In this document: positions 1 through 64,000 of the stretch, piece after piece | Layout: every line of letters starts with the position of its first letter | How positions within the stretch are numbered: the first letter of the stretch is position 1 | Assembly (NCBI RefSeq): GCF_988242995.1 | Contig: NZ_OZ547043.1 | DNA length: 64,000 nt | Direction: 5' to 3' (one strand) | Notes under the pieces: model-generated | Told to the model about the DNA's origin: nothing | Database searches by the model: none | The model's input: only the letters and a program-made list of their open reading frames with translations | Position numbers and translations under genes: made by a program

Positions 1-513
1 ACTCATCAACAATTCGCTAGCGATTCGGGCTAATGTCCACTCATGGGCGATATTATTATTGATGACCGTACAAACTCGTGTTCGCATATTCGGTTGCAAC
101 ACGTTCAGAAGTAACGGTATAAACTGCGTATCCTCAAGAAAAACAGATAACAACGCAAAGATTAATGCCCTTTTACGTAGCATTTCTGCATAGCGAAGAT
201 TCTTATTCTGCGATAGTTGCGCAACTTCCTGAAAAACAGGAATATCTCTGGTACAGTGATGAACGAGTAATGAAGGAACTTTTTTATGTGCATGAAGTTT
301 TAATGCCTCCTCCTTGAGCATCGGGAGAAATAATGAAAGCGTGTCTCTTGAAACTAATACGAAATTCTCAACACACTTATCCACTTGAATTTGGCTTGCA
401 TCCGCAAAAACCAGATCACCGCCATTAAAATAGCGATATTCACCATTAACCATGGTGAGAATATATTTATGTCTTGCGTACGCAATTAGACAATTCCCAT
501 GTAATGATTGCAT
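1..513 (-). CDS. gadX: GadX, AraC-family acid-resistance regulator (N-terminal ~171 codons; 3' end lies beyond the window start)
   Basis: Reverse-strand translation from the ATG at 511-513 reads MQSLHGNCLIAYARHKYILTMVNGEYRYFNGGDLVFADASQIQVDKCVENF..., which I recognise as GadX. Frame runs off the window edge, so it is absent from the ORF track. Lies directly downstream of gadA as in the gadAX operon. Confidence 0.85.
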   Translation of the reverse strand, partial: MQSLHGNCLIAYARHKYILTMVNGEYRYFNGGDLVFADASQIQVDKCVENFVLVSRDTLSLFLPMLKEEALKLHAHKKVPSLLVHHCTRDIPVFQEVAQLSQNKNLRYAEMLRKRALIFALLSVFLEDTQFIPLLLNVLQPNMRTRVCTVINNNIAHEWTLARIASELLMS

Positions 514-881
514 AGTTGACTTAATATTACATAAACATATTACTGTTTATTAATGTAGCACGCCGCTCTCTTAAGTCAAATTGATTGATAAATAAATTTA
601 AACGAAGCGGGAGAACAGGATGATAATGTGTGATGTTCTACGGGCAGGATGACTGGATTTATAATACAAAAACGTGTTTAAGAACGCAGGGAAATTAATA
701 GCAAGCAAATAATCCCTTTTAGTTACATTAAATATAATTGCTACATTTAATAAACATTCATATAACATATATCTTATCAACACGATGAATAGACAGCCAA
801 TATATTATTGCGATTAATAAGCAACCGAATGCCCAGCTGTTTTTTAAAGGTTGGGCATTCGGTTTTTACAACGTTATGTTA

Positions 882-2282
882 TCAGGTATGTTTAAAGCTG
901 TTCTGCTGGGCAATACCCTGCAGTTTCGGGTGATCGCTGAGATATTTCAGGGAGGCTTTGTAGTCTTCCAGCAACAGTTCAGCAAAGTCCATTTCGAAGC
1001 CGCGACGACACATAATGCGCATCACCACGATGTCAGTGGCTTCACCGCCGAGAGTGAAGGCCGGAACCTGCCAGCCGCGCAGACGCAGACGTTCAGAGAG
1101 GTCGTACAGGGTGTATCCCGGATCTTCACCCTCTTTCAGTTTGAAGCAAACCGCCGGGATGCCTTCGTCCGGGCGACCCGTACAGATGAACTCATACGGC
1201 CCCAGTTTGGCGATTTCATCCGCGAGATAAGCGGCAACCTGGTAGGAAGCGTTCTGTACTTTGGTATAGCCTTCACGACCGAGGCGCAGGAATTCATAAT
1301 ACTGCGCAATTACCTGACCTGCCGGGCGGGAGAAGTTGATGGCGAAAGTACCAATCTGACCACCGAGGTAGTCAACGTTGAACACCAGTTCCTGCGGCAG
1401 TGCTTCTTCGTCACGCCAGATAACCCAGCCGCAGCCCAGCGGAGCCAGACCGAATTTATGGCCTGAAGCACTGATCGATTTCACACGCGGCAGGCGGAAG
1501 TCCCAGACGATATCCGGGGCGACGAACGGTGCCAGGAAGCCACCGCTGGCGGCGTCGATGTGCATGTCGATGTCGATACCAGTGTCGGCCTGGAATTTAT
1601 CCAGCGCATCGTGCAGCGGTTGCGGGAACTCATAGTTACCGGTGTAGGTCACGCCGAAAGTCGGCACCACGCCGATGGTATTTTCGTCGCAGGCTTCAAT
1701 CATGCGTTTCGGGTCCATAAACAACTGACCGGGGCGCATAGGGATCTCACGCAGCTCCACATCCCAGTAGCGGGCGAATTTATGCCAGCAGATTTGCACC
1801 GGACCGCACACCAGGTTTGGTTTGTTGGTCGGCTTACCTGCGGCTTCCATACGCTTGCGCCAACGCCATTTCATCGCCATCCCGCCGAGCATACAGGCCT
1901 CGGAAGAACCAATAGTGTTGGTGCCAACGGCCTGACCATTTTTCGGCGCAGGCGCATGCCACAGATCGGCAACCATGTTTACGCAACGCAGGTCGATGGC
2001 TGCAGATTGCGGATATTCTTCTTTGTCGATCCAGTTTTTATTGATCGACAAATCCATCAATTTATGGACGTTTTCGTCGTCCCAGGTCTGGCAGAAAGTG
2101 GCCAGGTTCTGACGAGCGTTGCCATCAAGATATAATTCATCATTGATAATCTGGAATGCGACATCATCGCGCATTTCGTGCAGCGGAAATCGTTTTGACT
2201 CCGCGATAGTAGAAATGGCCTTTGCGCCAAAACGTGAATCGAGTAGTTCTGAGCGGAAATCCGTTAACAGCTTCTGGTCCAT
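882..2282 (-). CDS. gadA: Glutamate decarboxylase alpha (PLP-dependent), 466 aa
   Basis: Track ORF 882..2345; conserved start [21 protein letters not shown] is at codon 22, giving 2282. Called gadA rather than gadB because of the gadX and yhjA neighbours. Confidence 0.95.
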
Positions 2283-2352
2283 TTCGAACTCCTTAAATTT
2301 ATTTGAAGGCAATAAAAAAGTAGGATTTATCCGCAATGGAAGCAAGGCATTA

Positions 2353-2372
2353 CAGGCTTAATTTAAATAACA
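2353..2372 (-). promoter_or_regulatory. GAD box (GadE/GadX-GadW binding site) upstream of gadA
   Basis: Plus strand reads tttaaataacaaaatcctaa, the reverse complement of the 20-bp GAD box TTAGGATTTTGTTATTTAAA, about 70-90 bp upstream of the gadA start. Confidence 0.75.
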
Positions 2373-2492
2373 AAATCCTAAGCAGAAAAACGACTTTTTA
2401 TAATATAAACATTTAACATGATAATATTAAAAACAGACTTTATTATCGTAATGAAAATCGCCCAAACATTCCTGTTCGGGCGATTAAATTAA

Positions 2493-3890
2493 TTATTGTT
2501 TATCCTGCATATACGGCGTGTAAACCCCGTTCAGACTGTGCAGGAAAGCTACGATATCATCCACATCCTCCTGCGGCAGCTCTTTGCCTACCTGATAGCG
2601 CAACATCAGTTTCACCGCCCCGTCCAGCGTCGGCACATCACCGCGATGGAAGTACGGTGCCGTTAGTGCAACGTTACGTAAACCGGGTACTTTCTGACGC
2701 AATTTATCGCGCTCTTCTTTAGTCACATTCATACGACCAATATCCGCCGCCGTAATTTCACCAAAGTTAAAGTCTTTTTTCAGCCCCAACGGTTCGAAGG
2801 AACGTCCGCCGAGAATAATACCACCATGACAAGTTGCACATTTATTATCTTTAAATAATTGATAGCCTTTTTTCTGTTGTGCCGTCAGCGCATTCTCATC
2901 TCCACGCAACCATTTATCAAATGGGGAATCCGGCGTAATTAATGTTTTCTCAAATTCAGCAATGGCATCAGTAATATTTTCGCCACTGAAACCTTGCGGA
3001 TAGACTTCGAGGAACTGCGCTTTAAGCTGCGGATCTTTTTCCAGCTTAGCAATAATTTCGTCCCAGGATTTCGACGCCATTTCAATCGGATTCAACGGCG
3101 GTCCACCAGCCTGATCCTGCAATGTTGCCGCACGACCATCCCAGAACTGCTCAACGTTAAATACTGAGTTAAATACCGTCGGCGCGTTAATCGGCCCCAC
3201 TGCGCCACCAACACCAATCGATGTTTTTCTGCCATCGACGCCCCCCGCATTCAACGCATGGCAATGAGCGCATGAAATGGTGCTATCCGCCGATAAACGG
3301 GGATCGTGATACAGCGCAAAGCCCAACGCCACTTTTTGCGCATCGGTAGGCAGTTTTTGCGGGATGGGCTGCACCGGTTCATTACGATGATCCGGTGCAG
3401 TGTCATTGCTGGCGTAATATTCCGCGCGCTGTTTTGCAATCCAGGCGAGTATTTCCGCCCGCTCTTCATCACTCACCTTACCCGCCCAGTGTAGCGCGGT
3501 ATAACGCGTTGGTGGCATGGTTTCATACTGCATCACCCATTCAATCTTATTCAGATCGCTTTGCGAAACGGGTTTATCAGCCAGCAGAGCCGCACGCACG
3601 GCCTCGAGGTTAAAAGATTTATATCCAAGCTTAATGTCGTAATCCATCAACTGTTTCGCGCCAGGAATATAATAATAGGCGGGTAATTCTGCCGAAGGCG
3701 TGTGGCAATAGTCGCATCCTTTTTCGCGGAGAAAGCCTAAAACCTGATTATTTTCACTGACAGCAGATGCCTGAACATCAGCCTGTTTACTGCGTTTATT
3801 ATCGTGGTACCACACATAACCAGATAACCCTAAATAGCAAATCGCGACGCCAGCCAGGCCGATCGCGGTAATACGTGAGACCATTTTCAT
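2493..3890 (-). CDS. yhjA: Di-haem cytochrome c peroxidase, 465 aa
   Basis: Track ORF MKMVSRITAIGLAGVAICYLGL...; contains CxxCH haem-binding motifs (CDYCH, CAHCH, CATCH); expected length and position. Confidence 0.93.
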   Translation of the reverse strand: MKMVSRITAIGLAGVAICYLGLSGYVWYHDNKRSKQADVQASAVSENNQVLGFLREKGCDYCHTPSAELPAYYYIPGAKQLMDYDIKLGYKSFNLEAVRAALLADKPVSQSDLNKIEWVMQYETMPPTRYTALHWAGKVSDEERAEILAWIAKQRAEYYASNDTAPDHRNEPVQPIPQKLPTDAQKVALGFALYHDPRLSADSTISCAHCHALNAGGVDGRKTSIGVGGAVGPINAPTVFNSVFNVEQFWDGRAATLQDQAGGPPLNPIEMASKSWDEIIAKLEKDPQLKAQFLEVYPQGFSGENITDAIAEFEKTLITPDSPFDKWLRGDENALTAQQKKGYQLFKDNKCATCHGGIILGGRSFEPLGLKKDFNFGEITAADIGRMNVTKEERDKLRQKVPGLRNVALTAPYFHRGDVPTLDGAVKLMLRYQVGKELPQEDVDDIVAFLHSLNGVYTPYMQDKQ

Positions 3891-4264
3891 TATTCTTCCC
3901 TCACGGTGGTGAGTTATTGTGACCCAGAAAATTTTCCAGAATGCTGCAAACGTCTCTGCGAGACAAAGCCATCATAAAAAACAGGGAAATATGCTTTTTG
4001 ATAGGAATCAATCAATTACATGAATATAAACTATCAATAAGATAGCCTGTGCCTATTACCCAGATCAGGAATGGCATATCATGATTGCGGCGAGAGCAGG
4101 ATTGAATGTTCTGAAAATGAAAAACAACACGAAATCTGTATTTTTATAAATTCCATGGATATTAGTGCGTTATATTTTTTGACAGGTAAATAAACGTGAT
4201 CCACCGCACGCTTTGTCGCCCACCAGGCGGAGCGAATGACTACCCTTAAAGAAAAGCCCGATAA

Positions 4265-5944
<1,680 letters not shown>

Positions 5945-5945
5945 T

Positions 5946-5985
5946 ATTTTTACAGCCAGCCGCTAACTTCCAGCTGGCTGTAAAA
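5946..5985. terminator. Bidirectional intrinsic terminator between convergent treF and yhjB
   Basis: Stem acagccagc / gctggctgt flanked by a T-run on one side and an A-run on the other (tttttacagccagccgctaacttccagctggctgtaaaa). Confidence 0.6.
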
Positions 5986-5994
5986 TTATCCTCT

Positions 5995-6597
5995 TCAGGA
6001 GGAGATATTTAACATCATTGCCGCCTGGGTGCGATTTTTCACTTCCAGACGGCGATACAGGGATTCCAGATGCGCTTTTACCGTTCCGGTACTGATATTC
6101 AGCGCCCTGCCGATCTCCTTATTTGATTCGCCCGCCGCTAACATGGTTAAAATCTCCCGCTGGCGGGCGCTTAACGATTTGAGATCTTTAATGTCCTTTT
6201 CCGGCGTCGTCCGCCAGTCTCCAGGCAGAAACATCATCCCCATCGCCGCACTATTTACCGCCAACGCAAATGTCTCGACGGTTGAATCACGAGGCACAAT
6301 GGCCAGCACATTAAAATGGATAACTTCCTGTAACCATCGTTTATTGCAATCCGTCGCCGTAATTAACACCTTAACCTCAGGAAATTGCACCACGGTTTTT
6401 TGCAGCAACCAGTAGCAAAACTCACCATCCTGATCGCCATCGAGCATCACTAAGGCTTCAGGGTAACTTTCCAGCTTTTGCCATAACTCGTCTGCCTGAC
6501 CGGCCCCCTGAATACTCACTCCTGGAATACGCTGCTGTAAACTGATTTTCATTCCATGAATAAATATTGACTGCCTGTCAAACATGACTATTTGCAT
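5995..6597 (-). CDS. yhjB: LuxR/FixJ-family response-regulator-like transcription factor, 200 aa
   Basis: Track ORF MQIVMFDRQSIFIHGMKISLQQRIPG...; C-terminal LuxR-type HTH (REILTMLAAGESNKEIGRALNISTGTVKAHL). Confidence 0.9.
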   Translation of the reverse strand: MQIVMFDRQSIFIHGMKISLQQRIPGVSIQGAGQADELWQKLESYPEALVMLDGDQDGEFCYWLLQKTVVQFPEVKVLITATDCNKRWLQEVIHFNVLAIVPRDSTVETFALAVNSAAMGMMFLPGDWRTTPEKDIKDLKSLSARQREILTMLAAGESNKEIGRALNISTGTVKAHLESLYRRLEVKNRTQAAMMLNISS

Positions 6598-7116
6598 AAC
6601 TGAATCTCCACCTGAATACGTTAAAAAGACTTAAGTAGTGGAAGGGTATTACCCGCGAGAAAAAATAAGAATTCGCCATTTGGCGGTGGCCATTCTACAG
6701 AGATGACGCGTAGAAAATAGTTGCCGATATAAATAGTTACAGCTAAACGCCTGAAATTACATGTCGAGGGCACTATTTAAAACAATTTTGAGGATTTCCT
6801 TATATTGATGGTTAGTACGCATGCAATTAAAAATGAAATTCCGCGACCACAAGCCAAAATAACAAACGGCAATGAGACAAAAATAAGCACAAATAGCCAA
6901 CACGTCCTCTGTTCACTTTAAAGGGAATCGCTGAAAAAAACGCTCTGTTTAGGGAAATTCACCTTTCTCATAAAGCTATTCCGCCCTTTTCCTGCTGAGA
7001 AATCGCCACATTCGTCATGACAACATTGTGAAACCCGGCATTAGATGTTAGAAAAAACAATAAACAATGCGATATGCGCGTTACTGTTTCGCTGTGAACA
7101 ACAATCGGTCAAAGAA

Positions 7117-8016
7117 ATGGATAAAATTCACGCAATGCAGTTGTTCATCAAAGTCGCTGAGCTGGAAAGTTTTTCCCGCGCAGCGGATTTCTTTGCTTTG
7201 CCAAAGGGAAGTGTTTCGCGCCAGATACAGGCACTGGAACATCAACTTGGCACCCAGCTTCTCCAGCGCACCACGCGGCGGGTCAAACTCACGCCAGAAG
7301 GCATGACCTATTATCAACGGGCAAAAGATGTGTTGAGTAATCTCAACGAACTGGACGGTCTGTTTCAACAGGATGCCACCAGTATCAGCGGTAAATTACG
7401 CATCGACATCCCGCCAGGAATCGCGAAAAGCCTGTTACTGCCGCGTCTGTCGGAATTTCTCTATCTGCATCCGGGAATTGAGTTGGAGCTGAGTAGCCAT
7501 GACCGTCCGGTAGATATTCTTCACGATGGTTTTGATTGCGTGATACGCACTGGCGCGTCACCGGAAGATGGCGTTATCGCCCGTCCCCTCGGCAAACTGA
7601 CCGTGGTCAATTGTGCCAGTCCACACTATCTGACGCGCTTTGGTTATCCGCAAAGCCCCGACGATCTGACTTCGCACGCAATAGTGCGCTACACACCGCA
7701 CCTGGGTGTACATCCGTTAGGTTTTGAGGTTGCCAGCGTTAATGGCGTCCAGTGGTTTAAGTCTGGCGGCATGTTGACGGTAAACAGTCGCGAAAACTAT
7801 CTCGCCGCCGGTCTTGCCGGTCTGGGGATTATTCAGATCCCGCGCATTGCCGTGCGCGAAGCCCTGCGTGCCGGGAGGCTTATTGAAGTATTACCTGGCT
7901 ACCGTGCCGAGCCGCTCTCCCTTTCGCTGATTTATCCGCAGCGTCGGGAGCTTTCCCGGCGTGTAAACCTGTTTATGCAGTGGCTGGCTGGCGTAATGAA
8001 AGAGCACCTGGACTGA
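7117..8016 (+). CDS. yhjC: LysR-family transcriptional regulator, 299 aa
   Basis: Track ORF 7045..8016 (323 aa); the LysR HTH begins at MDKIHAMQLFIKVAELESFSRAADF (codon 25), used as start. The longer 323-aa form cannot be excluded. Confidence 0.85.
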   Translation: MDKIHAMQLFIKVAELESFSRAADFFALPKGSVSRQIQALEHQLGTQLLQRTTRRVKLTPEGMTYYQRAKDVLSNLNELDGLFQQDATSISGKLRIDIPPGIAKSLLLPRLSEFLYLHPGIELELSSHDRPVDILHDGFDCVIRTGASPEDGVIARPLGKLTVVNCASPHYLTRFGYPQSPDDLTSHAIVRYTPHLGVHPLGFEVASVNGVQWFKSGGMLTVNSRENYLAAGLAGLGIIQIPRIAVREALRAGRLIEVLPGYRAEPLSLSLIYPQRRELSRRVNLFMQWLAGVMKEHLD

Positions 8017-8064
8017 CCGACTATACTTTTTAAGAATGACCACGACAGAAGGACAAAAGAGCGG

Positions 8065-9078
8065 ATGACGCAGGAAAACGAGATCAAACGTCCCACCCAG
8101 GATCTGGAGCACGAGCCGATTAAGCAGTTGGATAATAGCGAGAAAGGCGGCAAAGTTAGCCAGGCGCTGGAAACCGTCACCACCACTGCCGAAAAAGTCC
8201 AACGCCAACCGGTTATTGCGCACCTGATTCGCGCAACAGAACGCTTTAACGATCGGCTGGGTAACCAGTTTGGTGCGGCTATCACCTATTTCTCATTTTT
8301 ATCGATGATCCCGATTTTGATGGTGTCGTTTGCCGCAGGGGGCTTTGTGCTGGCCTCCCATCCGATGTTGCTACAGGATATCTTCGACAAAATTCTGCAA
8401 AACATCAGCGATCCGACGCTAGCCGCCACGTTGAAAAACACCATCAACACCGCCGTTCAGCAGCGTACGACTGTAGGGCTTGTCGGCCTGGCGGTGGCGC
8501 TTTATTCCGGCATCAACTGGATGGGTAACCTGCGTGAAGCGATTCGCGCCCAGTCACGCGATGTCTGGGAACGCTCGCCGCAAGATCAGGAGAAGTTCTG
8601 GGTAAAATATCTGCGTGATTTTATTTCGCTGATTGGTTTGTTGATTGCACTGATTGTGACGCTTTCGATCACCTCGGTTGCCGGTTCGGCGCAGCAAATG
8701 ATTATTAGCGCCCTGCACCTGAACAGCATTGAGTGGCTGAAACCGACGTGGCGGTTGATTGGCCTGGCGATTTCCATCTTCGCCAACTATCTGCTTTTCT
8801 TTTGGATCTTCTGGCGCTTGCCGCGCCACCGTCCGCGCAAAAAAGCCCTGATTCGCGGAACATTTCTGGCTGCGATTGGTTTTGAAGTGATTAAAATCGT
8901 GATGACCTACACCCTGCCATCGCTGATGAAATCCCCCTCTGGCGCAGCATTTGGTTCCGTGCTGGGACTGATGGCGTTTTTCTACTTCTTCGCCCGTTTG
9001 ACGCTGTTTTGCGCGGCGTGGATTGCCACCGCCGAATATAAAGACGACCCGCGAATGCCGGGGAAAACGCAGCGGTAA
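8065..9078 (+). CDS. yhjD: Inner-membrane protein of the YihY/BrkB family, 337 aa
   Basis: Track ORF MTQENEIKRPTQDLEHEPIKQLDNSEKGGK...; multiple hydrophobic segments; expected length. Confidence 0.9.
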   Translation: MTQENEIKRPTQDLEHEPIKQLDNSEKGGKVSQALETVTTTAEKVQRQPVIAHLIRATERFNDRLGNQFGAAITYFSFLSMIPILMVSFAAGGFVLASHPMLLQDIFDKILQNISDPTLAATLKNTINTAVQQRTTVGLVGLAVALYSGINWMGNLREAIRAQSRDVWERSPQDQEKFWVKYLRDFISLIGLLIALIVTLSITSVAGSAQQMIISALHLNSIEWLKPTWRLIGLAISIFANYLLFFWIFWRLPRHRPRKKALIRGTFLAAIGFEVIKIVMTYTLPSLMKSPSGAAFGSVLGLMAFFYFFARLTLFCAAWIATAEYKDDPRMPGKTQR

Positions 9079-9108
9079 TTCATTGGTTTATAATGCCTGA
9101 TAAACGCA

Positions 9109-9165
9109 CGGTCGATCCCCTCGCCCCTTCGGGGAGAGGATTAGGGTGAGGGGGTACAAGCCAGC
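9109..9165. repeat. GC-rich intergenic repeat with hairpin (boxC-like family), downstream of yhjD
   Basis: Sequence cccctcgccccttcggggagaggattagggtgaggggg recurs almost verbatim at 10881-10925; contains the cccc-ttcg-gggg stem-loop. Confidence 0.55.
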
Positions 9166-9469
9166 CAGAGACCAGGCAACGACATGCACATAACCACCTG
9201 AAACTACATCTCTTCAGGAGCAAACAATTTCATACCAACTCATAACCCCAGCATATAAATCCAGTTGGTAACTTTTATTTAACCTGAAACCAGTTTTATC
9301 CACTATTTATAAAATTATGTGAAGCATTTCATAGAAGAAAAATCACTGGCCTAAACATTATCCCCTTTTTGCCTGGTTTTTGACCATTTCCGCGATTTGT
9401 TACACATTGAAATATCACTTTTGCTGTGCGTAATATGGCTATTCGTTAGCCAAAAAATAAGAAAAGATT

Positions 9470-10792
9470 ATGCAAGCAACAGCCACAACACTCGACCACG
9501 AGCAAGAATACACGCCGATCAACTCGCGTAATAAAGTCCTTGTCGCCTCTCTCATTGGCACGGCCATTGAGTTCTTCGACTTTTACATTTACGCCACTGC
9601 GGCCGTTATTGTGTTTCCGCATATCTTCTTCCCGCAGGGCGATCCTACGGCAGCAACGCTCCAGTCGCTCGCCACCTTCGCCATCGCCTTCGTCGCGCGC
9701 CCCATTGGCTCTGCCGTTTTTGGTCATTTTGGCGATCGCGTTGGGCGTAAAGCGACGCTGGTCGCCTCGTTGCTAACGATGGGGATTTCGACCGTGCTGA
9801 TTGGTCTGCTGCCGGGCTATGCCACGATTGGTATTTTCGCCCCGCTGCTGCTGGCGCTGGCTCGATTTGGTCAGGGTCTGGGCTTAGGCGGTGAATGGGG
9901 CGGTGCGGCGCTGCTGGCGACTGAAAACGCCCCACCGCGCAAACGTGCTCTGTATGGCTCCTTCCCACAGCTGGGCGCACCGATTGGCTTCTTCTTTGCC
10001 AACGGCACTTTCTTGCTGCTTTCCTGGCTACTGACCGACGAGCAGTTTATGAGCTGGGGCTGGCGTGTGCCATTTATCTTCTCAGCGGTGCTGGTCATTA
10101 TCGGCCTGTATGTTCGCGTGTCGCTGCATGAGTCGCCGGTGTTTGAGAAAGTCGCTAAAGCGAAAAAGCAGGTGAAGATCCCGCTGGGTACGCTGCTGAC
10201 CAAACATGTTCGCGTAACCGTACTGGGTACGTTCATTATGCTGGCAACCTATACGCTGTTTTACATCATGACGGTCTACTCTATGACCTTTAGTACCGCC
10301 GCCGCGCCAGTTGGGCTTGGCCTGCCGCGTAACGAAGTATTGTGGATGCTGATGATGGCAGTGATTGGTTTTGGCGTGATGGTGCCAGTCGCCGGATTAC
10401 TGGCTGATGCCTTTGGTCGCCGTAAAAGCATGGTAATCATCACCACGCTGATCATCCTGTTCGCGCTGTTCGCCTTTAACCCTCTGCTCGGTTCTGGCAA
10501 CCCGATTCTGGTTTTTGCCTTCCTGCTGCTGGGGTTAAGTCTGATGGGACTGACCTTCGGGCCGATGGGCGCGCTGTTACCAGAGCTGTTCCCGACAGAA
10601 GTGCGTTACACCGGAGCATCGTTCTCTTACAACGTAGCGTCGATTCTCGGGGCTTCCGTTGCGCCGTATATCGCAGCCTGGTTGCAGACTAACTACGGGT
10701 TAGGTGCGGTGGGGTTATATCTGGCGGCGATGGCTGGCTTGACGTTAATCGCCCTGCTGCTGACCCATGAGACGCGACATCAGTCGTTGTAA
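9470..10792 (+). CDS. yhjE: MFS transporter (metabolite:H+ symporter family), 440 aa
   Basis: Track ORF MQATATTLDHEQEYTPINSRNKVLVASLIGTAIEFFDFYIY...; many predicted TM segments. Confidence 0.92.
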   Translation: MQATATTLDHEQEYTPINSRNKVLVASLIGTAIEFFDFYIYATAAVIVFPHIFFPQGDPTAATLQSLATFAIAFVARPIGSAVFGHFGDRVGRKATLVASLLTMGISTVLIGLLPGYATIGIFAPLLLALARFGQGLGLGGEWGGAALLATENAPPRKRALYGSFPQLGAPIGFFFANGTFLLLSWLLTDEQFMSWGWRVPFIFSAVLVIIGLYVRVSLHESPVFEKVAKAKKQVKIPLGTLLTKHVRVTVLGTFIMLATYTLFYIMTVYSMTFSTAAAPVGLGLPRNEVLWMLMMAVIGFGVMVPVAGLLADAFGRRKSMVIITTLIILFALFAFNPLLGSGNPILVFAFLLLGLSLMGLTFGPMGALLPELFPTEVRYTGASFSYNVASILGASVAPYIAAWLQTNYGLGAVGLYLAAMAGLTLIALLLTHETRHQSL

Positions 10793-10800
10793 GTATCGTG

Positions 10801-10935
10801 CGGGCTGCCACCCTCACCCCGGCCCTCTACCCAGAAAGTGAACGGAAAAGCGGTACTCGTTGTTTCAACACGCACAAAACAGTCCCCTCGCCCCTTTGGG
10901 GGGAGGGTTAGGGTGAGGGGAGCACGCTGCTCCCG
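10801..10935. repeat. GC-rich intergenic repeat pair (boxC-like), inverted copies downstream of yhjE
   Basis: ccaccctcacccc near 10808-10822 is the reverse complement of the ggggtgagggtgg core; cccctcgcccctttggggggagggttagggtgagggg at about 10881-10925 matches the 9109-9165 element. Confidence 0.55.
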
Positions 10936-10964
10936 AACTCACCAGCAAACACAATCCAACCTCA

Positions 10965-13025
10965 TCACTTCTTCATCTGCGACAAAATCGTCCGGCACTG
11001 ATTAGCCTCCCCTTCGGAAGGTGAGATCAGCGCCAGTAACGCCGCCGCTGGCGTAACCAGCGTTGCCAGTGCCGCCGCAACGGCTCCTCGGGCAATCAAC
11101 GGCCCGGCTTTCACCCCAGCCTGCGGATTTTTAAATGTCCCACGCACATACAGCGGCGAACGCAGCGTGATAATCCGAATCCCTTTACTTTCTGGATCGA
11201 TAGTCAAATCCAGTTGCTCCGAAGCAAAACTTGCCGTGCCGGTAACATTGATCAACGCATTCTCAGTATCAAAAGCAAAAATCTGCGGACGCGCCACGCC
11301 GTTGGCAATATCCAGATTCGCCGCCGCACAGTTCACCCGCACCTCATCGTCACCAAATATCGCACCGACAATGTAGTTGCCGACATTCAGCCCGACAATC
11401 TCCATCAGGTTGCGGCTCACCAGCCCGTCATTCATCAACAGTTTCAGGTTGCCGTTACTGTTGCCTAAAAGCGCCGCCACCGAGTTACCGCTACCGCGTA
11501 GTTCCGCGTCACCGTTCATTTCCCCCAGCGTCTTCTGCATCAGTTCTACATCGGGCATCAGTTCTTTCAGTTTCAGCCGACGAGCCTGAATATCTGCCCG
11601 CCCTTGCATCGGTTTTTTATCACCTTCCAGATGAATATTCGCCGCAATGCTGCCGCCCGCCATGCCAAATTTCAGCGGTTGCAGGCGCAGGTCAGCATTT
11701 TTGAGGATGATATGAGTAGAAAGATCGCTAATCGGCAGGCTACTGCCATGCTCAATGCGCCGCCCTTTGAAGCGAACATCGGCATCCATGACGTCCCATT
11801 TATCGGTTTCGAAGCGGTCATAAGGCAGCACTTTGCCCGCAGGCTGAACGCTTTTTTCACCCTTCTTCTGTTCAGACCGTTTCGACTTTTCAGCTCCTTT
11901 CCCGGAATCAACGCCAATCAACGGTCCCAGGTCCGCCAGCCGCAATTGCCGCGACTCGACATCACCTTCCAGTTTTGGTCGTGGCTTGCCGGTGGTGTAG
12001 ACCAGAGAACCGTGGATATCGCTATCGCCAATGCGCCCATTAAAACCGCGATAATCAAAGACCGACGATTTTTCAGTGTCGATTTTCGCTACCAGCCGAC
12101 CATCCGTTTCAAACGGCGGGGTATCGGGCAGCAGAACGCCCGTCAGTTCATAGAGATCACCCAGCGAATCGCCAGAAAATTTAAGCCGTAAATCGACACC
12201 ACCCATCTTCATTGGGTCATTCACAACGCCATCAAAAGCAACACGGGTGTTACCAGAGCGAAAATCAGCCTGTACCGGAAATGGTGTACCTTCGCCACGC
12301 AGCGCCAGCATACCGCCTATTTTTCCCGTACCAGTGAGCGGTTCACCGTTATAACGTCCATGCGCCTTCAGGCCAAAAACGTAATCACCCACCTTTTCTT
12401 TATCCGCTTTACCTTTCGATCCAGTAACTTCGCTGAACGGCAGCGGCTTGCCTAACGGATCGACAAAAATTTCCAGATCCGCTTTGCTTACTTTGTCATC
12501 AATGGCGATCCGCCCTTGATCGAAAAGAATATTATCCAGCCGAAACGACCATGCCGACGGCTTTGCATTCGCGTCTTTGTTATCATCGCTGGCGAGATTA
12601 AATGTCCAGTTGTTGTTCTTTTCTGAGAGGCGAATCAGGCGTGCGTCGGGCTTTTCCAGTTTGATCCACGGTAGCCAGACCGTTTTGGTCAGCAGCGCCA
12701 ACGGGGCCAGCGTTGCCTCTACGCGTGGCAAATGCACCATTGTGACTTCGGGAATATCTGGTGGGTTGCCGAGAATGATGTCTTCCGCGTGTATATGGGG
12801 CCACGGCACCCAGCTGCGCCAGCCAGTTTCTTGCTTTTGCCGCTCCCACACCACGCCCAGATCGCCACGGATAGCGAACGGACGATTCAACTCCGCAGAG
12901 ACTTTCTGGTTGATGGTCGGTTTGAGTCGATTCCAGTCAAAAGTTGCAATCAAAATGATCGCCACGACAATCAACAACAAGAAAGCCCCTGAAATCGCAG
13001 CGGTTATTTTGCCTGCCTTGCTCAT
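10965..13025 (-). CDS. yhjG: AsmA-family outer-membrane biogenesis protein, ~686 aa
   Basis: Track ORF 10965..13040 (691 aa); the N-terminal TM anchor follows MSKAGKITAAISGAFLLLIVVAIILIA, so the Met at codon 6 was used as start. The 13040 start is an alternative. Confidence 0.88.
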   Translation of the reverse strand: MSKAGKITAAISGAFLLLIVVAIILIATFDWNRLKPTINQKVSAELNRPFAIRGDLGVVWERQKQETGWRSWVPWPHIHAEDIILGNPPDIPEVTMVHLPRVEATLAPLALLTKTVWLPWIKLEKPDARLIRLSEKNNNWTFNLASDDNKDANAKPSAWSFRLDNILFDQGRIAIDDKVSKADLEIFVDPLGKPLPFSEVTGSKGKADKEKVGDYVFGLKAHGRYNGEPLTGTGKIGGMLALRGEGTPFPVQADFRSGNTRVAFDGVVNDPMKMGGVDLRLKFSGDSLGDLYELTGVLLPDTPPFETDGRLVAKIDTEKSSVFDYRGFNGRIGDSDIHGSLVYTTGKPRPKLEGDVESRQLRLADLGPLIGVDSGKGAEKSKRSEQKKGEKSVQPAGKVLPYDRFETDKWDVMDADVRFKGRRIEHGSSLPISDLSTHIILKNADLRLQPLKFGMAGGSIAANIHLEGDKKPMQGRADIQARRLKLKELMPDVELMQKTLGEMNGDAELRGSGNSVAALLGNSNGNLKLLMNDGLVSRNLMEIVGLNVGNYIVGAIFGDDEVRVNCAAANLDIANGVARPQIFAFDTENALINVTGTASFASEQLDLTIDPESKGIRIITLRSPLYVRGTFKNPQAGVKAGPLIARGAVAAALATLVTPAAALLALISPSEGEANQCRTILSQMKK

Positions 13026-13094
13026 CGTTCGCTTCCTCATATTCTTCCTGTGCCAGTCCTAAAGATAGTCCAGCCAGGCGGAAAATGAGGCAGC

Positions 13095-13862
13095 TTATAG
13101 CGCCAGAACCGCCGTATTCAGCGTTTCTATCGGTGCCGGGCGTGAAAGAAACCAGCCTTGTGCGGCGAATGCGGGCGAATTCTGAACATCACGCCACTCT
13201 TCCGGCGTTTCTACACCCTCGACGATCACCCCGCGACAATAGCGATTCATGAGATGTAAAAGCTGAGAAAAGAGTGTGCGTCCTTCCGGCGACTGACGCA
13301 GCATCATAAACAGTTCTCGCGCGATTTTGATGTAGTCATAACGCACTTCACTTAGCGCAGAGAAATTTGCCATCCCGGTGCCAAAATCATCCAGCCACAG
13401 CGGGCCAAATTCACACATCGAGGCAAAGGTTGAATCTTTCGGCAGACGGATATGCTCCACCAGTTCGAAACGCAGCCAGGGAAGACGCTCAATCTGGCGC
13501 AGGATTTTTGGTTGCTGACGCAGGGCGATGAGCGTAGGTCCATCAATATTGACCGATGCCAGCAGGCCGTGCTCTATAAAGAAGTCGGCTTTTTGCGCCA
13601 GCAAATCAATCTGCTCTTTCACAACCTCCATCCGATGGCTGACGGTGATTTCAGTAAAATAGCGATCCGGCGGCAGGCGTTGCGAAGGGTTCAAGGGATG
13701 CGTGACCACCGTTAATAGCTCCACGGCCATTAACCGTCCGCATGTTTGATAGATCGGCTGCCAGGTGTAAGCACGCTCACACTGCAACCAAAAACGCCGT
13801 TCCTGCAAGCTCTCGATGCTTGCTTCAGGGTTGCTTATTCGCTGGATAACCTGCCTTATCAT
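13095..13862 (-). CDS. pdeH: c-di-GMP phosphodiesterase (EAL domain only), 255 aa
   Basis: Track ORF 13095..13907; conserved start MIRQVIQRISNPEASIESLQERRFWLQCERAY at codon 16; EAL-domain protein (yhjH). Confidence 0.93.
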   Translation of the reverse strand: MIRQVIQRISNPEASIESLQERRFWLQCERAYTWQPIYQTCGRLMAVELLTVVTHPLNPSQRLPPDRYFTEITVSHRMEVVKEQIDLLAQKADFFIEHGLLASVNIDGPTLIALRQQPKILRQIERLPWLRFELVEHIRLPKDSTFASMCEFGPLWLDDFGTGMANFSALSEVRYDYIKIARELFMMLRQSPEGRTLFSQLLHLMNRYCRGVIVEGVETPEEWRDVQNSPAFAAQGWFLSRPAPIETLNTAVLAL

Positions 13863-13910
13863 CAAAGATGTCCTGTGTTTAAAAGTGATGCTGCCCGGAC
13901 TCGACAAAGA

Positions 13911-13937
13911 TTATCGGCGCACAAGGGCAGAACTTTA
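13911..13937 (-). promoter_or_regulatory. sigma28 (FliA) class-3 flagellar promoter of pdeH
   Basis: On the minus strand: TAAA, a 15-bp spacer, then GCCGATAA (plus strand ttatcggc at 13911-13918, ttta at 13934-13937), about 50-75 bp upstream of the pdeH start. Confidence 0.7.
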
Positions 13938-14006
13938 CCGCCTGGCCGGGGTAAATTTCCCCACTCCACAACGGAATCTTTCAGGAATACGTTCTGGCTC
14001 AAAAAA

Positions 14007-14029
14007 ATAATGGAACACTGTTTTAATAT
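14007..14029 (+). promoter_or_regulatory. Putative KdgR operator upstream of kdgK
   Basis: Imperfect palindrome aataatggaacactgttttaatat resembles the KdgR box (TGAAACA...TGTTTCA half-sites), about 65-85 bp upstream of the kdgK ATG. Confidence 0.5.
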
Positions 14030-14093
14030 GGTTGACCAGCAAACCACCACAGCGCAAACTAACGCTAATTTTTTACAGATCAGGTTCACGACT

Positions 14094-15023
14094 ATGTCCA
14101 AAAAGATTGCCGTGATTGGCGAATGCATGATTGAGCTTTCCGAGAAAGGCGCGGACGTTAAGCGCGGTTTCGGCGGCGATACCCTGAACACTTCCGTCTA
14201 TATCGCCCGTCAGGTCGATCCTGCGGCATTAACCGTTCATTACGTAACGGCGCTGGGAACGGACAGTTTTAGCCAGCAGATGCTGGACGCCTGGCACGGC
14301 GAGAACGTTGATACTTCCCTGACCCAACGGATGGAAAACCGTCTGCCGGGCCTTTACTACATTGAAACCGACAGCACCGGCGAACGTACGTTCTACTACT
14401 GGCGTAACGAAGCCGCCGCCAAATTCTGGCTGGAGAGCGAGCAGTCTGCGGCGATTTGCGAAGAGCTGGCGAATTTCGATTATCTCTACCTGAGCGGGAT
14501 TAGCCTGGCGATCTTAAGCCCGACCAGCCGCGAGAAACTGCTTTCTTTGTTGCGCGAATGCCGCGCCAACGGCGGAAAAGTAATTTTCGACAATAACTAT
14601 CGTCCGCGCCTGTGGGCCAGCAAAGAAGAGACACAGCAGGTGTACCAGCAAATGCTGGAATGCACGGATATCGCCTTCCTGACGCTGGACGATGAAGACG
14701 CTCTGTGGGGTCAACAGCCGGTGGAAGACGTCATTGCACGTACCCATAACGCGGGCGTGAAAGAAGTGGTGGTGAAACGCGGGGCGGATTCTTGCCTGGT
14801 GTCCATTGCTGGCGAAGGGTTAGTGGATGTTCCGGCGGTGAAACTGCCGAAAGAAAAAGTGATCGATACCACCGCAGCTGGCGACTCTTTCAGTGCCGGT
14901 TATCTGGCGGTACGTTTGACGGGCGGCAGTGCGGAAAATGCGGCGAAACGCGGGCACCTGACCGCAAGTACCGTTATTCAGTATCGCGGCGCGATTATCC
15001 CGCGTGAGGCGATGCCGGCGTAA
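14094..15023 (+). CDS. kdgK: 2-dehydro-3-deoxygluconokinase, 309 aa
   Basis: Track ORF 13746..15023 (425 aa) has a long spurious N-terminal extension overlapping pdeH; the conserved start MSKKIAVIGECMIELSEKG (ATG at 14094) was used. PfkB-family sugar kinase. Confidence 0.93.
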   Translation: MSKKIAVIGECMIELSEKGADVKRGFGGDTLNTSVYIARQVDPAALTVHYVTALGTDSFSQQMLDAWHGENVDTSLTQRMENRLPGLYYIETDSTGERTFYYWRNEAAAKFWLESEQSAAICEELANFDYLYLSGISLAILSPTSREKLLSLLRECRANGGKVIFDNNYRPRLWASKEETQQVYQQMLECTDIAFLTLDDEDALWGQQPVEDVIARTHNAGVKEVVVKRGADSCLVSIAGEGLVDVPAVKLPKEKVIDTTAAGDSFSAGYLAVRLTGGSAENAAKRGHLTASTVIQYRGAIIPREAMPA

Positions 15024-15118
15024 AAGCAGCATATGCAAAAGGCTGGATAAAGTGTTACCCCTCTATCCAGCTCATCCATAAATACCTGATGGTTGTGCTA
15101 ACTCATCACCATCAGGCA

Positions 15119-16615
15119 TTACTGTGCGGGTGGAATATCCGTCACTTCAGGATGAACGTCATCCGTGGCGACAGAGGTGGTCGCAGCGGCGGTAGATGGG
15201 GTCATGATTTGATCCCAGGCCGCCTGCAACGCTTTCATGTTAAATTCCGGCTCGCCTTTCGGCTGCAGCAGTATTAACGCCATATCATTCGACAACTGCT
15301 GACGCAGATCCTGATTTAACATCTCCACCGTCAGGCTGTTAAGGAAATCCTGACGCAGTTTCTGATATTGCTCCGGCGCGATATCGACGACCTGATTTTG
15401 CAACGAACGCATCCGCTGCCCCATCAGAATATCGGTATCAGCTCGCGCATAGGCGGCAAACAGTTTCTGCAGCTCCAGTTTCTTTTGCGCCACTAACGCA
15501 TTGAACTCTTCTTCCGGCAGACCTTTATCGCGAACCTTCGCCAGTTCACGCGCCACCAGATTAAGGTTGCTGCTCAGCTTGTCGTTTGGTGATTCGATGT
15601 TAATGGCACACTGCGCACGCAGATACAGCACACGACAGTCAAATCCAAGACCGATATCTTTGCTGTTACTGGCGCTTAACGCTTGCTGAACATGCCAGAA
15701 CAGCGCCTCACGGGCCAGGTCCGCACGCCAGTAGCGCAGCAGTGCGGCTGATTCACGAATCGGCTGCCACGGCGTATCCCACATGATTGATAACCGGTCC
15801 TGACGCACCGCGTCAGTCATAATACTCACCGCTTCCGCACGCAGCGGAGAAAGCGTCGGCACCGGAGCCGGTGTTTCACGTTTGCCTTTCAGTTCGCCAA
15901 ACGTTTTATTGATTTGGTCGACGACCGAGCGCGCATCCACGTTTCCCACCACCAGCAGCGTCATTGCATCCGGGGTGTACCATTTCTGATAGAAATCTTT
16001 AATCTTTTCCGCTTCAACGGGTTGTTTCAGCGGATCGGCAGGATCGTGACCTAACAAGGTTGATCCTTTCAGACGATAGCGCCACCAGCCCTCTTTAGTA
16101 TCGGCAGGCCAGGTTGCCACCATGTCCTGACTTTGCAGCGCGTGGTTGATGGTTTCTGGCGTGATAGTCAGTTTGCCAGTGGCATTTGCCAGATAAGAGA
16201 GCGCTTCTTTCAGCAAGTCGTTACGGTTATTGGGCAAACTCAGATTAAACAGCGTGGTGTCATAAGAGACAATTACCGGCGGCATCGGGCGTTTAGGGTC
16301 GATCCCCTGCTGCCACAATGAACGCGCCTGTGCTGCTTCAAGGCCACCGCTTTGCGTTAACGCAATACGAGGGATGGCGTGGCTGTAACCGCTCTGTTGT
16401 GTACTTTCGGCGAGCGAACCGGTATTAACCAGCAGGCGAATTTCAACACGATCGCTGGGACGCTGGGGCGTGGTCAGCACTTGCCACTGTAAACCGTTGG
16501 AAAGCGTCCCCTGTTGCCATGCTGGATCAGGCTGGAGCGCATCTGCCTGCACATAGCCAGCAGTGGCCATCATCAGCAAACCGCCCGCTAAAAGTCGAAT
16601 TTTTGTGCCCTGCAT
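15119..16615 (-). CDS. yhjJ: Periplasmic M16-family zinc peptidase-like protein, 498 aa
   Basis: Track ORF MQGTKIRLLAGGLLMMATAGYVQA... with signal peptide; expected length. Confidence 0.9.
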   Translation of the reverse strand: MQGTKIRLLAGGLLMMATAGYVQADALQPDPAWQQGTLSNGLQWQVLTTPQRPSDRVEIRLLVNTGSLAESTQQSGYSHAIPRIALTQSGGLEAAQARSLWQQGIDPKRPMPPVIVSYDTTLFNLSLPNNRNDLLKEALSYLANATGKLTITPETINHALQSQDMVATWPADTKEGWWRYRLKGSTLLGHDPADPLKQPVEAEKIKDFYQKWYTPDAMTLLVVGNVDARSVVDQINKTFGELKGKRETPAPVPTLSPLRAEAVSIMTDAVRQDRLSIMWDTPWQPIRESAALLRYWRADLAREALFWHVQQALSASNSKDIGLGFDCRVLYLRAQCAINIESPNDKLSSNLNLVARELAKVRDKGLPEEEFNALVAQKKLELQKLFAAYARADTDILMGQRMRSLQNQVVDIAPEQYQKLRQDFLNSLTVEMLNQDLRQQLSNDMALILLQPKGEPEFNMKALQAAWDQIMTPSTAAATTSVATDDVHPEVTDIPPAQ

Positions 16616-16834
16616 GTGAACCCCTGATCAACTATCCTGGTAATAAAAAACTGCCCGTTGTCGGTCAGTCTAAATGACGTTAAAAACACTTCGTGTTAGA
16701 CCGCAAGAACATGAAAATGTCACGGAAGAAGTGAAATAAACCTGAACTCACCCAGGTGGTAAGTTCAGGCACAGGGGTCAATTATGCGCAAACACCCGCA
16801 CTCGGGGAAGGGAGTGCGGGCATAAGTGGTGAGA

Positions 16835-18157
<1,323 letters not shown>

Positions 18158-18303
18158 TTATGGGGTACCTGCGGCCTTAAAATAACACCCAGACAACATC
18201 ACAGAAATGTACCTGGATCATAATTGAAACAAAAAGGTTAAAAAGTTTGAGCTGGCTCGCACAAACCAGCACTTTTTAAAGTTTTGTAATCAGTTTGGGG
18301 TAG

Positions 18304-20292
18304 CTACTTTTCTTCCAGGTAACTCTCTTCGAAGATTTCAATAGGGAGTGGGCGAGCAAAAAGGAAGCCCTGGGCAATACCAACGCCCGCTTTTGCCAGC
18401 CAGTCGCGTTGTGCTTCAGTCTCCACCCCTTCGGCAATCATTTGTAAGTTCAGGCTCTGCGCCAGCATGATAATTGCAGCAATCATGCTGCTATCTTCCG
18501 GCAAGCCTTCAACAAACATTTTGTCGATTTTCAGTACGTCGATTGGCAACGATTTCATATGCTGCAGCTGACGCAGCCCTGCGTAGCCCATGCCGAAATC
18601 ATCCAGCGCCACCCGAACTCCGGCATTGCGCAGCGGACGGAGGATTGCCACCGCAGCATGAGGGTCGTCAATACGTCGGCTTTCTGTCACTTCCAGAATC
18701 AGTGTTCCCGGCTGAATGCGATAGCGGGTTAACAGTTCCAGCATATCCGCCACCATATTTGGGTGCATCAGTTGCAGCGCTGAGAGGTTTACCGACAAGG
18801 GCAGCATAATGCCGCGCTCTTGCCAGGCAGCCAGCAATCGACAGGACTCTTCCAGCACCCAGTGACCAACGGTAACCATCAGCCCACAGCACTCAATGCG
18901 ATCGATTAAGCCATCCGGCAGATCCCAACTGCCATCCGGTTGCTGGATACGCAGTAACACTTCCGCACTGACCAGTTTACCGCTGTTCATCTCGACCTGT
19001 GGCTGTAACCAAATCGCAAACTGATGATTTTCCAGCGCATTAAGGATATCGCTCTCTTCCGTCAACCGCTGCTGGGCGGCTTCCATCTGCTGCGGATCAA
19101 AGAACTGAATCTGATTTTTGCCTTTATGGCGAGCGGTAAATGCCGCAGAAATAGCGCGACTGTAAAGCTGTTCGGCGGTGAGATCGCCGTAGAACATCGC
19201 CACGCCAATGCTACAGTGCGGACGGAGTTGAATACGTTCAATCGGCAGGCGCTCGCTCATGATAGTGAGCACTTGCTGACCCAAAGTGATTGCGTGCCAC
19301 GGTTCCTGTACACCGTTGGCAATGACAGCAAAGTCATAACCGCTAATCTGCGCGAGGATCATACGTGGCGACAGTACCGATTTGAGTTTTTCCACCAGCG
19401 TCAGCAGCAGAATTTCTCGTTGCGCCTCTTTCAGCACGCCCGCAGTATCACGCAGGGTTTCACAGGTGATAATCATCAGCGCGGTGGTTTGTTTACGCGC
19501 GACAACCTGCTCCAGCATCTCCATCAGCAAAGCTTTGTTCGGCAAATCCGACACCGGGAAGCGCATCGCGTTTTCGTTCTGTTCTTCATAATGGCGCTGC
19601 AGCAATTGCTGGTTGAGGTTGTAACTGCGCACCAGCATACCGATTTCATCATCCTGATGCAGACGCGGTAATGCCAGTTGGTGACCAACAAGCTCTTGGG
19701 CTGGGATGGCGTTTAGTTCGCGAGCAATATTGCGTAACGGATGCAAAATCAGGCGGTTAATGCACCAGCTAATCGCCACGGTCAATATTAACGACAAAAG
19801 TAAGTAAATGGTCACTAACGTTGAGAGGGTGCTCATCACGAACTTATACATACGGAAGGAATCCGCCTGTAGCACCAGATAGGCAATTGGCTGCGGATTT
19901 GCCGGACGTTCGAGCGAGTAGACGCCCAGCGAGATTTGCACCGGCAGCTCAAACAGGCGAGTAACCATTACCGGCACTGGCCGCTCTGGAATAAAACTTT
20001 TACGCAGCGCCTGGAACTGGTTAGGCAGCACTACATCGGCACGGCTGACCACGCCTGCCGGTTTAATGCTGGCAAGAATAGCTTCCGCTTCGGGAATATC
20101 GCCTTTCAAAATAGCTGAAGATAAGGGTTCGCGGACAGAGCGAGCAATGCTTTCCAGTTGCGTAGCCGTGTTATAGCGATTCTGCTGGACCAGATGGAAC
20201 AGCAAAACGGTGCAAAAAATAAAAACGAACACCAGGACAACGGCTGCCACCATTGCCATCTGCTTGATTGTTAACGAGCGACTTACGCGCAA
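18304..20292 (-). CDS. pdeK: Membrane-bound c-di-GMP phosphodiesterase (degenerate GGDEF + EAL), 662 aa in the longest frame
   Basis: Track [35 protein letters not shown]...; N-terminal TM segment, C-terminal EAL domain (yhjK). An in-frame Met 11-13 codons downstream is an alternative start. Confidence 0.9.
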
Positions 20293-20373
20293 ATTGTCTC
20301 CCCCCGGAAATCCCAGATTGCCGCCCGAGTATACCCGATCGCAGCGGCATTAAGAGAGGCGCTATCTGAAAAC

Positions 20374-23300
20374 TTACCAGTCGGCGTAAGGTATCAGCGG
20401 CTGCGGCGGTAAATCCATGTCACCCTGCCATCCGGCGGCGGAATAACGTACGTAGAGCAGGAAATGGCTGGGTGCGTAATCTTTTGCCTGCTGGATATCA
20501 ATTGCCGTGCCGACAAACCAGTTGGAAGTAACACGTCGTTCAAGTAATGCCCGCGCCGTGTAGCCAAAGCCCTGACTGCTGCCGCCATCGTTGGATTGCC
20601 GCGCAGCCTCTTCCTGCCAGTCGGTCGGGATCAGATTCATCAGCGGATAACGCGGCATGGTTTTGGTGCGTGAATGCGACCACGAGCCAGACGCCCCCAG
20701 CTCCCACGACCAGTTTTCCGTCCGCTCCCGCCACATCACCGGTATGGCAAACGACAGGTATTCCTGCGGGCTGTAGTAACCGCCCTGACCGAGTGAGTAG
20801 CCACTCAGGTCTTTGTCGTAATGCCAGATCATGTTGTTCAGGCCGATGGTGACGCGGCGATTGTTCTGGTTAATGACCTTATAGTAATAGCCCGTCATCC
20901 AGCGCACGCGCCAGTTATCTTCGACATTTTTACCGGTTAACTGGTCGCCACTAAGCGATGCCCAGACGCCGTTTGCTTCACCTTTATCGTAGCTCAGGCT
21001 TAGTCCCACGCCGTCGGCACGCACGCCGCCCCATTTTTTCCCGGTATTGCTCGGGGAGTCTTTTTGCCCGCCAAAGGCCAGCAAAGAACTGGAGATGGGC
21101 CGACGGTGGGCGTTAACGGTGTAACCCAGCGGCCCGATATCATCGCTGTAACTGATGCCGCCGACCACATCCACCACGTTGAAGCCCATCGGCGTGGTGC
21201 CGATATCCCAGCTCCAGACGTCATTTCGCCAGCCGACCGCCACGCTGGCACCGGAATCCGACTGGCTGCGGTTGCCGCTACAGTCCTGTAATGTACAGGT
21301 GCCCCAGTTGTCATCCCATTTACCATCGGCATTAGTGGAGAAACTGCCGACGTTCATATTGACGAAATCACTGCGAAAGAACATCCGCCCGTCAGAATAC
21401 GGCGCATCCACCTGCAACATAGTGGTGTGCGCTTTCAGATCGGAGTAACCACCGGTGCCGCTCGATCCCCAATAATCGTGCTCAAGGGTGACGTTAAGAT
21501 CCTGCTGGCGATAGAGGTCCGCCGCATCGCTGCGCACGCCGCGTTTCAGCCAGTCATCTTTCTCGTCATTGCGGGTCAGTCGGGTAAAGGTGTCGTTATC
21601 CTGTGGACGCATCGTGGTCACACCGGATGCAACCATGGCGTCTTTGTAGGTTTCCAGCGCCTGCGTTGGATCGCCCGCCTGCGCTTCAAACTTCGCACCG
21701 TCGCGCAGCACCATCGCACTTTCCATCGACGGCGGCTGAGATTTTGCCAGCGGGATCAACTGATTAAATGTCTGCTGCGCCGCTGCGGTATCGCCAAGCT
21801 GCGCCTGTGCCAGCGCCACGCGCCGCTGAGTGTTCAGCGAGGCGTTATTGGTGGCAGGCAGCTTCGCCAGCTGGCTACGTGCCGCCGCTTTGTCACCGGC
21901 AGCAATATCCACTTCCGTCAGACCAAGAATGGCATCGGCGTTAGTTGGCTCCCGCGTCAGGACATTCTGATATGCAGCGCGAGCGGCGGTGTAATCACGT
22001 CGCTGTTGCGCCCAGTCAGCCAGCGTGAGGTCTATGCGCGTGGAAGGTGGTTGCTGGCGCAGCATCGCTTCCGCTTCAGCTTCTTTGCCGCTTTCTCGCA
22101 GGCGATTAGCGGTTTCCAACACCTGATCGCTTTGCAGTCGATTAACCAGCTCCTGAATATTGCTGCTCCACTGCGCGCGCGGCAGGCTGTTGATATGCGC
22201 CAGCGCCGCTCTGTCCTGGTCATGACCAGAGAGATACAGCCCGTAAGCGTAAACCTGCTCCGGGTCGTTCGGCTTCTGCTGCGCCAGATTACGCATTAAC
22301 GTATCGGCCTGGCTACGTTGTCCGGCCTGCCAGAGATCCTGCGAAAGTCGGTAAGTAATCCATACGCTGCCGGGATCCAGCGCCAGTCGTTGCCGCTGAA
22401 GTGCTGCCGCCTGCGCCCATTTGCCCTGGTTTTCCAGTGCCTCTGCCTGCTGTGCCAGACGGTCGTTTTGTAGGCTGCGTTCGATATCATCAATGCTACG
22501 CCGCTGACTGGCAGAGAGCGAGGCGATAAACGCTTCAGCTTTTTCTGGCGATTGCTGGCGGTATATATTTGCCAGCCCGCGCACGGCGTTAGTGTTGCTA
22601 CTGTCCATACGCAGGGTCTGCTGGTAATAGCGTTCAGCGGCGGGATAATCTTTGCGCGCCATCGCCACATCGCCCAGCCCCAGCACTGCATAGCTGTCGG
22701 TGTTATCGACATTACGCGCCTGCTGGAACAGGCGTTCTGCCCGGTCAGGATTATTGGCTTTCAGCGCAGCATCGCCCTGCTGGATCGCCAGCCAGTAGCG
22801 GTTTACTTTCAGGAGACTGTTCCATTTGTCGTTGTTGCTGCTGTGCGGATCCAGGGCGAGGGCTTTTTCCAGATTCGCCACCGCATTAGCGCGATCGCCT
22901 TTCTGAGAATACGCCTGGCCCAGCGCCCCCAGAGCCTCACTGTCTTTCGGGTTCGCCCGCACCGCCTGTTGTAGTTCGGGAATGGCTTTACCCGCCATAC
23001 CAGAGTCCACCGCCGCTAAACCTTGCGCGCGAGCGCGGAAAGCAGGGTCGGCCAGCTGTTTTTGCTGTTCTGCCAGTTGCGATTGCGCCGCAGCTACGCT
23101 ATCGCCATCACTAAAGATCGAGAGATATTTTTTCAGCGCCGACACACTGGCATCGCTGACGGGCATGTCTTTAATCTGCCCGTACCAGATTTTAGAGGCC
23201 CCTTCGCGCCCGGCGTTTGATTTCGCCATCTGTTCCAGGACGGCAAAACCTTCGTCACGGCGATCGCTACTAAACAGCAATAGCGCCAGATTGTTTTGCA

Positions 23301-23847
23301 GGCCCGTATTGCCCGGCGTATCCGCATTAATGCGTTTTAGCTGATTAATCGCTTCGCCACGGCGAGCCGGAATTTTCGCCACCGTACTCCAGTACTCGAC
23401 GGCAATGTCACCTTCCGGCGGCGCACCGTTGAACAGTTTGTTGTAACTCGCCACAGCTTCTTCTGCATGACCAGTAGTCGCCTGCAATCTTGCCTGTTGC
23501 AGTGCCTGACGACCATCCGGCGTGGAAAGCAACATTGTGGTCCGCGACGATTTATACGCATTTGAACTCGGCGCTAACTGCGACAGCCGATCGAGCTGTT
23601 TTTGCGCGCCATCAATATCGCCCTGACGTAACAGAGAACGGAAACGGGCGGCAACGACTTCCGGGTTATTCGGATCAATAAGTTCCAGACGATACAACGA
23701 CTGTTGCACCAGGTCTTCACGATGGGTCGCTTCGCCTAACCGAACTTGCTCCAGCAACTGTTGCTGAGCGGTTGGTGCTGCCTCGACCATCGGCATGACG
23801 GCCAGACCGAGAGAAAGCGTGAATATGTTTAGTGTGAATTTGCGCAT
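20374..23847 (-). CDS. bcsC: Cellulose synthase outer-membrane subunit BcsC (TPR repeats + beta-barrel), 1157 aa
   Basis: Track [43 protein letters not shown]...; expected length; last gene of bcsQABZC. Confidence 0.95.
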
Positions 23848-24935
23848 TCCTGGCCCCAGTCAGGTAATAACTCACCTTTTGTCGAGAAGCGGAAACGGTG
23901 TTGATCCCAGCCTTGTCCAAACAGGGTCAGCACATAGTTGTAATAGGCATCGCTGCCGGGAAAGTTATCGGCCACGCGCTGGCGCTGAACGGCCTGCGCA
24001 TCGCGGTTTTGTAAAAAGGGCAGCATGGCGGCAGAAAAACCGACCGGTCCTTTACCCTGCGCTTTCCCCGTAGCCACATCCACTTTTTCTGGCGGATAGC
24101 CGTTTTTCTCGGTGAATGTCGCCATCGGTTTAAACCGGTTGAGCATCCGCGCTTTTTGCGGATCGCTGTCAGGCATCATGCCTACCCACATGTAAACGCG
24201 GATCGCGTCGTAGCTGCTGATCAATGTTTTTTCGGCTTTTAGCTGCCAGCCTTTGTCTTTCTCATAGCGCACCCAGTCTGGCGAAAAGCCTTTCGGGGCG
24301 GTTTCCAGCAATAAACGTTGATTGGTTTCGCGCAGCGTAGTCCACGGCGCGCCAAAGCGGGTGAAATACTGCGCCAGCGTCGGCGGCAGGTAGCTGGGGT
24401 TAAAACGCCAGCTGTTATCCTCAGCAAAACCCACTTTGCCCGGTAACAACATGGAACCCAGCCCAGGCACCGTCACCACTTCCTCCCGCGCGATACGTTT
24501 TAACAACGCGCTGCCGATGTCGGTATAACGCTGCTCTTTCCACAAACGCCCCGCCTCCAGCAACGACCAGGCCATCCAGACATCACCATCGGAGGCCGAA
24601 TTGCTGTCCAGCACTTCCCACTTACTGTTCTCTTTCTTGCCCCACAGCCAGGCAGGCAAACGTTCTTTTAAAGAACCCTGAGCGAGATTGTTCTGCGTCC
24701 AGTCGAGAATATTATCGAAAGCTGCACGGTCGTTAGCCGCCAGGGCAAAGAACATGCCGTAACTTTGTCCTTCGGAGGTGGTGATTTTGCGCGCGTCGCT
24801 GGGGTCGATGACGCGCCCTTCCTGACTGATGTAATCCTTTTTAAACTGCTCCCAGGCAGGCCAGGTACAGGCTGCCTGAACACTAAAGGCAGCCAGCAGC
24901 AGCATCGTCACGAGTCCACTACGCAACACATTCAT
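23829..24935 (-). CDS. bcsZ: Endo-1,4-beta-glucanase BcsZ (GH8), 368 aa
   Basis: Track ORF 23829..24941; start taken at [21 protein letters not shown] (signal peptide). The 3' end overlaps the bcsC start by 19 bp. Confidence 0.93.
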
Positions 24936-24941
24936 CTTCAA

Positions 24942-27281
24942 TTACTCGTTATCCGGGTTAAGACGACGACGGCTGATAATACGCAGCAGACGCCACAGTA
25001 CCCATGCCAGCAGCACGACGCTGATTGCCGCCAGCACCGCCAGCAGAATCGGATGGTTTGCCAGCGCATACCATAAGCGTTCGAACCACGGCAGATGGCC
25101 AACGTAATAGACGTCGCCAACGCGTAGGCTATTGATACCGGACTCGCGGATCACCGCGACCGAACCGAACATGGTGGCGCGTTTGCCGCTATCGTTCACC
25201 GCATCGTTAAGCATTTCATAACCGCGTGGGCTATCTGCCAGCAGCGCAATCACGCTGCGCTGGTCGTTATACGGCGACTGGAAGCCAATCACCGCCGCCA
25301 TCGCACCGGAAGAGGTCAGCGTTGACTGGGTTTCTGCCGCGCGATCGCTCTCGTCCGGAACAATGCCGGGGAACGGGGTCTGGCGCATCGGCGTTTTCAC
25401 CCAGCTTTCGGTCGCCTGCACCAACAGGTCGATCTGCTTGTCGTCTTTCAGTTTGTCCGGGATACCACCGATGATCATGATGTCGGCATCTTTGCCCTGA
25501 ATGGTGCTGCCATCATCGGTCACCGTCAGATTAATCGCCGGGAAGCCCGCCTGTGCGCCGATAAAACCAACAGTATTCAGCAAGGTTTCCATCTGTGCTT
25601 CGTTAGGCGTTTTCGGCATCACGGTGATGGTTTGCGACAGATCCGCCATCCGGCTGAACGGGAAGCCCGCGTTAGCAAAGGCGCGTAGATCCGGCATCGG
25701 GATGAAGTGGTAATACTTCGAGAAGTCGATGGTGGAGTCGTCACCAATCACCACATGATTCTGCACCGGCTGGAAGGTAATACAGTTATCCACCGAACCG
25801 CCAGGCATCGGGTTCATATACTCAAAGTCAAAGCGCAGCTGGTTGGTCGCGCCCAGTTTCAGCGCCGGAATAGAGACATCCGTTTTGCCATCCAGCAAAC
25901 CTTGTAATACCGGAATCCGCAGCAGCAGGCGGTTCGCCTCCTGTTTGCTGCTCAGATTGAATGATTGCAGGAACTGGTTATTCAGGCTGATATCCATCCG
26001 CGAACTGTCTTTCACCGGCGGCATGGTGTAGCGGTAATTAATATCCATATCAATGCCGGTACTGCGCATCAGGTAGAGATCTGGCGGCAGGTTTAGCGAA
26101 ACATTAATCGCTGCTGGCTCAAGACCGCTGGATTGCAACTGTTCTTCATAGGTTTTCAGTTCACCAAAGGTGACCGGACGATCGGTACGCACCCAGTTCG
26201 GCGCATCGTACGGCTTACGCGGTAGCAGCGGTTTCACTTCATTCACTACCACGCTTTCACCACGGAACAGAATGTTACCCTGAGCGATACCTTTCGCTGC
26301 CTGCAACAGGTCTTTGTCGTCACGACCAAACACCACCAGCAGTTTGACGTAAGGATTCTGCGGATGGTTGATCATCTCAATCACCGGGGCTTTTACCGCC
26401 GGATGATCGCGCAGGAAATCCGGGCGTTTGTCATTGGTGGCAAAAACGATGGCATTGCGATCCGGCAATTGGTTATAGAGCACCGGGAAGTTCTGCCCAC
26501 GCCAGCCAGAACGCGAACCAAACCACGAGGCGACAATGGCAGATGCTTGTTGCAGCCCGACATCCGGCGCACCCGCAAAGACAATCGGCAAGGTGTTAGT
26601 ACGGTTATCACGCGGGTCAAAGAATGGTACCGGGAAGTGTGACAGGTCATTCTTCACATTCAGGGTCTGATAGGTCAAATCCAGTCCACTGCTCCGCCCA
26701 ACATCCAGCCAAAGCGTGGTGCTGGCCGGGTTTTCGCACACGTCCTGATAATGGCCGACAAACTCCAGCCGCACACGGTTGAAGTCGGTAATAAACAGTG
26801 GGTTAATGGGCATTTGCGCCAGCGTTTTTTTACCCAACTGTTCTTTGGTCACTGGCAGCACGCCCATCAGTTCATCATTGAGATAAACCTTTAACTGCGA
26901 CTGGACAGGCAGTAACGATGGCGATGGCGTGTATTCGAGGTTGAGCATCGCCTTCGTCACCACTTCATCGCTGCGCATACCAAACTCAATGCTGCCGTTC
27001 GGGTTAATGCCACGTAGCACCATGCTGCCCGGCGGCGGCGCAATTTGCGCAAAGGTCAGCTTCACATCACGCGAAGGACCGTTCTGCGCCACGATAGGGG
27101 CATCAGCGCCCTGCACGCCCGGCATCACTTGCCCAACCTGCGGATTTTGTTCCGTCTGGGCGGCTACAGCTGGCTCAGCATTGATCAGTGGTTGCGTTGC
27201 TGGCGTCGCCTGCGTCATGAAAGAGGGGAACGCACTCATCCCCATAGCCACTGCACAAATCCAGAATAGTTTTCTTTTCAT
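24942..27281 (-). CDS. bcsB: Cellulose synthase periplasmic subunit BcsB, 779 aa
   Basis: Track ORF 24942..27368 (808 aa); conserved start MKRKLFWICAVAMGMSAFPSFMTQA at codon 30. Confidence 0.94.
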   Translation of the reverse strand: MKRKLFWICAVAMGMSAFPSFMTQATPATQPLINAEPAVAAQTEQNPQVGQVMPGVQGADAPIVAQNGPSRDVKLTFAQIAPPPGSMVLRGINPNGSIEFGMRSDEVVTKAMLNLEYTPSPSLLPVQSQLKVYLNDELMGVLPVTKEQLGKKTLAQMPINPLFITDFNRVRLEFVGHYQDVCENPASTTLWLDVGRSSGLDLTYQTLNVKNDLSHFPVPFFDPRDNRTNTLPIVFAGAPDVGLQQASAIVASWFGSRSGWRGQNFPVLYNQLPDRNAIVFATNDKRPDFLRDHPAVKAPVIEMINHPQNPYVKLLVVFGRDDKDLLQAAKGIAQGNILFRGESVVVNEVKPLLPRKPYDAPNWVRTDRPVTFGELKTYEEQLQSSGLEPAAINVSLNLPPDLYLMRSTGIDMDINYRYTMPPVKDSSRMDISLNNQFLQSFNLSSKQEANRLLLRIPVLQGLLDGKTDVSIPALKLGATNQLRFDFEYMNPMPGGSVDNCITFQPVQNHVVIGDDSTIDFSKYYHFIPMPDLRAFANAGFPFSRMADLSQTITVMPKTPNEAQMETLLNTVGFIGAQAGFPAINLTVTDDGSTIQGKDADIMIIGGIPDKLKDDKQIDLLVQATESWVKTPMRQTPFPGIVPDESDRAAETQSTLTSSGAMAAVIGFQSPYNDQRSVIALLADSPRGYEMLNDAVNDSGKRATMFGSVAVIRESGINSLRVGDVYYVGHLPWFERLWYALANHPILLAVLAAISVVLLAWVLWRLLRIISRRRLNPDNE

Positions 27282-27291
27282 CGCGTTATCA

Positions 27292-29910
27292 TCATTGTTG
27301 AGCCAAAGCCTGATCCGATGGTTGTGCCGTTTCGCTCCGCGCCGGGCGGCGCGGAATAAACGATACAACCCAGGAAACCAGAGAAGTCAGCACACGGAAT
27401 ATGCCCTTCACCGAAGAAGGCGCAAACTCCGCCAGATGGCGGTAGCCACGGAAGCCGAGCTTCAGAATATCCAGCAGACTTTCCAGCGGCTTATCTTCCG
27501 GATAGCTGTCCTGCCAGAGCGCCCATGTATCCGCACGGGCAAACGTACACTGCACAAAATCGATATGTTGCTGGGTGGTGAGCGGCATTAATTTCAGCCC
27601 AACTTCATTACCCATCACGCGCGCCACCTGGGTGGGGAAGACGTATTCCTGCTGACCGCGTTTAAGCAACAGATTCACTTTCTGCCCTTCCAGAATCTGC
27701 GCCTGACCGTTGATCTTGATCCCCAAACCACCGTCGGAGAAATCCTGAACGGTACATGAGAAGAGGTGACCATCTTCGCGGGCAATTGCCGCGGGCATCG
27801 TCATCTCCACGCGGTGCGATCGGCGTACCTGTTTGCTTTCTACCGATACCGCAACTGCGCCGCCAAGAACAATCAGGTTGTAGAATACCCACACCATACT
27901 GACGACCACGGTGAGCATCTCGGTTGGCGGGCCATAGAAGTAGCGCCAGATGCCTACCGCAACGCCCACCAGGTTGAGCAGAACAAGGAAGATGTAGGGC
28001 CGCGAGATCACCCAGTCGACGTACTCTTCTTCCACCAGTCCACCTTTGGCGGTAACGTTAAATTTGCCTTTGTGCGGGTTAATCAGCGCCACCAGCGTCG
28101 GTGGTGCGATATACCACGCCAGCACCGTTTCGTAGATTTCACTCCAGAAAGAGTGGCGATATTTGCCCTGGATCTTGGAGTTGGTCAGGCTGGCATGGAT
28201 CATATGCGGCAGCACGAACAGGGCAATCATCAACGCTGGCGCATAGATGATGTAGGCATGAAGCAGCAGGAACGCCAGCGGCGCAGTCAGGAAGATCAGC
28301 CGTGGAATGCCCGACAAGAAGTGGAACATGGCGTTGACGTAACATAGCCGCTGAGCAAACTTCAGCCCTTTACCGGTGAGCGGGTTATCGAGACGAAAGA
28401 TTTGCACCATCCCGCGCGCCCAGCGAATACGCTGACCAATATGCGCCGACAGACTTTCGGTCGCCAGCCCCGCCGCCTGCGGAATACGCATATATGCAGA
28501 GGTGTAGCCACGACGGTGCAGGCGCAAAGAGGTATGCGCATCTTCAGTCACAGTTTCGACAGCAATGCCGCCAATTTCATCCAGCGGCTTACGGCGAATC
28601 ACCGCACAGGAACCGCAGAAGAAAGTGGCGTCCCACATATCGTTGCCATCCTGCACCAGACCATAGAACAGCGTGCCTTCGTTCGGTGTTTTACGAAATC
28701 GCCCCAGGTTGCGTTCAAACGGGTCCGGTGAGAAGAAGTGGTGCGGCGTCTGCATCATCGCCAGCTGTTTTTCTTTCAGGAACCAGCCCATGGTCATTTG
28801 CAGGAACGATCGCGTTGGTACGTGGTCGCAGTCGAAAATCGACACGAACTCGCCTTTGGCATATTTCAGCGCATTGTTGATGTTGCCCGCTTTCGCATGT
28901 TCATGAGTGGTGCGGGCGATATATTTCACCCCCACGTTTTGCGCAAACTGGCGAAACTCTTCCCTGCCGCCGTCATCGAGGATCCAGATGTTCAGTTTGT
29001 CTTTCGGCCAGTCGATACCCAGCGAGGCGTAAATGGTATTTTTCACCACGTTGAGATCTTCGTTGTAAGTCGGGACAAAGATATCCACCGACGGCCACAG
29101 CGACATATCTTTCGGCAATGGCACCGGCTGACGATTCAGCGGCCATACTACCTGGAAGTAGCCGAGCACGAGCACAATCCACGCGTACGTTTCAGCGAAC
29201 AGCAGAATAAGCCCGCACACCAGGCTGACCGGATCGTCCCAGTTCAGCGTAGAGGTGTAGCGCCACCAGATATAACGGCAAGAAACGGTCAGCGACAGCA
29301 CAATCAACATTAGCGCCGAGAAGCGCCCCGGCATCCGCCGTACGATCAGCGCTACACCCCACAGCAGCATCAGGAAGATAAACTGCGCCAGCGGGTTAAA
29401 CGGCTGGGTAACGCAGATTAACGCCAGAATCAGCGAGAAGGTGACGATGATACCGAGGATCAACCGCCGCGCCCCGGCGCTCAAATGACCGAGCTCTTTT
29501 TTCTCATCGAGATGCTGTGTTTTATGGCTAACGCGCTCAGGCAGCTCGTTCATCCATTGATGGTAACGTCCACGAATATTCTGCAGACCTGAAAATGTCC
29601 GCCTGTGCGGTTTCGGCGTTTCTTTGCGCGATGTACCGATCAGTAACCAGCATGTTTGAATGAGATAACGGACCGGGTCCAGCGGACGCGGACGCGAGGC
29701 GTTGATATGCGGATACAGGTTTTTATGTTCTGCGCGAATACGCTGCCAGCGCGGGTGCTCCAGCGGAATAAAAATCCAGGCCAGGATCAACCAAAAACAG
29801 CCGAGCGTCGCGCTGAAAGCCGACGCGCCGTGACGACGATAATCGCGATAACGCCCGATAAGCCGCGCGTTGACCGGCGGGATAAGCAACCACCGGGTCA
29901 GGATACTCAT
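27292..29910 (-). CDS. bcsA: Cellulose synthase catalytic subunit BcsA (GT2 + PilZ), 872 aa
   Basis: Track ORF MSILTRWLLIPPVNARLIGRYRDYRRHGASAF...; QxxRW-type glycosyltransferase with C-terminal PilZ domain. Confidence 0.96.
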   Translation of the reverse strand: MSILTRWLLIPPVNARLIGRYRDYRRHGASAFSATLGCFWLILAWIFIPLEHPRWQRIRAEHKNLYPHINASRPRPLDPVRYLIQTCWLLIGTSRKETPKPHRRTFSGLQNIRGRYHQWMNELPERVSHKTQHLDEKKELGHLSAGARRLILGIIVTFSLILALICVTQPFNPLAQFIFLMLLWGVALIVRRMPGRFSALMLIVLSLTVSCRYIWWRYTSTLNWDDPVSLVCGLILLFAETYAWIVLVLGYFQVVWPLNRQPVPLPKDMSLWPSVDIFVPTYNEDLNVVKNTIYASLGIDWPKDKLNIWILDDGGREEFRQFAQNVGVKYIARTTHEHAKAGNINNALKYAKGEFVSIFDCDHVPTRSFLQMTMGWFLKEKQLAMMQTPHHFFSPDPFERNLGRFRKTPNEGTLFYGLVQDGNDMWDATFFCGSCAVIRRKPLDEIGGIAVETVTEDAHTSLRLHRRGYTSAYMRIPQAAGLATESLSAHIGQRIRWARGMVQIFRLDNPLTGKGLKFAQRLCYVNAMFHFLSGIPRLIFLTAPLAFLLLHAYIIYAPALMIALFVLPHMIHASLTNSKIQGKYRHSFWSEIYETVLAWYIAPPTLVALINPHKGKFNVTAKGGLVEEEYVDWVISRPYIFLVLLNLVGVAVGIWRYFYGPPTEMLTVVVSMVWVFYNLIVLGGAVAVSVESKQVRRSHRVEMTMPAAIAREDGHLFSCTVQDFSDGGLGIKINGQAQILEGQKVNLLLKRGQQEYVFPTQVARVMGNEVGLKLMPLTTQQHIDFVQCTFARADTWALWQDSYPEDKPLESLLDILKLGFRGYRHLAEFAPSSVKGIFRVLTSLVSWVVSFIPRRPARSETAQPSDQALAQQ

Positions 29911-30659
29911 GATTTACTCCCGACTGGCGTTTTCAGCCCGGAATAGTTCAACAGGCACCAGTTAGCCAGCGTCAGTATCTCTTCAGCCGCCAGCGCATCA
30001 CTGCGATATTCACCGACTGGTTGCTTAGCCGCCAGGCATTCAGCCATCGCTTCATCACGATGAATGAGCATCGGCAGTAATCGGCGCTGGCTTTGCAACC
30101 AAAGCTGGTAAATATCGTCCTGAACTTGACTGCCGATACGGAAGTCATTAATCAAAATATGCGCGCCATCCGGCAGCGCCTGCTGATGCAGCCGGATATG
30201 GCAGTTGGCATCCACATTGACGATTGCCAGCGAGTGATCGCACAAACTCAGCAGCTGGTGGGTTATCTGCGAGGAATCACGCGGTAAGTCGATTAAAATC
30301 CAATGGTAACGCCCGCTGGCTTTTAGTTGCTGTAAGCCGGAGCAAATATCGCTCAGCCGGGTTTGCCAGTGCTGTGGATTTTCTTGTTCTTCAATGGATA
30401 ACTGACCAAAAGGCAGCAAATCGAGTTGCGAGGTATAGCGCAACCCAGCGTCACGCCAGTCCTGGCCATCCAGCATAGCTCTGGCCCAGCCCTGACGGTG
30501 GGTAAAATCAACGTTAAATGACAGGCGCAACAAGTTGTCCGGGCAGGCATCGACCACCAGGACATTTTCTCCCAACATTTGTAATGACCAGGCTAATGCG
30601 GCGGTGATGGTTGTTGTCCCCACGCCTCCCCGCACCCCCTGCAATCCCAGTACGGCCAT
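29907..30659 (-). CDS. bcsQ: Cellulose biosynthesis protein BcsQ (MinD/ParA-like ATPase), 250 aa, apparently intact
   Basis: Track ORF MAVLGLQGVRGGVGTTTITAALAWSLQ... is open for 250 codons with Walker-A-like GGVGTTT; overlaps the bcsA start by 4 bp. Confidence 0.9.
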   Translation of the reverse strand: MAVLGLQGVRGGVGTTTITAALAWSLQMLGENVLVVDACPDNLLRLSFNVDFTHRQGWARAMLDGQDWRDAGLRYTSQLDLLPFGQLSIEEQENPQHWQTRLSDICSGLQQLKASGRYHWILIDLPRDSSQITHQLLSLCDHSLAIVNVDANCHIRLHQQALPDGAHILINDFRIGSQVQDDIYQLWLQSQRRLLPMLIHRDEAMAECLAAKQPVGEYRSDALAAEEILTLANWCLLNYSGLKTPVGSKS

Positions 30660-30670
30660 TCACCAATCCC

Positions 30671-30859
30671 CTACTTTTGTTGCGCAAACTCTGCCAGCAA
30701 CGGCCAGCGTTTTAATGCCGCGGCCAACTGTTCGCGTTGGGAAATATCGGCATAATCAATATCAGGCAGTGAAAATGCCTGCTTTAACGCCAAAATATCA
30801 TTCTGGAAGATATAGCCTATCGCGGGATCAGGCAGAGTATCTGGTTCATTGTTATTCAT
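30671..30859 (-). CDS. bcsR: Cellulose biosynthesis protein BcsR, 62 aa
   Basis: Track ORF 30671..30901 starts at a non-ATG codon; the conserved protein starts MNNNEPDTLPDPAIGYIFQNDILALKQAF (codon 15). Confidence 0.85.
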   Translation of the reverse strand: MNNNEPDTLPDPAIGYIFQNDILALKQAFSLPDIDYADISQREQLAAALKRWPLLAEFAQQK

Positions 30860-31130
30860 TTGCTTGATCCCTATGAAATAACCGTACCGTTCATGAGACA
30901 ATTCTAACCGTGAGCATTTCGCCGGTTTATTGTTTACGGCGAGACGGGAATTTGCTCACTTTTTGACTTTCCGTTACGCAACAAAAAAAGTTAAAAACGA
31001 AAAGACTAAAATCACACGTCTTGTGACCTGCTAAATTGATTCACATGCTAAATCTGATAAGTTTTAATTTCAATGGTAGGTTTATTTCTTAGCTTTCGCT
31101 AGTAAACTGATAATCAGACAAAATGATGAC

Positions 31131-32702
31131 ATGAGGGACATTGTGGACCCTGTATTCTCTATCGGTATCTCATCATTATGGGATGAGCTGCGACATATGC
31201 CAGCAGGCGGCGTCTGGTGGTTTAACGTCGATCGCCATGAAGATGCTATCAGTCTGGCGAATCAAACAATTGCATCCCAGGCTGAAACCGCACACGTCGC
31301 GGTCATTAGCATGGACAGCGATCCGGCGAAAATCTTTCAATTAGATGATTCTCAAGGGCCGGAAAAAATAAAATTATTTTCAATGCTAAATCATGAAAAA
31401 GGTCTATACTATTTGGCCCGTGATTTGCAGTGTTCTATTGATCCCCATAATTACCTTTTTATTCTTGTTTGCGCAAATAACGCATGGCAAAACATTCCTG
31501 CCGAGCGGCTTCGCTCATGGTTGGATAAAATGAATAAATGGAGCAGGTTAAACCATTGTTCGCTTTTGGTAATTAATCCCGGAAATAATAACGATAAACA
31601 ATTTTCATTGTTGCTTGAGGAATACCGTTCACTTTTTGGTCTTGCCAGTTTGCGTTTTCAGGGCGACCAACATTTGCTGGATATTGCCTTCTGGTGCAAC
31701 GAAAAAGGGGTCAGCGCCCGTCAGCAGCTTAGCGTTCAGCAACAAAAGGGTATCTGGACCTTAGTTCAAAGCGAAGAGGCGGAGATCCAACCACGCAGCG
31801 ACGAAAAACGCATTCTGAGTAATGTTGCTGTACTGGAAGGTGCGCCGCCGCTATCAGAACACTGGCAACTGTTCAACAATAACGAAGTCCTGTTCAATGA
31901 AGCCCGTACCGCTCAGGCGGCGACGGTGGTCTTTTCTTTACAACAAAATGCGCAAATCGAGCCACTGGCCCGCAGCATTCATACTCTGCGTCGCCAGCGC
32001 GGTAGTGCGATGAAAATCCTCGTACGGGAAAATACCGCTAGCCTGCGCGCCACCGATGAACGTTTGTTATTGGCCTGCGGTGCAAATATGGTTATCCCAT
32101 GGAATGCCCCACTCTCCCGCTGTCTGACGATGATCGAAAGCGTGCAAGGGCAGAAGTTTAGTCGCTATGTGCCGGAAGATATCACTACCTTGCTGTCAAT
32201 GACCCAGCCGCTCAAACTGCGTGGTTTCCAGAAGTGGGATGTGTTCTGTAATGCCGTCAACAACATGATGAATAACCCTCTATTACCTGCCCACGGTAAA
32301 GGCGTTCTGGTTGCCCTACGTCCGGTACCGGGTATCCGCGTTGAGCAAGCCCTGACGCTGTGTCGCCCTAACCGCACCGGCGATATCATGACTATTGGCG
32401 GTAATCGGCTGGTGCTGTTTCTCTCATTCTGTCGGATTAACGATCTGGATACCGCGTTGAATCATATTTTCCCATTGCCGACTGGCGACATTTTCTCAAA
32501 CCGTATGGTCTGGTTTGAAGATGATCAAATCAGTGCCGAGCTGGTGCAGATGCGCCTGCTTGCCCCAGAACAATGGGGCATGCCGCTGCCTTTAACGCAA
32601 AGTTCTAAACCGGTCATCAATGCCGAGCACGATGGTCGCCACTGGCGACGAATACCAGAACCAATGCGACTGTTAGATGATGCTGTGGAGCGCTCATCAT
32701 GA
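31131..32702 (+). CDS. bcsE: c-di-GMP-binding cellulose biosynthesis protein BcsE (GIL domain), 523 aa
   Basis: Track [42 protein letters not shown]...; divergent from bcsR. Confidence 0.94.
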
Positions 32703-32890
32703 TGACCATCAGCGATATCATTGAAATTATTGTCGTTTGCGCACTGATATTTTTCCCGCTGGGCTATCTGGCGCGGCACTCTTTGCGACGCATTCGCGAC
32801 ACCTTACGTTTGTTCTTTGCTAAACCTCGTTATGTTAAACCGGCCGGGACGTTACGCCGCACGGAAAAAGCCAGGGCAACCAAAAAATGA
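32699..32890 (+). CDS. bcsF: Small membrane protein BcsF, 63 aa
   Basis: Track [36 protein letters not shown]...; 4-bp overlaps with bcsE and bcsG (translational coupling). Confidence 0.88.
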
Positions 32891-34566
32891 CTCAATTTAC
32901 GCAAAATACCGCCATGCCTTCTTCCCTCTGGCAATACTGGCGCGGTCTTTCCGGCTGGAACTTCTATTTTCTGGTTAAGTTCGGCCTGTTGTGGGCGGGA
33001 TATCTTAACTTCCATCCGCTCCTCAATCTGGTGTTTGCCGCGTTTCTGCTGATGCCCATTCCGCGCTACAGCCTGCATCGCTTACGCCACTGGATTGCCC
33101 TGCCGATCGGCTTTGCTTTGTTCTGGCATGACACCTGGTTGCCTGGCCCGGAAAGCATAATGAGCCAGGGTTCGCAGGTGGCGGGGTTCAGTACCGATTA
33201 TTTAATCGACCTTGTCACACGCTTTATTAACTGGCAGATGATTGGGGCCATTTTTGTTTTATTAGTGGCCTGGTTATTCCTGTCACAATGGATTCGCATT
33301 ACCGTTTTTGTGGTTGCCATTCTGCTATGGCTGAACGTACTTACCCTGGCGGGACCAAGTTTCTCCTTGTGGCCAGCCGGTCAACCGACGACCACTGTAA
33401 CAACGACGGGTGGTAACGCAGCGGCAACCGTTGCGGCGACGGGTGGCGCACCGGTAGTGGGTGATATGCCCGCACAAACTGCACCGCCAACAACGGCGAA
33501 TCTTAACGCCTGGCTGAATAATTTCTATAACGCGGAGGCGAAACGTAAATCGACCTTCCCGTCTTCGCTGCCCGCTGATGCTCAGCCATTTGAACTACTG
33601 GTGATTAATATCTGTTCGCTTTCCTGGTCGGATATTGAAGCCGCCGGGTTGATGTCGCATCCGCTGTGGTCGCATTTCGATATTGAGTTCAAGAACTTTA
33701 ACTCCGCCACCTCCTACAGTGGCCCGGCGGCGATCCGTTTACTGCGCGCCAGCTGCGGGCAGACTTCGCACACTAATCTGTATCAACCGGCAAATAACGA
33801 CTGCTATCTGTTTGATAACCTGTCGAAACTGGGCTTTACCCAGCACCTGATGATGGGACATAACGGCCAGTTCGGCGGTTTTTTGAAAGAAGTTCGCGAA
33901 AATGGCGGCATGCAGAGCGAATTGATGGATCAAACAAATCTGCCGGTTATTTTGCTGGGCTTTGATGGTTCGCCGGTTTATGACGATACCGCCGTGCTTA
34001 ACCGCTGGCTGGACGTTACCGAAAAAGATAAAAACAGCCGTAGTGCCACGTTCTACAACACGCTTCCACTGCATGACGGCAACCATTATCCGGGCGTCAG
34101 CAAAACAGCGGATTACAAAGCGCGAGCGCAGAAATTCTTTGATGAGCTGGACGCCTTCTTTACTGAACTGGAGAAATCGGGTCGTAAAGTGATGGTGGTC
34201 GTGGTGCCGGAACACGGTGGCGCGCTGAAGGGCGACAGAATGCAGGTATCTGGCCTACGTGATATCCCTAGCCCGTCTATCACAGACGTCCCCGTTGGGG
34301 TGAAATTCTTCGGCATGAAGGCACCACATCAGGGGGCACCGATTGTCATCGACCAACCGAGCAGCTTCCTGGCTATCTCCGATCTGGTGGTTCGCGTTCT
34401 TGATGGCAAGATTTTCTCCGAAGACAATGTTGACTGGAAAAAACTCACCAGTGGGTTACCACAAACAGCACCGGTCTCCGAGAACTCAAATGCAGTAGTT
34501 ATTCAATACCAGGATAAACCGTACGTTCGCCTGAACGGCGGCGACTGGGTGCCTTACCCGCAATAA
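32887..34566 (+). CDS. bcsG: Cellulose phosphoethanolamine transferase BcsG, 559 aa
   Basis: Track [43 protein letters not shown]...; membrane N-terminus plus periplasmic alkaline-phosphatase-like domain. Confidence 0.94.
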
Positions 34567-34652
34567 GAACGAAAAAGGCCGCAGAGTTTCACCCCTGCGG
34601 CCTGGTCCGGGCGCAAATTGCCATTACGGCAGCCTGACGCCCGCATGACACG

Positions 34653-34760
34653 TTACTTCCGCTTATTCAGCGAGTTCACGATCAGACTGGCAAGAATGCC
34701 AGCAATGATCGGAGCCGCTAAATCATGCCAGAAGGCCATGCCCAGCTCTGCGAGCGTCAT
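34653..34760 (-). CDS. Ldr-family type I toxin, 35 aa (copy 1, divergent)
   Basis: Last 35 codons of track ORF 34653..34895: MTLAELGMAFWHDLAAPIIAGILASLIVNSLNKRK. ATG (cat on plus strand) at 34758-34760. Confidence 0.8.
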   Translation of the reverse strand: MTLAELGMAFWHDLAAPIIAGILASLIVNSLNKRK

Positions 34761-34808
34761 ATAGCCGCCTGTGTTGTAATGACAACGTTTCGCGGCTATT
34801 CTTGTATT

Positions 34809-34874
34809 GTTTGGATGCAAGAATGGCCCCCGTGGTGTTGTCAGGTGCATACCTGCAACGTGCGGGGGTTTTCT
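34809..34874 (+). ncRNA. Rdl-family antisense RNA (copy 1); coordinates approximate
   Basis: Plus-strand hairpin cccccgtggtgttgtcaggtgcatacctgcaacgtgcggggg followed by ttttctct, antisense to the ldr leader. Its 5' part differs from copy 2. Confidence 0.5.
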
Positions 34875-35135
34875 CTCTCCAGCAACCAATGCCACCAGGG
34901 ATTAAGCCCCCGCAACATTGCGCCTCACCGGAACCCTTCCGGCTTGACGCTGATTCTACGACTGTTTTTCTGTTCCGGAATCCATCACGTCTTCACTCTG
35001 TGCTGCGCATTCCGCAGAATATTATCCGCTTGCAACCGTTGCATTTTTCTTACGAAAAAGGCCGCAGAGTTTCACCCCTGCGGCCTGATCCGGGCGCAAA
35101 TTGCCATTACGGCAGCCTGACGCCCGCATGACACG

Positions 35136-35243
35136 TTACTTCCGCTTGTTCAGCCAGTTCATGATCATACTGGCAAGAATGCCAGCAATGACCGGAGCCG
35201 CTAAATCATGCCAGAAGGCCATGCCCAGTTCTGCGAGCGTCAT
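35136..35243 (-). CDS. ldrD: Ldr-family type I toxin, 35 aa (copy 2, LdrD-like)
   Basis: Last 35 codons of track ORF 35136..35378: MTLAELGMAFWHDLAAPVIAGILASMIMNWLNKRK. ATG at 35241-35243. Confidence 0.8.
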   Translation of the reverse strand: MTLAELGMAFWHDLAAPVIAGILASMIMNWLNKRK

Positions 35244-35291
35244 ATAGCCGCCTCTGTTGTAATGACAACGTTTCGCGGCTATTCTTGAGTG

Positions 35292-35357
35292 GTCTAGAGT
35301 CAAGATTAGCCCCCGTGGTGTTGTCAGGTGCATACCTGCAACGTGCGGGGGTTTTCT
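35292..35357 (+). ncRNA. rdlD: RdlD-like antisense RNA (copy 2); coordinates approximate
   Basis: ggtctagagtcaagattagcccccgtggtgttgtcaggtgcatacctgcaacgtgcgggggttttct: hairpin plus U-run, antisense to the ldr leader. Resembles RdlD as I recall it. Confidence 0.55.
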
Positions 35358-35718
35358 CTCTCCAGCGACCAATGCCACCAGGGATTAAGCCCCCGCAACA
35401 TTGCGCCTCACCGGAACCTTTCCGGCTTGCCGCTGATTCTACGACTGTTTTTTACCGTCAGCACCCGGCAATCTTCCTCATTGCGTGATGCCTTCCAGCT
35501 TAATTTCTTTATTTGCATTAGTTGCAGTTCATATCCGGGCTGACTCCAGACTGGTAGTGAAATGCGCAATTTTGTAGAATTGCGCCTCCTCGCGACCTCC
35601 CCAGTGAATCTGTTGCCTCATTTTTTACATACTGCGTATTCGACTTCTCCACCTGTTGCGCAAGAGAAACTGGGTTTATTCATTTTTGCGAGGCCGACTT
35701 CTTTCTGGACAGGACTTT

Positions 35719-36990
35719 ATGCAGCACAACACACTACCGAAACACGATCAGAAAATGCCGTTTACACGCTACGACTTCGGCTGGGTTTTATTATGCATAG
35801 GCATGGCGATTGGTGCCGGAACCGTGCTGATGCCAGTACAAATTGGCTTGAAGGGAATTTGGGTATTTATTACCGCAGCGATCATTGCTTATCCTGCCAC
35901 CTGGGTAGTGCAGGACATTTATTTAAAAACCCTTTCTGAAAGCGATTCCTGTAATGACTACACCGATATTATCAGTCATTACCTGGGGAAGAACTGGGGA
36001 ATTTTCCTCGGGGTTATCTACTTTTTGATGATTATCCACGGGATTTTTATCTACTCTCTCTCCGTGGTTTTCGACAGCGCCTCGTACCTGAAAACCTTCG
36101 GTTTAACCGATGCCGATCTTTCACAATCTCTACTTTATAAAGTCGCTATTTTCGCCGTACTGGTGGCGATTGCGTCTGGTGGTGAACGATTACTGTTTAA
36201 GATTTCCGGGCCAATGGTGGTGGTCAAAGTAGGGATTATTGTCGTGTTCGGTTTTGCGATGATCCCGCACTGGAATTTCGCCAATATAACCGCCTTCCCG
36301 CAAGCCTCCGTCTTTTTCCGCGATGTCCTGCTTACCATTCCATTTTGCTTCTTTTCTGCAGTATTTATTCAGGTACTAAACCCAATGAATATTGCCTATC
36401 GTAAACGGGAAGCGGATAAAGTACTGGCAACCCGGCTCGCGCTGCGTACCCACCGAATTAGTTATATCACGCTCATCGCGGTGATCCTGTTTTTTGCCTT
36501 TTCGTTTACCTTCTCAATTAGCCACGAAGAAGCCGTTTCTGCCTTTGAACAAAATATCTCGGCACTGGCACTGGCCGCGCAGGTGATCCCTGGGCATATC
36601 ATTCATATCACCTCTACGGTGCTGAATATCTTTGCCGTACTGACCGCATTCTTTGGCATTTATCTCGGTTTCCACGAGGCCATTAAAGGCATTATTCTCA
36701 ATCTGTTAAGCCGAATTATTGATACCAAGAAAATTAATTCACGCGTGCTGACTCTGGCGATCTGCGCTTTTATCGTCATTACGTTGACGATTTGGGTTTC
36801 GTTTCGTGTATCGGTGCTGGTGTTCTTTCAGTTGGGAAGCCCGTTATATGGCATTGTGTCGTGCCTCATTCCGTTTTTCCTGATCTATAAAGTCGCACAA
36901 CTGGAAAAACTTCGCGGATTTAAAGCCTGGCTGATTCTGCTTTACGGCATTTTGCTATGCTTGTCGCCACTGTTGAAGCTGATTGAGTAA
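35719..36990 (+). CDS. yhjV: Putative amino-acid permease (HAAAP family, SdaC/TdcC-like), 423 aa
   Basis: Track ORF 35656..36990; conserved start [34 protein letters not shown] (ATG at 35719). Confidence 0.9.
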
Positions 36991-37019
36991 ACCGGAGCGC
37001 ATGGCCCCGGTTTTGTGAG

Positions 37020-38024
37020 TTAACGCTGCGGATTTTCATCCTGATCAACAGCAAAACAAGCTACCAGTTGACCGCCGTAGTCTTTTAGCTGCGGCTGCAA
37101 CTGGGTGCAGGGGCCGAAGTGCCGACGACAGCGGGCGTTAAACGCGCAGCCCGGCGGTGGATTGAGCGGGCTTGGCAGTTCACCGGTGAGCTTGATGCGC
37201 TCGCGGCGATCGTCCGGGTTCAGGCGCGGCGTCGCGGAGAGTAGCGCCTGAGTGTACGGATGACGCGGGTTATTGAAGATTTGGTCCTTCGTTCCCTTCT
37301 CCACGCAGCGGCCCAGGTACATCACCATCACTTCATCGGCAATGTGCTCAACCACTGACAGGTCGTGCGAGATAAAGACATAAGACAGCCCCAACTCCTG
37401 CTGCAAATCCATCATCAGATTCAGCACCTGCGCACGCACTGAAACGTCCAGCGCGGAAACCGGTTCATCGGCAATCACCACATCCGGGTCGAGCATCAGA
37501 CCACGGGCAATGGCGATACGCTGACGCTGACCGCCGGAGAACATATGCGGATAGCGGTCATAATGTTCGGTTTTCAGGCCGACTTTCGCCATCATCGACA
37601 GGGCTTTTTCCCGACGCTGTTCTTTGCTTAAGCTGGTATTAATCAGCAGCGGCTCCTCAAGAATTTGCCCGACTTTTTTACGTGGATTCAGCGAACCGTA
37701 AGGGTTCTGGAAGACAATCTGGATTTTCTGCCGACGCAGCTTCTGCGCCTGCGGATCGTGCTTGAGCAGATCCTGCCCCTGGTAATACAGCTCACCGCCG
37801 GTGGGCGTTTCGATCATCGTAAGCAACCGACCGAGGGTAGATTTACCGCAGCCGGATTCACCTACTACCGCCAGCGTTTTGCCACGTTCAAGGTTAAACG
37901 AAACGCCATCCAGCGCCTTCACCAGACGTTCCGGAGCGAACATACCTTTCTTCACCGGATAATGTTTTTTCAGGTCGATAGCCTGCAACAGCGGTTGTTG
38001 CGAGGTGGCCTCATGCGTACTCAT
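37020..38024 (-). CDS. dppF: Dipeptide ABC transporter ATP-binding protein DppF, 334 aa
   Basis: Track [32 protein letters not shown]...; Walker [13 protein letters not shown] signature LSGGQRQR. Confidence 0.96.
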
Positions 38025-39004
38025 AGTGTCGGCCTCCCGGCATCATCAAGTGGGTAATGGCATTTGGACTGACGCCCGTCAGAGAGCATATTCAGCGCCG
38101 GTTCTTCAGCGCGACATCTGTCAGTGGCATAGGGGCAGCGCGGGTTAAGCAGGCAGCCGTTCGGGCGGTCGTACTTACCGGGAACGACACCTGGCAACGA
38201 CGCCAGACGTTCTTTGTCCTGAGCAAATTCCGGCAGCGCACGCAGCAATGCCTGAGTATACGGGTGACGCGGCGCATGGAAGATAGCGTGCGCATCGCCC
38301 GTTTCTACTACCTGGCCTGCATACATCACGATGATTTTATGTGCCGCTTCCGCCACCAGTGCCAGGTCATGAGTGATCAACACCAGCGCCATGTTCTCTT
38401 TCTGCTGTAGCTCCAGCAGTAGTTCAATGATTTGCGCCTGAATGGTCACGTCCAGCGCAGTGGTTGGTTCATCGGCAATCAGCAGCTTTGGCCGACAGGC
38501 AATCGCCATGGCGATCATCACGCGCTGGCTCATGCCGCCGGAAAGCTGATGCGGGTAAACATCCAGACGCGATGCCGGATCGGGAATACCGACCTGATTC
38601 AGCAGGTCAATCGCTCGCTGACGGCGGGTACTTTTGTTGCCGCCCTGATGCACCTTTATCGCTTCCATAATCTGGAAACCCACGGTGTAGCACGGGTTAA
38701 GGCTGGTCATCGGGTCCTGGAAGATCATTGCCACTTCGGCACCCACCAGGTTGCGGCGCTCTTTTTCTGAGATACGCTGTAAATCCTGACCGTTAAACTC
38801 CAGCTTTTCCGCCATTACGCGGCCCGGATAATCAATCAGCCCCATAATCGCCAGCGAACTGACCGATTTACCAGAGCCGGACTCACCCACAATCCCGACC
38901 ACTTCGCCCTGTTTTACGCTGTAGCTGATGCGGTCTACGGCGCGGAACGGTGCGCTTTCGTCGCCGAAATGCACCGATAATTTATCTACATTTAATAACG
39001 CCAT
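38021..39004 (-). CDS. dppD: Dipeptide ABC transporter ATP-binding protein DppD, 327 aa
   Basis: Track [33 protein letters not shown]...; Walker A GESGSGKS; 4-bp overlap with dppF. Confidence 0.96.
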
Positions 39005-39014
39005 CTCGAACCTC

Positions 39015-39917
39015 TTACTGCTTCAGTTTGGGATCGAGCGCGTCACGCAGACCGTCACCCATCAGGTTAAATGCCAGCACCGTCAGCAGGATCGCCAGAC
39101 CCGGGAAGGTCACGACCCACCAGGCGCTTTGCGCGAACTGCAACACATCGGAGAGCATGGTGCCCCACTCCGGCGTTGGCGGCTGCGCCCCCATGCCGAG
39201 GAAACCAAGAGCAGCCATATCGAGAATGGCGTTAGAGAAACCGAGCGACGCCTGAACAATCAGAGGCGCAAGGCAGTTCGGGAAGATGTTAATAAACATC
39301 TGACGCATCGCCCCGGCACCTGCCACGCGAGACGCGGTAACGTAATCGCGATTCACCTCCACCAGCACGGCGGCGCGTGTTAAGCGCACATAGTGCGGCA
39401 AGGCAACGAAGGTCAGCGCCAGCGCGGCGTTACCAATCGACGGGCCGAAAATCGCCACCAGCACCAGTGCCAACAGCAGACTTGGCAGCGCCAGCATGAT
39501 ATCGACCACGCGCATGATGATGTTATCGACCAGGCCGCCGAAGTAACCGGCGATCAGGCCGAGAATAACGCCCATAATCAGCGATAACACAACTACCAGA
39601 CAGCCAACCAGCAGTGACAATCGCGCACCGTACATCAGACGCGACAGCACATCACGGCCTACGTCATCGGTGCCCAGCAAGTGCGCCATGCTGCCGCCTT
39701 CCTGCCAGGCTGGCGGGGCGAGCAGTGCATCGCGGAACTGTTCCGCCGGGTTATAGGGTGCAATCCAGTTGGCAAAGATCGCGATAAACAGCACGATGAC
39801 GACGTAAACCAGCCCGACGACCGCGCCTTTGTTGCGTTTAAAATAGTGCCAGAACTCCTGTAACGGGGTCATCGGCACCGGTGCGCTAATCACTTTATTT
39901 TCAGTAACCTGTGACAT
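39015..39917 (-). CDS. dppC: Dipeptide ABC transporter permease DppC, 300 aa
   Basis: Track [40 protein letters not shown]... Confidence 0.96.
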
Positions 39918-39926
39918 GATGTCCCC

Positions 39927-40946
39927 TTACTTCTTATGACGAATACGCGGGTTCACCACGCCGTACAGCAGATCGACCAGCAAGTTGACGAGGATAATCA
40001 TCGTCGCCACCAGCAATACGCCGCCCTGCACTACCGGATAGTCGCGGCGTTGCAGTGCGTCAATCAACCAGCGCCCCAGACCGGGCCACGAGAAGATGGT
40101 TTCGGTCAGAATCGCCCCCGCCAGCAATGTTCCCACCTGGAGGCCGATAACGGTCACTACCGGCAGCATCGCGTTACGCAGCGCATGGACGATAATCACC
40201 CGCATGCGGGTCAACCCTTTGGCGCGCGCGGTGCGGATATAATCTTCACCCAGCACTTCCAGCATCGAGGAGCGTGTCATACGCACAATGACCGCCAGCG
40301 GGATAGTACCCAGCACAATGGCGGGCAAGATCATATGGGCGACGGCATCGATAAAGTTACCGTCTTCACCCCAGATGGCGGTGTCGATCAGCATAAAACC
40401 GGTTAACGGATTGGAATCATCGAGGAACACCATGTCGCTCACGCGACCGGAGACGGGCGTCAGGTTCCAGTGCACCGAAACCAGCATGATCAGCATCATG
40501 CCCCACCAGAAGATCGGCATTGAATAACCTGTCAGCGCCAGGCCAACCGCCGTGTGATCGAAAATGGAACCGCGTTTAACCGCAGCCAGCACACCAACCG
40601 GAATACCGACTGCCGTAGCAAAAATCATCGCGCAGACGCCAAGTTCCAGCGTGGCCTGAAAGCGCGGCACGAACTCTTCCCATACCGGGATGCGGCTTTT
40701 CATCGAAATGCCTAAATCGCCGTGCATTACGCCCCAAATGTAATGGAGATACTGCTGCCACATCGGTTTATCTAAGCCGAGTTCAGCCAGCAGCTGCGCG
40801 TGACGCTCTGGGGAGATCCCACGCTCGCCCGCCATGATCATCACCGGATCGCCCGGGATCATGTGGACAAAGGCAAATGTGAGAAGGGTAATACCGATAA
40901 ACGTGGGGATGACGAGTCCCAAACGTCGGAGAATAAACTGCAACAT
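39927..40946 (-). CDS. dppB: Dipeptide ABC transporter permease DppB, 339 aa
   Basis: Track ORF 39927..41072 (381 aa); conserved start MLQFILRRLGLVIPTFIGITLLTFAFVHMIPGDP at codon 43 (ATG at 40944-40946). Confidence 0.95.
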   Translation of the reverse strand: MLQFILRRLGLVIPTFIGITLLTFAFVHMIPGDPVMIMAGERGISPERHAQLLAELGLDKPMWQQYLHYIWGVMHGDLGISMKSRIPVWEEFVPRFQATLELGVCAMIFATAVGIPVGVLAAVKRGSIFDHTAVGLALTGYSMPIFWWGMMLIMLVSVHWNLTPVSGRVSDMVFLDDSNPLTGFMLIDTAIWGEDGNFIDAVAHMILPAIVLGTIPLAVIVRMTRSSMLEVLGEDYIRTARAKGLTRMRVIIVHALRNAMLPVVTVIGLQVGTLLAGAILTETIFSWPGLGRWLIDALQRRDYPVVQGGVLLVATMIILVNLLVDLLYGVVNPRIRHKK

Positions 40947-41096
40947 AACCCGGATTCTCTGTAGTGACCCGCAGCCTGGAACTGCGTGTCTGTATTGCTC
41001 ACAAATCAATTCCCGCCCAGGTTGGGCAGGGAATGAAGTATTGCTGCCGGATGGCGCTGCACGCAGAGGCACAGCGCCACCGGGTATGGCTTTTAA

Positions 41097-42704
41097 TTAT
41101 TCGATAGAGACGTTTTCGAAGTGATGTTTGCCTAATGGATCAACCACATAGCCTTTAACTTCTTTGCGTACCGGTTCAAACACGGTGGAGTGAGCGATGA
41201 TCAGTGCCGGAGCCTGATCGTGCATCACCACCTGTGCTTGTTTGTACAGTTCAACGCGCTTGTTGTGGTCGTCGGTGGCACGCGCCGGTTGAATCAGATC
41301 TTCAAACGGTTTGTAGCACCATTTTGAGTAGTTGGAGCCTTGTTCAGAGGCGGCGCAGCTGAACAGGGTGGCGAAGAAGTTATCCGGATCCCCGTTATCG
41401 CCAGTCCAGCCCATCATTACCGTCTGGTGCTCGCCATCTTTCGCACGCTTGAGGTACTCACCCCATTCGTAGGTGACAATTTTGGCCTGCACGCCGACTT
41501 TCGCCCAGTCTGCCTGAATCATCTCTGCCATGCGGCGAGCGTTCGGGTTATACGGACGTTGTACCGGCATTGCCCACAGGTCGATGGAGAAGCCTTTTTC
41601 CAGGCCCGCTTCTTTCAGCAAGGCTTTCGCTTTTTCGGGATCGTAGGTGTAGTCCTGAACGTCGTCGTTATAGCCCCACATGGTTGGCGGGATCAGGTTT
41701 TTCGCTGCCACGCCCGCGCCCTGATAAACCGCTTTGATGATAGCGTCTTTGTTCACCGCGTAGGTCAGAGCCTGGCGAACTTTCACGTCATCAAGTGGTT
41801 TTTTCTGCACGTTATATGAAAGATAGCCGACGTTAAGCCCCGGCATTTCCATCAGGTTGATGGATTTATCCTGCTTCATGCGAGCGATGTCTGCCGGGTT
41901 CGGGTACGGCATCACCTGGCATTCATTCTTCTGCAATTTCGCGTAACGCACGGAAGCATCAGGGGTAATAGAGAAGACCAGCGTATCGATCTGCGGTTTG
42001 GTGCCCCAGTAGCCATCAAACGCTTTGTAGCGGATACGGGAATCTTTTTGATACTGCTGTAACTGGAACGGACCGGTGCCGATTGGGTTGAGGTCCAGTT
42101 TTTCCGGCGTACCGGCTTTCATCATCGCGTCAGCATATTCTTTTGACAGAATAGAGGCGAAGTCCATTGCCAGATCCGCGAGGAACGGCGCTTCCGGGCG
42201 AGTCAGCACGAACTGAACGGTGTTATCGTCCACCTTTTTCACTTCGCTGATCAGCTCCGGCAAGCCCATGCCTTCGAAGTATTCGTAGCTGCCGCCAGAG
42301 ACTTTATGGTACGGGTTTTGCGCGTTTTTCTGACGATCGAACGAGAACACCACGTCATCGGCGTTCAGTTCGCGCGTCGGTTTGAATTCTTTGTTGTCGT
42401 GCCACTTCACACCTTTACGCAGATGGAAGGTATAGGTTTTTCCGTCTTCGCTGACTTCCCACTTTTCAGCGAGGCCCGGGATTACTTCGGTGGTGCCGAT
42501 TTTAAATTCAACCAGGCGGTTATAAAGCGGCACGGAAGAGGCGTCATAGGTGGTACCGGAGGTAAACAGCTGCGGGTTAAACCCTTCCGGAGATCCTTCT
42601 GAGCAATAAACCAGAGTTTTAGCCTGAACACTTGCTGCGACGGTCATAGCCACCAGGCTGAGACCAAGCTTCAGCATCCCTGACTTTTTCAAGGAAATAC
42701 GCAT
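41097..42704 (-). CDS. dppA: Periplasmic dipeptide-binding protein DppA, 535 aa
   Basis: Track ORF MRISLKKSGMLKLGLSLVAMTVAASVQAKTLVYCSEGSPEGFNPQLF... with signal peptide. Confidence 0.96.
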   Translation of the reverse strand: MRISLKKSGMLKLGLSLVAMTVAASVQAKTLVYCSEGSPEGFNPQLFTSGTTYDASSVPLYNRLVEFKIGTTEVIPGLAEKWEVSEDGKTYTFHLRKGVKWHDNKEFKPTRELNADDVVFSFDRQKNAQNPYHKVSGGSYEYFEGMGLPELISEVKKVDDNTVQFVLTRPEAPFLADLAMDFASILSKEYADAMMKAGTPEKLDLNPIGTGPFQLQQYQKDSRIRYKAFDGYWGTKPQIDTLVFSITPDASVRYAKLQKNECQVMPYPNPADIARMKQDKSINLMEMPGLNVGYLSYNVQKKPLDDVKVRQALTYAVNKDAIIKAVYQGAGVAAKNLIPPTMWGYNDDVQDYTYDPEKAKALLKEAGLEKGFSIDLWAMPVQRPYNPNARRMAEMIQADWAKVGVQAKIVTYEWGEYLKRAKDGEHQTVMMGWTGDNGDPDNFFATLFSCAASEQGSNYSKWCYKPFEDLIQPARATDDHNKRVELYKQAQVVMHDQAPALIIAHSTVFEPVRKEVKGYVVDPLGKHHFENVSIE

Positions 42705-43467
42705 TATTCTGCTCCAATTGTGATGTTTGTTGTTTTAACCCTTTGCAGTGGGTTGTCGCTGCCTGACCTTTTTTGTTTTTTGCCCGGTCGGGTCAACGTT
42801 ATGAGGTGGGGATGCCGTACTAATTAACATCAGTGTAACAGTGCGGATCCTCCATAAAATGCCCCTCGTGACCTACAATCTGTCAACAGAATGTGAAAAC
42901 GTCAATACAGCCAACCGGGATTTACACCAACGGTGAGAATCCACAAACAAAGATTAAAAAAACTTCAAACAGCTATTTGCAGCAGAGAAATTTGTGCTAC
43001 TCCAACATGACCAGAACAATCAGCTTAATATTTAGCAACAATTGGTGATTAAGTTTTATGCATTTAGTGAAAAAAATCTGAGGAAAAGGTGGATATCTGA
43101 GCGATTAATACCATGAACGCTAAAACGCACAGGGGAAAATGCCAGCGCCAGCCATAAGTAACGCAAAAAAAGATTTAAGCAAATATAAAAAAAGACAATG
43201 GTTTCTGTCACAAATCCGTTAATGGATAGTGAGATATGGGGCGCAAATTTGGCAGGGAAATATGTGGTGTGTTGCCGTTTAGATCGGATAAGACGGATAC
43301 GCTGTATCCCACAATGAGTGCGGTGCCGAATTTGGTCGGTGCCAGAGGATTACTCGCCACTTCGTGGCTCGCCCTGCGGGCCGTTGCTGGCGCAACGTTC
43401 TCTCGCTTCGCTCGAGTCGAACCTCCCTGCCCCCGGAGGTTCTCATCCTCTTCAGGCCGCAGAAAGC

Positions 43468-43495
43468 AAAAAAACCAGCCCGTAGGCTGGTTTTT
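43468..43495 (-). terminator. Intrinsic terminator downstream of proK
   Basis: aaaaaaccagcccgtaggctggttttt: perfect ccagcc/ggctgg stem with U-run on the proK (minus) strand. Confidence 0.7.
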
Positions 43496-43501
43496 CTAAA
43501 T

Positions 43502-43578
<77 letters not shown>

Positions 43579-43669
43579 AATGCGGGGCGCATCTTACTGC
43601 GCAGATACGCCCTCGTCAATCCCTTAATAGCAAAATGCCTTTTGATCGGCGAGAAAGTCAGCAGGCCTC

Positions 43670-45361
43670 TTAGTTAGCCGCTGCCTCTTTTGCCTGCGGG
43701 ATGTGACACCAGTTGTTGTTTTCGTTAATTCCACCATCAGGTGAAGTATAGCCAAGACACCCCATGATGGTGTCGTACAGCTCTACGTGACGGCGTGACA
43801 CTTTCATGTCGGCTTCTTTTTTCAGCTGCGCAAATGCCTGCGCATTGGCCGGATTTTCCAGATATTTATCCGACATCCAGACCATCATCGGCACACGGAA
43901 CTGTTCCGGCGGTGCCAGTTCACGCGGCGTGCCGTGCAGGTGCTCGCGTTCATTAATTGACTCACCGTGGTCAGCTGCGTAGAACACAATCGCTTTCTTA
44001 TCGCGAACCTGATCAATCACGCTGGAGATAAAGTGATCCACATAGGTCACCGAGTTGTCATAGGAGTTGATCATCTGCGCTTTGGTACAGCCGCTATCAA
44101 CACCAATACATTCCGGCTTCCACTGCGCAAAGCTGCGCGGGTAACGCTGGGTGTAGTTAAAGTGTGAGCCTTTGGTATGCAGAATGATCAGATGCTTACC
44201 ATCCGGGTTGCGCCCCAGCGATTGCTGCATTTCGTCTACCAGCAACATATCATCTACCGGCTTGCCACGGTTACGTGGCTCCGCACCAATCTGCTCACGA
44301 TAAGCAATGTTGTCCGCCATCGTATTGCTGTAGAACCACATTTCGCTTTGCATAGCGTAGAGATCAGAACTGAATCCTAACTGCTTCAATACCGCGAAAA
44401 TGTTCTGTTCTTTTAATGTGCGCTGCGGATTATCTTCTGCTCCACCCTGACGTACAAACATGCAACGCAGTGAGAGTTTGGTTGCGGTATCACAGGAGTA
44501 ACCACGGAACGCCGCCAGATTTTTCTCCTGGGCCAGCTTCGGCGTGGTATTACGCTCATAGCCAAAAATGCCCATATGGTCCCAACGCGTGGTTTCACCG
44601 ATGATAAACACGACATAAGTGTCATCAACGTTTTGCGGTGCCTGATAAGTGAATTTCTTCGCCGGATTAAGCAATGAATTATTATCGGAAGATTCATCGA
44701 CCCGCGCCCAGGCATACAGCCCCAACGCAGAAAGCCAGTTTGATGGCAGATAAGAGTTCGCTACGACACCGCCATAACTCGGCAAATCAACGCCGGTCGC
44801 CCTCTCCACTTTCTTCTGCTGGATATCCAGCAAACGAATCGGTGCCCAAACCATAATACCCGCCAGTACGACGACCGCCAGGCTGCGAATACGCTGCCCT
44901 GGGGTTCGCAGTTGTCGGAGCAAGGTGTAGCGACAGCGGTTATTCCAGATAAGGATAAGAGGCAATGCACTAACGGCGATTAACCAGAGAATAAAGTTCA
45001 GACCAACAACTTCTTTTGACAGGTCGATATCGGTGGTCATGACGGAAGCGATGATGCCATAACCAATGACCACATTAAGGAAGGTCATGTAATAGCTGGC
45101 ACCGGCGGAAAAGAGCACCACCAGCGATGCCAGAATACGCCAACTGCGGCGGCCAAACAGCGAAAGAAGACGTAGTAAAAAGAAGGTCACCAGTACGGTG
45201 GCAGCCAGTTCAACAACAGCAGAAATGCCTTTCCAGACGGTAAAATCGTGCGCATAGCTGCCGAAGCGGCGGTAAAAAACCGCGCCATTCATAAAAAGGC
45301 CAATATAGATTGCAAGCAAAAAGCTCAGCTTCTGCTGTGTAATCGATTTGATGTATCTCAT
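43670..45361 (-). CDS. eptB: Kdo2-lipid A phosphoethanolamine transferase EptB, 563 aa
   Basis: Track ORF 43670..45394; conserved start [34 protein letters not shown] at codon 12 (ATG at 45359-45361). Confidence 0.93.
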
Positions 45362-45684
45362 GCAAACAAACCCTGGACAAACAGGTGATAACACCCTGCT
45401 TAACGGCTTTTCAGGCCCGGCAGGGGAAAAGTGCGGAGGTAGTCAGATAAGTAAAATCTACACGCGCGAATAAGTAGACCACAGCAAAGGGAAAAAGTGT
45501 GGGGAAAGAGTGTGCACGAAGCACAAATTTACAAAAATGCAAGTTTGAAAAGAGACTTTAGCGTTACAAAAAGCAGTAAAAAGGGCCAGTTAACTGGCCC
45601 AAATTTTACGCGTCATTGTTTATACATTGCGTTGAAGCGTTTGATTCACACTAAGGCTAAAGCCCAGTAGCTCGCGGCAGATGA

Positions 45685-46893
45685 TTAAAGGGAGCCATGC
45701 GCCTCACGCAACATTTTCTGCTCTGGCTGACGAATCGTCGTAGAGAGCGCCAGTGACAGAATCAGCAGGGCGAAAATCACGTAGAAGGTCACATAGAAGC
45801 CGCCAAACAGTGAGGCGATAATCGACCCACAAATGCTGCCGATACCGAAACCGAGATAAATCACACCGTAGTTTTTCGCCAGGTTATTGAGGCCGAAGAA
45901 CTCACTGACCAGTGACGGGAACACCGTGATAGTGCCGCCAAAGTTAAACGCCACGCAGGCAATCGCTGCAAAGAACGTCACTGCATTCAATGGTGCAAAC
46001 AGCAGGGCCGCCATACCCACCAGCGAAATCACCTGACCAATGGTGATAACACGGATTCGGGCGATTTTGTCAGACAGTATCCCCAGAACCAGACGGCCTG
46101 AAAGGTTGGCGATGGAAATAACAGTGACTGCATTGGCTGCGGAAACCACATCAAGGTGTGCCAGACTTTGGGCGATATCTTTCGCTACCCCAATCACGTA
46201 CAGGCCGCTCATGCAGGCAGTCAGGAACATTACCGCTAACATCCAGTACTGCGGTTTACGCATCGACTCTGCCAGCGTGTAATCTTTCTCCACGACACCA
46301 TTGCTGGTTTTCACTTCCTGTTTTGGTGCGTCTTTCATTAACGTTGCGCCGAAAACAATCATCACCAGCGCAATCGCTCCCCAAATCACAAAAGTTTTTT
46401 CCAGACCCACCGTTTCCAGCAGCTGCGTGTCGATAAATTTGAACCCCAGGCTACCCAGACCATAAGAACCGATAGCGAACGCGGAGATCAGACCTTTACG
46501 CTCCGGGAACCACTTCACGCAGTTAGAGAGCGTCAGCAGGTAACCCGCGCCATCCGCCAGACCGACCAGCACACCGGCGCTTAACCACAGCATCATCAGG
46601 TTGTCAGAATGCGCTGTCAGGAAGAAGCCTAATCCCAGCAAAATGCCGGAAGCCATAGTGACGCGTTTAACGCCAAAACGTTCCTGTAATTTCCCCGCAA
46701 CAGAAGATGAAATTGCCAGCCCCAGACTTAACAAGCCGAAAGAGAAAGCGACCTGGCTTACCGGCGCATCCAGCTTGGCAGAAAGCGCGCCGTTAAACAG
46801 GCTCCAGGTATAAACCGACCCAAGGGCAAACTGGGTAATGATAGTACCGATGAGTGTCAACCAGCGGGTACGCTGATAATTTGAAGGTGTCAT
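45685..46893 (-). CDS. yhjX: MFS transporter (oxalate/formate antiporter-like), 402 aa
   Basis: Track ORF 45685..46938; conserved start MTPSNYQRTRWLTLIGTIITQFALGSVYTW at codon 16. Confidence 0.92.
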   Translation of the reverse strand: MTPSNYQRTRWLTLIGTIITQFALGSVYTWSLFNGALSAKLDAPVSQVAFSFGLLSLGLAISSSVAGKLQERFGVKRVTMASGILLGLGFFLTAHSDNLMMLWLSAGVLVGLADGAGYLLTLSNCVKWFPERKGLISAFAIGSYGLGSLGFKFIDTQLLETVGLEKTFVIWGAIALVMIVFGATLMKDAPKQEVKTSNGVVEKDYTLAESMRKPQYWMLAVMFLTACMSGLYVIGVAKDIAQSLAHLDVVSAANAVTVISIANLSGRLVLGILSDKIARIRVITIGQVISLVGMAALLFAPLNAVTFFAAIACVAFNFGGTITVFPSLVSEFFGLNNLAKNYGVIYLGFGIGSICGSIIASLFGGFYVTFYVIFALLILSLALSTTIRQPEQKMLREAHGSL

Positions 46894-47121
46894 GGCAGTA
46901 TTCCTGCAGTAATAAAAAGGAAAAATCTCTGCTGACAACCATAACGAAGTGCACTTTATGCCTGGGGAAAAACGGCATGAAATGCCATCAGAACGGAATG
47001 AAATGCATTAGTTCAGGAATGAATGACTCGACAATTATTCACCAAATTTATTATTTAGTAAGTTAGCACCCACTATCGCCACAACTGTTGTTATTCAATG
47101 GTTTCAATTGTATCTATAACG

Positions 47122-47826
47122 TTAAAATCTGGCGCTAACCCCCATCGTATACAGATAGTCGCTATTGTTAGTGGTATTTTCTGCCTGAGATAGCGCAGCA
47201 TAGGCAGCAATATTTTGATTGAGCAACATATCAGCGCCTACGGTGACATCCAGCCAGTTGCCGTTCTGGTTTGTCGCCGTCATCCGGCTCAGGCCTGATT
47301 GCGCCTTCCAGATATTCTCGCCAAATTGCTGGTTATAGCTGATTTGCGCCCAGGGTCGGAGATCGCCAAGCCGGGAGTCAACACGCCAGCCTAAGGTACT
47401 CACGCTGGCATGCCATAACGGATCGGCCAGCGTGGTAGTACTGTCGCCAAACTCGTTATACATCGAGGTGGTTGTGCCATCGTAATGTAATGCCGCGACC
47501 GGGCCGGTTGTAACCTGCTCATATAAAGGAAAATTCCAGCCCATACTCATACTGCTGGTCACATCCACAGGAGTTTCTTCCGCCAGATTGACTTCCAGTC
47601 CCAGCGCCCTTTGGCTACTTTGAATACGTTGCGACAAAATATCGTTGTAATCAGGTTGATGGTCACTATCCCAGGTGTAACGCTCTGTGGAATGTCCGGG
47701 TTGCGTATCAACGATATATTCTTGTTGCCAGGCGTAAGCTGTGTTGAGAAAAAAGGCACTGATTACCACACTCGCCAGCAGGCTTAGCTGCCAGCGACCA
47801 CCGCTTTTTTTTATGATCATTAACAC
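47122..47826 (-). CDS. yhjY: Autotransporter beta-domain-like outer-membrane protein, ~232-234 aa
   Basis: Track ORF MLMIIKKSGGRWQLSLLASVVISAFFLNTAYA...; ends in an aromatic residue (ARF) typical of beta-barrels. The start could be 6 bp downstream. Confidence 0.82.
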   Translation of the reverse strand: MLMIIKKSGGRWQLSLLASVVISAFFLNTAYAWQQEYIVDTQPGHSTERYTWDSDHQPDYNDILSQRIQSSQRALGLEVNLAEETPVDVTSSMSMGWNFPLYEQVTTGPVAALHYDGTTTSMYNEFGDSTTTLADPLWHASVSTLGWRVDSRLGDLRPWAQISYNQQFGENIWKAQSGLSRMTATNQNGNWLDVTVGADMLLNQNIAAYAALSQAENTTNNSDYLYTMGVSARF

Positions 47827-47977
47827 GACTCCAGGGAAGAGCCGAATTCGGCAATATTATTGTCATTGTATGAAGGATATCGGGCATAGTAGCCCTGTAT
47901 TAAATATTGACTTTTTCACCGATGCGTCAAGAAAAGCGGCTGAAATTTTTACGATCGGGTACATAGCGAGGGAAAGT

Positions 47978-48541
47978 ATGGAACGTTGCGGCTGGGTGAG
48001 TCAGGACCCGCTTTATATTGCCTACCATGATAATGAATGGGGCGTGCCTGAAACTGACAGTAAAAAACTGTTCGAAATGATCTGCCTTGAAGGGCAGCAG
48101 GCTGGGTTATCGTGGATCACCGTCCTCAAAAAACGCGAAAACTATCGCGCCAGCTTTCATCAGTTCGATCCGGTGAAGGTGGCTGCAATGCAGGAAGAGG
48201 ATGTCGAAAGACTGGTACAGGACGCCGGGATTATCCGCCATCGCGGGAAAATTCAGGCAATTATTGGTAATGCGCGGGCGTACCTGCAAATGGAACAGAA
48301 CGGCGAACCGTTTGCCGACTTTGTCTGGTCGTTTGTCAATCATCAACCACAGGTGACACAAGCCACAACGTTGAGCGAAATCCCTACATCTACGCCCGCC
48401 TCCGACGCTCTATCTAAAGCCCTGAAAAAGCGTGGTTTTAAGTTTGTTGGTACCACAATCTGTTACTCCTTTATGCAGGCATGTGGGCTGGTGAATGATC
48501 ATGTGGTTGGCTGCTGTTGCTATCCGGGAAATAAACCATGA
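47978..48541 (+). CDS. tag: DNA-3-methyladenine glycosylase I, 187 aa
   Basis: Track ORF 47741..48541 (266 aa) has a spurious N-terminal extension overlapping yhjY; conserved start MERCGWVSQDPLYIAYHDNEWGVPETDSKKLFEM (ATG at 47978). Confidence 0.94.
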   Translation: MERCGWVSQDPLYIAYHDNEWGVPETDSKKLFEMICLEGQQAGLSWITVLKKRENYRASFHQFDPVKVAAMQEEDVERLVQDAGIIRHRGKIQAIIGNARAYLQMEQNGEPFADFVWSFVNHQPQVTQATTLSEIPTSTPASDALSKALKKRGFKFVGTTICYSFMQACGLVNDHVVGCCCYPGNKP

Positions 48542-48978
48542 TTCGGGAAGCGCAACGTTCAGAACTCCCCGCGATCCTCGAACTGTGGCTGGAAAGTACA
48601 ACCTGGGGGCATCCCTTTATAAAAGCGAATTACTGGCGTGATTGCATTCCGCTGGTGCGGGATGCCTATCTTGCCAACGCGCAAAACTGGGTCTGGGAAG
48701 AAGACGGTAAGTTTCTCGGTTTTGTCAGCATTATGGAAGGCCGATTTCTGGCTGCAATGTTTGTCGCACCGAAGGCCGTCAGACGCGGTATTGGTAAGGC
48801 GCTGATGCAGTATGTGCAGCAGCGCCATCCCCATCTGATGCTGGAGGTTTATCAAAAAAATCAACCGGCGATAGATTTCTACCATGCGCAGGGTTTTCAC
48901 ATTGTCGACTGCGCATGGCAGGATGAAACCCAACTACCCACCTGGATTATGAGCTGGCCGGTGGTTCAAACGCTGTAA
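48538..48978 (+). CDS. yiaC: GNAT-family N-acetyltransferase, 146 aa
   Basis: Track [36 protein letters not shown]...; 4-bp overlap with the tag stop. Confidence 0.9.
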
Positions 48979-51280
48979 GTGTCAGTTCCGGACCGTTGTA
49001 TTTTTCCAGCCATGCCAGCGCCGTATTACCCGCACAGCCATTCCCCAGCCGCGAGCTGGGGAGATCTTTGGTCAGAACGTTCACCGCGCCGTTTTTACAA
49101 ATACCGTCAGCGGTTAAATCCAGATCCGGCCAAGCCCCTTCATGAATACAAATCACGCCAGGTTTAATTCCCTCGCTAATGACCGCTCCGGCAAGAATTT
49201 GCCCGCGTGCGTTCCACAACCGAACAATATCGCCATCTTGTATGCCGCGCGCCTGGGCATCGTCAGGATGAATGGTGACAGGCTCACGATTTGCCACCGC
49301 GTACAATTCGCGCAGAGAACTGTAATTCAGCTGGCTGTGCAGACGATGTGCCGGATGAGCAGAAAGTACCTGCAACTGTTCCGGTTCGGCATTGCCCTGC
49401 CATTCGTCCGGCTCCAGCCACATTGGATGCCCAGGGCAATCCGGATAAGCGTAATCGGCAATACGCTGCGAGAAGATTTCAATCTTGCCGCTGGCGGTTT
49501 TTAATGGATGCGCCTGCGGATCGCGGCGAAAATCGGCGAAGCGAATAAACCGCTCGCTGTCCGGGTTTTCCGGCATCTCAATTAACTGGTTGGCTTGCCA
49601 GAACTCAGCAAATGGCGGCAATTCAACCTGCTGGCTTGCCCCGCGCTGCCGGGCAACGTTATAAAACGTTTCCAGCCATTGCAGCTCACTTTTTCCTTCC
49701 GTAAACCGCGCATAGCCGCCCTTCTCCCAACGTTCACTCAACTCGGCAAAGACATCAAAATCATTACGCGCTTCATAACGTGGCGGCACCACTTGTTTCA
49801 TCGGCACCAGATGCTGATTGCTGTAATCGCCGGTCATGGTGAGATCATTACGCTCAAACGAAGTGGTCGCAGGCAGAACGATATCCGCGTGTTTCGCCGC
49901 AGCCGTCCAGAAACATTCGGAGATAACCACCAGTTCCGGTTTTTGCCAGGCACGGATCAGGCGATTGGTATCCTGATGATGAGTAAAGTTGGCACCGCCC
50001 GCCCACCAGATAAAACGAATATCCGGGAAATGTCGGTTCATACCGTTGTGTTGATATGCGCCACCAGGGTTTTCCAGTGCTTCAACAATGCGGGCAACAG
50101 GGATTTTATCTACCGCATCGGTGCCGCCAGGCAAGCTGCCCTGCATGGAAGAGAGCACCGCAGAACGCCGCGTGGGGTTACCACCATTGGCAAAATGATA
50201 AGAAAGACCAAAACCGCCGCCGGGTGTGCCGATTTGCCCCAACATTGCCGCCAGCGTGACGATCATCCAATGTTTTTGCTCACCAAACTGTTGACGCTGC
50301 ATTCCCCAGCCAGCCATCAGCATGGTCGTGTTTTGGTGGAAAAGAGCCGCCAGCTCGCGGATTTTCTCTGCGTTAACCCCACAAATCCCTGCCGCCCATT
50401 CGGCGGTTTTGGCTATTCCGTCACTCTCGCCCAGCAAATAAGAGGCGAAGACGGCATAACCGGTGGTGCAACGCGCCAGAAACGCTTCGTCGTGCCAACC
50501 ATTTTCCACCAACGTATGGGCGATCCCCAGCATCAGCGCAACATCGGTGCCCATGTGCGGTGCCACCCACTCCATTTTATCGCCAAAGAAATCGACGGTT
50601 TCCGATCGCATTGGATCAATGCAGATCAGCTTTTTCCCGCTGTCACGCAGTGCGGAAAAGTAAGAAAGCCCCTGCTCATCGGATGCATTCCAAGCAATTT
50701 TCAGCGTATTGAGTGGATTAGCACTCCACAGCACCACAACATCGCTATGTTCCAGCACCAGCGGCCAACTGGTTTGCTGTTGATAAACTTCGCTGCCACC
50801 CACGACATACGGCATGATCGCCTGTGCCGCGCCGGTCGAATAATCCCCCAGATGCCCGGTATAACCGCCTGCCAGCGCCATATAGCGTTGTAATAATGTC
50901 GAGGCCTTATGCAGCACGCCGTTTGAACGCCAGCCGTAGGAACCAGCAAAAATCGATGCCGGACCATAAGCCTCACGAATGCGTTTATGTTGTTGGTGAA
51001 TAAGCTCCAGCGCCTCATCCCAACTCACACGAACAAATTCATCCTGCCCGCGAATGCCTTGCGGTTTTTCCGGTGACGCAAGAAAGCCTTTGCGCACCAT
51101 TGGAAATCGTACCCGCGTATTGCTGTGAACCTGGTCGCGAACCGCGCTCTGCAAGGAGTTTTCCATTCCTGTGACTAACGCGCCACGCGAGCTAAACACG
51201 GTTTCGCCGTCGGTTTCAACCAGCATCGGCCCCCAGTGGGCGGCAGTCAGAACGGAATATCGTGAGGATGAGTTGGCCAA
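48947..51280 (-). CDS. bisC: Biotin sulfoxide reductase (molybdopterin oxidoreductase), 777 aa
   Basis: Track [41 protein letters not shown]...; the 3' end overlaps the yiaC 3' end convergently by about 32 bp. Confidence 0.94.
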
Positions 51281-51432
51281 ACCGAAGACTCCTGAAAGGT
51301 TAGATGTATTGAGCAGTTAAATATTACTTACAAATTTCCGAGTATTCCCAGGAATAATCTTCATGTTCACGCGGCATAATCTCCCGCCACGGAACCCGTG
51401 GCAAAGAATAAAAAGGTTATTAAGGATTAACA

Positions 51433-52092
51433 ATGAAGAAACGTGTTTATCTTATTGCCGCAGTAGTGAGTGGCGCTCTGGCGGTATCTGGCTGCACAAC
51501 TAACCCTTACACCGGCGAACGCGAAGCAGGTAAATCTGCTATTGGCGCAGGTCTGGGCTCTCTCGTGGGCGCGGGTATTGGTGCGCTCTCTTCTTCGAAG
51601 AAAGATCGCGGTAAAGGCGCGCTGATTGGCGCAGCAGCAGGCGCAGCTCTGGGCGGCGGCGTGGGTTATTACATGGATGTGCAGGAAGCGAAGCTACGTG
51701 ACAAAATGCGCGGCACTGGTGTTAGCGTAACCCGCAGCGGGGATAACATTATCCTCAATATGCCGAACAATATGACCTTCGACAGCAGCAGCGCGACCCT
51801 GAAACCGGCAGGCGCTAACACCCTGACCGGCGTGGCAATGGTGCTGAAAGAGTATCCGAAAACGGCGGTTAACGTGATTGGTTATACCGACAGCACGGGT
51901 GGTCACGACCTGAACATGCGTCTCTCCCAGCAGCGTGCGGATTCCGTTGCCAGCGCGTTGATCACCCAGGGCGTGGACGCCAGCCGCATCCGTACTCAGG
52001 GCCTTGGCCCGGCTAACCCAATCGCCAGCAACAGCACCGCAGAAGGTAAGGCGCAAAACCGCCGTGTAGAAATTACCTTAAGCCCGCTGTAA
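51433..52092 (+). CDS. yiaD: OmpA-family outer-membrane lipoprotein, 219 aa
   Basis: Track ORF MKKRVYLIAAVVSGALAVSGCTTNPYTGE... (lipobox VSGC); C-terminal OmpA peptidoglycan-binding domain (NRRVEITL). Confidence 0.92.
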   Translation: MKKRVYLIAAVVSGALAVSGCTTNPYTGEREAGKSAIGAGLGSLVGAGIGALSSSKKDRGKGALIGAAAGAALGGGVGYYMDVQEAKLRDKMRGTGVSVTRSGDNIILNMPNNMTFDSSSATLKPAGANTLTGVAMVLKEYPKTAVNVIGYTDSTGGHDLNMRLSQQRADSVASALITQGVDASRIRTQGLGPANPIASNSTAEGKAQNRRVEITLSPL

Positions 52093-52195
52093 TCCCTTTC
52101 ATGCCAGGTGATGCAGAAATCACCTGGCATTCTTCAGTTTTCCTTCATCATATTTCAGGCTAAGGTGATCGCCTTATCAGTGAATGGAGAGAAGC

Positions 52196-53170
52196 ATGAA
52201 GCCGTCCGTTATCCTCTACAAAGCCTTACCTGATGATTTACTGCAACGCCTGCAAGAGCATTTCACCGTTCACCAGGTGGCAAACCTCAGCCCACAAACC
52301 GTCGAACAAAATGCAGCAATTTTTGCCGAAGCTGAAGGTTTACTGGGTTCAAACGAGAATGTTGATGCCGCATTGCTGGAAAAAATGCCGAAACTGCGTG
52401 CCACATCAACGATCTCTGTCGGCTATGACAATTTTGATGTCGATGCGCTTACCGCCCGAAAAATTCTGCTGATGCACACGCCAACCGTATTAACAGAAAC
52501 CGTCGCCGATACGCTGATGGCGCTGGTGTTGTCTACCGCTCGTCGGGTTGTGGAGGTAGCAGAACGGGTAAAAGCAGGCGAATGGACCGCGAGCATAGGC
52601 CCGGACTGGTACGGTACTGACGTTCACCATAAAACACTGGGCATTGTCGGGATGGGACGGATCGGTATGGCGCTGGCACAACGTGCGCACTTTGGTTTCA
52701 ACATGCCCATCCTCTATAACGCGCGCCGCCACCATAAAGAAGCAGAAGAACGCTTCAACGCCCGCTACTGCGATTTGGATACACTGTTACAAGAGTCAGA
52801 TTTCGTTTGCCTGATCCTGCCGTTAACTGATGAAACGCATCATCTGTTTGGCGCAGAACAATTCGCCAAAATGAAATCCTCCGCCATATTCATTAATGCC
52901 GGACGTGGCCCGGTGGTTGATGAAAATGCACTGATTGCTGCATTGCAGAAAGGGGAAATTCACGCTGCCGGGCTGGATGTCTTCGAACAAGAGCCACTGT
53001 CTGTAGATTCGCCGTTGCTCTCAATGGCCAACGTCGTCGCAGTACCGCATATTGGATCTGCCACTCATGAGACGCGTTATGGCATGGCCGCCTGTGCCGT
53101 GGATAATTTGATTGATGCGTTACAAGGAAAGGTTGAGAAGAACTGTGTGAATCCGCACGTCGCGGACTAA
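52196..53170 (+). CDS. ghrB: Glyoxylate/hydroxypyruvate reductase B (D-2-hydroxyacid dehydrogenase), 324 aa
   Basis: Track ORF 52184..53170; conserved start [25 protein letters not shown] (ATG at 52196); NAD-binding GxGxxG (GIVGMGRIG). Confidence 0.93.
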
Positions 53171-53219
53171 GCCGCGACTGCGTGGAGTAAAGCCCGATAA
53201 TCGCTCGGGCTTTTACTCT

Positions 53220-53930
53220 TTATTGGGTTGCAGTAACTGCTGTAGTCCAGGCCTGATTAAACGCCTGATGCTGTGCCGGTAATGGCGCAATCAGTTTGTT
53301 ATATTCACTTGCCTGCTGTGACGTCGGGAACTGGATGCCATTTGCGACAAAGCTCACCTGAGTACCTTGCTGAGCAATGTAGTCTCCAACCATCACCAGT
53401 TGTTGCGTGAAAGTTTGTGCCGCCGGAATCAACGGTTGCAATGCATCAGCTGGCGTCGTTACCACTTTGGTGAATGCCTGATCAAAGACCGGTTTCAGGT
53501 CATCGCTCTGTTTTAGCGCAGAGTGCGCAGCATCGGCCTGCAACTTCGCATTTTGCAGCTGTTGCGCCAGTACGCCCAGAGAACCGTTCATTTCACGCAG
53601 TGGGCCGCTTTGCGTAACGTAATCCTGCGGTACGCGAATTGCGTTAACGCTGTCTACGACCGGGCGCAGACCGGAATCCATCGCCTGATTCACCTGCTGA
53701 GAATAACCATACAGAATCGCGTAATCAGAGACAAAAGGACCAAATTGTTTTTTCTGATCGGCAGTCAGGGTAGGTAGACGTTCACCGCTACGCATCACTG
53801 TATTCTGCAGGAAGTCGATAAACGCTTTACGCTGATCGCCTTCTTTATCAAAACACCCACTCAGGCTAACTACCATTAATAACGCCGCAAGAGGCGCAAA
53901 CCAGCGAGAGCAGGACTTTCCTGTCGCCAT
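53220..53930 (-). CDS. yiaF: Putative lipoprotein YiaF, 236 aa
   Basis: Track ORF 53220..54050; start at MATGKSCSRWFAPLAALLMVVSLSGCFDK (lipobox LSGC), ATG at 53928-53930. Confidence 0.88.
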   Translation of the reverse strand: MATGKSCSRWFAPLAALLMVVSLSGCFDKEGDQRKAFIDFLQNTVMRSGERLPTLTADQKKQFGPFVSDYAILYGYSQQVNQAMDSGLRPVVDSVNAIRVPQDYVTQSGPLREMNGSLGVLAQQLQNAKLQADAAHSALKQSDDLKPVFDQAFTKVVTTPADALQPLIPAAQTFTQQLVMVGDYIAQQGTQVSFVANGIQFPTSQQASEYNKLIAPLPAQHQAFNQAWTTAVTATQ

Positions 53931-54363
53931 TTTCTTACTCCTTTCACCCAAAAAAAGCGCACAACGACACACGCGTGTCTGACGTGACAAGGATAGTCCA
54001 GGACAGGCTTGCAGGATACCCTTTCTACGTAATCTTCCTGGTAAAATCATGGAGAAAATGAAACAAGGTTAATTTGTTGTTTCATTGTTAAAAAATGATG
54101 GTGCCGTTGCTTTTTTTGTAGCCAGAGATTTACGCCTTCGCAGAACATTAGATTTTCGAAATCTTTACAAACCGGGAGTGGTAAGAGATATATCGGCATT
54201 TATCAGATCGTTAGGTGGCTATAAGTCACGCTAAATGACTGGCTGAATCGAATCATAGCCAGAGCATGCCCTGACTTCACCCCGCTGTGTCTGCTTTTCC
54301 CGACTATTCTTAATGAGCTTCGATGCAATTCACGATCCCGCAGTGTGATTTGAGGAGTTTTCA

Positions 54364-54654
54364 ATGGAATATAAAGATCCAATGCATGAGCTGTTGAGCA
54401 GCCTGGAACAGATTGTTTTTAAAGATGAAACGCAGAAAATTACCCTGACGCACAGAACAACATCCTGTACCGAAATTGAGCAGTTACGAAAAGGGACAGG
54501 ATTAAAAATCGATGATTTCGCCCGGGTTTTGGGCGTATCAGTCGCCATGGTAAAGGAATGGGAATCCAGACGCGTGAAGCCTTCAAGTGCCGAACTAAAA
54601 TTGATGCGTTTGATTCAAGCCAACCCGGCATTAAGTAAGCAGTTGATGGAATAG
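54364..54654 (+). CDS. yiaG: XRE-family HTH transcriptional regulator, 96 aa
   Basis: Track ORF MEYKDPMHELLSSLEQIVFKDETQKITLTHRTTSCTEIEQLRKGTGLKIDDFARVLGVSVAMVKEWE... Confidence 0.9.
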   Translation: MEYKDPMHELLSSLEQIVFKDETQKITLTHRTTSCTEIEQLRKGTGLKIDDFARVLGVSVAMVKEWESRRVKPSSAELKLMRLIQANPALSKQLME

Positions 54655-54775
54655 ACTTTTATCCACTTTATTGCTGTTTACGGTCCTGATGACAGGACCG
54701 TTTTCCAACCGATTAATCATAAATATGAAAAATAATTGTTGCATCACCCGCCAATGCGTGGCTTAATGCACATCA

Positions 54776-54934
54776 ACGGTTTGACGTACAGACCATTAAA
54801 GCAGTGTAGTAAGGCAAGTCCCTTCAAGAGTTATCGTTGATACCCCTCGTAGTGCACATTCCTTTAACGCTTCAAAATCTGTAAAGCACGCCATATCGCC
54901 GAAAGGCACACTTAATTATTAAAGGTAATACACT
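54776..54934 (+). promoter_or_regulatory. cspA long 5' UTR (cold-box / RNA thermosensor leader)
   Basis: The leader acggtttgacgtacagaccattaaagcagtgtagtaaggcaagtcccttcaagagttatcgttgatacccctcgtagtgcacattcc... precedes the cspA ATG by about 159 nt. A -35/-10 pair (ttgcat ... gcttaat) and an AT-rich UP element lie just upstream. Confidence 0.8.
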
Positions 54935-55147
54935 ATGTCCGGTAAAATGACTGGTATCGTAAAATGGTTCAACGCTGACAAAGGCTTCGGCTTCATCACT
55001 CCTGACGATGGCTCTAAAGACGTGTTCGTACACTTCTCTGCTATCCAGAACGATGGTTACAAATCTCTGGACGAAGGTCAGAAAGTGTCCTTCACCATCG
55101 AAAGCGGCGCTAAAGGCCCGGCAGCTGGTAACGTAACCAGCCTGTAA
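54935..55147 (+). CDS. cspA: Major cold-shock protein CspA, 70 aa
   Basis: Track [73 protein letters not shown]; RNP1 motif KGFGFI. Confidence 0.97.
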
Positions 55148-55173
55148 TCTCTGCTTAAAAGCACAGAATCTAA

Positions 55174-55208
55174 GATCCCTGCCATTTGGCGGGGATTTTT
55201 TTATTTGT
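55174..55208 (+). terminator. cspA intrinsic terminator
   Basis: atccctgccatttggcggggat followed by ttttttta. Confidence 0.7.
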
Positions 55209-55334
55209 TTTTCAGGAAATAAATAATCGATCGCGTAATAAAATCTATTATTATTTTTGTGAAAAATAAATTTGGGTGCAATGAGAATGCGCAACGCCGT
55301 AAGAAAGGCGGGAATAACTTCCCGCCGAAGACTC

Positions 55335-55487
55335 TTACTCTTTCAAATTGCAGGCTAAAAATGCCGCCAGCTCATAACTCCCCTGTTTAATATGCAATTC
55401 ACACAGTGAATCTCTTATCATCCAGGTGAAAAATAAAAGCGTGAAACAAATCACTATTAAAGAAAGTAATCTATATTTCTGCGGCAT
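55335..55487 (-). CDS. hokA: Hok-family type I toxin HokA, 50 aa
   Basis: Track ORF 55335..55547 (70 aa); the last 50 codons MPQKYRLLSLIVICFTLLFFTWMIRDSLCELHIKQGSYELAAFLACNLKE are the Hok toxin. The in-frame upstream extension probably covers the mok/leader region. Confidence 0.85.
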   Translation of the reverse strand: MPQKYRLLSLIVICFTLLFFTWMIRDSLCELHIKQGSYELAAFLACNLKE

Positions 55488-55766
55488 TCCCAGCCCCCTA
55501 TGTTGATTTCCAACGAGTAAGAGGCTAACCTTATGGTGTTCAGGCATAGGGTAGCCTCACTTTGATTTATAGTCAGGTGGGGCTTTTCTCTGTCTGCCTT
55601 TCGGTGAATACCTGAGACAAACAGTCTCAAGCACCCGCAGCTATTCTAGCTTAATAAGTTCGTTTCTTCTCCTTGATATAATCCTAAAAAAATCTCATAA
55701 AATTAATATATGAGACAATCTTTATTCAGCAGAAGATTATTAAAGGTTGCTCTATTATTTAGCGAT

Positions 55767-55795
55767 AAAAAAGCCTGCCAGATGGCAGGCTTTTT
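55767..55795 (-). terminator. glyQS operon intrinsic terminator
   Basis: aaaaaagcctgccagatggcaggcttttt: stem gcctgcca / tggcaggc with flanking T/A runs, just 3' of the glyS stop. Confidence 0.7.
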
Positions 55796-55808
55796 AATAA
55801 CGGCGTTA

Positions 55809-57878
55809 TTACTGTAACAGCGAAATATCCGCAACGCGCAGGAACAGTTCGCGCAGTTTCTCCAGCATGGTCAAACGGTTGATACGCAATTCTTTGTCAT
55901 CAACCATGACCATCACTTTATCGAAGAAGGCATCAACCGGTTCACGCAGCTCAGCCAGTTCGACCAGCGCATCCTGGTAACGACCTTCAGCAAAGTACGG
56001 CTCCAGTTTATCGCGCAGCACAACCACCTGCATCGCCAGTTTAATTTCTTCCGGCTCTTTCAGAGTAGAAGCATTCACGCGATCGCTCAGCACTTCGTCA
56101 GACTTCGCCAGAATGTTAGATACACGTTTGTTCGCCGCCGCCAGTGCAGCAGCTGCATCCAGGGTACGGAAGTGCGATACCGCCTTCATACGGGCATCGA
56201 AATCTGCCGGACGAGTCGGACGACGCGCCAGTACCGCCTGGATGGTATCAACGGTATAACCTTCGTCCTGATACCAGGCGCGGAAGCGACCGAGCATAAA
56301 GTCGATAACATCATCAACCACGTTGGCATTAGTCAGCTTATCGCCATACAGACGCACTGCTTCTTCGGTCAGCGTTTGCAGATCAAGGTTGAGGTTCTTC
56401 TCAACGATAATGCGCAGCACACCAAGTGCGGCACGACGCAGCGCAAACGGGTCTTTATCGCCTTTCGGATGCTGACCGATACCGAAGATACCTGCCAGGG
56501 TGTCCATCTTGTCAGCAATCGCCAGCGCACAAGCCACTGGGTTAGACGGCAGGTCATCACCGGCAAAACGCGGCTGATACTGCTCGTTCAGCGCCACTGC
56601 CACATCTTCCGCTTCGCCATCGTGACGCGCGTAGTGCATCCCCATAACGCCCTGGGTGTCGGTGAACTCGAAGACCATGTTGGTCATCAGGTCGCACTTG
56701 GACAGCAGGCCCGCACGGGTTGCGTGGTTAACGTCAGCGCCAATCTGTTCAGCAATCCAGCCAGCCAGCGCCTGGATGCGGTCAGTTTTGTCGCGCAGTG
56801 TACCCAGCTGTTGCTGAAACAACACGGTTTGCAGGCGCGGCAGGTTATCTTCCAGACGTTTTTTACGGTCAGTGTTGAAGAAGAACTCGGCATCCGCCAA
56901 ACGTGGACGAACGACTTTCTCGTTACCAGAGATAATTTGCTGCGGATCTTTCGATTCGATGTTGGCAACGAAGATAAAGTTCGGCAGCAGTTTGCCGTCG
57001 TTCGCGTACACCGGGAAGTACTTCTGGTCACCTTTCATGGTGTAAACCAGCGCTTCAGACGGCACAGCGAGGAATTTCTCTTCAAATTTCGCGGTCAGCA
57101 CAACCGGCCACTCCACCAGCGAAGCCACTTCTTCCAACAGGCTTTCGCTTAAGTCAGCGTTACCGCCAATCTTACGCGCCGCTTCTTCGGCATCGGCTTT
57201 AATCTTCGCCTTACGTTCTTCGTAATCGGCGATGACTTTCCCGCGCTCACGCAGAATTTCCGGATACTGATCGGCATTGTCGATAGTGAATTCCGGCTCG
57301 CCCATAAAGCGGTGGCCGCGAATCACGCGATCGGACTGAATGCCCAGAATGGTAGCCGGAATAACTTTGTCGCCCAGCAGCAGGGTCACGGTGTGCACCG
57401 GACGCACGAAGTGCACGTCGCTTGCACCCCAACGCATCAGTTTCGGGATCGGCAGTTTCGCCAGCGAAGTCGCAACCATATTCGGCAACAGTGCTTCAGT
57501 GCTTTCGCCCTTCACGTGGGCGCGATACAGCAGCCATTCACCTTTATCGGTAGTCAGACGCTCAGCCTGGTCTACGGTAATACCGCAACCACGCGCCCAG
57601 CCTTCTGCCGCTTTGCTCGGTTTGCCTTCAGCGTCGAACGCCTGAGCAATCGCCGGGCCGCGTTTTTCGATTTCACGATCCGGTTGCGCTTCCGCCAGGT
57701 TAGCTACTTTCAGCGCCAGACGACGCGGAGCAGCAAACCATTGAACGGTGCCGTGTGCGAGACCAGCGTTATCCAGCTCCGCAGTAAAATTCGCAGCAAA
57801 GGACTCAGCCAGGCTGCGCAGTGCTTTTGGTGGCAGCTCTTCAGTGCCAATTTCCACCAGGAAAGTTTTCTCAGACAT
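55809..57878 (-). CDS. glyS: Glycine--tRNA ligase beta subunit, 689 aa
   Basis: Track [43 protein letters not shown]...; expected length. Confidence 0.97.
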
Positions 57879-57887
57879 AGCCGCCTC

Positions 57888-58799
57888 TTACTTATCTTTG
57901 TTGCACATCGGGAAGCCGAGGGCTTCACGGGAAGCGTAGTATGCTTCAGCCACTGCTTTGGTCAGGGTGCGAATGCGCAGAATGTAGCGCTGACGCTCGG
58001 TGACGGAGATGGCTTTACGCGCATCCAGCAGGTTGAAGCTGTGGGCGGCTTTTAGAATACGCTCGTAGGCTGGCAGCGGCAGTGGATTTTCCAGCGCCAG
58101 CAGCTGCTGCGCTTCTTTCTCGTACTGCTCAAAGCAGGTGAACAGGAAGTCCACATCCGCGTATTCGAAGTTGTAAGTGGACTGCTCCACTTCGTTCTGA
58201 TGGAACACGTCGCCGTAGGTGGTTTTACCCAGCGGGCCGTCGCTCCAGACCAGGTCGTAAACGCTGTCTACGCCCTGAATGTACATTGCCAGACGTTCCA
58301 GACCGTAGGTGATCTCGCCGGTAACCGGTTTACACTCCAGACCACCAACCTGCTGGAAGTAAGTGAACTGCGTCACTTCCATGCCGTTCAGCCACACTTC
58401 CCAGCCCAGCCCCCAGGCACCCAGCGTCGGGTTTTCCCAGTTATCTTCCACGAAACGGATGTCGTGGATGGTCGGGTCCATGCCCAGCTCTTTCAGAGAA
58501 CCAAGGTACAGCTCCTGAATATTGTCCGGCGATGGCTTAATGACCACCTGGAACTGATAGTAGTGCTGTAAACGGTTGGGGTTTTCGCCGTAGCGACCAT
58601 CGGTCGGGCGACGAGAAGGCTGAACATAAGCAGCCGCCATCGGTTCTGGCCCCAGCGCGCGCAGACAGGTCATTGGGTGAGAGGTTCCCGCGCCGACTTC
58701 CATGTCCAATGGTTGAACAATGGTGCAGCCCTGGCGAGCCCAGTAATCCTGTAAGGTCAGGATCAAGCCCTGGAAGGTCCTGGTATCAAACTTTTGCAT
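57888..58799 (-). CDS. glyQ: Glycine--tRNA ligase alpha subunit, 303 aa
   Basis: Track [45 protein letters not shown]... Confidence 0.97.
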
Positions 58800-58893
58800 A
58801 TTATTTCGTGCTGGATACGTGTGGATTTAAAGGAAGGGATCAGTATACCCGCTGGATGGAAGATATACAGTACGAAACGGGAAAAAGCAGGGC

Positions 58894-59202
58894 TTAACGC
58901 ATGGAAAGATGCAAAAAATGGCCATCTGCGTCAAAAGAACAGACAAACTGCTCTTTACGGAAGGTATAACCGCGCATTTCGTAGCTCCCCTGGAACTGTT
59001 CAAATGCGGTGACGTCGATTTTTTGCGCACCTGTATTATAGCGTTTTGCCGCCTGATCTTTGCATAGCCCTTCCATATTCAACGAACGCAGAGGATCAAC
59101 CTTTACCCGTTGTGCTTTCTGCACGGGTGGCGGTGTAGAACAACCCACTAGCGCCATAAGCACCATAAGCGCCATTGCCGGAAAGAAAGAGTTCATCATC
59201 AT
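58894..59202 (-). CDS. ysaB: Small lipoprotein YsaB, 102 aa
   Basis: Track ORF MMMNSFFPAMALMVLMALVGCSTPPPVQKAQRVKVDPL... (lipobox LVGC). Confidence 0.8.
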   Translation of the reverse strand: MMMNSFFPAMALMVLMALVGCSTPPPVQKAQRVKVDPLRSLNMEGLCKDQAAKRYNTGAQKIDVTAFEQFQGSYEMRGYTFRKEQFVCSFDADGHFLHLSMR

Positions 59203-59376
59203 TAAATTACCGTCTGGTTTGCAGGTGAGTCTTATTATTTATATCGGTATAGTGGCTGATATCTTACGAATTTCCTTAAGCCTCTATAAGCTGTAGTGAT
59301 AAAACTCAGATTATTCCAGTGCGCCAACCGAATGATTTATCGGTCAGACTTTTTTTAACCAGATACAGAGACACAG

Positions 59377-60372
59377 ATGCAGCCCAAAATTTACTGGATT
59401 GATAACCTGCGAGGGATAGCGTGTTTAATGGTGGTGATGATTCACACCACTACCTGGTATGTGACCAATGCTCATAGTGTTAGCCCCGTCACATGGGATA
59501 TCGCCAATGTTCTGAATTCTGCCTCTCGTGTCAGCGTGCCGCTATTTTTCATGATTTCCGGCTATCTCTTTTTTGGCGAACGCAGCGCCCAGCCGCGCCA
59601 TTTCTTGCGTATCGGCTTATGTCTGCTTTTTTATAGCGCAATCGCACTGCTCTACATTGCGCTGTTTACCTCCATCAATATGGAGTTAGCGCTGAAAAAC
59701 CTGCTGCAAAAGCCAGTGTTTTACCACTTGTGGTTTTTCTTCGCGATTGCGGTGATTTATCTGGTTTCACCGCTGATTCAGGTGAAGAACGTCGGCGGAA
59801 AAATGTTGCTGGTGCTAATGGTGGTGATTGGCATTATCGCTAACCCAAACACAGTGCCGCAGAAAATTGACGGTTTTGAATGGCTGCCAATTAACTTATA
59901 TATCAATGGCGATACTTTTTACTACATCCTGTATGGCATGTTGGGCCGCGCTATAGGGATGATGGACACACAGCATAAAGCACTGTCGTGGGTGTGCGCC
60001 GCACTGTTTGCGACGGGGGTTTATATTATCTCTCGCGGGACATTATATGAATTGCAGTGGCGCGGAAATTTTGCCGATACCTGGTATCTTTACTGTGGGC
60101 CGATGGTTTTTATCTGCGCAATCACGCTATTGACTCTGGTTAAAAACACGCTGGATACGCGTACCGTTCGCGGACTTGGCTTAATCTCCCGCCATTCGTT
60201 GGGTATATACGGATTCCACGCCTTGATTATCCATGCACTGCGCACCCGGGGGATTGAGCTTAAAAACTGGCCAATACTCGATATTATTTGGATCTTTTGC
60301 GCGACGTTGGCAGCGAGTTTGTTACTTTCTATGCTGGTACAACGAATCGACAGAAACAGACTAGTGAGTTAA
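59377..60372 (+). CDS. wecH: Membrane O-acetyltransferase for enterobacterial common antigen, 331 aa
   Basis: Track [38 protein letters not shown]...; acyltransferase-3 family. Confidence 0.92.
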
Positions 60373-60380
60373 ATAAATAT

Positions 60381-60405
60381 CCTCCGGCATAGCCGGAGGT
60401 TTTTC
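60381..60405 (+). terminator. wecH intrinsic terminator
   Basis: cctccggcatagccggagg followed by ttttt. Confidence 0.7.
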
Positions 60406-61110
60406 AAATGCGCCTATAAGGCTCTCTTACCAGCCGCGCCCTAACAGGCGCACACGATCTGACATTTGCATCCAACTTCGTTACTTACGGCCCGTAAACG
60501 GGCTGCCCGGATAGGGAATCGATAACTGCTCTCCCATTTTATCCTCTTCAAGCTGGTGCTTTATGTAATCCTGTATCTTCGCCGTGTTCTTACCCACTGT
60601 ATCGACGTAGTACCCTCTGCACCAGAACTCCCTGTTCCTGTATTTGAATTTCAAATCACCAAACTGCTCGTAAAGCATCAGACTGCTTTTCCCTTTCAGA
60701 TATCCCATAAAGCCGGATACGCTCATTTTGGGCGGGATCTCCACAAGCATATGGATATAATCTGCACAGCATTCAGCTTCCAGAATCCGTACGCTTTTCC
60801 ACTCACACAGCTTTCTCAAAATACTGCCTATTGCTCTACGCTTCTCTCTGTAGAACACCTGTCTTCGGTATTTTGGCGCAAAAACTATGTGATATTTACA
60901 GTTCCATCGGGTGTGCGCTAAGCTCTTTTCGTTCCCCATTGGGACCCCCTTTTGATTTCTTGTTTGACACTTGCAGTTGCCAGACCGCAAAGTGTTTTAA
61001 CAAATCAAAAGGGGTTTTAATAACTGGCTCAAAGCTGAAAGCTTTCCGGAACCCCCAGCCTAGCTGGGGGTTTTCTGTGCACAATAAAGGCCCGGTCACA
61101 TTGGACTGAC
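60405..61110 (-). mobile_element. IS200-like insertion sequence (IS200/IS605 family); boundaries approximate within about 30 bp
   Basis: Single Y1 (HuH) transposase gene with about 75 bp after the stop and about 170 bp before the start. The upstream end carries the characteristic perfect hairpin acccccagcctagctgggggtt. Total about 0.7 kb, as expected for IS200; no terminal inverted repeats, consistent with the family. Confidence 0.8.
60481..60939 (-). CDS. tnpA: IS200-family transposase TnpA (Y1 HuH transposase), 152 aa
   Basis: Track ORF 60481..60990; conserved start MGNEKSLAHTRWNCKYHIVFAPKYRRQVFY; HuH motif (HMLVEI) and catalytic Tyr region (RGYYVDTVG) present. Confidence 0.92.
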   Translation of the reverse strand: MGNEKSLAHTRWNCKYHIVFAPKYRRQVFYREKRRAIGSILRKLCEWKSVRILEAECCADYIHMLVEIPPKMSVSGFMGYLKGKSSLMLYEQFGDLKFKYRNREFWCRGYYVDTVGKNTAKIQDYIKHQLEEDKMGEQLSIPYPGSPFTGRK

Positions 61111-61118
61111 CGGGCTTA
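61087..61118 (-). terminator. Probable yiaA terminator hairpin
   Basis: Stem cccggtca / tgaccggg followed on the minus strand by ctttattgt, just 3' of the yiaA stop. It could instead be part of the IS200 end. Confidence 0.45.
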
Positions 61119-61124
61119 TGTGAA

Positions 61125-61562
61125 TTATTCGCTGTATTCTTCCTGGGTAACCTGTGTTTCTTTTAGTGGGTTTATTCCGGCATCACGAATATTCTTCTGC
61201 ACCGCTACTGCACCAAACAAGCTTAAGAAGAAAGCTAGTCCATAAAAACCTTTCTCGCTGAGTAATAATGTCGCATTCCACAGACCTACCATCAGTAATG
61301 CAACAGAGATAATAAAGACAGTCAGGCAGGTCATATAATAAATGGAAGTGGTCGGTATGCCTTCATACTTGTCCCGAACGGTCTTTTGATAAGACGCAGC
61401 AGAAAACAGTCCTAATACCAGTACGGCAAAATAATATCCTTTTTCATTTAACTGCATCTCTGCATTCCATAGCCCTAACAGATAGGTAACGATACCACCA
61501 ACGAGAGCTATCCATGACACAATACTGAATGCCGGAGAATAGGTTGATATTTTGTTGTCCAT
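61125..61562 (-). CDS. yiaA: Inner-membrane protein YiaA, ~145 aa
   Basis: Track ORF 61125..61565 [33 protein letters not shown]...; second Met taken as start; paralogue of the adjacent yiaB. Confidence 0.88.
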
Positions 61563-61607
61563 CACAGTATTCCTTTCATTCCTGAATGTGTAAGAGCTTT
61601 ATGTTGC

Positions 61608-61949
61608 TCATGCCGGGCGAAACAAACGCATTTGACCAAACAAGCAGACAAAAAAGGCGATAGGGTAGATCACCATTTCATAAGCATTGATAGGTGCGTT
61701 TAAAACACCTATAAACAAGAGACCGATAGTGATTAACGCAACTAACTGGCAGATGTGGGTAAAAAAATCATCCAGTTGCCCGAGTTTTTCTGCGCGAAGA
61801 TATGCATAGTTGCCAAAAGTTGCCGTCATTAACACGCCAAGAAAATAGCCTTTTCCACTTAACAATGGGCATGAGATCCATAGCCCAAGCAGATAAACCA
61901 GCGCCCCGGCAACAAATAATATTTTTGCCACAGTCTTTGAGGTTTTCAT
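61608..61949 (-). CDS. yiaB: Inner-membrane protein YiaB, 113 aa
   Basis: Track ORF 61608..61991; start taken at MKTSKTVAKILFVAGALVYLLGLW (ATG at 61947-61949); shares the YLLGLW and ...LFG motifs with YiaA. Confidence 0.85.
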   Translation of the reverse strand: MKTSKTVAKILFVAGALVYLLGLWISCPLLSGKGYFLGVLMTATFGNYAYLRAEKLGQLDDFFTHICQLVALITIGLLFIGVLNAPINAYEMVIYPIAFFVCLFGQMRLFRPA

Positions 61950-62116
61950 AACGATCTCCATATCTACCAGCGATACATTACGAGTAACCAACGAAAGACA
62001 AAACTGAAAAATGCCATTAACAAATGATTTCAGAATAAATTCATACTAAATATTAATTAATTACTGATATATATAGATGTAAATTATCCCCCACCCGGTC
62101 AGGCAGGGGATAACGT

Positions 62117-63571
62117 TTACGCCATTAATGGCAGAAGTTGCTGATAGAGGCGACGGAACGTTTCACGTCGTGGCTGATAAGCGGCATAACGCTGCGCATC
62201 TGGTAGATGCGACTGTTCTAACGGCAGTTGCGGCAACAACTCAATGAGCGATTTCTCTGGATTCGCCGCAATCTGCGCCAGCCTTGCTGCGCCCAGTGCT
62301 GGCCCCACATCCCCCCCCGTACGGTAATCGAGCCGCTGACCGCTGATATCCGCCAGCATCTGACGCCAGTACTCACTACGCGCCCCGCCACCAATCAACG
62401 TAACACTTTGCGGTTTAATGCCGCAGGCATGCACGACATCCATGCCATCTGCCAGCGCATAACCCACGCCTTCCAGCACTGCTCGCGCCAGTTCATTGGG
62501 GCCATGTTGATGAGTCAAACCAAAGAAAACCCCCTTCGCCTGGGGATTATTGTGTGGTGTACGCTCGCCGGAAAGATAAGGCAGAAACCAAACTGGCTCG
62601 GCACTTTCATCAGCCTGTTGAGCAGCCGCGATTAAAGCTGGGACATTGTTCAGGCCCGTTAATTTCGCAGCCCAATCCAGACACGACGCTGCACTCAGCA
62701 TTACAGACATTAAATGCCAACGCTGCGGTAGCGCATGGCAAAAGCTGTGTACGGCGCTTTCTGGCTTGCTTAAGAACCCTTCGCTGACAGCAAAATAGAC
62801 CCCCGACGTCCCCAGCGATAACATTGCCTGATTAGCATCAACCATTCCTACACCAACCGCACCAGCTGCATTATCACCACCGCCTGCGACAACTGGCACC
62901 GCCGCCATACCCCACGCTTTCGCAACTTCAGGTAGCAAAGCACCAGTAATTTCGCTGCCTTCGTATAATGCGGGCATCTGGTCACGAGATAAGTGGCAAG
63001 CCTGCAGCATGACGTCACTCCAGTCACGCTTTGCGACATCCAGCCACATGGTGCCAGCTGCGTCAGACATATCGCTGGCAAACTCCCCCGTCATACGCAG
63101 ACGCAAGTAATCTTTCGGTAACAATACTTTGTCGATTTGACGGAATATCTCCGGCTCATGCCGCTGAACCCATAGCAATTTAGGCGCAGTAAATCCGGGC
63201 ATCATCAGGTTACCGGTAATCACCCGCGATTGCGGAACTCGCGCTTCCAGCAAAGCGCACTCTTGCGCACAGCGCCCGTCGTTCCACAAAATGGCAGGGC
63301 GTAATAACCGTTGCTGGGCATCCAGTAAGGTTGCACCGTGCATCTGGCCGGCAATACCCAATGCTTTAACGTCCTGCAGAGAATGCTGATCGCCCAGGGC
63401 TTTCATTGCGCGATCAGTTGCCTGCCACCACTGTTCCGGGTCTTGTTCCGACCAGAGTGGATGCGGGCGCGAAACGGTCAGCTTTTCCGTTTGCGAAGCA
63501 ACCACCTCGCCCTGCTCGTTGAGCAAAATAACTTTTACGCCCGAGGTGCCAAGATCTATCCCGATATACAT
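62117..63571 (-). CDS. xylB: Xylulokinase, 484 aa
   Basis: Track ORF MYIGIDLGTSGVKVILLNEQGEVVASQTEKLTVSRPHPLWSEQDP...; FGGY carbohydrate kinase. Confidence 0.96.
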   Translation of the reverse strand: MYIGIDLGTSGVKVILLNEQGEVVASQTEKLTVSRPHPLWSEQDPEQWWQATDRAMKALGDQHSLQDVKALGIAGQMHGATLLDAQQRLLRPAILWNDGRCAQECALLEARVPQSRVITGNLMMPGFTAPKLLWVQRHEPEIFRQIDKVLLPKDYLRLRMTGEFASDMSDAAGTMWLDVAKRDWSDVMLQACHLSRDQMPALYEGSEITGALLPEVAKAWGMAAVPVVAGGGDNAAGAVGVGMVDANQAMLSLGTSGVYFAVSEGFLSKPESAVHSFCHALPQRWHLMSVMLSAASCLDWAAKLTGLNNVPALIAAAQQADESAEPVWFLPYLSGERTPHNNPQAKGVFFGLTHQHGPNELARAVLEGVGYALADGMDVVHACGIKPQSVTLIGGGARSEYWRQMLADISGQRLDYRTGGDVGPALGAARLAQIAANPEKSLIELLPQLPLEQSHLPDAQRYAAYQPRRETFRRLYQQLLPLMA

Positions 63572-63642
63572 ATCGATCGTTCCTTAAAAAAATGCCCGGT
63601 ATCGCTACCGATAACCGGGCCAACGGACTGCACAGTTAGCCT

Positions 63643-64000
63643 TTATTTGTCGAACAGATAATGGTTTACCAGATTTTCCAGTTGCTCCTGGCGACCACTC
63701 TGATGCACCGGAGACAAATTGTGTTCCTGAGCATATTTGGCTAAATCTGCCAGTGACATTTGGCCTTTCAGGATTTGCTGGCCTAATTCGCTATTCCAGC
63801 CGGAATAACGCTGCGCGATGCGTTTATCCAGCTCGCCATCTTCAATCATGCGTGCTGCAATTTTCAGCGCCAACGCCATCGTATCCATCGCGCCGATATG
63901 ACCGTAAAACAGATCATATTTATCAGTACTTTGACGACGTACTTTGGCATCGAAGTTCAGACCGCCGGTGGTGAAACCGCCTGCTTTGAGAATTTCATAC
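63643..64000 (-). CDS. xylA: Xylose isomerase (C-terminal ~119 codons; 5' end beyond the window)
   Basis: Track fragment 63643..63888 ends ...[14 protein letters not shown], the XylA C-terminus; the frame stays open to the window edge and sits upstream of xylB as in xylAB. Confidence 0.88.

Follow-up and report, generated by a model that had tools for sequence, protein, structure and literature searches.

The ldrD/rdlD module of Escherichia coli K-12 (LDR-D; Kawano et al. 2002), a type I toxin-antitoxin pair, is the closest described relative of the locus analysed here. In the accepted model of Ldr/Rdl regulation, Rdl blocks a leader open reading frame, ldrX, in a manner like that of hok/sok, a model described as unconfirmed in a review. 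In the Sib/Ibs family, specificity is set by two short recognition domains located in hypervariable regions, and repression is lost in a SibC mutant although it can still pair with its target over approximately 100 nt (Han et al. 2010, PMC2943612). In the zorO-orzO/zorP-orzP locus of EHEC, a variable stretch of 3 nt (V1), single-stranded in both RNAs, stops OrzP from repressing zorO (Wen et al. 2014, PMC3919570). For Rdl, a search of the available literature found no experiment on cross-specificity.

The window analysed here, a stretch of 64,000 nucleotides from RefSeq assembly GCF_988242995.1 (contig NZ_OZ547043.1), contains an E. coli bcsG-yhjV intergenic region, at approximately 34.5-35.5 kb, that holds two tandem, head-to-tail LDR-D units with a period of 483 bp. 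The bcsG gene ends at 34566 and yhjV starts near 35720, with dppF next, on the minus strand. In each unit, an ldr toxin gene on the minus strand is combined with an Rdl antisense RNA on the plus strand. The locus shares its position between bcsG and yhjV and its architecture with K-12 ldrD/rdlD, and Rdl copy 2 corresponds to K-12 RdlD, being identical over 64 nt to the annotated rdlD gene. It differs from the K-12 locus in carrying two units instead of one, copy 1 combining a 5' tail of type T1 with a rare toxin that lacks Trp30. The units and their elements are as follows.

34569-34969: LDR-D repeat unit 1, bcsG-proximal; gapless alignment to 35052-35452, with 20 differences over 401 nt
35052-35452: LDR-D repeat unit 2, yhjV-proximal, of the K-12 ldrD/rdlD type
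34653-34760, minus strand: ldr toxin coding sequence, copy 1, 35 aa, MTLAELGMAFWHDLAAPIIAGILASLIVNSLNKRK, with I18, L26 and S30 and without the signature Trp30
35136-35243, minus strand: ldr toxin coding sequence, copy 2, 35 aa, MTLAELGMAFWHDLAAPVIAGILASMIMNWLNKRK
34809-34874, plus strand: Rdl antisense RNA, copy 1; Rfam RF01813, 81.7 bits, model positions 1-66 of 66
35292-35357, plus strand: Rdl antisense RNA, copy 2; Rfam RF01813, 87 bits, model positions 1-66 of 66
34953-34958, minus strand: inferred -10 box of the ldr1 promoter, TAGAAT, read from the sequence
35436-35441, minus strand: copy-2 equivalent of the ldr1 -10 box, likewise read from the sequence
34576-34603, minus strand: intrinsic terminator of the ldr1 mRNA, an 11-bp stem, 8 of its pairs being GC, and then a T run
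35059-35086, minus strand: copy-2 equivalent of the ldr mRNA terminator
34774-34802, plus strand: inferred rdl1 promoter, TTGTAA, 17 nt, TATTCT, with +1 seven nt further downstream, read from the sequence
34764-34796, minus strand: stem sequestering the ldr1 Shine-Dalgarno region (AGCCGC/GCGGCU), enclosing a GUUGU/ACAAC hairpin, just upstream of the AUG

The match of both units to the Rfam rdlD and Pfam Ldr_toxin models, together with the strong intrinsic terminators of their minus-strand transcripts, identifies them as ldrD/rdlD, the known type I toxin-antitoxin module LDR-D, here in a two-copy arrangement that is common. RefSeq annotation of the same E. coli locus and comparison with K-12 agree with this identity. 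The gathering score of RF01813 (rdlD) is 50, and the two peptides align to positions 1-35 of 35 of Pfam PF13940 (Ldr_toxin) with 83.4 bits for copy 1 and 89.1 bits for copy 2 (cut-off, 27); neither peptide matched an NCBIfam model. The inferred ldr mRNA, from the TAGAAT -10 box to the terminator, measures approximately 375-377 nt. The inferred rdl promoter is the same in both copies; in a scan against the sigma-70 consensus no promoter reached the threshold, the rdl1 promoter scoring below it. Terminator-like sites with T runs are located at 34852-34866 in Rdl1 and 35335-35349 in Rdl2, with the hairpin present in the minimum free energy fold. Rdl is antisense to the ldr 5' untranslated region, where it is complementary to nt 73-138 of the leader, clear of the Shine-Dalgarno sequence and of the start codons (AUGs at 34760 for ldr1 and 35243 for ldr2).

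The 20 differences between the units are strongly clustered. Nine of them fall within a single 21-nt span, a number reached in none of 20,000 permutations (permutation maximum, 8), and the clustering is not a matter of chance. A variable block holds nine substitutions in 22 nt, compared with six in the 108 nt of the ldr coding sequence, none in the 48 nt of the Rdl hairpin (nt 19-66) and 1-4% in other regions. The block and the elements associated with it are listed below.

34805-34826: variable block, with nine substitutions in 22 nt between the copies
34809-34826, plus strand: Rdl1 5' tail, type T1, GUUUGGAUGCAAGAAUGG, the proposed recognition element, which holds all six Rdl differences
35292-35309, plus strand: Rdl2 5' tail, type T2, GUCUAGAGUCAAGAUUAG
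34796-34826, minus strand: target stem-loop of the ldr1 leader, with 5' arm CCAUUCUUG (34826-34818), 13-nt loop (34817-34805) and 3' arm CAAGAAUAG (34804-34796)
35279-35309, minus strand: target stem-loop of the ldr2 leader, with an internal A-A mismatch in the stem

Rdl1 and Rdl2 differ by six substitutions, at positions 3, 5, 8, 9, 15 and 17, without any indel and confined to nt 1-18; three more substitutions, at 34805, 34806 and 34808, are located in the interval from the rdl -10 box to +1. The preliminary description had reported that the 5' part of the Rdl region differs between the copies while the terminator hairpin is identical. The identity of the hairpin holds, with no difference in Rdl nt 19-66, and so does the divergence of the 5' region; however, the strings quoted for the latter were out of register, that of copy 1 beginning 7 nt upstream of the Rdl start and that of copy 2 at +1, and no length difference is left once they are aligned.

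ViennaRNA predicts for Rdl an unpaired 5' tail followed by a long and very stable terminator hairpin with a 4-nt apical loop, nt 1-11 of the Rdl1 tail being mostly unpaired. On the opposite strand, the target hairpin is predicted in the minimum free energy fold of both ldr mRNAs (377 nt), with 7 contiguous base pairs in copy 1 and 5 bp, an A-A mismatch and 3 bp in copy 2. The complement of Rdl nt 1-18 comprises the 5' arm of this hairpin and ten of its 13 loop nucleotides. According to these folds, the variable block coincides with the predicted Rdl tail on the plus strand, while its minus strand supplies the loop and the 5' arm of the predicted leader hairpin. Within the Rdl target, accessibility in the ensemble of the full-length mRNA is highest for 8-mers of the loop (P = 0.55 and 0.87); when a 230-nt 5' fragment is folded instead, the predicted accessibility of the loop is far lower.

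LDR units were collected from Escherichia, Citrobacter, Salmonella, Kluyvera, the Klebsiella oxytoca group, Pseudocitrobacter and Atlantibacter, and the leader alignment comprised 59 distinct leaders from 8 genera. The stem sequestering the Shine-Dalgarno region is 98-99% paired according to the RNAalifold consensus and pair counts, with one pair changed from CG to UA in 17 sequences. Across the 59 leaders, RNAalifold did not predict the target stem unaided, probably as a result of a shift in stem register in Citrobacter- and Kluyvera-type units, and the explicitly named stem was therefore tested instead. This stem is 84% paired over the 59 leaders, with double-sided compensatory changes in three of its eight pairs, among them a UA-to-CG exchange seen in nine sequences. 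No columns of the alignment vary more than those of the loop.

In hok/sok of plasmid R1, a long structured toxin leader is combined with an antisense RNA that has a single-stranded 5' tail. The ldr units resemble that system in the proposed leader open reading frame (mok there, ldrX here) and in a predicted long-range 5'-3' pairing, and differ from it in toxin family. The similarity between ldr and hok-sok is also noted in T1TAdb. Against the Rfam sok/hok model RF01794, the two ldr leaders score 30.3 and 23.9 bits, under its gathering score of 59. As for the leader open reading frame itself, a UUG located 60 nt upstream of the ldr AUG, inside the tail target, is found again in the majority of units; its counterpart in K-12 LDR-A, -B and -C stands at -59 and opens a frame that stops at a UGA overlapping the ldr AUG. 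A scan for upstream open reading frames gave the UUG at -60 and an AUG at -90 as candidates and no universally conserved leader frame. The UUG may thus be regarded as a candidate ldrX start, though not a universal one.

A mechanism can be proposed from these elements. The ldr mRNA would be a stable transcript of approximately 375 nt encoding a 35-aa membrane toxin, with the 66-nt Rdl antisense to its leader. Pairing would begin between the Rdl tail and the leader loop and then extend into the hairpin region, and the resulting duplex would block leader translation and provide a substrate for RNase III; that Rdl represses ldr translation is inferred from work in K-12. In K-12, p19-captured RNase III products form an abundant peak of approximately 21 nt dsRNA in the rdlD/ldrD overlap, at 3,698,166-3,698,199 in old coordinates. 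With an offset between the K-12 genome versions that we take to be 1,977 bp, together with the rdlD coordinates, this cluster corresponds to approximately nt 8-41 of Rdl, so that the duplex formed in vivo would take in some of the tail as well as the hairpin's 5' arm.

Pairing energies were predicted for cognate and non-cognate combinations. For full duplexes, they are -144.6 kcal/mol for Rdl1:ldr1, -142.5 for Rdl2:ldr2, -127.6 for Rdl1:ldr2 and -117.3 for Rdl2:ldr1. For the tail alone, net of opening costs, the cognate pairs reach -17.3 kcal/mol (Rdl1:ldr1) and -16.1 kcal/mol (Rdl2:ldr2), whereas Rdl1:ldr2 reaches 0.0 and Rdl2:ldr1 has no in-register site, its best alternative lying at +10 kcal/mol. 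The asymmetry arises because three of the Rdl1-on-ldr2 mismatches are G-U wobbles while all six of the Rdl2-on-ldr1 mismatches are true ones. In the proposed mechanism, Rdl2 would find essentially no foothold on ldr1, and Rdl1 would find a weak, wobble-containing foothold on ldr2.

Every Rdl/ldr combination nevertheless retains perfect complementarity over 48 nt. With accessibility included, the shared nt 24-54 give a net energy of -27.7 kcal/mol in all four pairs, better than that of the tail alone. The cost of opening is approximately 30-34 kcal/mol in total for the shared region, compared with 8-11 kcal/mol for the tail. A purely thermodynamic argument for specificity was rejected, as equilibrium energies that include accessibility are the same for cognate and non-cognate pairs; any specificity would therefore be kinetic and limited by nucleation, and slow or dose-dependent cross-pairing through the shared 48 nt would still be possible. 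Initial contact by loop-loop kissing through the hairpin apical loops was also considered and is unlikely, the predicted loops having only 4 nt, too few to hold a kissing complex stably together. The comparison of predicted duplexes that the preliminary description had called for gave a divided answer, with the tail separating the pairs sharply and nt 24-54 not separating them. Its suggestion that the two antitoxins may not be interchangeable gains from the position of the differences in the predicted accessible tail and loop and from the tail energies, and is weakened by the equal energies of the shared region.

Because almost all that separates the two units lies in the tail/loop module, fast nucleation of each Rdl should be confined to the mRNA of its own unit. 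We incline, with some reserve, to this reading, in which recognition would occur through the predicted tail and loop, fast nucleation would be limited to the cognate mRNA and the two toxins would be controlled largely independently. The described families offer partial parallels. Ibs/Sib is likewise a multi-copy family with cis-encoded antisense RNAs of high identity, in which recognition resides in the most divergent segment, as proposed for the Rdl block. In contrast, Sib covers the whole ibs open reading frame and has two recognition domains, whereas Rdl covers the leader only and has one candidate domain; moreover, specificity is demonstrated for Sib and predicted only for Rdl. Zor/Orz is also a tandemly duplicated type I locus in which the 5' 18 nt of the small RNA pair with the toxin mRNA. 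Orz is, however, divergently encoded, unlike Rdl, and its complementarity extends over only 18-19 nt, while a non-cognate Rdl retains 48 nt of perfect complementarity. Together, the kinetic argument and these precedents favour a predicted preference of each Rdl for its cognate mRNA.

To place the two copies in the E. coli population, their sequences were compared with those of other strains, in which the locus carries from one to four LDR-D units (one in K-12). Matches of at least 99% identity to the copy-1 Rdl block (111 nt) occur in 1622 of 5406 records (30%), including O26:H11 11368 and a BL21 derivative, and such matches to the copy-2 block in 2082 records (39% of complete-genome records). 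Both tail types are old and common E. coli alleles, and not the product of a divergence of copy 1 from copy 2 in place. At least seven tail types occur among the LDR-D units extracted, and the tails look like mosaics of three sub-blocks. In a small, non-random sample of 28 distinct Escherichia LDR-D units, the block has the highest nucleotide diversity, approximately 0.19 compared with a background of approximately 0.03, and the mean pairwise difference is also highest there (4.6 per 22 nt, compared with at most 3.1 elsewhere). The block occurs as 8 discrete haplotypes, with eleven sites of diversity of at least 0.3 and many sites near 50:50. The number of haplotypes, considered as a measure of hypervariability, fails to single out the block, since the ldr terminator loop has more of them (13, shallow), and loops in general may perhaps be less constrained. 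The block stands out only by its pairwise divergence and its intermediate-frequency sites.

Where LDR-D tails differ, the toxins are often identical; O26:H11 has four units with an identical toxin and three different tails. From the sequences collected, variability and mosaic structure in the E. coli family appear to be concentrated in the tail/loop module, and the toxin peptide to be nearly constant. In a matrix of nine by nine tail types, T1 and T2 are among the most orthogonal pairs, whereas other types, such as T1 and T4, are predicted to cross-pair strongly (-27.0 and -20.8). Moreover, identical tails co-reside in some genomes (units 2 and 3 of O26:H11, and BL21-RIPL). Given such cross-pairing and co-residence, orthogonality is no strict rule.

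The toxins differ from copy 1 to copy 2 by four amino-acid changes (I18V, L26M, V28M and S30W), and both the substitutions and the peptides given in the preliminary description are correct by translation; two further changes, in codons 5 and 32, are synonymous. The copy-2 toxin differs from K-12 LdrD at F3L and V28M. Both copies have the PXXXG motif in the transmembrane segment (P17-I/V-I-A-G21) and a charged C-terminal NKRK. At position 30, copy 2 has the tryptophan and copy 1 a serine, with no Trp nearby. A tryptophan that follows the hydrophobic helix and precedes the charged C-terminus is described as a signature of the Fst/Ldr superfamily and is reported to be non-essential, as Fst of pAD1 has Val there and is toxic (Weaver 2020). 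Of the 51 distinct Ldr peptides collected, 43 have Trp30 and 8 do not, and the Klebsiella Ldr peptides are also without Trp at this position. I18 and L26 are common states in the Ldr family, and M28 of copy 2 is unique among the 51 peptides. The copy-1 coding sequence is rare: only 8 of 5333 E. coli records carry it at 99% identity or more, and these comprise the ST2747 assemblies, MEI003, JNEC-KY178 and three pig-associated records (ETEC1738, HCP5S3_I2 and LCP30S3_I5). Because the T1 tail mostly accompanies the standard peptide, the divergence of the toxin and that of the antitoxin are independent events, and the coupling between them implied by the preliminary description is not upheld; the substitutions of the copy-1 toxin, including the loss of Trp30, represent a separate, rare and lineage-specific event.

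Other readings of the variable block were weighed against cognate preference. The two Rdl RNAs may be interchangeable, the shared 48 nt and a partly matching tail being enough to repress either ldr mRNA and the tail/loop differences reflecting neutral drift in the least constrained part of the module. This is a possible but rather doubtful explanation. It would account for the identical net energy of the shared region in all pairs (-27.7 kcal/mol), for non-cognate full duplexes that still reach -117 to -128 kcal/mol, for the polymorphism of the ldr terminator loop, with its 13 haplotypes, and for the co-residence of identical tails in some genomes, and ibsA is reportedly recognised by non-cognate Sib RNAs (PMC2943612). 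However, opening the shared region would cost approximately 30-34 kcal/mol, against 8-11 for the tail, and the apical loops, with only 4 nt, are too short for stable kissing. The block consists of a few deeply diverged haplotypes at intermediate frequency, not of scattered rare variants, and in Sib/Ibs a residual complementarity of approximately 100 nt gave no repression (PMC2943612).

The remaining explanations concern expression and toxicity. The differences in the block could mainly tune expression, with changes in the discriminator and initial transcribed sequence of the rdl promoter altering the level of Rdl, and changes in leader hairpin stability or in initiation of the leader frame altering basal toxin translation. 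The three substitutions between the rdl -10 box and +1 (TGTATTG compared with TGAGTGG), the effect of positions 15 and 17 on the stem (7 bp in copy 1; 5 bp, an A-A mismatch and 3 bp in copy 2) and the recurrent UUG inside the tail target, 60 nt upstream of the ldr AUG and 7 nt after GGGGG, are all consistent with such an effect. As the main cause of the divergence it seems improbable, since four of the six changes within Rdl fall in loop or seed positions that leave the stem unaffected and the promoter hexamers and the UUG are the same in both copies; tuning of expression is, moreover, compatible with specificity, and both could hold. Copy 1 might also encode a decaying or attenuated toxin, with W30S, together with I18 and L26, lowering toxicity so that its regulation would be irrelevant. 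Such a loss would fit the presence of Trp30 in 43 of 51 distinct peptides, its description as a superfamily signature and the rarity of the coding sequence (8 of 5333 records), but we give it little credence, because none of the open reading frame, Shine-Dalgarno stem, promoter, terminator and Rdl1 is disrupted, the Pfam score greatly exceeds the cut-off, Klebsiella Ldr peptides also lack the Trp, Fst of pAD1 is toxic despite having Val in the corresponding place, and both I18 and L26 occur commonly in the family.

A wider hypothesis, which we put forward only tentatively and regard as less probable than cognate preference itself, is that the Rdl tail and ldr loop form a few discrete specificity classes, anciently maintained, built from mosaic sub-blocks and comparable to plasmid incompatibility determinants. 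Tandem LDR units with the same toxin might then be kept as independently regulated switches, with diversifying or balancing selection acting on the RNA-RNA module and not on the toxin.

As things stand, the two-unit locus is an ordinary allelic variant of a well-known module, and the part that merits follow-up is the discrete, mosaic, intermediate-frequency recognition block carried on a near-constant toxin. If the tails set specificity, the number of toxin switches under separate control in an E. coli strain would equal its number of LDR-D units, from one to four, which would bear on the retention of chromosomal type I toxin-antitoxin modules in multiple copies. Studies based on deletion or knock-down of a single rdl in multi-copy strains would then need to consider cognate specificity. 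In addition, the rule of variable recognition domains established for Sib/Ibs and Zor/Orz would extend to Ldr/Rdl, a family whose mechanism has only been modelled.

Rdl annotation was absent from the examined RefSeq (PGAP) E. coli records, namely those under matches H31-H70 and H96-H100, in which the features under the match were "none". The ldr CDSs, unlike the Rdl RNAs, are annotated in these records, and rdl features are present only in the K-12 record among the records examined. The other Rfam matches in the window, listed where they exceeded the gathering score, are as follows.

43333-43578, minus strand: RtT, adjoining a tRNA
54775-55202, plus strand: cspA thermoregulator
55485-55636, minus strand: hok/sok-type locus (RF01794, 125 bits)
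60949-61072, minus strand: STnc490

The RF01794 match indicates a second type I toxin-antitoxin module, unrelated to LDR-D and approximately 20 kb from the LDR-D units. The same sok/hok leader model matched both ldr leaders (34758-34911 and 35241-35394, both minus strand) at 30.3 and 23.9 bits, below its gathering score of 59. These sub-threshold matches are consistent with the published remark that the RNA organisation of Ldr/Rdl loci resembles that of Hok/Sok. In the predicted folds of the full-length ldr mRNAs (34570-34946 and 35053-35429, both minus strand), the 5' segment GGCGCAAU is paired with AUUUGCGCC near the 3' end, and an upstream GCGGGGG and a downstream CGGGGG compete for pairing with CCCCCGC. 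The predicted 5'-3' pairing and this competition recall hok mRNA, with its fold-back inhibition and its metastable structures.

Each ldr mRNA also contains a 25-codon ORF, which starts near the mRNA 5' end and stops within the Rdl-complementary region in both copies.

34841-34918, minus strand: ORF MLRGLNPWWHWLLERENPRTLQVCT
35324-35401, minus strand: ORF MLRGLNPWWHWLLERENPRTLQVCT

The N-terminal part of this ORF is found again in Kluyvera units (MLRGLDPWRQLLLERENPRTLFGK...). The ORF could serve as a leader ORF, or could simply reflect conservation at the RNA level.

The bcsG-yhjV locus of E. coli O26:H11 11368 (L063, NC_013361.1 4620384-4623494) carries four tandem LDR-D units, all encoding the identical Ldr peptide WP_001295224.1, with three types of Rdl tail, the middle two units sharing an identical tail. 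In E. coli BL21-RIPL (L064, NZ_CP083273.1 4492887-4495997), a cluster of LDR units, two of them LDR-B-like and two LDR-D-like, has a truncated tuf pseudogene on one side and an IS1/RHS fragment on the other, an unusual rearranged setting for LDR repeats.

Peptides other than Ldr were found behind LDR-type leaders with Rdl-like antisense RNAs in Atlantibacter (L025, L035, L036), in Kluyvera (L026, L027, L044, L041) and at the further loci L031, L007 (Pluralibacter) and L048. The 3' hairpin anchor, the Shine-Dalgarno-sequestering stem and the AUGAC start are common to these loci and the LDR leaders. The peptides fall into two size classes, one of 30 aa, such as MTFREALVIAVVTSIIGPIVVALVCHFCNI and MTFKQAFWLAVLTSIIGPIVVALIRYFFSF, and another of 46-48 aa (MDFLKAV...), and a Pfam search of them returned no meaningful matches. 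These results suggest that toxin ORFs have been exchanged behind a conserved regulatory RNA module.

Follow-up and report, generated by a model that had tools for sequence, protein, structure and literature searches.

The spacer between dppA and dppB ends in a conserved 62-nt dppB leader, composed of an A/U linker, a 10-nt box, a hairpin of fixed size (HP3) and a weak Shine-Dalgarno (SD) region; the leader has no Rfam entry. The box is perfectly complementary to RyhB, and we consider it on balance probable that the spacer as a whole combines several post-transcriptional control elements and frees dppA expression from that of dppBCDF, with RyhB acting at the box.

The window, the whole stretch of DNA analyzed here, is 64,000 nt long (NCBI RefSeq assembly GCF_988242995.1, contig NZ_OZ547043.1). 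The identity of the region to Escherichia coli is 99.6%, and the region is present in 5422 of 5426 complete genomes. All features of the dpp locus lie on the minus strand (Table 1), and dppF lies further downstream of dppD. An earlier reading of this DNA made from the letters alone (the sequence-only reading) had reported a 150-bp gap between dppA and dppB, the coordinates of which are exact.

Table 1. Features of the dpp locus (window coordinates)
Feature	Position	Strand	Size, score or basis
dppA, periplasmic dipeptide-binding protein gene; upstream cistron, proposed to be spared	41097..42704	minus	NCBIfam NF043070 equivalog, 1178 bits, full length
dppB	39927..40946	minus	NCBIfam equivalog
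dppB, dppC, dppD, translocator genes; cistrons proposed to be repressed	38021..40946	minus	NCBIfam equivalogs
dppA-dppB spacer	40947..41096	minus (dpp sense)	150 nt
HP1, 15-bp GC-rich hairpin CCGGUGGCGCUGUGC/GCAGCGCCAUCCGG	41047..41083	minus	-26.9 kcal/mol
Equivalent of K-12 RNA 3' end 3705889 (A of ...CCGGCA-3')	41045	minus	offset from dppB start and printed sequence agree
HP2, hairpin AUUCCCUGCCC-AAC-CUGGGCGGGAAU	41009..41034	minus	-15.6 kcal/mol
Conserved 62-nt dppB leader (A/U linker, box, HP3, SD region)	40947..41008	minus	covariance model R1, 78.3 bits
Box UGUGAGCAAU, candidate RyhB pairing site	40994..41003	minus	43-52 nt upstream of dppB AUG
HP3, 25-nt hairpin GAC-ACGCAGU-UCC-AGGCUGCGG-GUC	40966..40990	minus	-11.2 kcal/mol; unlisted in the sequence-only reading
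Weak SD-like GAGAAU within invariant AGAGAAUCCGGGUU, preceding dppB AUG (40946-40944)	40954..40959	minus	alignment

Spacer structure and the dppA 3' end

The spacer of strain K-12 is 307 nt long, the extra 157 nt lying immediately 3' of the dppA stop codon. This insert comprises two inverted REPs around an L-motif (K-12 locus positions 1429-1585) and is found in a median of 6 places per genome, which makes it a dispersed repeat and therefore a BIME/RIP-type element. The short-allele junction (window 41084-41096), counted with a 43-nt junction query, was found in 2166 of 5426 E. coli genomes (40%), and the remaining genomes carry the 157-nt repeat. The BIME/RIP copy of K-12 and of ~60% of E. 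coli genomes is accordingly absent from the window. From HP1 onward the short and K-12 alleles are collinear and nearly identical.

Folded as dpp-sense RNA, the spacer reaches -62.3 kcal/mol, against -47.8 ± 4.0 kcal/mol for 200 dinucleotide shuffles (z = -3.62), none of which (0/200) folded as well. Both inverted repeats picked out in the sequence-only reading, ggcgctg at 41053-41059 with cagcgcc at 41072-41078 and cccaggttgggcagg at 41016-41030, are present, and the spacer forms three hairpins where that reading had seen two. Those two are real and belong to the hypervariable portion; the constrained box and HP3 had been missed. An A/U linker, UGAUU (41008-41004), follows directly 3' of HP2. 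Searches with Rfam covariance models returned nothing relevant at E <= 10 in 40700-41400 and, at gathering score over the whole window, zero matches inside the spacer. Elsewhere in the window, Rfam matches comprise two rdlD antitoxin RNAs ~480 nt apart (34809-34874 and 35292-35357, plus strand), a cspA thermoregulator (54775-55202, plus), sok (55485-55636, minus), STnc490 (60949-61072, minus) and RtT (43333-43467, minus), which adjoins a tRNA (43505-43578, minus).

HP1 resembles a REP in being a GC-rich imperfect palindrome of ~35-40 nt in a transcribed intergenic region. The dispersed copies typical of REP/BIME elements were not seen: at word size 11, the median number of HP1 places in 5421 E. 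coli genomes was one. The HP1 flanks are AUAC and CA, not CTAC/GTAG, so that the REP foot is missing, and the E. coli REP consensus had no match within 3 mismatches anywhere in the window. Inverted REP pairs (GTAGGCCGG...GCGCCAYCCGGCA) occupy the same position in Trabulsiella, Citrobacter, Leclercia and others, and the 3' arm of HP1 matches their REP tail. Because it is single-copy, is without the foot and has a 3' arm matching the tail of these co-positioned pairs, we read HP1 as a REP remnant, descended from a REP copy.

The HP1 sequence of K-12 is the same as that in the window. Term-seq of K-12 (Adams 2021, PMC7815308, supplementary file 1) places an RNA 3' end at 3705889 (minus) in all three growth conditions, 2 nt past the HP1 stem; no further 3' end is listed in the spacer, and none at HP2, of this long-allele strain (PMC7815308). 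DirectRNA-seq coverage was 234 upstream and 64 downstream of the junction without bicyclomycin (BCM) and 250 and 141, respectively, with BCM (PMC7815308). The drop from 234 to 64, ~3.7-fold, means that dppA RNA is more abundant than dppB RNA in K-12. A Rho termination region was mapped in K-12 with its peak at 3705667 (window ~40823), 123 nt inside dppB (score 2.06, p = 3.6e-5; PMC7815308), and Rho accounts for roughly half of the dppA/dppB coverage difference.

These data bear on the function that the sequence-only reading had proposed for the structure, which was either a partial terminator or an RNA stabilizer giving more binding-protein RNA than permease RNA. The inequality is borne out by the K-12 coverage at the junction, and the 3' end at HP1 in three conditions supports the stabilizer. 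The partial (intrinsic) terminator is not supported: HP1 is without a U tract, and HP2 is terminator-like only at chance level, with no 3' end listed there. A dppA message that ends at a hairpin without a U tract fits an exonuclease-resistant stabilizer, not an intrinsic terminator, and HP1 likely protects the 3' end of a dppA-only mRNA.

Two further observations concern RNA ends and repeats at this locus. A very abundant Term-seq 3' end of K-12 at 3707800 (window ~42799), 95 nt upstream of the dppA start in the GcvB-targeted 5' UTR, indicates premature termination or processing there; TIER-seq lists only the dppA 5' UTR. The heptamer GCAAUAC occurs twice in the E. coli spacer, at 41038-41044 and, within the box, at 40992-40998; the first copy lies just past the mapped 3' end (GGCA↓GCAAUACUUC) and is not conserved in other genera.

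Conservation of the dppB leader

The comparative set comprised 80 dppA loci from 80 Enterobacteriaceae species, and the spacer was recovered from 79 of the 80, with lengths of 106-333 nt. The 5' part of the spacer is unrelated between genera and consists of REP pairs, CCCTCTCCC/GGGAGAGGG hairpins or ERIC-like inserts. Almost all of the 78 distinct spacers have a stable hairpin (median -14 kcal/mol) whose end lies 0-17 nt short of the box; the sequence of HP2 is variable, and a hairpin occupies its position in nearly every species.

The leader module, in contrast to this 5' part, is found once per locus across the 80-species set, and its covariance model has a single match in the 64-kb window and one per locus in related loci. 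Its parts stand in the order (A)UUUGUGAGCAAUACA, HP3 (GAC, variable stem and loop, GUC), AYUASAGAGAAUCCGGGUU and AUG, and its length ranges from 58 to 64 nt (58, 60, 61, 62, 63 or 64). Within an alignment of 67 distinct Enterobacteriaceae modules TGAGCAAT is invariant, and 5386 of 5426 E. coli genomes share, without any difference, a 40-nt stretch that contains the box. Outside the Enterobacteriaceae, Serratia, Erwinia, Pantoea and Dickeya have both box and hairpin; Yersinia has an imperfect box (UGUGAGCCAU), Moellerella and Photorhabdus have a partial one, and Xenorhabdus has none. The literature yielded nothing specific on a described dppA-dppB element.

HP3 keeps its structure and its size (25-26 nt) while its stem sequence varies. 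The model-fitted alignment has 87.3% of HP3 cells paired, against 73.6 ± 0.9% in shuffles (0/500 as high), with compensatory changes at 9 of 11 pairs and 97 double-sided changes versus 33 in shuffles; slid controls are 25-46% paired. An alignment-free anchored count of the pairing agrees with these values. MAFFT-based RNAalifold under-called HP3, the variable stem being misaligned, and the anchored count and model-fitted alignment were used instead. The many G.U pairs in HP3 assign the structure to the sense RNA strand.

The GAGAAU of E. coli is predicted to pair with AUUCUC (40929-40934, dppB codons 5-6), enclosing the start codon (P unpaired, 0.1-0.2). Sequestration of the SD by codons 5-6 was rejected as a conserved feature, since the Ile codon varies in other species and the pairing is thus not conserved. 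Buttiauxella agrestis (locus positions 4275-4420) carries a ~125-nt ERIC-like element (..CAGGAGCTTACTTGAGTAAGTGACTGGGGTGA..) in the HP3 loop, with the box and SD flank intact, and similar ERIC-like inserts are found in the Serratia and Yersinia spacers. The division of the spacer into a repeat-derived, fast-evolving half and a constrained half is useful for annotation, since some DppB entries probably reach too far upstream, and for engineering of dpp expression, even without RyhB.

RyhB complementarity and alternative explanations

The box pairs with RyhB nt 41-50, AUUGCUCACA, through 10 of 10 Watson-Crick pairs (RyhB sequence from the K-12 record), the seed that RyhB uses on sodB. The core duplex is predicted at -14.7 kcal/mol, or ~-10.3 kcal/mol net of opening costs (3.3 kcal/mol for the box and 1.1 kcal/mol for the RyhB seed), and the site is predicted to be accessible. 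RyhB is an outlier among 14 K-12 Hfq sRNAs: the 13 others (GcvB, OmrA/B, Spot 42, CyaR, FnrS, MicF, ArcZ, SgrS, ChiX, RybB, MicA and DsrA) reach <=6 nt of complementarity on the box segment and were rejected as box partners. Among 2000 shuffles of RyhB, 2 gave a match of 10 nt. The window holds 2 RyhB-seed 10-mer complements, versus 3.3 expected; at this chance frequency complementarity alone proves nothing, and the argument for RyhB therefore rests on coincidences, among them that the match falls on an invariant, accessible element. The box is the only 10-mer match on the sense strand in the window. The other 10-mer (TGAGCAATGT, 53371-53380, plus) is antisense to an ORF (53220..54050, minus) and so is probably due to chance. 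Separately, CyaR has an 8-nt perfect complement, CAUAACCC, to the invariant GGGUUAUG (40944-40951), overlapping the dppB start codon; with 14 sRNAs tested, chance would be expected to give about one match of this kind.

Several published data sets bear on RyhB control. Beauchene 2015 (PMC4676285) names "dppBCDF," without dppA, among the operons whose RNA is decreased by RyhB (fur versus fur ryhB, anaerobic), and describes dppBCDF as only indirectly Fur regulated, i.e., without a Fur ChIP-seq peak. E. coli DppD and DppF have one [4Fe-4S] cluster each, essential for complex assembly, the role of which is said to need investigation still (PMC12136057), and chemoproteomics also flagged DppD as an Fe-S protein. 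In Salmonella exposed to iron-restricting egg white, lowered dppB, dppD and dppF were already evident at the first time point, ahead of dppA, whose change was not significant then. Among the entries listed in the accessible Hfq-CLASH tables, which derive from LB cultures, there is no RyhB-dppB chimera. In aerobic RyhB ribosome profiling (PMC4666370, supplementary file 5), dppB-F are absent among the significant genes; dppA occupancy changed by -0.97, the sign of RyhB-activated genes, and a dppA 5' fusion failed validation (PMC4666370). The -0.97 change is ambiguous and would fit an effect exerted downstream of dppA.

Much of this evidence could also be read without RyhB, as a spacer that is only a stabilizer or attenuator joined to an ordinary translation-initiation region. 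HP1 and HP2 would then protect dppA mRNA, the box would be a standby, S1, enhancer, RNase E or Hfq site for basal dppB translation, and the complementarity to RyhB would be coincidental. We judge this reading rather unlikely, although the end mapped at HP1, together with a coverage drop partly due to Rho, accounts for more dppA than dppB without any sRNA, RyhB-seed 10-mers occur at chance rate, the listed entries of the accessible CLASH tables hold no chimeras and dppB-F are silent in aerobic ribosome profiling. The linker GA↓UUUG would also suit RNase E, whose preference was reportedly found by Chao 2017 to be RN↓WUU. The same reading leaves unexplained the RyhB dependence of dppBCDF, not dppA; it calls for an 8-mer invariant across families, which an enhancer or standby site rarely needs; and it does not account for RyhB as a clear outlier among the 14 sRNAs. 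HP2 followed by AAUUGAUUUGUG might instead work as a leaky intrinsic terminator and so determine how much dppBCDF RNA is made relative to dppA, and it was indeed flagged by a pattern scan (8 pairs, 6 of them G-C, with the tail AATTGATTTG) and has counterparts in almost all species, where a stable hairpin followed by an A/U-rich linker is found here. This is improbable, however: the region holds 2 terminator-like sites versus 1.0 ± 1.0 expected, the tail is a poor U tract, the linker is just 0-3 nt in several species, and K-12 Term-seq has no 3' end at HP2 under any condition.

The box might act as DNA, either within an internal dppBCDF promoter or as a transcription factor site, as TGTGA resembles a CRP half-site and both it and a -35-like hexamer, TTGTGA, can be read within the box. 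We regard this as very improbable, because the promoter scan gave 0 sigma-70-like sites versus 0.5 expected, a second CRP half-site is missing, and the invariant core is TGAGCAAT, not TGTGA; the adjacent HP3 moreover covaries with G.U pairs that are workable only in sense RNA, and dppBCDF is under indirect Fur control, without a Fur ChIP-seq peak, in Beauchene 2015. We give next to no credence to a coding spacer, whether a DppB N-terminal extension or a small peptide. An in-frame GTG ORF does run from within HP1 (39927..41072, minus, 381 aa), and some database DppB entries are 355-359 aa long, probably with mis-called start codons; but the upstream part of the spacer is unrelated between genera, the alignment to the NCBIfam DppB model (residues 1-339 to 1-339) begins with the ATG at 40946, and variation tracks base-pairing, not codons. 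Module lengths that differ by non-multiples of three exclude a coding extension of dppB.

Proposed control and comparison with known systems

In the reading that we favor, with RyhB acting at the box of a composite spacer, full-length dppABCDF RNA would be cut or terminated 3' of dppA, partly via Rho early in poorly translated dppB, and 3'-to-5' decay would halt at the very stable, REP-derived HP1 to leave an abundant dppA-only mRNA. This part follows the published K-12 3'-end and coverage data, which demonstrate both an RNA end at HP1 and Rho polarity. The dppB leader presents the single-stranded box UGUGAGCAAU, the fixed-size HP3 and the weak SD region, an anatomy shown here along with the conservation of the module, the covariation of HP3 and the complementarity; as the ends of a hairpin lie together, HP3 would set the box near the ribosome-binding site. 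Upon iron starvation, RyhB with Hfq would pair with the box; the duplex would prevent standby binding or initiation by the 30S subunit, bring in RNase E, or both, and Rho polarity and decay of dppBCDF would rise, with dppA shielded by HP1. A [4Fe-4S] cluster is required in DppD and in DppF but not in DppA, which would give this control an iron-sparing logic. We infer the RyhB step from the complementarity, the conservation and one published transcriptome result.

More broadly, and with confidence a little short of even, we suggest that the dppB leader is a previously undescribed and order-wide cis-regulatory motif, whose hairpin of fixed size keeps a distal site for RyhB close up to the ribosome-binding site. 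Iron sparing would in that case shut a peptide/heme ABC translocator with [4Fe-4S] ATPases, and the binding protein, which is also a chemoreceptor ligand, would still be made. Several points speak against the RyhB step: its position 43-52 nt before the AUG puts the box beyond the range usual for direct ribosome occlusion; outside the Enterobacteriaceae and Erwiniaceae the box is incompletely conserved; the entries listed in the accessible CLASH tables (LB cultures) hold no chimera, and aerobic ribosome profiling has no dppB-F signal; and it is not obviously adaptive to repress a permease that can import heme in iron starvation. An effect of RyhB binding on SD accessibility was also considered and rejected, blocking of the box causing no predicted change. 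If the RyhB step is true, it would supply a mapped site and a mechanism for a dppBCDF effect known to date from a single transcriptome list, would explain physiologically why DppD and DppF carry the clusters recently discovered in them, and would define a small testable motif (box, hairpin and weak SD) that is Enterobacterales-wide and without an Rfam entry.

Several known systems resemble parts of this arrangement. REP/BIME elements reportedly stabilize mRNA at malE-malF and hisJ-hisQ of ABC importers (Newbury/Higgins 1987). The dpp spacer likewise has a GC-rich palindrome after an abundant binding-protein gene, with a hairpin-protected end and more binding-protein mRNA than permease mRNA; unlike those stabilizers, HP1 is present in one copy, as a remnant that lacks the GTAG/CTAC foot. 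SroC (PMC4474525) derives from the gltI-gltJ spacer, which similarly lies between importer binding-protein and permease genes, holds an sRNA-interacting sequence and is linked to the Hfq network; SroC is a released fragment that sponges GcvB. At dpp, because the mapped 3' end precedes the box, the stable dppA fragment does not include the box, which would act in cis on dppB.

Repression from distal sites is exerted by IstR-1 at the tisB standby site, GcvB at a C/A-rich enhancer of gltI and Spot 42 at sdhC. Like these, the candidate site in the dppB leader is a single-stranded stretch next to structure, some tens of nucleotides before the start codon; it differs in the fixed-size hairpin between site and SD, and its standby or Hfq role is putative. 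At chiPQ, ChiX enhances Rho-dependent intra-operon polarity. The dpp operon shares with chiPQ a long untranslated stretch and a weakly translated downstream gene, with a Rho region 123 nt into dppB in K-12, whereas enhancement of dppB Rho termination by RyhB, unlike that by ChiX at chiPQ, is a proposal.

The favored reading parallels iscRSUA, where RyhB induces differential degradation (Desnoyers et al. 2009, as summarized in PMC11138216). The iscRSUA mRNA has its RyhB site between a spared upstream cistron and repressed downstream Fe-S-related cistrons, which is also the arrangement at dpp, where the pairing is predicted, and in both the spared cistron is followed by a stable structure that preserves it (probably so at dpp). 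The iscRSUA site overlaps the iscS ribosome-binding site, whereas the dpp box sits further upstream, at 43-52 nt, and a conserved hairpin intervenes. Our best reading is that dpp control is of the iscRSUA-like discoordinate kind, and, if the RyhB step is true, dpp would be a second case of such operon control.

Follow-up and report, generated by a model that had tools for sequence, protein, structure and literature searches.

The 797-bp non-coding interval that separates proK from dppA (positions 42705..43501 of the 64,000-nucleotide stretch of DNA analysed here, hereafter the window) is probably a mosaic of two transcription units running in the same direction, namely the tail of proK and the control region of dppA. 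Both flanking genes lie on the minus strand and, reading from proK towards dppA, the parts are ordered as follows: the proK terminator, a tRNA-linked repeat (RtT/TLR), a decayed REP, a 346-bp module, and the dppA promoter and leader. The proK-side third of the interval (43216-43501) would thus form the tail of the proK unit, composed of an intrinsic terminator, one TLR and the decayed REP, and the dppA-side 511 bp would form the dppA control region. All of the named parts belong to known classes, and the larger share of what is described below is already known. The 346-bp module is the sole part of the interval without an explanation in known annotation.

A sequence-only reading of this DNA had pointed to a long gap between proK and dppA and had ended it at position 43467. 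The gap itself is real; its extent needed correction, position 43467 being the boundary between the 5’ edge of the RtT/TLR and the proK terminator, and the true end of the interval being 43501. The gap was rightly called unusually long: on a crude gene map of the whole 64-kb window (ORFs of at least 110 aa), the inter-ORF gap that includes proK measures 965 bp and ranks second of 40, the median being 140 bp. The longest run of the window free of such ORFs on this crude map is 24942-27291 (2350 bp), which may hold small genes or a pseudogene. Thousands of E. coli genomes have this layout annotated or directly alignable, the interval being matched in 5422 of 5426 complete genomes. We also assembled 80 DppA loci, one genome per species, 58 of which have proK upstream; in these 58 Enterobacteriaceae genomes, the proK-dppA spacer ranges from 620 to 1657 bp, with a single outlier of 3322 bp. 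As for composition, the description of the region as AT-rich is correct for 42870-43215, i.e. the module (36% GC), and incorrect for 43333-43467, i.e. the TLR (64% GC); the whole intergenic region (42705-43501) is 45% GC and the whole window 51.6%.

The absence of a credible ORF between 42705 and 43467 was upheld by each of the four approaches used. Firstly, across the 58 genomes, the longest frame that is open in at least 80% of them has 28 codons. Secondly, conservation of the interval in the same 58 genomes shows no 3-nt periodicity, identity being equal in the three phases. Thirdly, an NCBIfam search with the four longest ORFs of the interval returned no match. Finally, PGAP annotates no gene in the interval in four E. 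coli records (K-12, O169, O157 and O104). A hidden ORF was rejected on the basis of this 28-codon limit on shared open frames and of the NCBIfam result.

On the proK side, the gene itself, which encodes tRNA-Pro(CGG), was located at 43502..43578 on the minus strand (ARAGORN; Rfam tRNA, 60.7 bits), with eptB lying further on past it. Its intrinsic terminator (43461..43497, minus strand) is composed of a 13-bp hairpin (43468-43497) followed by the U run UUUUUUUGCUUUCU, i.e. the stable G+C-containing hairpin placed directly before a U run that defines this class. The hairpin was not called in a strict pattern scan for terminators; its predicted folding energy is -20.7 kcal/mol (z = -4.0), which none of 200 shuffles equalled. 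The window carries a minority allele of this terminator (43468-43501), with ACCAGCCUACGGGCUGGU in place of GCCUGCUCAACGAGCAGGC, and 157 of 5426 complete E. coli genomes share this allele. K-12 has a stem that is wholly different in sequence and equal in predicted stability (-20.1 kcal/mol). Equal computed stability of two unlike stems points to selection for structure.

The next part, 34 nt downstream of proK and on the same strand, is one full unit of the TLR, or Rfam RtT, family (RF00391; 43333..43467, minus strand). The match covers model positions 1-130 of 130 with 98.3 bits against a gathering score of 45 (E = 2e-20), and PGAP calls an “RtT sRNA” at the corresponding position of both K-12 and O169. 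The arrangement of a proK-linked TLR is common to most genera. In the window, the 3’ end of the TLR, AAUCCUCUGGCACCGACCA, agrees with the 3’ end of proK, AAUCCUCUAUCACCGACCA, at 17 of 19 nt, and is thus near-identical rather than identical to it; the two ends agree at 19 of 19 nt in E. albertii and are identical in the K-12 alignment. Over 46 TLR copies from other genera, a mean of 17.7 of 19 nt is shared with the 3’ end of the adjacent tRNA. In many genera, namely Enterobacter, Lelliottia, Leclercia, Buttiauxella and Cedecea, tRNA-Pro(CGG) is replaced by tRNA-Pro(UGG), which has a different acceptor stem. The TLR end follows the resident tRNA, switching between the CGG type and the UGG type (the tRNA-Pro(UGG) end being ...CUCUCUCGCCGACCA). 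This joint change of tRNA and TLR, as seen in the aligned loci, points either to their evolving in concert or to their joint replacement as one unit.

Variation in the number of TLR units is equally evident. Eight Escherichia genomes contain 0.3, 1.0 or 1.3 units: one unit is present in the window, O169 and Escherichia sp. E1V33, 1.3 units in K-12 and E. albertii, and nothing beyond the terminator and a 44-nt TLR head is left in O157, O104 and another E. coli. Across genera, the number of tandem units ranges from 0 to 3. Judged from these alignments, TLR copy number behaves as that of a tandem repeat, the unit of which extends from one copy of the tRNA 3’ end to the next. The terminator, TLR and REP belong to proK, and their copy number differs among strains and genera. 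Apparent identity across genera is only 15-30% in the proK-side third (43216-43501), which is therefore effectively unalignable at that distance. The proK tail is evolutionarily fluid, tandem-repeat units being gained and lost via the repeated tRNA 3’ end.

The TLR also resembles the 3’ part of tRNA-Pro split within the T loop, in the order GGGAGGUUCGA, a GC-rich core of about 68 nt, and AUCCUCUGGCACCGACCA, where GGGAGGUUCGA agrees exactly with 10 nt of the tRNA T arm. The Rfam RtT consensus shows the equivalent split relative to tRNA-Tyr. This resemblance may hint at the origin of such repeats. RtT and tRNA-linked repeats have reportedly been treated by Egan & Landy 1978, Bösl & Kersten 1991 and Rudd 1999. 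In K-12, TLRs are described as 22 copies at ten loci, each terminating in a copy of the last 18-19 nt of the tRNA or rRNA before it, and as a family without known function (Stenum et al. 2021, PMC8144298). The window TLR conforms to that description in matching the full covariance model, in lying directly after a tRNA on the same strand, in carrying a copy of the tRNA 3’ end, and in its tandem behaviour. It departs from the hallmarks of the family in that it is a single unit, matches at 17/19 instead of 19/19, and lies behind an intrinsic terminator; unlike in RtT RNA, its ends match tRNA-Pro and not tRNA-Tyr.

Could the TLR be a functional regulatory sRNA that acts on dppA or on other genes? 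We consider this quite improbable. Such a role would agree with the widespread occurrence of the repeat after proK in many genera, with its stable predicted fold (-57.7 kcal/mol, z = -2.2), and with the observation that rRNA-linked TLRs are transcribed, processed and bound by Hfq and CsrA in vitro (PMC8144298). However, tRNA-linked TLRs have a CsrA-binder score below 0.01, the family has no known function, and the phenotype first ascribed to RtT has been retracted (PMC8144298). Moreover, presence and copy number of the TLR vary within E. coli, and the strains that have the 44-nt head alone keep an unchanged dppA control region. The position of the repeat behind a strong terminator also speaks against a regulatory role: because the -20.7 kcal/mol hairpin separates proK from the TLR, transcription of the latter would need read-through, which would yield a TLR ending in a copy of the tRNA 3’ end. 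A 55-aa Arg-rich ORF within the TLR, examined as a candidate Tpr-like protein, gave no family match. Most likely, then, the TLR is a passively maintained tandem repeat that is transcribed only through terminator read-through.

Between the TLR and the module, alignment reveals a decayed REP at about 43275..43315, left over from a BIME that other strains keep intact. Its aligned counterpart in K-12, O157 and O104 is the second REP of the BIME; in the window and in O169, the first REP is absent and an 8-bp insertion is present. In E. coli GPEC403-625, an IS621 element (IS110 family) interrupts the BIME at a point that lies between module and TLR head and is equivalent to window positions ~43272-43330. 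This IS621 spans 3068-4440 of the extracted locus, and a PGAP call for a hypothetical protein of 166 aa spans the junction. IS621 targets REP sequences (Choi et al. 2003, as cited in PMC10888264). The region resembles known REP/BIME and IS621 systems in that the window aligns to a known BIME and at least one strain has an IS621 insertion; unlike an intact BIME, the window keeps one decayed REP, together with the 8-bp insertion. About 29% of the megablast rows cover just the first 568 nt of the query, and this partial coverage suggests that rearrangements may be frequent at the REP.

We now turn to the dppA side. dppA is among the most strongly expressed enteric transporter genes and is a model sRNA target. 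In the window, its coding sequence (41097..42704, minus strand) encodes a protein of 535 aa that is 100% identical to Escherichia DppA. The start codon, taken from the ORF list and the translation, is at 42702..42704 (minus strand), preceded at -11..-8 by the Shine-Dalgarno sequence GGAG (42712..42715, minus strand), and GGAGC is invariant in 14 genera. The long leader that the sequence-only reading had attributed to dppA was confirmed, its length being 165 nt (42705..42869, minus strand): as the insert of a published dppA::gfp fusion has its 5’ end at -165 (PMC1807950), we placed the transcription start at A 42869. In the 240 bp that directly precede dppA, the leader included, the window and K-12 do not differ. 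A core promoter, P1 (42877..42905, minus strand), fits the -165 start; it comprises the -35 hexamer TTGACG (42900-42905), a 17-bp spacer, TG at 42884-42885 and the -10 hexamer CAGATT (42877-42882). Both TATTGACG and CAGATT are invariant in all 58 genomes. P1 was not listed by the consensus promoter scan because its -10 hexamer is weak. As a sigma-70-type promoter with a TG-extended -10, P1 would start the dppA transcript at 42869.

Control by the GcvB sRNA, also anticipated by that reading, is equally well founded. The published GcvB R1 target of dppA extends from -41 to -8 (CAAAGGGUUAAAACAACAAACAUCACAAUUGGAG; PMC3415461 Table S6) and is unchanged in the window, where the C/A-rich target AAAACAACAAACAUCACAAUUGGAG, delineated from the published site and RNAduplex, was placed at 42712..42748 (minus strand). 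We confirmed the GcvB sequence at 100% identity in a check against 5425 E. coli genomes, and searched for its seed-pairing site near the dppA ribosome-binding site. RNAduplex pairs GcvB nt 61-92 with -44..-10 at -29.9 kcal/mol, an energy that 5 of 500 shuffles equalled; no other site of the interval pairs as well, and this one adjoins the Shine-Dalgarno sequence. dppA is a verified GcvB R1 target (PMC9299463), Hfq has a high affinity for the 5’ 166 nt of its mRNA (PMC4104026), and GcvB/Hfq-dependent repression of dppA has been shown in both E. coli and Salmonella (PMC1807950, PMC9299463, PMC4104026). Further upstream in the leader, the A-rich tract AAAAAACAAAAAA (42769..42781, minus strand) is conserved across genera and is likely to be an Hfq distal-face (ARN) site. 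As published, Hfq and the GcvB R1 seed act at the C/A-rich site that abuts the Shine-Dalgarno sequence, thereby repressing translation. In having a K-12-identical leader, an R1 target abutting the Shine-Dalgarno sequence and an A-rich Hfq-type tract upstream, the window shows no difference from the GcvB-dppA system, i.e. it presents the same control in another E. coli strain. This control has reportedly been the subject of Urbanowski 2000, Sharma 2007, Pulvermacher 2008, and Urban & Vogel 2007.

The leader is 157-175 nt long among genera, with a few at 220-287 nt. The latter are due to leader insertions of ~55-125 nt, seen in Buttiauxella, Klebsiella michiganensis and Atlantibacter. In Buttiauxella massiliensis, the insertion lies inside the C/A-rich region of the GcvB site, just 5’ of ACAUCAC-GGAG.

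The remaining part of the interval, the far-upstream module, spans 346 bp at 42870..43215 (-166..-511 from the ATG) and was delimited by cross-genus alignment. The sequence-only reading would have been contradicted had no conserved elements been found further upstream of dppA; alignment across species showed instead that conservation extends to about -511 and then stops abruptly. In 55 non-Escherichia genomes, conservation reaches at least 90% at 46% of module positions. The module has a mean identity of 0.71 to the window, compared with 0.65 at third codon positions of dppA and 0.27 beyond -511. Several blocks stand out, among them B1 (TTTTGTGACATATTCCATTG, about 43185-43214), B3 (CAGCATTTTCCGCTG) and B6 (GTAGCAYAAATTTCYCTGCTG). 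B1 is the best-conserved of the distal blocks and sits at the sharp upstream edge of conservation.

The length of the module is also fixed. The stretch from 43222 to 42860 measures 363 nt in 47 genomes, 364 nt in 8 and 362 nt in 3, and in 72 of 80 loci, which represent more than 25 genera, block B1 (CCATTG) lies 316±1 bp from the promoter. The leader next to it varies in length, from 157-175 nt up to 287 nt, while the module does not. The fixed B1-promoter spacing was also observed at loci without proK upstream and, because it persists there, the module belongs to dppA. In a limited literature search, we found no description of this length-locked, family-wide conservation; it is apparently undescribed, and we make no claim of newness for it.

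What does the module do? One explanation is that it contains a distal dppA promoter, P2, located in B1, with a start near 43175 and a leader of ~470 nt, in which case conservation would reflect control at the RNA level (sRNA, Hfq or RNase sites). A promoter-like match, GTGACA-18-TATATT, indeed lies in B1 (43182..43211, minus strand) and scores 10/12 in the consensus scan, making it a possible, weak P2; B1 marks the upstream edge of conservation, and U-rich tracts lie downstream of it. The GTGACA hexamer is intact in 49 of 57 genomes. However, the key final T of the -10 hexamer is missing in most genera: the -10-like hexamer ends in T in about 20 of 57 genomes, TATATA occurs most often, and in Salmonella diarizonae the hexamer reads GCCGTT. 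In addition, no conserved RNA structure was detected on either strand of the module (SCI at most 0.3, consensus energy about 0), the module contains no further good GcvB R1 sites, the start adopted both in published fusions and in work on Hfq is that at -165/166 (PMC1807950, PMC4104026), and strict length invariance would be unexpected of an unstructured RNA. We thus regard a distal promoter as an unlikely explanation for the module.

Conservation of the module could also mean that it is the gene of a separate small RNA or of a tiny protein, which we consider very improbable indeed. An Rfam search of the module gave no match even at E values up to 10, no terminator-like site was found in the pattern scan, and neither strand shows conserved structure. 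Of the features sought as marks of an sRNA gene in 42870-43215 (a promoter, a terminator, structure or an Rfam match), the weak promoter-like match alone was found. On these grounds, a small RNA in the AT-rich part was rejected. The earlier suggestion that the region leaves room for further regulatory sites or a small RNA was right in that more elements are present, although these differ from what was expected: the RtT element annotated as an sRNA belongs to proK, and the AT-rich part has no sRNA signs. As for a small protein, an 11-codon ORF is found at 43120-43155 on the minus strand, with its ATG at 43153 (-449). It reads MAGAGIFPCAF in the window and MDNLSIFRCAF in many genera, and both its start and its stop are kept in many genera. 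Nevertheless, no Shine-Dalgarno sequence precedes the ATG, substitutions are mostly non-synonymous, Cedecea and Buttiauxella have no stop codon, no 3-nt periodicity is seen, and PGAP annotates nothing in the module. The 11-codon ORF probably arises by chance from the conservation of DNA blocks.

We infer instead, with moderate confidence, that the module operates at the DNA level as a protein-binding array that tunes the dppA promoter, with Lrp as the one reported binder. The module would act as DNA, in the form of a contiguous array of protein-binding sites that sets the activity of the dppA promoter. Upstream of dppA, a 3.4-fold ChIP enrichment of Lrp without site resolution has been reported, together with a positive effect (PMC2689187); Lrp is a candidate binder of the module, and other nucleoid or global regulators may be involved. 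We searched the module with the Lrp consensus YAGHAWATTWTDCTR, allowing at most 4 mismatches, and obtained 12 matches versus 7.1±2.7 in shuffles, a marginal enrichment (p about 0.05). Block B3, CAGCATTTTCCGCTG, fits 12 of 15 positions of the Lrp consensus when counted by eye. Against an assignment to Lrp, this block is altered to CTGGCATTTTCCCCTG within Escherichia itself. Consensus scans for IHF, Fis, CRP, ArcA, FNR, Fur, NarL, ArgR, Nac and GcvA identified no factor with convincing enrichment, the matches to ArcA (p = 0.015 at 5 mismatches) and CRP (p = 0.065) being weak half-sites. As a test for DNA curvature or helical phasing, AA/TT periodicity at 10.5 bp reached p = 0.013 in the window, yet 4 of 6 coding controls were equally “significant”, which makes the signal uninformative; the conservation profile has no significant period (global p 0.32).

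Extended, multi-site upstream regions of the Lrp type are known, e.g. at ilvIH, gltBDF and pap. The dppA module resembles them in being long, AT-rich and conserved, in the Lrp ChIP signal at dppA (PMC2689187) and in its degenerate Lrp-like motifs. It differs from them in reaching -345 from the start site, which is longer than most, and in the invariance of its length across genera, which is stricter than known for such regions; in comparison with them, its Lrp sites are candidates predicted from motifs. A further explanation, possible and in our view rather unlikely, is that the module is a family-wide architectural element of dppA, either a length-locked nucleoprotein platform (e.g. an Lrp-type wrap) or an unstructured long leader. 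If true, each base pair of spacing would matter, and this would explain why the 316±1 bp distance is maintained in 72 of 80 genomes while the leader and the proK tail vary. The reading that we favour remains that of a DNA-level protein-binding array.

Other RNA elements were detected elsewhere in the window. Two matches to the rdlD antitoxin RNA lie 483 bp apart on the plus strand (34809-34874 and 35292-35357), a pairing that indicates tandem LDR toxin-antitoxin repeats upstream of the dpp operon. Matches above the Rfam gathering score were also obtained for a cspA thermoregulator (54775-55202, plus strand), a sok-like antitoxin RNA (55485-55636, minus strand) and the Hfq-binding sRNA STnc490 (60949-61072, minus strand).

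Together, these results account for the seemingly empty ~800 bp upstream of dppA, which resolve into the proK tail and a 511-bp dppA control region. Assigning the TLR to proK prevents this repeat from being mistaken for a regulator of dppA, and the co-variation of its 3’ end with the neighbouring tRNA across genera provides a clean illustration of TLR evolution. The question that remains is narrowed to a single module of 346 bp, the strict length conservation of which makes it directly testable.

Follow-up and report, generated by a model that had tools for sequence, protein, structure and literature searches.

Bidirectional intrinsic terminators have reportedly been described between convergent genes by Ju et al. 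2019, using SEnd-seq, and a working excludon is defined by mutually exclusive expression. In Escherichia coli MG1655, the program ExcludonFinder has been used to list 165 convergent excludons, and the pair yiaC-bisC is among them, in at least 50% of 58 transcriptomes (PMC12288877). Excludon pairs in general were found to have a higher synteny, and 146 of the 165 convergent excludons have overlapping terminators according to TransTermHP; the authors of that study also stated that p19 data could not validate convergent excludons (PMC12288877). Double-stranded products have been collected genome-wide by Huang et al. 2020, who expressed Tombusvirus p19 in MG1655 and thereby trapped RNase III products of approx. 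21 nt (PMC7373196). Their Table S3 is restricted to perfectly paired duplexes of 21/22 nt with 2-nt overhangs, represented on both strands at 1 reads per million (RPM) or more, and 87% of genes reach 1 RPM or more in this data set (PMC7373196).

The yiaC-bisC pair analysed here is located in a stretch of 64,000 nucleotides (hereafter, the window) of contig NZ_OZ547043.1 from the RefSeq assembly GCF_988242995.1. The two genes form a genuine and old overlap, which in our view is most likely of low cost, locked by coding constraint and accompanied by weak antisense by-products. Both the overlap and its antisense consequences are already known from the K-12 annotation and three public genome-wide data sets; in that annotation the overlap goes back decades.

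The shared 3' ends of yiaC and bisC

The first-pass annotation of the window had placed the yiaC stop codon about 32 bp inside the 3' end of bisC, and the open reading frame (ORF) list and the RefSeq annotation confirm this placement to the base (Table 1). The sequence common to the 3' ends of both genes is TTATGAGCTGGCCGGTGGTTCAAACGCTGTAA. The same gene ends are annotated by RefSeq in E. coli strain 118UI, to which positions 48400-49400 of the window are 100% identical, and in K-12 MG1655 (yiaC, 3713652-3714092; bisC, 3714061-3716394). The stretch 48400-49400 was found in 5422 of 5426 complete E. coli genomes. As stop codons are unambiguous once the reading frame is known, the overlap is not an annotation choice. 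Its length is not statistically unusual either: read antisense in the phase of yiaC, bisC averages one stop codon per ~123 nt (19 in 778 codons), and 32 nt is therefore compatible with chance once convergent genes abut.

Table 1. Features at and around the yiaC-bisC junction, with positions in the window
Feature	Position	Strand	Details
tag, 3-methyladenine DNA glycosylase I	47978..48541	+	RefSeq annotation, profile match
yiaC, GNAT lysine N-acetyltransferase	48538..48978	+	146 aa; stop TAA 48976-48978; ORF list, RefSeq
Inverted repeat (48879-48921) with T7 run (A7 at 48854-48860 on the + strand)	48854..48921	-	3' of the bisC stop
Site of the p19-captured 21-nt duplex	48944..48966	+ and -	+ read 48946-48966, - read 48944-48964; mapped from Table S3 of PMC7373196
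Tail-to-tail coding overlap yiaC/bisC	48947..48978	both	32 nt; ORF list, RefSeq
bisC, biotin sulfoxide reductase	48947..51280	-	777 aa; stop TAA 48949-48947; ORF list, RefSeq
Untranslated extension of the tag-yiaC transcript, rich in C and poor in G, antisense to bisC	48979..49260	+	
Hairpin, 8 bp, weak T tract	49042..49062	+	64 nt past the yiaC stop; inverted-repeat/fold search

YiaC is a characterised lysine acetyltransferase (PMC6199490). The protein encoded in the window matches the NCBIfam equivalog NF007853 with 267.6 bits (cut-off 125) over residues 1-145, and BisC, whose substrates are biotin sulfoxide and, according to the literature, also free methionine sulfoxide, matches TIGR00509 with 1101.5 bits (cut-off 1017.55) over residues 13-775. 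The C-terminal end of BisC aligns with the end of the Rhodobacter DMSO reductase 1EU1 (...EKYAGAPVTVTVFDTPK, residue 778 of 780), the alignment stopping two residues short of both ends, and the C-terminus also aligns with that of the TMAO reductase 7L5I; it is thus ancestral and not an extension. YiaC was aligned to YjaB (2KCW, 147 aa) up to residue 134. With distant YiaC homologues (35-44% identity), the alignment reaches residues 140-141, and these proteins have variable tails of 6-11 residues after the region of M138 and W140. M138 is invariant and W140 nearly so, also in homologues from genomes without bisC. Judged by these alignments, the ends of YiaC and BisC are native and both genes are of normal length. 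Shared 3' ends and two real genes with native C-termini, the two features of a convergent (tail-to-tail) overlapping gene pair, are therefore both found here.

An annotation artefact, in which one of the two proteins ends earlier and no true coding overlap exists, is hardly credible. It is true of this pair as of any other that short C-terminal tails are seldom confirmed by protein sequencing, and we found no specific support beyond this. Against such an artefact stand the stop codons, which are fixed by the reading frame and conserved across genera, the alignment of BisC with 1EU1 almost to the last residue, and the conservation of YiaC M138 and W140, which lie within the overlap, in homologues from genomes that lack bisC.

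Upstream, the end of tag and the start of yiaC share 4 bp (ATGA, 48538-48541), for which reason the two genes look like one operon and are probably co-transcribed. In Escherichia, Tag has 187 aa and this 4-bp overlap (ATGA) with yiaC; a Tag of 193 aa with a 23-bp overlap was seen in the gene calls of Salmonella, Citrobacter, Raoultella, Enterobacter, Phytobacter, Lelliottia and Pseudescherichia (extracted loci, 4001-4023). It should be noted that bisC is annotated from a TTG codon (51278-51280, - strand), the earliest start codon that the preceding in-frame stop allows; TTG starts are rare for an enzyme of 777 aa. Antisense within bisC there is an ORF of 432 aa (49595-50893, + strand), which has no Pfam match and is probably an artefact of codon bias.

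Reciprocal stop codons, conservation and origin

In the overlap, the second codon position of yiaC is paired with the third of bisC, the third of yiaC with the second of bisC, and the first positions with each other. The bisC stop TAA is the reverse complement of a TTA that spans the YiaC codons Ile137 (ATT) and Met138 (ATG), and where the Ile codon is ATC the bisC stop becomes TGA. Reciprocally, the yiaC stop TAA is the reverse complement of the junction between a Leu (CTT) and a Thr (ACN) codon of BisC, which belong to the conserved strand LTLTAF. With CTC as the Leu codon, the yiaC stop becomes TGA; with CTG, as in Phytobacter and Lelliottia, it is lost, and yiaC reads two codons on to the next Leu-Thr (CTT ACG), which accounts for an overlap of 38 bp in these two genera. 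The conserved residues I-M-S-W of YiaC are situated opposite the variable tail of BisC (A-S/N-S/P/A and the stop), and the conserved final strand of BisC (T-A-F-D/E-P-P) opposite the variable tail of YiaC (six residues and the stop). Since each stop is antisense to conserved sense codons of the partner, both stop positions are held in place and the length of the overlap is fixed.

The overlap is 32 bp long in 11 of the 13 other loci compared and 38 bp long in the remaining two. The 32-bp form is present in six Escherichia lineages, E. albertii and E. whittamii included, as well as in Salmonella, Citrobacter amalonaticus, Raoultella/Klebsiella, Enterobacter ludwigii and Pseudescherichia. The 38-bp form is that of Phytobacter and Lelliottia, in which YiaC is two residues longer. 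The overlap, in one form or the other, is kept in 8 genera, across which both stops are conserved. A scan of genome contigs with YiaC returned five loci, all from Escherichia; for the other genera, protein searches and look-ups of exact sequences were used.

Dickeya dadantii has a gap of ~550 bp after tag-yiaC and then a ghrB-like gene, with bisC absent (extracted locus, 4001-5010). In a second outgroup genome, a gap of 470 bp separates tag-yiaC from a GDT1 gene, next to which is yiaD, likewise without bisC (extracted locus, 4001-4912). As both outgroups keep tag-yiaC without bisC, the tag-yiaC pair predates its juxtaposition with bisC. Within the limits of these sequence comparisons, the overlap is an old feature of the sampled Enterobacteriaceae. 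bisC would have been placed beside an older tag-yiaC pair, and the overlap would then have been locked by the reciprocal arrangement of stop and sense codons. In a simple scan, the Dickeya gap 3' of yiaC had no terminator-like site; that of the second outgroup had a single weak one, ~235 nt past the yiaC stop.

Nucleotide divergence was calculated as the mean of pairwise differences among ten related taxa, with 10-11 sites per class. It amounts to 0.13 in the overlap (32 nt), 0.26 in yiaC alone and 0.19 in bisC alone. At third positions of yiaC it is 0.485 outside the overlap and 0.075 inside, where they are opposite the second positions of bisC; for third positions of bisC the corresponding values are 0.43 and 0.25. 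In the same ten taxa, the tails are 87% identical for BisC and 72% for YiaC, and the third-position variation of bisC within the overlap results in radical changes in the YiaC tail (S/D/G/H/N, P/Q, V/D/G, L/P/R). The pattern suggests BisC as the dominant frame and the YiaC tail as largely a passenger, and is indicative only, as it comes from a few related taxa.

Retention throughout the family is also to be expected of a selected regulatory overlap, and this speaks against taking the antisense RNA for a by-product. However, a family-wide selected excludon, in which bisC (sulfoxide repair) and tag-yiaC (alkylation repair and lysine acetylation) repress each other, is quite unlikely in our view; were it real, that function would be part of the reason why the overlap is so exactly conserved among Enterobacteriaceae. 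We infer instead that the conservation reflects coding constraint and not selection for antisense control.

Transcript ends and antisense RNA

A ribosome reaching either stop codon needs the whole shared stretch, and full-length mRNAs of yiaC and bisC are therefore complementary to one another over 32 nt. If both transcripts ended before the overlap, only non-stop mRNAs would be produced. That the two transcripts must overlap antisense at their 3' ends, as had been proposed from the sequence alone, is thus required by the geometry, and the published excludon listing, RNA duplex and Rho termination region all agree with it. With intergenic space and a conserved intrinsic terminator both lacking, the two transcripts must each extend into the neighbouring gene.

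An intrinsic terminator near the junction, possibly a bidirectional one, might keep the antisense overlap short and fixed. Candidates were seen on both strands, namely the + strand hairpin with its weak T tract and the - strand inverted repeat followed by a T7 run (Table 1), and the TransTermHP predictions for most convergent excludons would fit such an arrangement. However, the + strand hairpin sits on the conserved BisC motif LPSSRLGNG, with a stem that is interrupted in Raoultella and Pseudescherichia, and we rejected it as a conserved terminator. The - strand candidate was rejected as well: it is not canonical, it too coincides with a conserved protein motif, and its repeat is confined to E. 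coli and the closest relative sampled and already degraded in K-12, while the T7 run begins ~18 nt past the stem, is encoded by the Q-K-N codons of YiaC and is only a T5 outside E. coli and the closest relative sampled (Escherichia sp. MOD1). A scan of the region for consensus terminators gave 8 matches, none of them on the - strand, which is at the level of shuffled sequence (mean 5.9, sd 2.3). The curated Term-seq 3' ends list none at K-12 positions 3713200-3714399, where no - strand Rho region is listed either, and the drop in + strand coverage described below is sensitive to bicyclomycin. A conserved GC-rich junction hairpin flanked by A and T tracts, the signature of a bidirectional intrinsic terminator, was not found at this junction. 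Taken together, we regard an intrinsic terminator as very improbable.

The strongest local hairpin in the - strand fold is a 20-nt inverted repeat inside yiaC (48790-48834; 80% complementary, 5-nt spacer). An Rfam scan of positions 46500-52500 (E <= 1) returned only a chance snoRNA match of 22 bits, below the gathering score of 50, and the SMRT-Cappable-seq tables mention neither yiaC nor bisC.

For the + strand, Adams et al. 2021 reported a Rho termination region at K-12 position 3714344, classed as antisense to bisC (PMC7815308, Supplementary file 2). This position corresponds to ~49230 in the window, ~252 nt past the yiaC stop. Without bicyclomycin, 90 reads were counted upstream of it and 23 downstream, and with bicyclomycin 60 and 112, respectively (Rho score 7.3, p = 5.5e-14; PMC7815308). 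As the drop is bicyclomycin-sensitive, it is Rho-dependent. Over ~280 nt past the yiaC stop, the + strand has a C/G ratio of 1.4-1.9 (80-nt windows), so that Rho-dependent termination of the tag-yiaC transcript is indicated by a published drop together with a C-rich tract. On the - strand, a stretch with more C than G is located 120-320 nt downstream of the bisC stop, a part for which the published lists contain neither a Rho region nor a 3' end. In our reading of the locus as an old overlap with antisense by-products, the tag-yiaC transcript continues for ~250 nt antisense into bisC and is stopped by Rho.

RNase III processing between the two transcripts, which the first-pass annotation had raised as a possibility, finds direct support in a published duplex, albeit one of low abundance. 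Under the label 'bisC yiaC', Table S3 of Huang et al. contains a 21-nt duplex, AUUAUGAGCUGGCCGGUGGUU / CCACCGGCCAGCUCAUAAUCC, which is perfectly paired with 2-nt 3' overhangs (PMC7373196) and maps to the overlap (Table 1). The first strand is represented by 184 reads (2.16 RPM) and the second by 90 reads (1.06 RPM) (PMC7373196). With 1-2 RPM, the duplex is weak and near the threshold of the table, and it was not found among the high-read clusters (at least 2000 reads per 200 bp) that are named in the accessible part of the tables (PMC7373196). A second published p19 duplex (261 and 170 reads) maps to 50053-50075, 1.1 kb into bisC and within the 432-aa antisense ORF, which points to antisense RNA deep in bisC, well beyond the mapped Rho region. 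Where yiaC and bisC RNAs coexist, they would pair over the overlap and RNase III would cut the duplex at a low level. The effect of the overlap on expression is probably small.

The same data have to be weighed for a functional excludon, in which the overlap would have been selected because colliding polymerases and RNase III cleavage of the duplex set the expression of tag-yiaC and that of bisC against each other, resulting in mutually exclusive expression. Two of the features of an excludon, transcript overlap and RNase III processing of the duplex, are indeed found in the published data; the listing of yiaC-bisC, the arrangement shared by 8 genera and the higher synteny of excludon pairs in general point in the same direction. 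However, an expressed pair whose coding sequences overlap, such as yiaC-bisC, cannot fail the coverage criterion of ExcludonFinder, and p19 data could not validate convergent excludons in that study. A duplex of 1-2 RPM carries little weight where 87% of genes yield at least 1 RPM, and the conservation is explained by the double coding constraint dominated by BisC. Furthermore, it is not obvious what function would connect an alkylation-repair/acetyltransferase operon with a sulfoxide reductase and require their joint control, and + strand coverage is low, with 90 reads per 800 nt. Selection for such an antagonism at this locus therefore seems unlikely to us.

Gene deletions and comparison with known systems

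The overlap has consequences for genetic work, as complete deletion or C-terminal tagging of either yiaC or bisC alters the other gene, and before a phenotype is assigned to a knock-out of yiaC or bisC, it should be verified exactly where the deletion begins and ends. In E. coli BE104 (NZ_CP040643), bisC was deleted by engineering, which left an FRT scar and priming sites of the pKD3/pKD4 type (extracted locus, 3579-3670). The deletion boundary in this strain is 8-9 nt past the yiaC stop, leaving ~40 nt of the bisC 3' end in place and yiaC whole, which illustrates how the overlap limits the ways in which either gene can be deleted. More generally, yiaC-bisC is a clean example of a convergent overlap becoming fixed, in which the stops are made from the partner's conserved codons and variable tails are set against constrained residues.

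In common with the convergent excludons (PMC12288877), yiaC and bisC are neighbours on opposite strands with transcripts overlapping at the 3' ends, and the pair is itself on the list. Most listed excludons, however, overlap through 3' untranslated regions, with a mean intergenic distance of 95 nt, whereas yiaC-bisC overlaps through coding sequences. Among the p19-trapped double-stranded RNA products (PMC7373196), a duplex from this exact site is listed, and differs in being a low-abundance entry. Bidirectional intrinsic terminators and the yiaC-bisC junction both end two convergent transcripts in little space; the former do so by a GC-rich hairpin with A and U tracts, whereas the latter has no such hairpin and uses Rho on the + strand. 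With prokaryotic tail-to-tail overlaps in general, the pair has in common real genes, a few dozen shared 3' bases and conservation above that of the flanks. As in these, the overlap probably arose when a stop codon gave way to the following one in the same frame, within the adjacent gene. Nothing essential distinguishes yiaC-bisC from them, and its reciprocal stop embedding and conservation in 8 genera make it a tidy example of the kind.

Follow-up and report, generated by a model that had tools for sequence, protein, structure and literature searches.

The hokA locus lies between cspA (54935–55147, plus strand) and glyS (55809–57878, minus strand), and hokA itself occupies 55335–55487 on the minus strand. 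The window, by which we mean the whole 64,000-nt stretch of DNA that was analysed, is collinear over its entire length with positions 3,665,298–3,729,800 of the Escherichia coli K-12 chromosome, at ~97.7% identity. An earlier note on this DNA had described about 320 bp of uninterrupted sequence running from hokA to glyS, and both the description and its coordinates are right: the 321 bp that separate the hokA ATG from the glyS stop codon (55809) contain no insertion sequence (IS). The coding features and the upstream boundary of the locus are listed below.

55335–55487, minus strand: hokA toxin open reading frame (ORF), 50 aa, MPQKYRLLSLIVICFTLLFFTWMIRDSLCELHIKQGSYELAAFLACNLKE, identified with Pfam and NCBIfam
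55335–55547, minus strand: mokA frame, 70 codons, with its ATG at 55547
55555–55558, minus strand: mokA Shine-Dalgarno (SD) sequence GAGG, 7 nt ahead of the mokA ATG
55765–55793, minus strand: glyS intrinsic terminator hairpin, the upstream boundary of the hokA locus

The HokA protein of the window matches the Pfam family HOK_GEF (PF01848) with 83.2 bits (cutoff 22) and the NCBIfam HokA equivalog NF007290 with 131.9 bits (cutoff 89). It is the common allele WP_001135738.1, which O157:H7 and many further strains also encode; two substitutions (E36G and K47N) separate it from K-12 HokA, and Cys14, Cys29 and Cys46 are all present. The mokA ATG is located 60 nt upstream of the hokA ATG and the two genes share a frame, with hokA nested within mokA. 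This 70-codon mokA–hokA frame is retained in most orthologues, and the mokA SD is invariant across the orthologue alignment, in which GAGGC belonged to the search pattern. A 23-codon ORF annotated in K-12 as ysaE (55287–55358, plus strand) runs antisense over the 3′ end of hokA and is intact in the window.

The leader of the hokA mRNA matches Rfam RF01794 over the full length of the model (positions 1–157), with 125 bits against a gathering score of 59 and an E value of 1.4e-29; the family is named 'sok', yet it models the mRNA-sense leader. The leader, its promoter and the elements predicted to govern the folding of the mRNA are as follows.

55643–55648, minus strand: hokA promoter −10 box TAGAAT, 6 nt before the inferred +1, with a poor −35 box
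55485–55636, minus strand: hokA mRNA leader, from the inferred +1 (GGGUGCUUGAG) to the hokA AUG, Rfam RF01794
55625–55636, minus strand: tac element, the mRNA 5′ end
55579–55584, minus strand: ucb-like box AGCCCC, pairing with the 5′ end in the fold of the 3′-truncated RNA
55481–55498, minus strand: segment with the hokA SD and AUG (GGGGGCUGGGAAUGCCGC), sequestered by 55350–55367 in the 3′ part of the hokA coding sequence
55307–55326, minus strand: GC-rich 3′ hairpin (GGCGGGAAGUUAUUCCCGCC), just past the hokA stop codon
55274–55286, minus strand: fbi element (UCUCAUUGCACCC), pairing with tac in the full-length mRNA

The predicted folds contain the fold-back elements of a hok mRNA, namely the tac–fbi pairing, the ucb refolding and the SD-sequestering helix. 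Specifically, the predicted full-length RNA (55636 to 55262) has a fold z of −7.3, and in its minimum-free-energy fold the first 12 nt (GGGUGC.UUGAG) pair with 55286–55274 (CUCAU..GCACCC) to make the tac–fbi fold-back. The energy of this duplex is −18.9 kcal/mol, and a duplex as good was obtained in 21 of 5000 dinucleotide shuffles of the 3′ UTR. When the RNA is cut after the GC-rich hairpin, the 5′ end is predicted to refold locally onto AGCCCC (ucb), which is consistent with 3′ processing to an active mRNA. In the folding model, the GC-rich hairpin at 55307–55326 is likely to be the 3′ end of the processed hokA mRNA, and two of its pairs show GC↔AU compensatory changes among orthologues. Unlike in plasmid R1, no dedicated terminator hairpin was found after fbi.

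Of 19 orthologues, 18 keep the hokA −10 box unchanged, the exception being strain JJ1887 with TGGAAT, and no recognisable −35 box was found in the hokA promoter. A generic promoter scan called neither the hokA nor the sokA promoter; both were placed instead via homology to R1 and conservation. The strand opposite the leader carries the following two predicted features of sokA.

55503–55531, plus strand: putative sokA promoter, with −35 box TTGATT (55503–55508), a 17-bp spacer and −10 box TAACCT (55526–55531), placed by R1 homology and conservation
55538–55593, plus strand: predicted SokA RNA, whose 5′ tail covers the mokA start region and is followed by a hairpin and a U-run, its 5′ end inferred

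The sok-like antisense promoter motif, TTGATT-17-TAACCT, is homologous to that of R1 and conserved across genera. In particular, it aligns with the R1 motif TTGCGC-17-TATCCT, and the TAnnnT pattern and the spacing are kept across genera; the −10 box matches the consensus at three of its six positions. The SokA hairpin and U-run fold with a z of −6.1, and the 3′ part of the RNA (55559–55593) corresponds to the annotated sokA remnant of K-12. The mokA start, which is also the Sok 5′ recognition region (55538–55554), occurs in E. coli as two allele types, GCUACCCUAUGCCUGAAC and GCCCCUCUAUGCAUAGAC, with differences at 6 of 14 positions. The second type resembles other genera, and the two types may correspond to different Sok specificities.

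The earlier note had placed an IS150 copy (insJ/insK) beside hokA in K-12, and the MG1655 annotation bears this out, with the order hokA, mokA pseudogene, IS150 (3720633–3722075, insJ/insK), a 35-nt sokA pseudogene remnant and glyS. The element measures 1,443 bp and is annotated inside the mokA pseudogene. The genes that flank this hokA::IS150 locus (hokA b4455, mokA b4647, sokA b4614) are the same as in the window, and the hokA ORF is intact in both. The window aligns straight through both K-12 junctions and has no IS150 within 55335–55808. The K-12 left flank ends at window position 55519 and the right flank resumes at 55558 or 55559, and the alignment thereby defines two further features.

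55520–55557, no strand assigned: segment of 38 bp absent from K-12, from junction mapping onto the window
55558–55562, no strand assigned: empty IS150 target site CACTT, occupied in other E. coli

Within the 38-bp segment lie the mokA ATG, some of the mokA SD, and the sokA −10 box together with the sokA 5′ end; loss of the segment therefore leaves K-12 without a sokA −10 box, a sokA 5′ end and a mokA start. Since these 38 bp are gone and no target-site duplication is found at the K-12 IS150 junctions, the K-12 arrangement is not a simple insertion. In addition, IS150 separates K-12 hokA from its own promoter, tac and 5′ leader. Judged from the junctions, the IS150 copy and the 38-bp loss of K-12 are a derived disruption. 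According to reviews, the five K-12 hok loci have been inactivated by IS elements, point mutation or rearrangement.

All sequence elements of a hok/sok system, the sokA promoter and RNA as predicted ones, are present in the window, and the folds, Rfam, Pfam and NCBIfam agree. The locus is very probably a complete, ancestral chromosomal hokA–mokA–sokA type I toxin–antitoxin (TA) locus of the hok/sok family. It has the same position (cspA–hokA–glyS) and the same toxin equivalog as the E. coli hokA/mokA/sokA locus, and the IS-free organisation of hokA in E. coli C (Pedersen & Gerdes 1999), to the extent that this study is summarised in a 2026 preprint, is the same as that of the window. The hok/mok/sok locus of plasmid R1 shares the order of elements (−10 box, tac, ucb, mok SD and AUG, sok promoter (putative in the window) within mok, hok, GC-rich 3′ hairpin and fbi), the fold-back logic and the Rfam and Pfam families. 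An R1-type locus, reconstructed as the plasmid sequence minus IS150 and one copy of the duplication, is collinear with hokA element by element at a nucleotide identity of ~52%. The two systems differ in how the nested frames relate: mokA and hokA share one frame at a spacing of 60 nt, while R1 has mok in the +1 frame at a spacing of 58 nt. They differ, furthermore, in that the hokA locus is chromosomal and syntenic across genera and, unlike the R1 paradigm, has no post-segregational killing reported for it in the work summarised by the preprint.

By homology with plasmid R1 hok/sok, the weak hokA promoter (−10 TAGAAT) would produce an mRNA of ~370 nt, in which tac pairs with fbi while a long-range helix hides the hokA SD and AUG. 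Because tac–fbi is closed and the hokA SD and AUG are buried, this full-length RNA would be neither translated nor bound by the antisense RNA. Slow 3′ trimming to the GC-rich hairpin would remove fbi, upon which the 5′ end would re-pair with ucb and the mokA start region would be exposed. A short, unstable SokA made from the opposite strand would pair with the mokA start region and block translation of mokA, and hence of hokA; upon loss of SokA, HokA would be made and would damage the inner membrane. It is from this homology that we infer transcription, processing and toxicity in the source strain. In the 2026 preprint, overexpression of the HokA coding sequence is reported to be toxic, and HokA to need no RNA editing because both cysteines are encoded.

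An uninterrupted leader is present in 2,793 of 5,426 complete E. coli genomes, the K-12 left junction in 1,659, and a second junction type, with IS150 reversed at 55558–55562, in 1,129; the three counts total more than 5,426, the classes overlapping slightly, and they are approximate because composite arrangements such as the WB61 inversion reuse junctions. Outside these genomes, one DNA-pattern scan of species-representative genomes, which could find only leaders intact over the first ~85 nt, returned 63 hok-like leaders. Fifteen of the 63 adjoin glyS, and nine of these 15 also have cspA inside the fetched stretch. The glyS-adjacent loci come from E. albertii, cryptic Escherichia, Citrobacter sedlakii, four Kluyvera species, Klebsiella oxytoca, K. 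michiganensis, two Pseudocitrobacter species, Phytobacter and two MAGs, and glyS–hokA synteny accordingly extends to at least five other genera (Citrobacter, Kluyvera, Klebsiella, Pseudocitrobacter and Phytobacter). Pseudocitrobacter faecalis has three hokA-type loci in tandem between glyS and cspA, and the 70-codon mok–hok frame is intact in each of them. The E. albertii leader ends at a contig end after AACACAG, and a repeat element is likely in this leader because it stops there.

The predicted structure of the window was projected onto an alignment of 19 orthologues from seven genera. It is paired in 91.8% of alignment cells, versus 40–46% when the partners are slid. Double-sided changes are found at 15 pairs and in 37 cells, values matched by 2 of 500 and 0 of 500 shuffles, respectively. 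The tac–fbi helix is paired in 98.6% of cells across the 19 orthologues, and no double-sided covariation is possible within it because its 5′ side was fixed by the search pattern; the SD-sequestering helix (helix 9) is paired in 95.7% and has three pairs with double-sided changes. RNAalifold independently recovers tac–fbi, the SD-sequestering helix and the 3′ hairpin. Leader identity between genera is 85–91%, a range that includes 25 positions ascertained rather than observed since the scan pattern fixed tac, AAAAGCCCC and GAGGC, versus 65–82% for the toxin coding sequence. The leader is also more conserved than the adjacent glyS coding DNA.

Because about half of E. coli are intact, the synteny crosses genera and the mRNA structure covaries, we regard the IS-free state as ancestral and maintained; that the uninterrupted arrangement is the ancestral one is well supported by the sequence comparisons. 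The earlier note had suggested that the arrangement may be ancestral and potentially active. The first half of this description is upheld by the population counts, the synteny, the collinearity with R1 and the derived IS junction classes, while the second holds in the sense of structural intactness only, as read from the sequence, with no inactivating mutation found in any regulatory element of the window. Over the 20-kb stretch 44000–64000, the exact haplotype of the window is absent from the 5,426 complete genomes. The best match reaches 99.2%, and the source lineage is not represented in the collection, given that no genome exceeds this value over 20 kb. In the nearest relatives, ~390 bp are inserted between cspA and hokA, including an ORF annotated as yidD; this insert is absent from the window.

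The hokA leader has received IS150 in at least four arrangements, within about 100 bp. In the K-12 type, IS150 is in forward orientation, 38 bp are deleted and there is no duplication. In the type of strain 23713, IS150 is reversed and CACTT is repeated, while in that of strain 98228, which is among the closest relatives of the window, IS150 is reversed with a clean 3-bp CTT duplication. In WB61, an inversion associated with IS150 makes use of the K-12 junction again, and a second junction falls in the tac stem. Furthermore, a plasmid R1-type hok leader has IS150 at the homologous nucleotide, with a TGG duplication. At a query coverage of 80% or more, this plasmid hok–IS150 junction is matched by 1,355 PLSDB plasmids, some of which carry the annotation ISKpn8 in Klebsiella. 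The positions of these junctions suggest site-directed targeting of the Sok-hairpin/mok-SD segment by IS150. In published work, hok/sok loci are hotspots for mobile-element insertion, and repeated IS150 insertions in hok regulatory regions have been published from experimental evolution.

A comparison by eye of the IS150 terminal repeats with the hokA target gave a mirror-like resemblance only, which has no physical meaning. In the O145 strain RM12275, CTC is replaced by AGTACTA at the IS150 site (the equivalent of window positions 55555–55558), and this strain shares a C-to-A change at 55558 with the K-12 right junction. The AGTACTA sequence is similar to an IS150 terminus (CAGTACA); it may be the scar of an excision, with the mok SD destroyed.

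Taking the orthologues and the insertions together, we tentatively offer one possible broader reading. The hokA–glyS locus would be an ancient chromosomal type I TA system, inherited vertically in the Enterobacteriaceae, whose RNA architecture is selected and which has some host-level function, and IS150-group elements (IS150 and its ISKpn8-annotated relatives) would specifically target the 5′ arm of the Sok hairpin (the mok SD when read on the opposite strand) in chromosomal and plasmid hok leaders alike, acting as a recurrent and possibly selected off-switch.

Damage to hokA also takes forms other than IS150. The JJ1887 allele is IS-free and has three candidate lesions, corresponding to window positions 55647, 55488 and 55279: the −10 box reads TGGAAT instead of TAGAAT, mokA is thrown out of frame by the loss of 1 bp immediately ahead of the hokA ATG, and one tac–fbi pair is broken by a G-to-A substitution in fbi. 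This allele may represent decay without an IS. In Kluyvera sichuanensis, hokA is split by an ERIC-like insert of ~130 bp; hokA of Escherichia sp. E1V33 has a frameshift, and that of Kluyvera genomosp. 3 has a nonsense codon.

Such alleles bear on whether the locus of the window, anatomically intact as it is, could be silent or neutral, its RNAs made without killing and its DNA kept by inertia or by hitch-hiking beside the essential glyQS. We consider this possible but doubtful. Point lesions in JJ1887, Escherichia sp. E1V33, Kluyvera genomosp. 3 and K. sichuanensis would fit such neutrality, as would the tolerance of IS disruption by roughly half of E. coli and the description of chromosomal hok loci in the literature as decaying. 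The IS-free hokA of E. coli C, in the account that the 2026 preprint gives of Pedersen & Gerdes 1999, showed neither post-segregational killing nor activation by rifampicin, and since it gave none, intact anatomy does not guarantee R1-like killing. Neutral DNA, however, would not retain the compensatory helix changes together with the conservation of both promoters, and the synteny over at least seven genera, with a leader conserved above the toxin coding sequence and the glyS coding sequence, likewise argues against silence or neutrality.

A different history, in which the IS-free state is secondary because IS150 inserted once and was then precisely excised, is highly improbable. Precise excision of IS3-family elements is rare. 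The closest relatives (99.2% over 20 kb) do have IS150 with the clean 3-bp CTT duplication, and the AGTACTA replacement at the site in the O145 strain could be the scar of an excision, but the site in the window (GCCTCACTTTGATT) shows no scar and has exactly the sequence that other lineages and genera conserve, other close relatives such as strain 405 and 2012C-4221 are also without IS150, and a site that was never inserted is the more parsimonious explanation. We also regard it as rather unlikely that 55640–55808 encodes, besides serving as the hokA promoter region, a separate plus-strand small RNA ending at the glyS terminator. A perfect extended −10 box, TGATATAAT, at 55674–55682 (plus strand) points at this terminator and 55690–55800 folds with a z of −4.7, yet the box is not conserved in other genera. 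The Rfam STnc370 match at 55735–55801, of 46 bits, falls below the gathering score of 54 and is mostly the terminator hairpin, and a literature search on STnc370 or a plus-strand small RNA here gave nothing useful. The plus-strand signal at 55674–55801 may reflect a small RNA or only a bidirectional terminator.

For the complete hokA–mokA–sokA locus itself, the intact, IS-free state is already known from published work, and the intact hokA/sokA form is ordinary, being shared by about half of sequenced E. coli and on record since 1999. It is K-12 that is unusual, and this strain serves poorly as a reference for the biology of chromosomal hok loci; functional work on hokA should use an IS-free allele such as that of the window. 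The genus-spanning synteny and a leader more conserved than the toxin are leads for work on type I TA systems, and the several separate IS150 insertions within about 100 bp, together with the homologous plasmid site, are leads for work on IS target choice.

Two further features of the window differ from K-12. An ldr/rdl type I TA locus is tandemly duplicated at 34569–35357, as two 300-nt copies 483 nt apart with two Rfam rdlD matches, where K-12 has just one ldrD/rdlD. Between wecH and yiaA, at 60378–61084, the window has an IS200-type element that K-12 does not have; it contains a Y1-transposase ORF (60481–60990, minus strand) and an Rfam STnc490 match at 60949–61072 with 145 bits.

Follow-up and report, generated by a model that had tools for sequence, protein, structure and literature searches.

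The ysaB gene of the window, the 64,000-nt stretch of DNA analysed here, is a common natural allele that is already known, deposited and annotated. It carries three units of a 9-nt in-frame repeat, against two in the ancestral form, and it very probably represents a derived expansion, neutral or near-neutral in effect, within a signal peptide that is predicted to be cleaved.

Identity of the ysaB gene

The ysaB coding sequence occupies 58894..59202 on the minus strand and comprises 102 codons and a TAA stop. This assignment draws on the open reading frame listing, on Pfam PF13983 and on 100% identity to the annotated ysaB WP_000980158.1 of strain 7/2. The translation starts MMMNSFFPAMALMVLMALVGCSTPPP and is 102 aa long, exactly as the preliminary description had quoted it. 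Against Pfam PF13983 (YsaB-like lipoprotein), the window protein scores 144.9 bits (E = 9.2e-43, cut-off 27), with residues 28-102 aligned to profile positions 1-75 of 75. The gene is flanked by wecH (59377..60372, plus strand) on one side and by glyQ (57888..58799) and glyS (55809..57878), both on the minus strand, on the other. This wecH-ysaB-glyQS order is the order of K-12, and ysaB is in the position orthologous to that in MG1655 and a further five annotated genomes. In the protein alignment, the triple-Met start of YsaB is kept as far as Citrobacter, which backs the annotated start codon.

YsaB is a small predicted lipoprotein without known function. A PDB sequence search (E <= 1) with YsaB returned no match. 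An NCBIfam scan of the window and K-12 proteins matched zero families; the alleles are therefore not separated by NCBIfam, and the PGAP name for YsaB must rest on something else. The E. coli papers examined name ysaB in passing and say nothing on the long allele. The gene is included in a cloned ysaB-glyQ-glyS fragment (PMC3668246) and forms the boundary of a 97-bp region that holds the glyQS promoter (PMC10123097). A LolCDE inhibitor induced ysaB ~11-fold (PMC5105897), and YsaB was among the predicted lipoproteins simulated on membranes (PMC7139219); the protein is listed there as a predicted or uncharacterised lipoprotein and nothing further (PMC5105897; PMC7139219).

Length difference from K-12 and structure of the repeat

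In MG1655, ysaB (b4553, YP_588469.1) has 300 nt and encodes 99 aa, so the K-12 length given in the preliminary description was correct. The annotation of this entry, 'putative lipoprotein YsaB', likewise treats the lipoprotein status as putative. The pairwise alignment proposed earlier as a check, with a 102-aa K-12 protein as the refuting outcome, was run with BLASTP and gives 94/102 identities with one 3-residue gap, which lies in the signal peptide: MALMVLMALVGC in the window is aligned to MALMVL---VGC (ungapped MALMVLVGC) in K-12. This gap is the sole length difference between the two proteins. Shared by both are the MMMN start, the lipobox LVGC, a Ser at +2 and a predicted mature length of 82 residues. 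The window differs in having a third 9-nt unit and Cys21 instead of Cys18; the signal peptides are further distinguished by an S5A substitution, and the mature parts by four amino acid substitutions, T23I, P25S, G45A and A59E (window to K-12).

The extra residues belong to an array of three 9-nt units, ATGGCGCTT / ATGGTGCTT / ATGGCGCTA, at 59149..59175 on the minus strand. The codon-by-codon listing of the coding strand reads ATG GCG CTT | ATG GTG CTT | ATG GCG CTA at codons 10-18, encoding MAL-MVL-MAL, and TRF reports a period of 9 with 2.9 copies and 88% matches at 59150-59175. The K-12 array has two units, ATGGCGCTT / ATGGTGCTA (ATG GCG CTT | ATG GTG CTA). In the DNA alignment, MAFFT places the 9 nt missing in K-12, GCTTATGGC, at 59153..59161 (minus strand), and BLASTP places the gap at codons 16-18. 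Inside a repeat such placement is arbitrary, and the extra residues are accordingly L-M-A or M-A-L; the lipobox LVGC downstream is unchanged. For this region, a small in-frame duplication had been proposed, located within the hydrophobic core and before the lipobox. The in-frame 9-nt unit and the intact lipobox bear this out, but the duplication is imperfect.

Only 2 to 4 imperfect units make up the array across its known forms. At a phase-variable or contingency locus, repeat number switches the reading frame or a promoter, and the ysaB array does not behave in this way. It is not an on/off phase-variation switch, because the 9-nt unit keeps every variant (300, 309 and 318 nt) in frame.

Frequency of the long allele

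Among the 5,426 complete E. coli genomes sampled, 5,425 gave a match to the whole ysaB gene, in 548 cases at >=99% identity. Long and short forms were typed with an 80-nt query spanning the repeat junction: matches at >=95% identity were counted as long, and those at 80-90% as short. By this measure, the long form is present in 834 of the 5,425 complete genomes (15%), as a span of 80 nt. The short form was found in 4,589 complete genomes at 80-90% identity, with a 71-nt span, corresponding to a 9-nt gap, in every match sampled. No genome fell into the 90-95% identity class for the junction query. Carriers of the short form include the K-12 derivatives DH5alpha, RP437 and HB101, and also O157:H7 and the ST131 strain EC958.

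The entry WP_000980158.1 ('YsaB family lipoprotein') is 100% identical to the window ysaB over 309 nt, and its strains, for example E. coli 7/2, SW4848 and AST215, share the window allele with no difference. The suggestion that the indel might be strain-specific thus does not hold: the allele is widespread and stands in RefSeq. A sequencing or assembly artefact as the source of the extra 9 nt is ruled out, with a probability that is practically nil, because hundreds of independently finished genomes contain the identical sequence.

Signal peptide and predicted processing

The predicted type II (lipoprotein) signal peptide, as read from the sequence, spans codons 1-20 (MMMNSFFPAMALMVLMALVG; 59143..59202, minus strand); that of K-12 has 17 codons. 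It leads into the lipobox L-V-G-C at codons 18-21 (59140..59151, minus strand). By comparison with the K-12 protein, the predicted mature lipoprotein of 82 codons extends from Cys21 to Arg102 (58897..59142, minus strand), and all length forms have a predicted mature part of 82 aa. The uncharged stretch that precedes the Cys grows from 13 residues in K-12 to 16 in the window, with nearly equal mean hydropathy (2.11 versus 2.22).

The lipoprotein rules of PROSITE PS51257 comprise: a lipobox core pattern; a Cys within positions 15-35; and a Lys or Arg within the first seven residues. The core pattern, {DERK}(6)-[LIVMFWSTAG](2)-[LIVMFYSTAGCQ]-[AGS]-C, written as a regular expression, matches the window YsaB, and the Cys lies within the permitted range at position 21 in the window and 18 in K-12. 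Neither Lys nor Arg occurs among the first seven residues of the window protein, MMMNSFF, nor among those of K-12 and E. whittamii YsaB; such a residue is present in E. albertii (K4), Citrobacter (K4) and E. fergusonii (R4). In the YsaB of E. coli (codon 4, AAC, at 59191-59193) and of E. whittamii, residue 4 is Asn, which leaves an n-region without positive charge. Like typical Gram-negative lipoprotein signal peptides, that of the window YsaB has a lipobox of the form [LVI][ASTVI][GAS]C after its hydrophobic core, but its n-region is without Lys or Arg.

Lipoproteins mature at the lipobox Cys, which Lgt modifies with diacylglyceryl, LspA exposes by cleavage and Lnt N-acylates. Here, the predicted lipid-attachment residue is Cys21, followed by Ser at +2. 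Signal peptidase II would be expected to cut the precursor before Cys21 and so to discard the three extra residues together with the signal peptide. An Asp at +2 keeps a lipoprotein in the inner membrane; the Ser found at this position would be expected to direct sorting to the outer membrane. The signal peptide of the major lipoprotein, Lpp, has 20 residues, and a length of 20 is well inside the normal range. As signal peptidase II is expected to remove the segment that holds the indel, the mature 82-residue protein should be unaffected by this length change. For the same reason, its position within a predicted cleaved signal peptide, the earlier suggestion that the indel is harmless is plausible.

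The short form as ancestor

Outgroup ysaB genes were retrieved from one-genome-per-species representatives with a degenerate DNA pattern derived from the conserved YEMRGYTFRKE. A Cys18 collinear with the short form was found in E. albertii, in E. whittamii, in four Citrobacter and in the divergent E. coli SCPM-O-B-8794. CE10, of a divergent E. coli lineage, also has Cys18, together with a segment of two-unit length, and the E. fergusonii protein P0010, obtained by cluster look-up, has Cys18 as well. Judged by this outgroup Cys at position 18, the short form is the ancestor, from which the long form was derived by expansion. Codon 13 is Ile (ATT) in E. albertii and E. whittamii and ATG in K-12-type alleles. 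It is plausible that the change from ATT to ATG turned ATGGCGCTT ATGGTGCTA into an imperfect direct repeat, and thereby into a substrate for slippage.

The opposite polarity would make the 102-aa form the E. coli ancestor and derive the K-12-type 99-aa form from it by deletion. In its favour, removal of GCTTATGGC from the window yields the exact K-12 signal-peptide sequence in one step, and a GCT microhomology is present at the deletion junction. Against it stand the outgroups, since every one checked, including CE10 and SCPM-O-B-8794, has Cys18; moreover, the short form makes up 85% of E. coli genomes. On the outgroup evidence a long ancestor is rejected as most improbable.

Origin and spread of the long allele

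With the short form taken as the starting point, the composition of the third unit bears on the route to the long one. A perfect 9-nt duplication of the K-12 array would yield MAL-MVL-MVL, with GTG in the third unit, but the window has GCG at this position. The perfect-duplication intermediate, with GTG in its third unit, had no exact match among the 5,426 complete genomes. Taken together, the GCG and the missing intermediate indicate that the path from short to long needs two events; the path from long to short, giving K-12, needs one exact 9-nt deletion.

The expansion most likely had a single origin on a K-12-like signal-peptide sequence, ATGGCGCTT ATGGTGCTA, and would have involved: either slippage during replication or an unequal exchange between the two similar units; one T-to-C change in the third unit, for which conversion between units may be the alternative; and subsequent movement of the long array onto different ysaB backgrounds via recombination. 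All sampled long alleles have an identical repeat region. Around this region, S5/A5 and G45-A59/A45-E59 occur in all four possible combinations, represented by WP_000980158 (the window allele), WP_000980157, WP_000980105 and WP_000980106. One repeat region on four combinations suggests that the long array arose once and was then redistributed by recombination. As read from these alleles, the four combinations are the four-gamete signature of intragenic recombination, and mosaic blocks in the ysaB DNA alignment match this pattern.

The array would still be mildly unstable, giving rise to 2-, 3- and 4-unit forms. A 105-aa allele, P0004 (loci L020-L022), has four units, MAL-MAL-MVL-MAL, one of which is an exact additional ATGGCGCTT; downstream of the array it differs from the window at 0/255 positions. 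At least 19 contigs of draft assemblies and read sets carry it. In the 5,426 complete genomes this 4-unit allele is absent, the best full-length matches being 3-unit alleles at 89.9%. A second variant, the 99-aa allele P0020 (L023-L025), has two units in the order MVL-MAL, the reverse of the K-12 order MAL-MVL, and occurs in 2 complete genomes. Both are the same gene as in the window, with the same family of 9-nt units, and P0004 equals the window allele outside the array. Natural isolates thus carry signal peptide variants of 17, 20 and 23 residues.

The MVL-MAL allele opens another route to the long form, namely a single unequal homologous recombination between two short alleles. In such a crossover, unit 2 of MAL-MVL (ATGGCGCTT ATGGTGCTA) would pair with unit 1 of MVL-MAL (ATGGTGCTT ATGGCGCTA). 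The product would be exactly ATGGCGCTT ATGGTGCTT ATGGCGCTA, reached without an extra point mutation, and the missing perfect-duplication intermediate would be accounted for. The required MVL-MAL parent exists (P0020), and the downstream sequence of L024 equals that of the long 14EC020 allele, as expected of a 3' parent. However, this putative parent is very rare in comparison with its product (it is present in 2 of 5,426 complete genomes, the long form in 834), and to arise from the ancestral short form it would require two point changes of its own. MVL-MAL may equally well be a one-step contraction of the long allele through loss of unit 1. We regard the crossover as an unlikely origin and retain it as a rival; expansion followed by secondary events is favoured. 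Under the favoured expansion, the length polymorphism itself is most likely neutral.

Divergence, neighbouring elements and dispensability

The 94-nt spacer between ysaB and glyQ shows 0/94 differences from K-12, and the essential glyQS promoter region is therefore untouched. Within 58700-59450, a promoter scan found zero sigma-70-like sites, and a terminator scan found two weak terminator-like hairpins on the plus strand that are irrelevant to ysaB.

The mature-coding part of ysaB (58894-59142) is 6.0% diverged from MG1655 (15/249 nt, 4 aa), and the flanking genes are 1.1% (glyQ, 57888-58799) and 1.4% (wecH, 59377-60372) diverged. The window haplotype, G45 with A59, is also found in CE10 and in an E. 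fergusonii YsaB; the K-12 haplotype, A45 with E59, resembles E. albertii and E. whittamii. From these alignments, the pattern resembles a long-standing polymorphism of two haplotypes, or else an imported segment, that recombination has shuffled.

An IS66-family element (tnpA/tnpB/tnpC) interrupts ysaB in the clinical isolate E. coli 22AR0118 (L019; NZ_CM132257.1, locus 1-2665), in which glyQS, directly downstream, is intact. In NZ_CM172609.1, ysaB is likewise in two pieces. The split ysaB beside an intact glyQS suggests that ysaB may be dispensable and that glyQS may be independent of read-through from it.

Between the wecH stop codon and yiaA, the window contains an IS200C-type element (60373-61089, net ~711 nt) with a tnpA ORF at 60481..60990 and an Rfam STnc490 match at 60949..61072, both on the minus strand. 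The 5' region of the element matches the Hfq-binding sRNA family STnc490 with 144.6 bits. In an Rfam scan of 57800-61300, STnc490 was found inside the IS200 copy only, and no family was found in or beside ysaB. The insertion is missing at this site in MG1655 and strain 7/2, and present in EBJ003, 98228, Nord122 and others; strain 7/2 has an identical ysaB but is without the element. For the 8 kb at window positions 56000-64000, the best match among complete RefSeq E. coli genomes is 99.2%, though ysaB alone is matched at 100%. This best match places the strain of the window, or its mosaic, outside the 5,426 complete genomes.

A 2,762-nt contig (CABTAA010000217.1, L013) from a metagenome-assembled genome that bears the label 'uncultured Collinsella sp.' also contains the 3' end of an E. 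coli-type ysaB (VTAFEQFQGSYEMRGYTFRKEQFVCSFDADGHFLHLSMR); it is probably a mis-binned Escherichia contig.

The question of adaptation

The alternative to neutrality is that the longer hydrophobic core is functionally meaningful, and was selected because it improves or re-routes the export of a precursor without charge in the n-region. E. coli YsaB has N4 and is without Lys or Arg upstream of the h-region, as compared with K4 in E. albertii and Citrobacter and R4 in E. fergusonii. A longer hydrophobic stretch can reportedly offset a missing N-terminal positive charge, a finding attributed to Hikita and Mizushima in J Biol Chem in 1992, and such an effect would fit charge compensation in YsaB. 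The long allele has also reached 15% on several backgrounds, and some isolates have gained a fourth unit. However, N4 with a short h-region is kept by 85% of E. coli and by E. whittamii, so no compensation is apparently needed. Contraction back to 99 aa occurs too; mean hydrophobicity is essentially constant (2.11 versus 2.22); and at least one isolate, with ysaB interrupted by IS66, can apparently dispense with the gene. On balance, a selected role in export is very unlikely.

The fullest version of this reading would cast the array as a length-variable tract of 2, 3 or 4 units that tunes the export or targeting of a precursor left without charge by the change from K/R4 to N, with the long allele as a selected, compensatory state. 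We consider this version highly improbable. If it were true, the repeat expansion would be a selected compensatory change and not neutral drift.

Significance

The difference in length from the K-12 protein is real and common; it has been catalogued before, and it matters very little. The indel lies in a part of the precursor that is predicted to be discarded, and it therefore needs no special annotation. A mildly useful by-product is the short imperfect in-frame repeat itself, through which signal peptides of 17, 20 and 23 residues arise in nature. These variants could serve as a natural series on h-region length in the export of a lipoprotein with an uncharged n-region.

Follow-up and report, generated by a model that had tools for sequence, protein, structure and literature searches.

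An IS200C copy in the wecH-yiaA spacer: ends, target site and a transposase with an altered HUH motif

A close relative of the element analyzed here is IS200 of Salmonella enterica, a 707-bp insertion sequence with a single tnpA gene (Lam and Roth; Beuzon and Casadesus; Ellis and Haniford, PMC4513863). [quoted passage not shown] The left-end hairpin acts as a bidirectional terminator that blocks incoming transcription (PMC4513863). The corresponding element of Escherichia coli is IS200C, whose transposase is represented by WP_000526135.1. IS608 of H. pylori and ISDra2 of D. radiodurans belong to the same Y1 HUH fold family, and their transposases matched the one described below (PDB 2a6m, E 3e-18, and 2xm3, E 1e-15).

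The 64-kb stretch of DNA that was analyzed, hereafter the window, contains a copy of this kind. It has the 712-bp block, the hairpins and the 152-aa open reading frame in common with IS200C of E. coli, and differs from it by the substitution H61Y in the HUH motif of the transposase. Its architecture is the same as that of Salmonella IS200, and the two transposases cluster together at 90% identity; the copy in the window is about 5 bp longer, and its transposase differs at about 10 aa from the Salmonella-type cluster representative P0003. As in IS608 and ISDra2, the mechanistic models of the family, subterminal hairpins take the place of inverted repeats, no true target duplication is made, a short specific target directly adjoins the left end, and the top strand is found on the lagging-strand template. 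IS200C differs from these two elements in that it lacks tnpB and, in place of TTAC or TTGAT, has as its target a T-rich run immediately following a terminator-like hairpin. For IS200C, the pairing between guide and target is an inference. Taken as a whole, the locus is almost certainly a complete IS200C copy, oriented on the minus strand, that was recently inserted into the 41-bp spacer between wecH and yiaA.

Identity, ends and hairpins of the element

The complete IS200C was located at 60372..61083 on the minus strand as a 712-bp block (TGTGCACAG...GGATATTTATT) that is conserved among copies. Read along the top strand of IS200C, which runs from window position 61083 down to 60372, the conserved block opens with TGTGCACAGAAAA and closes with ...CCGGAGGATATTTATT. 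The ends were determined by comparing independent copies lying in different genomic flanks, together with empty sites, and the junctions were resolved by hand and by BLAST against the closer empty sites. The first-pass annotation had delimited the element as 60405-61110, a range that is 33 nt short at the right end and takes in 27 nt of host sequence at the left end. Its assignment of the element to the IS200 family, and its placement between wecH (59377-60372, plus strand; Acyl_transf_3) and yiaA (61125-61565, minus strand; NCBIfam YiaA), were both borne out. The 705-nt core displayed 99.7% identity to hundreds of E. coli copies that PGAP names "IS200/IS605-like element IS200C", such as that of CFT073 (NC_004431.1), and the name is used here by way of these copies. 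In ISfinder, isoforms share 95% or more nucleotide identity with the reference, a value that the 99.7% over 705 nt exceeds. No observation spoke against this identification, and neither refuting result named in the first-pass annotation was encountered. No further IS200 copies or fragments were found in the 64-kb window, which thus holds a single copy.

The tnpA gene (60481..60939, minus strand) encodes a 152-aa Y1 (HUH) transposase, as had been proposed from the open reading frame. The protein matched Pfam Y1_Tnp (PF01797; E 5e-37, profile positions 2-121 of 121) and NCBIfam transpos_IS200 (E 1e-41; 142 bits vs a cutoff of 55), and it aligned with the solved Y1 transposases of Sulfolobus, IS608 and ISDra2. 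At 712 bp the element is too short for tnpB, and other credible open reading frames are absent from it. Two open reading frames of 121 and 92 aa on the plus strand within the element were rejected as antisense artefacts. IS200C is therefore a 0.7-kb, single-gene member of the IS200/IS605 family, with a Y1 HUH transposase of about 150 aa (PF01797) and no tnpB.

Terminal inverted repeats are absent, and the element carries two subterminal hairpins (61050-61072 and 60381-60399) whose sequences are unrelated to each other. The perfect hairpin of the left end, AACCCCCAGCTAGGCTGGGGGTT (61050..61072, minus strand), had already been quoted in the first-pass annotation; it has a 10-bp stem and was found once in the window, against zero matches expected by chance. 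It occupies nt 12-34 of the 712-bp block, which is the position published for Salmonella IS200 (PMC4513863), and it is identical to the bidirectional terminator described there.

The left-end hairpin together with most of the tnpA 5'UTR (60949..61072, minus strand) matched Rfam STnc490 (RF01405), the art200 region, over the full model (1-124) with 144.6 bits vs a gathering score of 56 (E 9e-31). A stem-loop of the 5'UTR (60946..61014, minus strand) lies just upstream of the ATG at 60939, and within it the Shine-Dalgarno region (AAAGGGGG) is paired. Its RNA fold has an MFE of -40.4 kcal/mol (z = -3.96), and it corresponds to the inverted repeat at nt 69-138 of IS200, the published translational block (PMC4513863). 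Judged by its sequence, the copy has all of the regulatory parts of IS200, namely the left-end terminator hairpin, the stem-loop hiding the ribosome binding site and an art200/STnc490-like region. By homology, transcription of the antisense sRNA art200 would be expected from the plus strand at about 60931-61020. The STnc490 model matched the tnpA-sense strand, whereas published work places STnc490/art200 antisense to the 5'UTR of tnpA (PMC4513863). The strand and extent of the model seem not to fit the 90-nt art200. A match to Rfam DLG2-AS1_2 in yiaA was rejected as a chance match (18 bits vs a gathering score of 70).

The subterminal hairpin of the right end, CCTCCGGCTATGCCGGAGG followed by ATATTTATT at the 3' end of the element (60381..60399, minus strand), has an 8-bp stem. 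It is terminator-like on both strands; on the plus strand it lies 8 nt past the wecH stop codon and is followed by TTTTT. The element had previously been described as lying between a wecH terminator and a yiaA terminator, a description that had to be revised. Because it is identical in every full-length IS200C copy compared, the supposed wecH terminator at 60381-60399 is the right-end hairpin of the element itself, and a single native hairpin is left at 61090-61115. The latter (61090..61115, minus strand) is host DNA adjoining the insertion and represents the terminator of yiaA, shared with wecH. It has a 9-bp stem (z = -5.1), is terminator-like on the minus strand, and is also present in the empty sites of MG1655, gw25, ETEC1738 and the draft assembly GCA_034199335.1 (L029), where it is the sole hairpin. 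The practical use of these comparisons is a clean annotation of the exact ends, with the hairpin after wecH reassigned to the element.

Junctions, target site and association with terminators

The draft assembly L029 provided the closest empty site. It is 100% identical to window positions 56877-60377 and 61083-63583 (3501 and 2501 bp) and does not contain the intervening 711 bp. L029 encodes exactly the same WecH protein, and 22 further places with this WecH protein were grouped with L029 because most of their neighbouring genes are shared. The existence of this isogenic empty site indicates that, on this genetic background, the insertion is recent.

The top-strand sequence is ...GTGACCGGGCC TTTATT TAACTCAC... 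at the empty site and ...GGGCC TTTATT GTGCAC...GGATA TTTATT TAACTCAC at the filled site. The net insertion relative to L029 is 711 bp, and the conserved block is 712 bp. The target T-tract TTTATT (61083..61088, minus strand) is present once in the empty site; its second occurrence in the filled site, at 60372-60377, is the conserved 3' end of IS200C. A true 6-bp target duplication was considered and rejected. The right end ...TATTTATT is invariant in all copies, and the left flanks of other IS200C copies vary (TTTTTT, CATTTT, TTTAAT, TTTCGT, TTTACT and others), so the repeated TTTATT is not a target duplication. It is made up of the constant right end and a similar target, and the exact ends are ambiguous within the 6-nt TTTATT that target and right end have in common. 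The element thus shows no target-site duplication, and its left end lies 3' of a short specific target. This junction fits the rule for the IS200/IS605 family, in which the element is joined by its left end to the 3' side of a short specific target and itself carries the right cleavage site (PMC5027513). An assembly artefact was rejected, since the identical junction was found in eight complete genomes and in an independent metagenome scaffold.

The GC skew was negative on the plus strand in 16/16 bins, and is therefore positive on the minus strand, which is the top strand of the element. In MG1655 the locus is situated at 3.73 Mb in the same orientation as in the window; oriC of this strain, which we take to lie at about 3.93 Mb, would place it in the left replichore. 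From the replichore and the GC skew, the top (active) strand of the element is the lagging-strand template, as is the rule for IS200/IS605 elements (PMC5027513). By extension from the family, transposition would proceed through a single-stranded circle formed from the top strand ('peel and paste'), and the left end would attach to the 3' side of a short T-rich target in the lagging-strand template. On the top strand, A-runs were observed 5' of both hairpins, AAAA at 61010-61013 and GAAAAA at 60400-60404, and both the target and the right-end cleavage site are T-rich. In analogy to the AAAG/TTAC pair of IS608, the A-runs may well be the guides for the T-rich target and cleavage sites.

The insertion point lies directly 3' of the T-tract of the yiaA terminator on the yiaA-sense strand. 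The tnpA gene is co-oriented with yiaA, and wecH and yiaA are convergent. A preference of IS200 elements for terminators or hairpins had been put forward to explain this position, and the comparison of sites agreed with it. In all of 15 independent sites, the 45 nt located 5' of the left end contained a GC-rich hairpin and a T-tract ending at the junction. The terminator belonged either to a gene co-oriented with tnpA or to a convergent pair (nine annotated sites together with L010 and L011). In the 12 sites for which both flanks were available, folding was stronger in the 5' flank than in the 3' flank (mean MFE -17.4 vs -5.9 kcal/mol; Wilcoxon p = 0.001).

Older papers on IS200 and IS1541 are said to state that terminators are targeted, and they are not relied upon here. 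A 2025-26 preprint reports that terminator-like sequences are enriched just upstream of IS200/IS605 elements across the family. A search of the literature for explicit targeting of Rho-independent terminators by IS200 or IS200C returned only this general enrichment, in one preprint.

The association could partly stem from the survival of harmless insertions and not from target choice. In the full form of this explanation, IS200C inserts at any T-rich pentanucleotide and only the harmless copies behind terminators persist. T-runs are common, insertions within genes or promoters would be purged, and the sole classical IS200 insertion, hisD984, is located inside a gene (PMC4513863). However, in 15/15 sites the left end lies where the T-tract stops, only a few nucleotides beyond the stem on its 3' side, and the element is without exception oriented like the terminated gene. 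Many other T-runs in intergenic DNA would be equally harmless targets, in either orientation. Different IS alleles also occupy one and the same nucleotide position in different genomes. Survival as the whole explanation is possible, though we would not expect it; the fixed position and orientation favour target choice.

The H61Y transposase and its movement

The TnpA encoded in the window was identical to WP_000526135.1 at 151 of the 152 residues, H61Y being the sole difference. Codon 61 of tnpA (60757..60759, minus strand), the first histidine of the HUH motif, is TAT (Tyr) for CAT (His). At this position, nt 325 of the element, the window has T; each of the eight copies L002-L009, which come from distinct sites in complete RefSeq genomes, has C. 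Y125 and Q129 are kept, and the motif reads Y61-I-H63 rather than H-I-H, so that the catalytic set of the family (HUH, Tyr, Gln +4) is not intact. Histidine occupied the column of residue 61 in all three displayed PDB homologs (2ec2, 2f4f and 2a6m). The HUH histidines are ligands of the essential catalytic Mg2+ (PMC6006769). Loss of one of them leaves membership in the family by descent unaffected and bears on autonomy. The C of codon 61 sits in a GATC site.

The exact H61Y protein was found on about 25 contigs, compared to at least 1000 for the canonical protein, and this recurrence shows that the variant is real. An identical 712-bp element, H61Y included, is located between rplT and pheM in another assembly (L010:2857-3568), and copies with H61Y and 100% identity occur near ymgL (L012:2857-3568, L015:2857-3568 and L016:1-690). 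Among the 5426 complete RefSeq E. coli genomes no 100% identical element was detected, the best match having 99.7% identity. With H61Y copies at other loci and an empty isogenic wecH-yiaA site, the mutation most likely preceded the insertion. As the insertion between wecH and yiaA is recent, the H61Y element seemingly moved when it was already mutant. Such movement seems to imply either that wild-type copies mobilised the element in trans or that some activity is left. Wild-type TnpA of other copies probably placed the H61Y copy here, and the copy itself would probably be non-autonomous.

A different reading holds that H61Y inactivated the transposase only after the insertion, and that the copy is now a decaying relic. 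The replaced residue is the first HUH histidine, a class of residues that ligate the essential Mg2+ (PMC6006769), and the copy of strain Yu5 at the same site is already a pseudogene with an internal stop. In the window, however, both ends, both hairpins, the full open reading frame, Y125 and Q129 are intact, and the identical 712-bp H61Y sequence is present at two other loci (L010 and L012/L015), with the isogenic wecH-yiaA site empty. We consider decay after insertion unlikely, and keep to movement of an element that already carried H61Y.

The C-to-T change causing H61Y was also observed on at least five other IS200C backbones at other sites (L011, L013, L014, L017, L018 and L019), which points to recurrent mutation or to gene conversion between copies.

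A speculative proposal, about which we are rather doubtful, is that IS200C chooses its targets by structure: a terminator hairpin and T-tract on the lagging-strand template would mimic the right end of the element (hairpin plus ATATTTATT) and be recognised as such. Separately, an H61Y (YUH) sub-lineage would be spreading despite the loss of a canonical metal-binding histidine. If such a sub-lineage does spread, either resident wild-type copies mobilise it efficiently in trans or the HUH enzyme tolerates tyrosine in place of the first histidine. The apparent mobility of H61Y copies and the strict placement behind terminators are of interest to transposon specialists only.

Distribution of the insertion and effect on neighbouring genes

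IS200C is a curated and very common element of E. coli, and a further copy is in itself of little importance. Copies covering at least 80% of the query were detected in 2063 of the 5426 complete E. coli genomes, with up to 35 matching places per genome. The wecH-yiaA site, in contrast, was filled in only eight of the 5426 and was empty, with the joined-flank query contiguous, in 5391. The spacer of MG1655 is 41 bp long and contains no IS, in agreement with the expectation of the first-pass annotation that the element would be absent from this site in K-12. Over the 2.7 kb compared, gw25 equals MG1655; the query of IS plus flank matched gw25 at one place only, the empty site, which indicates that its genome is without IS200C. 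The suggestion that the insertion is specific to a strain or lineage is also upheld by the eight filled genomes and the isogenic empty site. Automatic pipelines already annotate IS200C at this position in the eight genomes. The element is thus a known IS at a rare, already annotated position.

The insertion is not confined to complete genomes. A gut-metagenome scaffold (L030; ERZ28659460 scaffold_24) is 100% identical to window positions 56877-60424 and has the same right-end junction. Its contig stops after 53 nt of the element, which is typical of repeats in short-read assemblies. The junction indicates that a human-associated sample also contains this insertion. The insertion is usable as a lineage marker, because isogenic strains that carry it and that lack it both exist.

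That the element is ancestral at this site and was lost from K-12 and most strains by precise excision is very improbable: excision of IS200/IS605 elements does reseal the donor so that an empty site looks never occupied (PMC5027513), and the eight occupied genomes carry several IS alleles, but in 5391/5426 genomes, from every identity band, the site is empty. It is also empty in the assembly whose flanks are 100% identical over 6 kb, the one with which the 22 further same-WecH places were grouped. IS200 transposition and excision are notoriously rare (PMC4513863), which makes thousands of independent losses implausible.

Within near-identical flanks, the eight occupied sites (L002 and L020-L026) comprised three or more IS200C alleles, and their junctions came in two variants (T or TT). 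These mixed alleles suggest repeated use of the site, or gene conversion or concerted evolution among copies. The Yu5 copy among the wecH-yiaA insertions measures 709 bp.

Both wecH and yiaA are intact after the insertion. The wecH stop codon TAA (60370-60372) is kept, its last A being supplied by the conserved 3'-terminal base of the element, and the WecH sequence equals the protein of the isogenic empty-site strains. The yiaA open reading frame and its terminator are undisturbed, and this flank is 100% identical to L029. Transcription of wecH would run into the right-end hairpin and TTTTT, not into the shared terminator, and yiaA would keep its own. As far as the sequence allows a prediction, the insertion is expected to be neutral in phenotype. 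On the plus strand, the right-end hairpin with its T-run (60381-60405) has the form of a substitute terminator for wecH, which the insertion cut off from the shared one.
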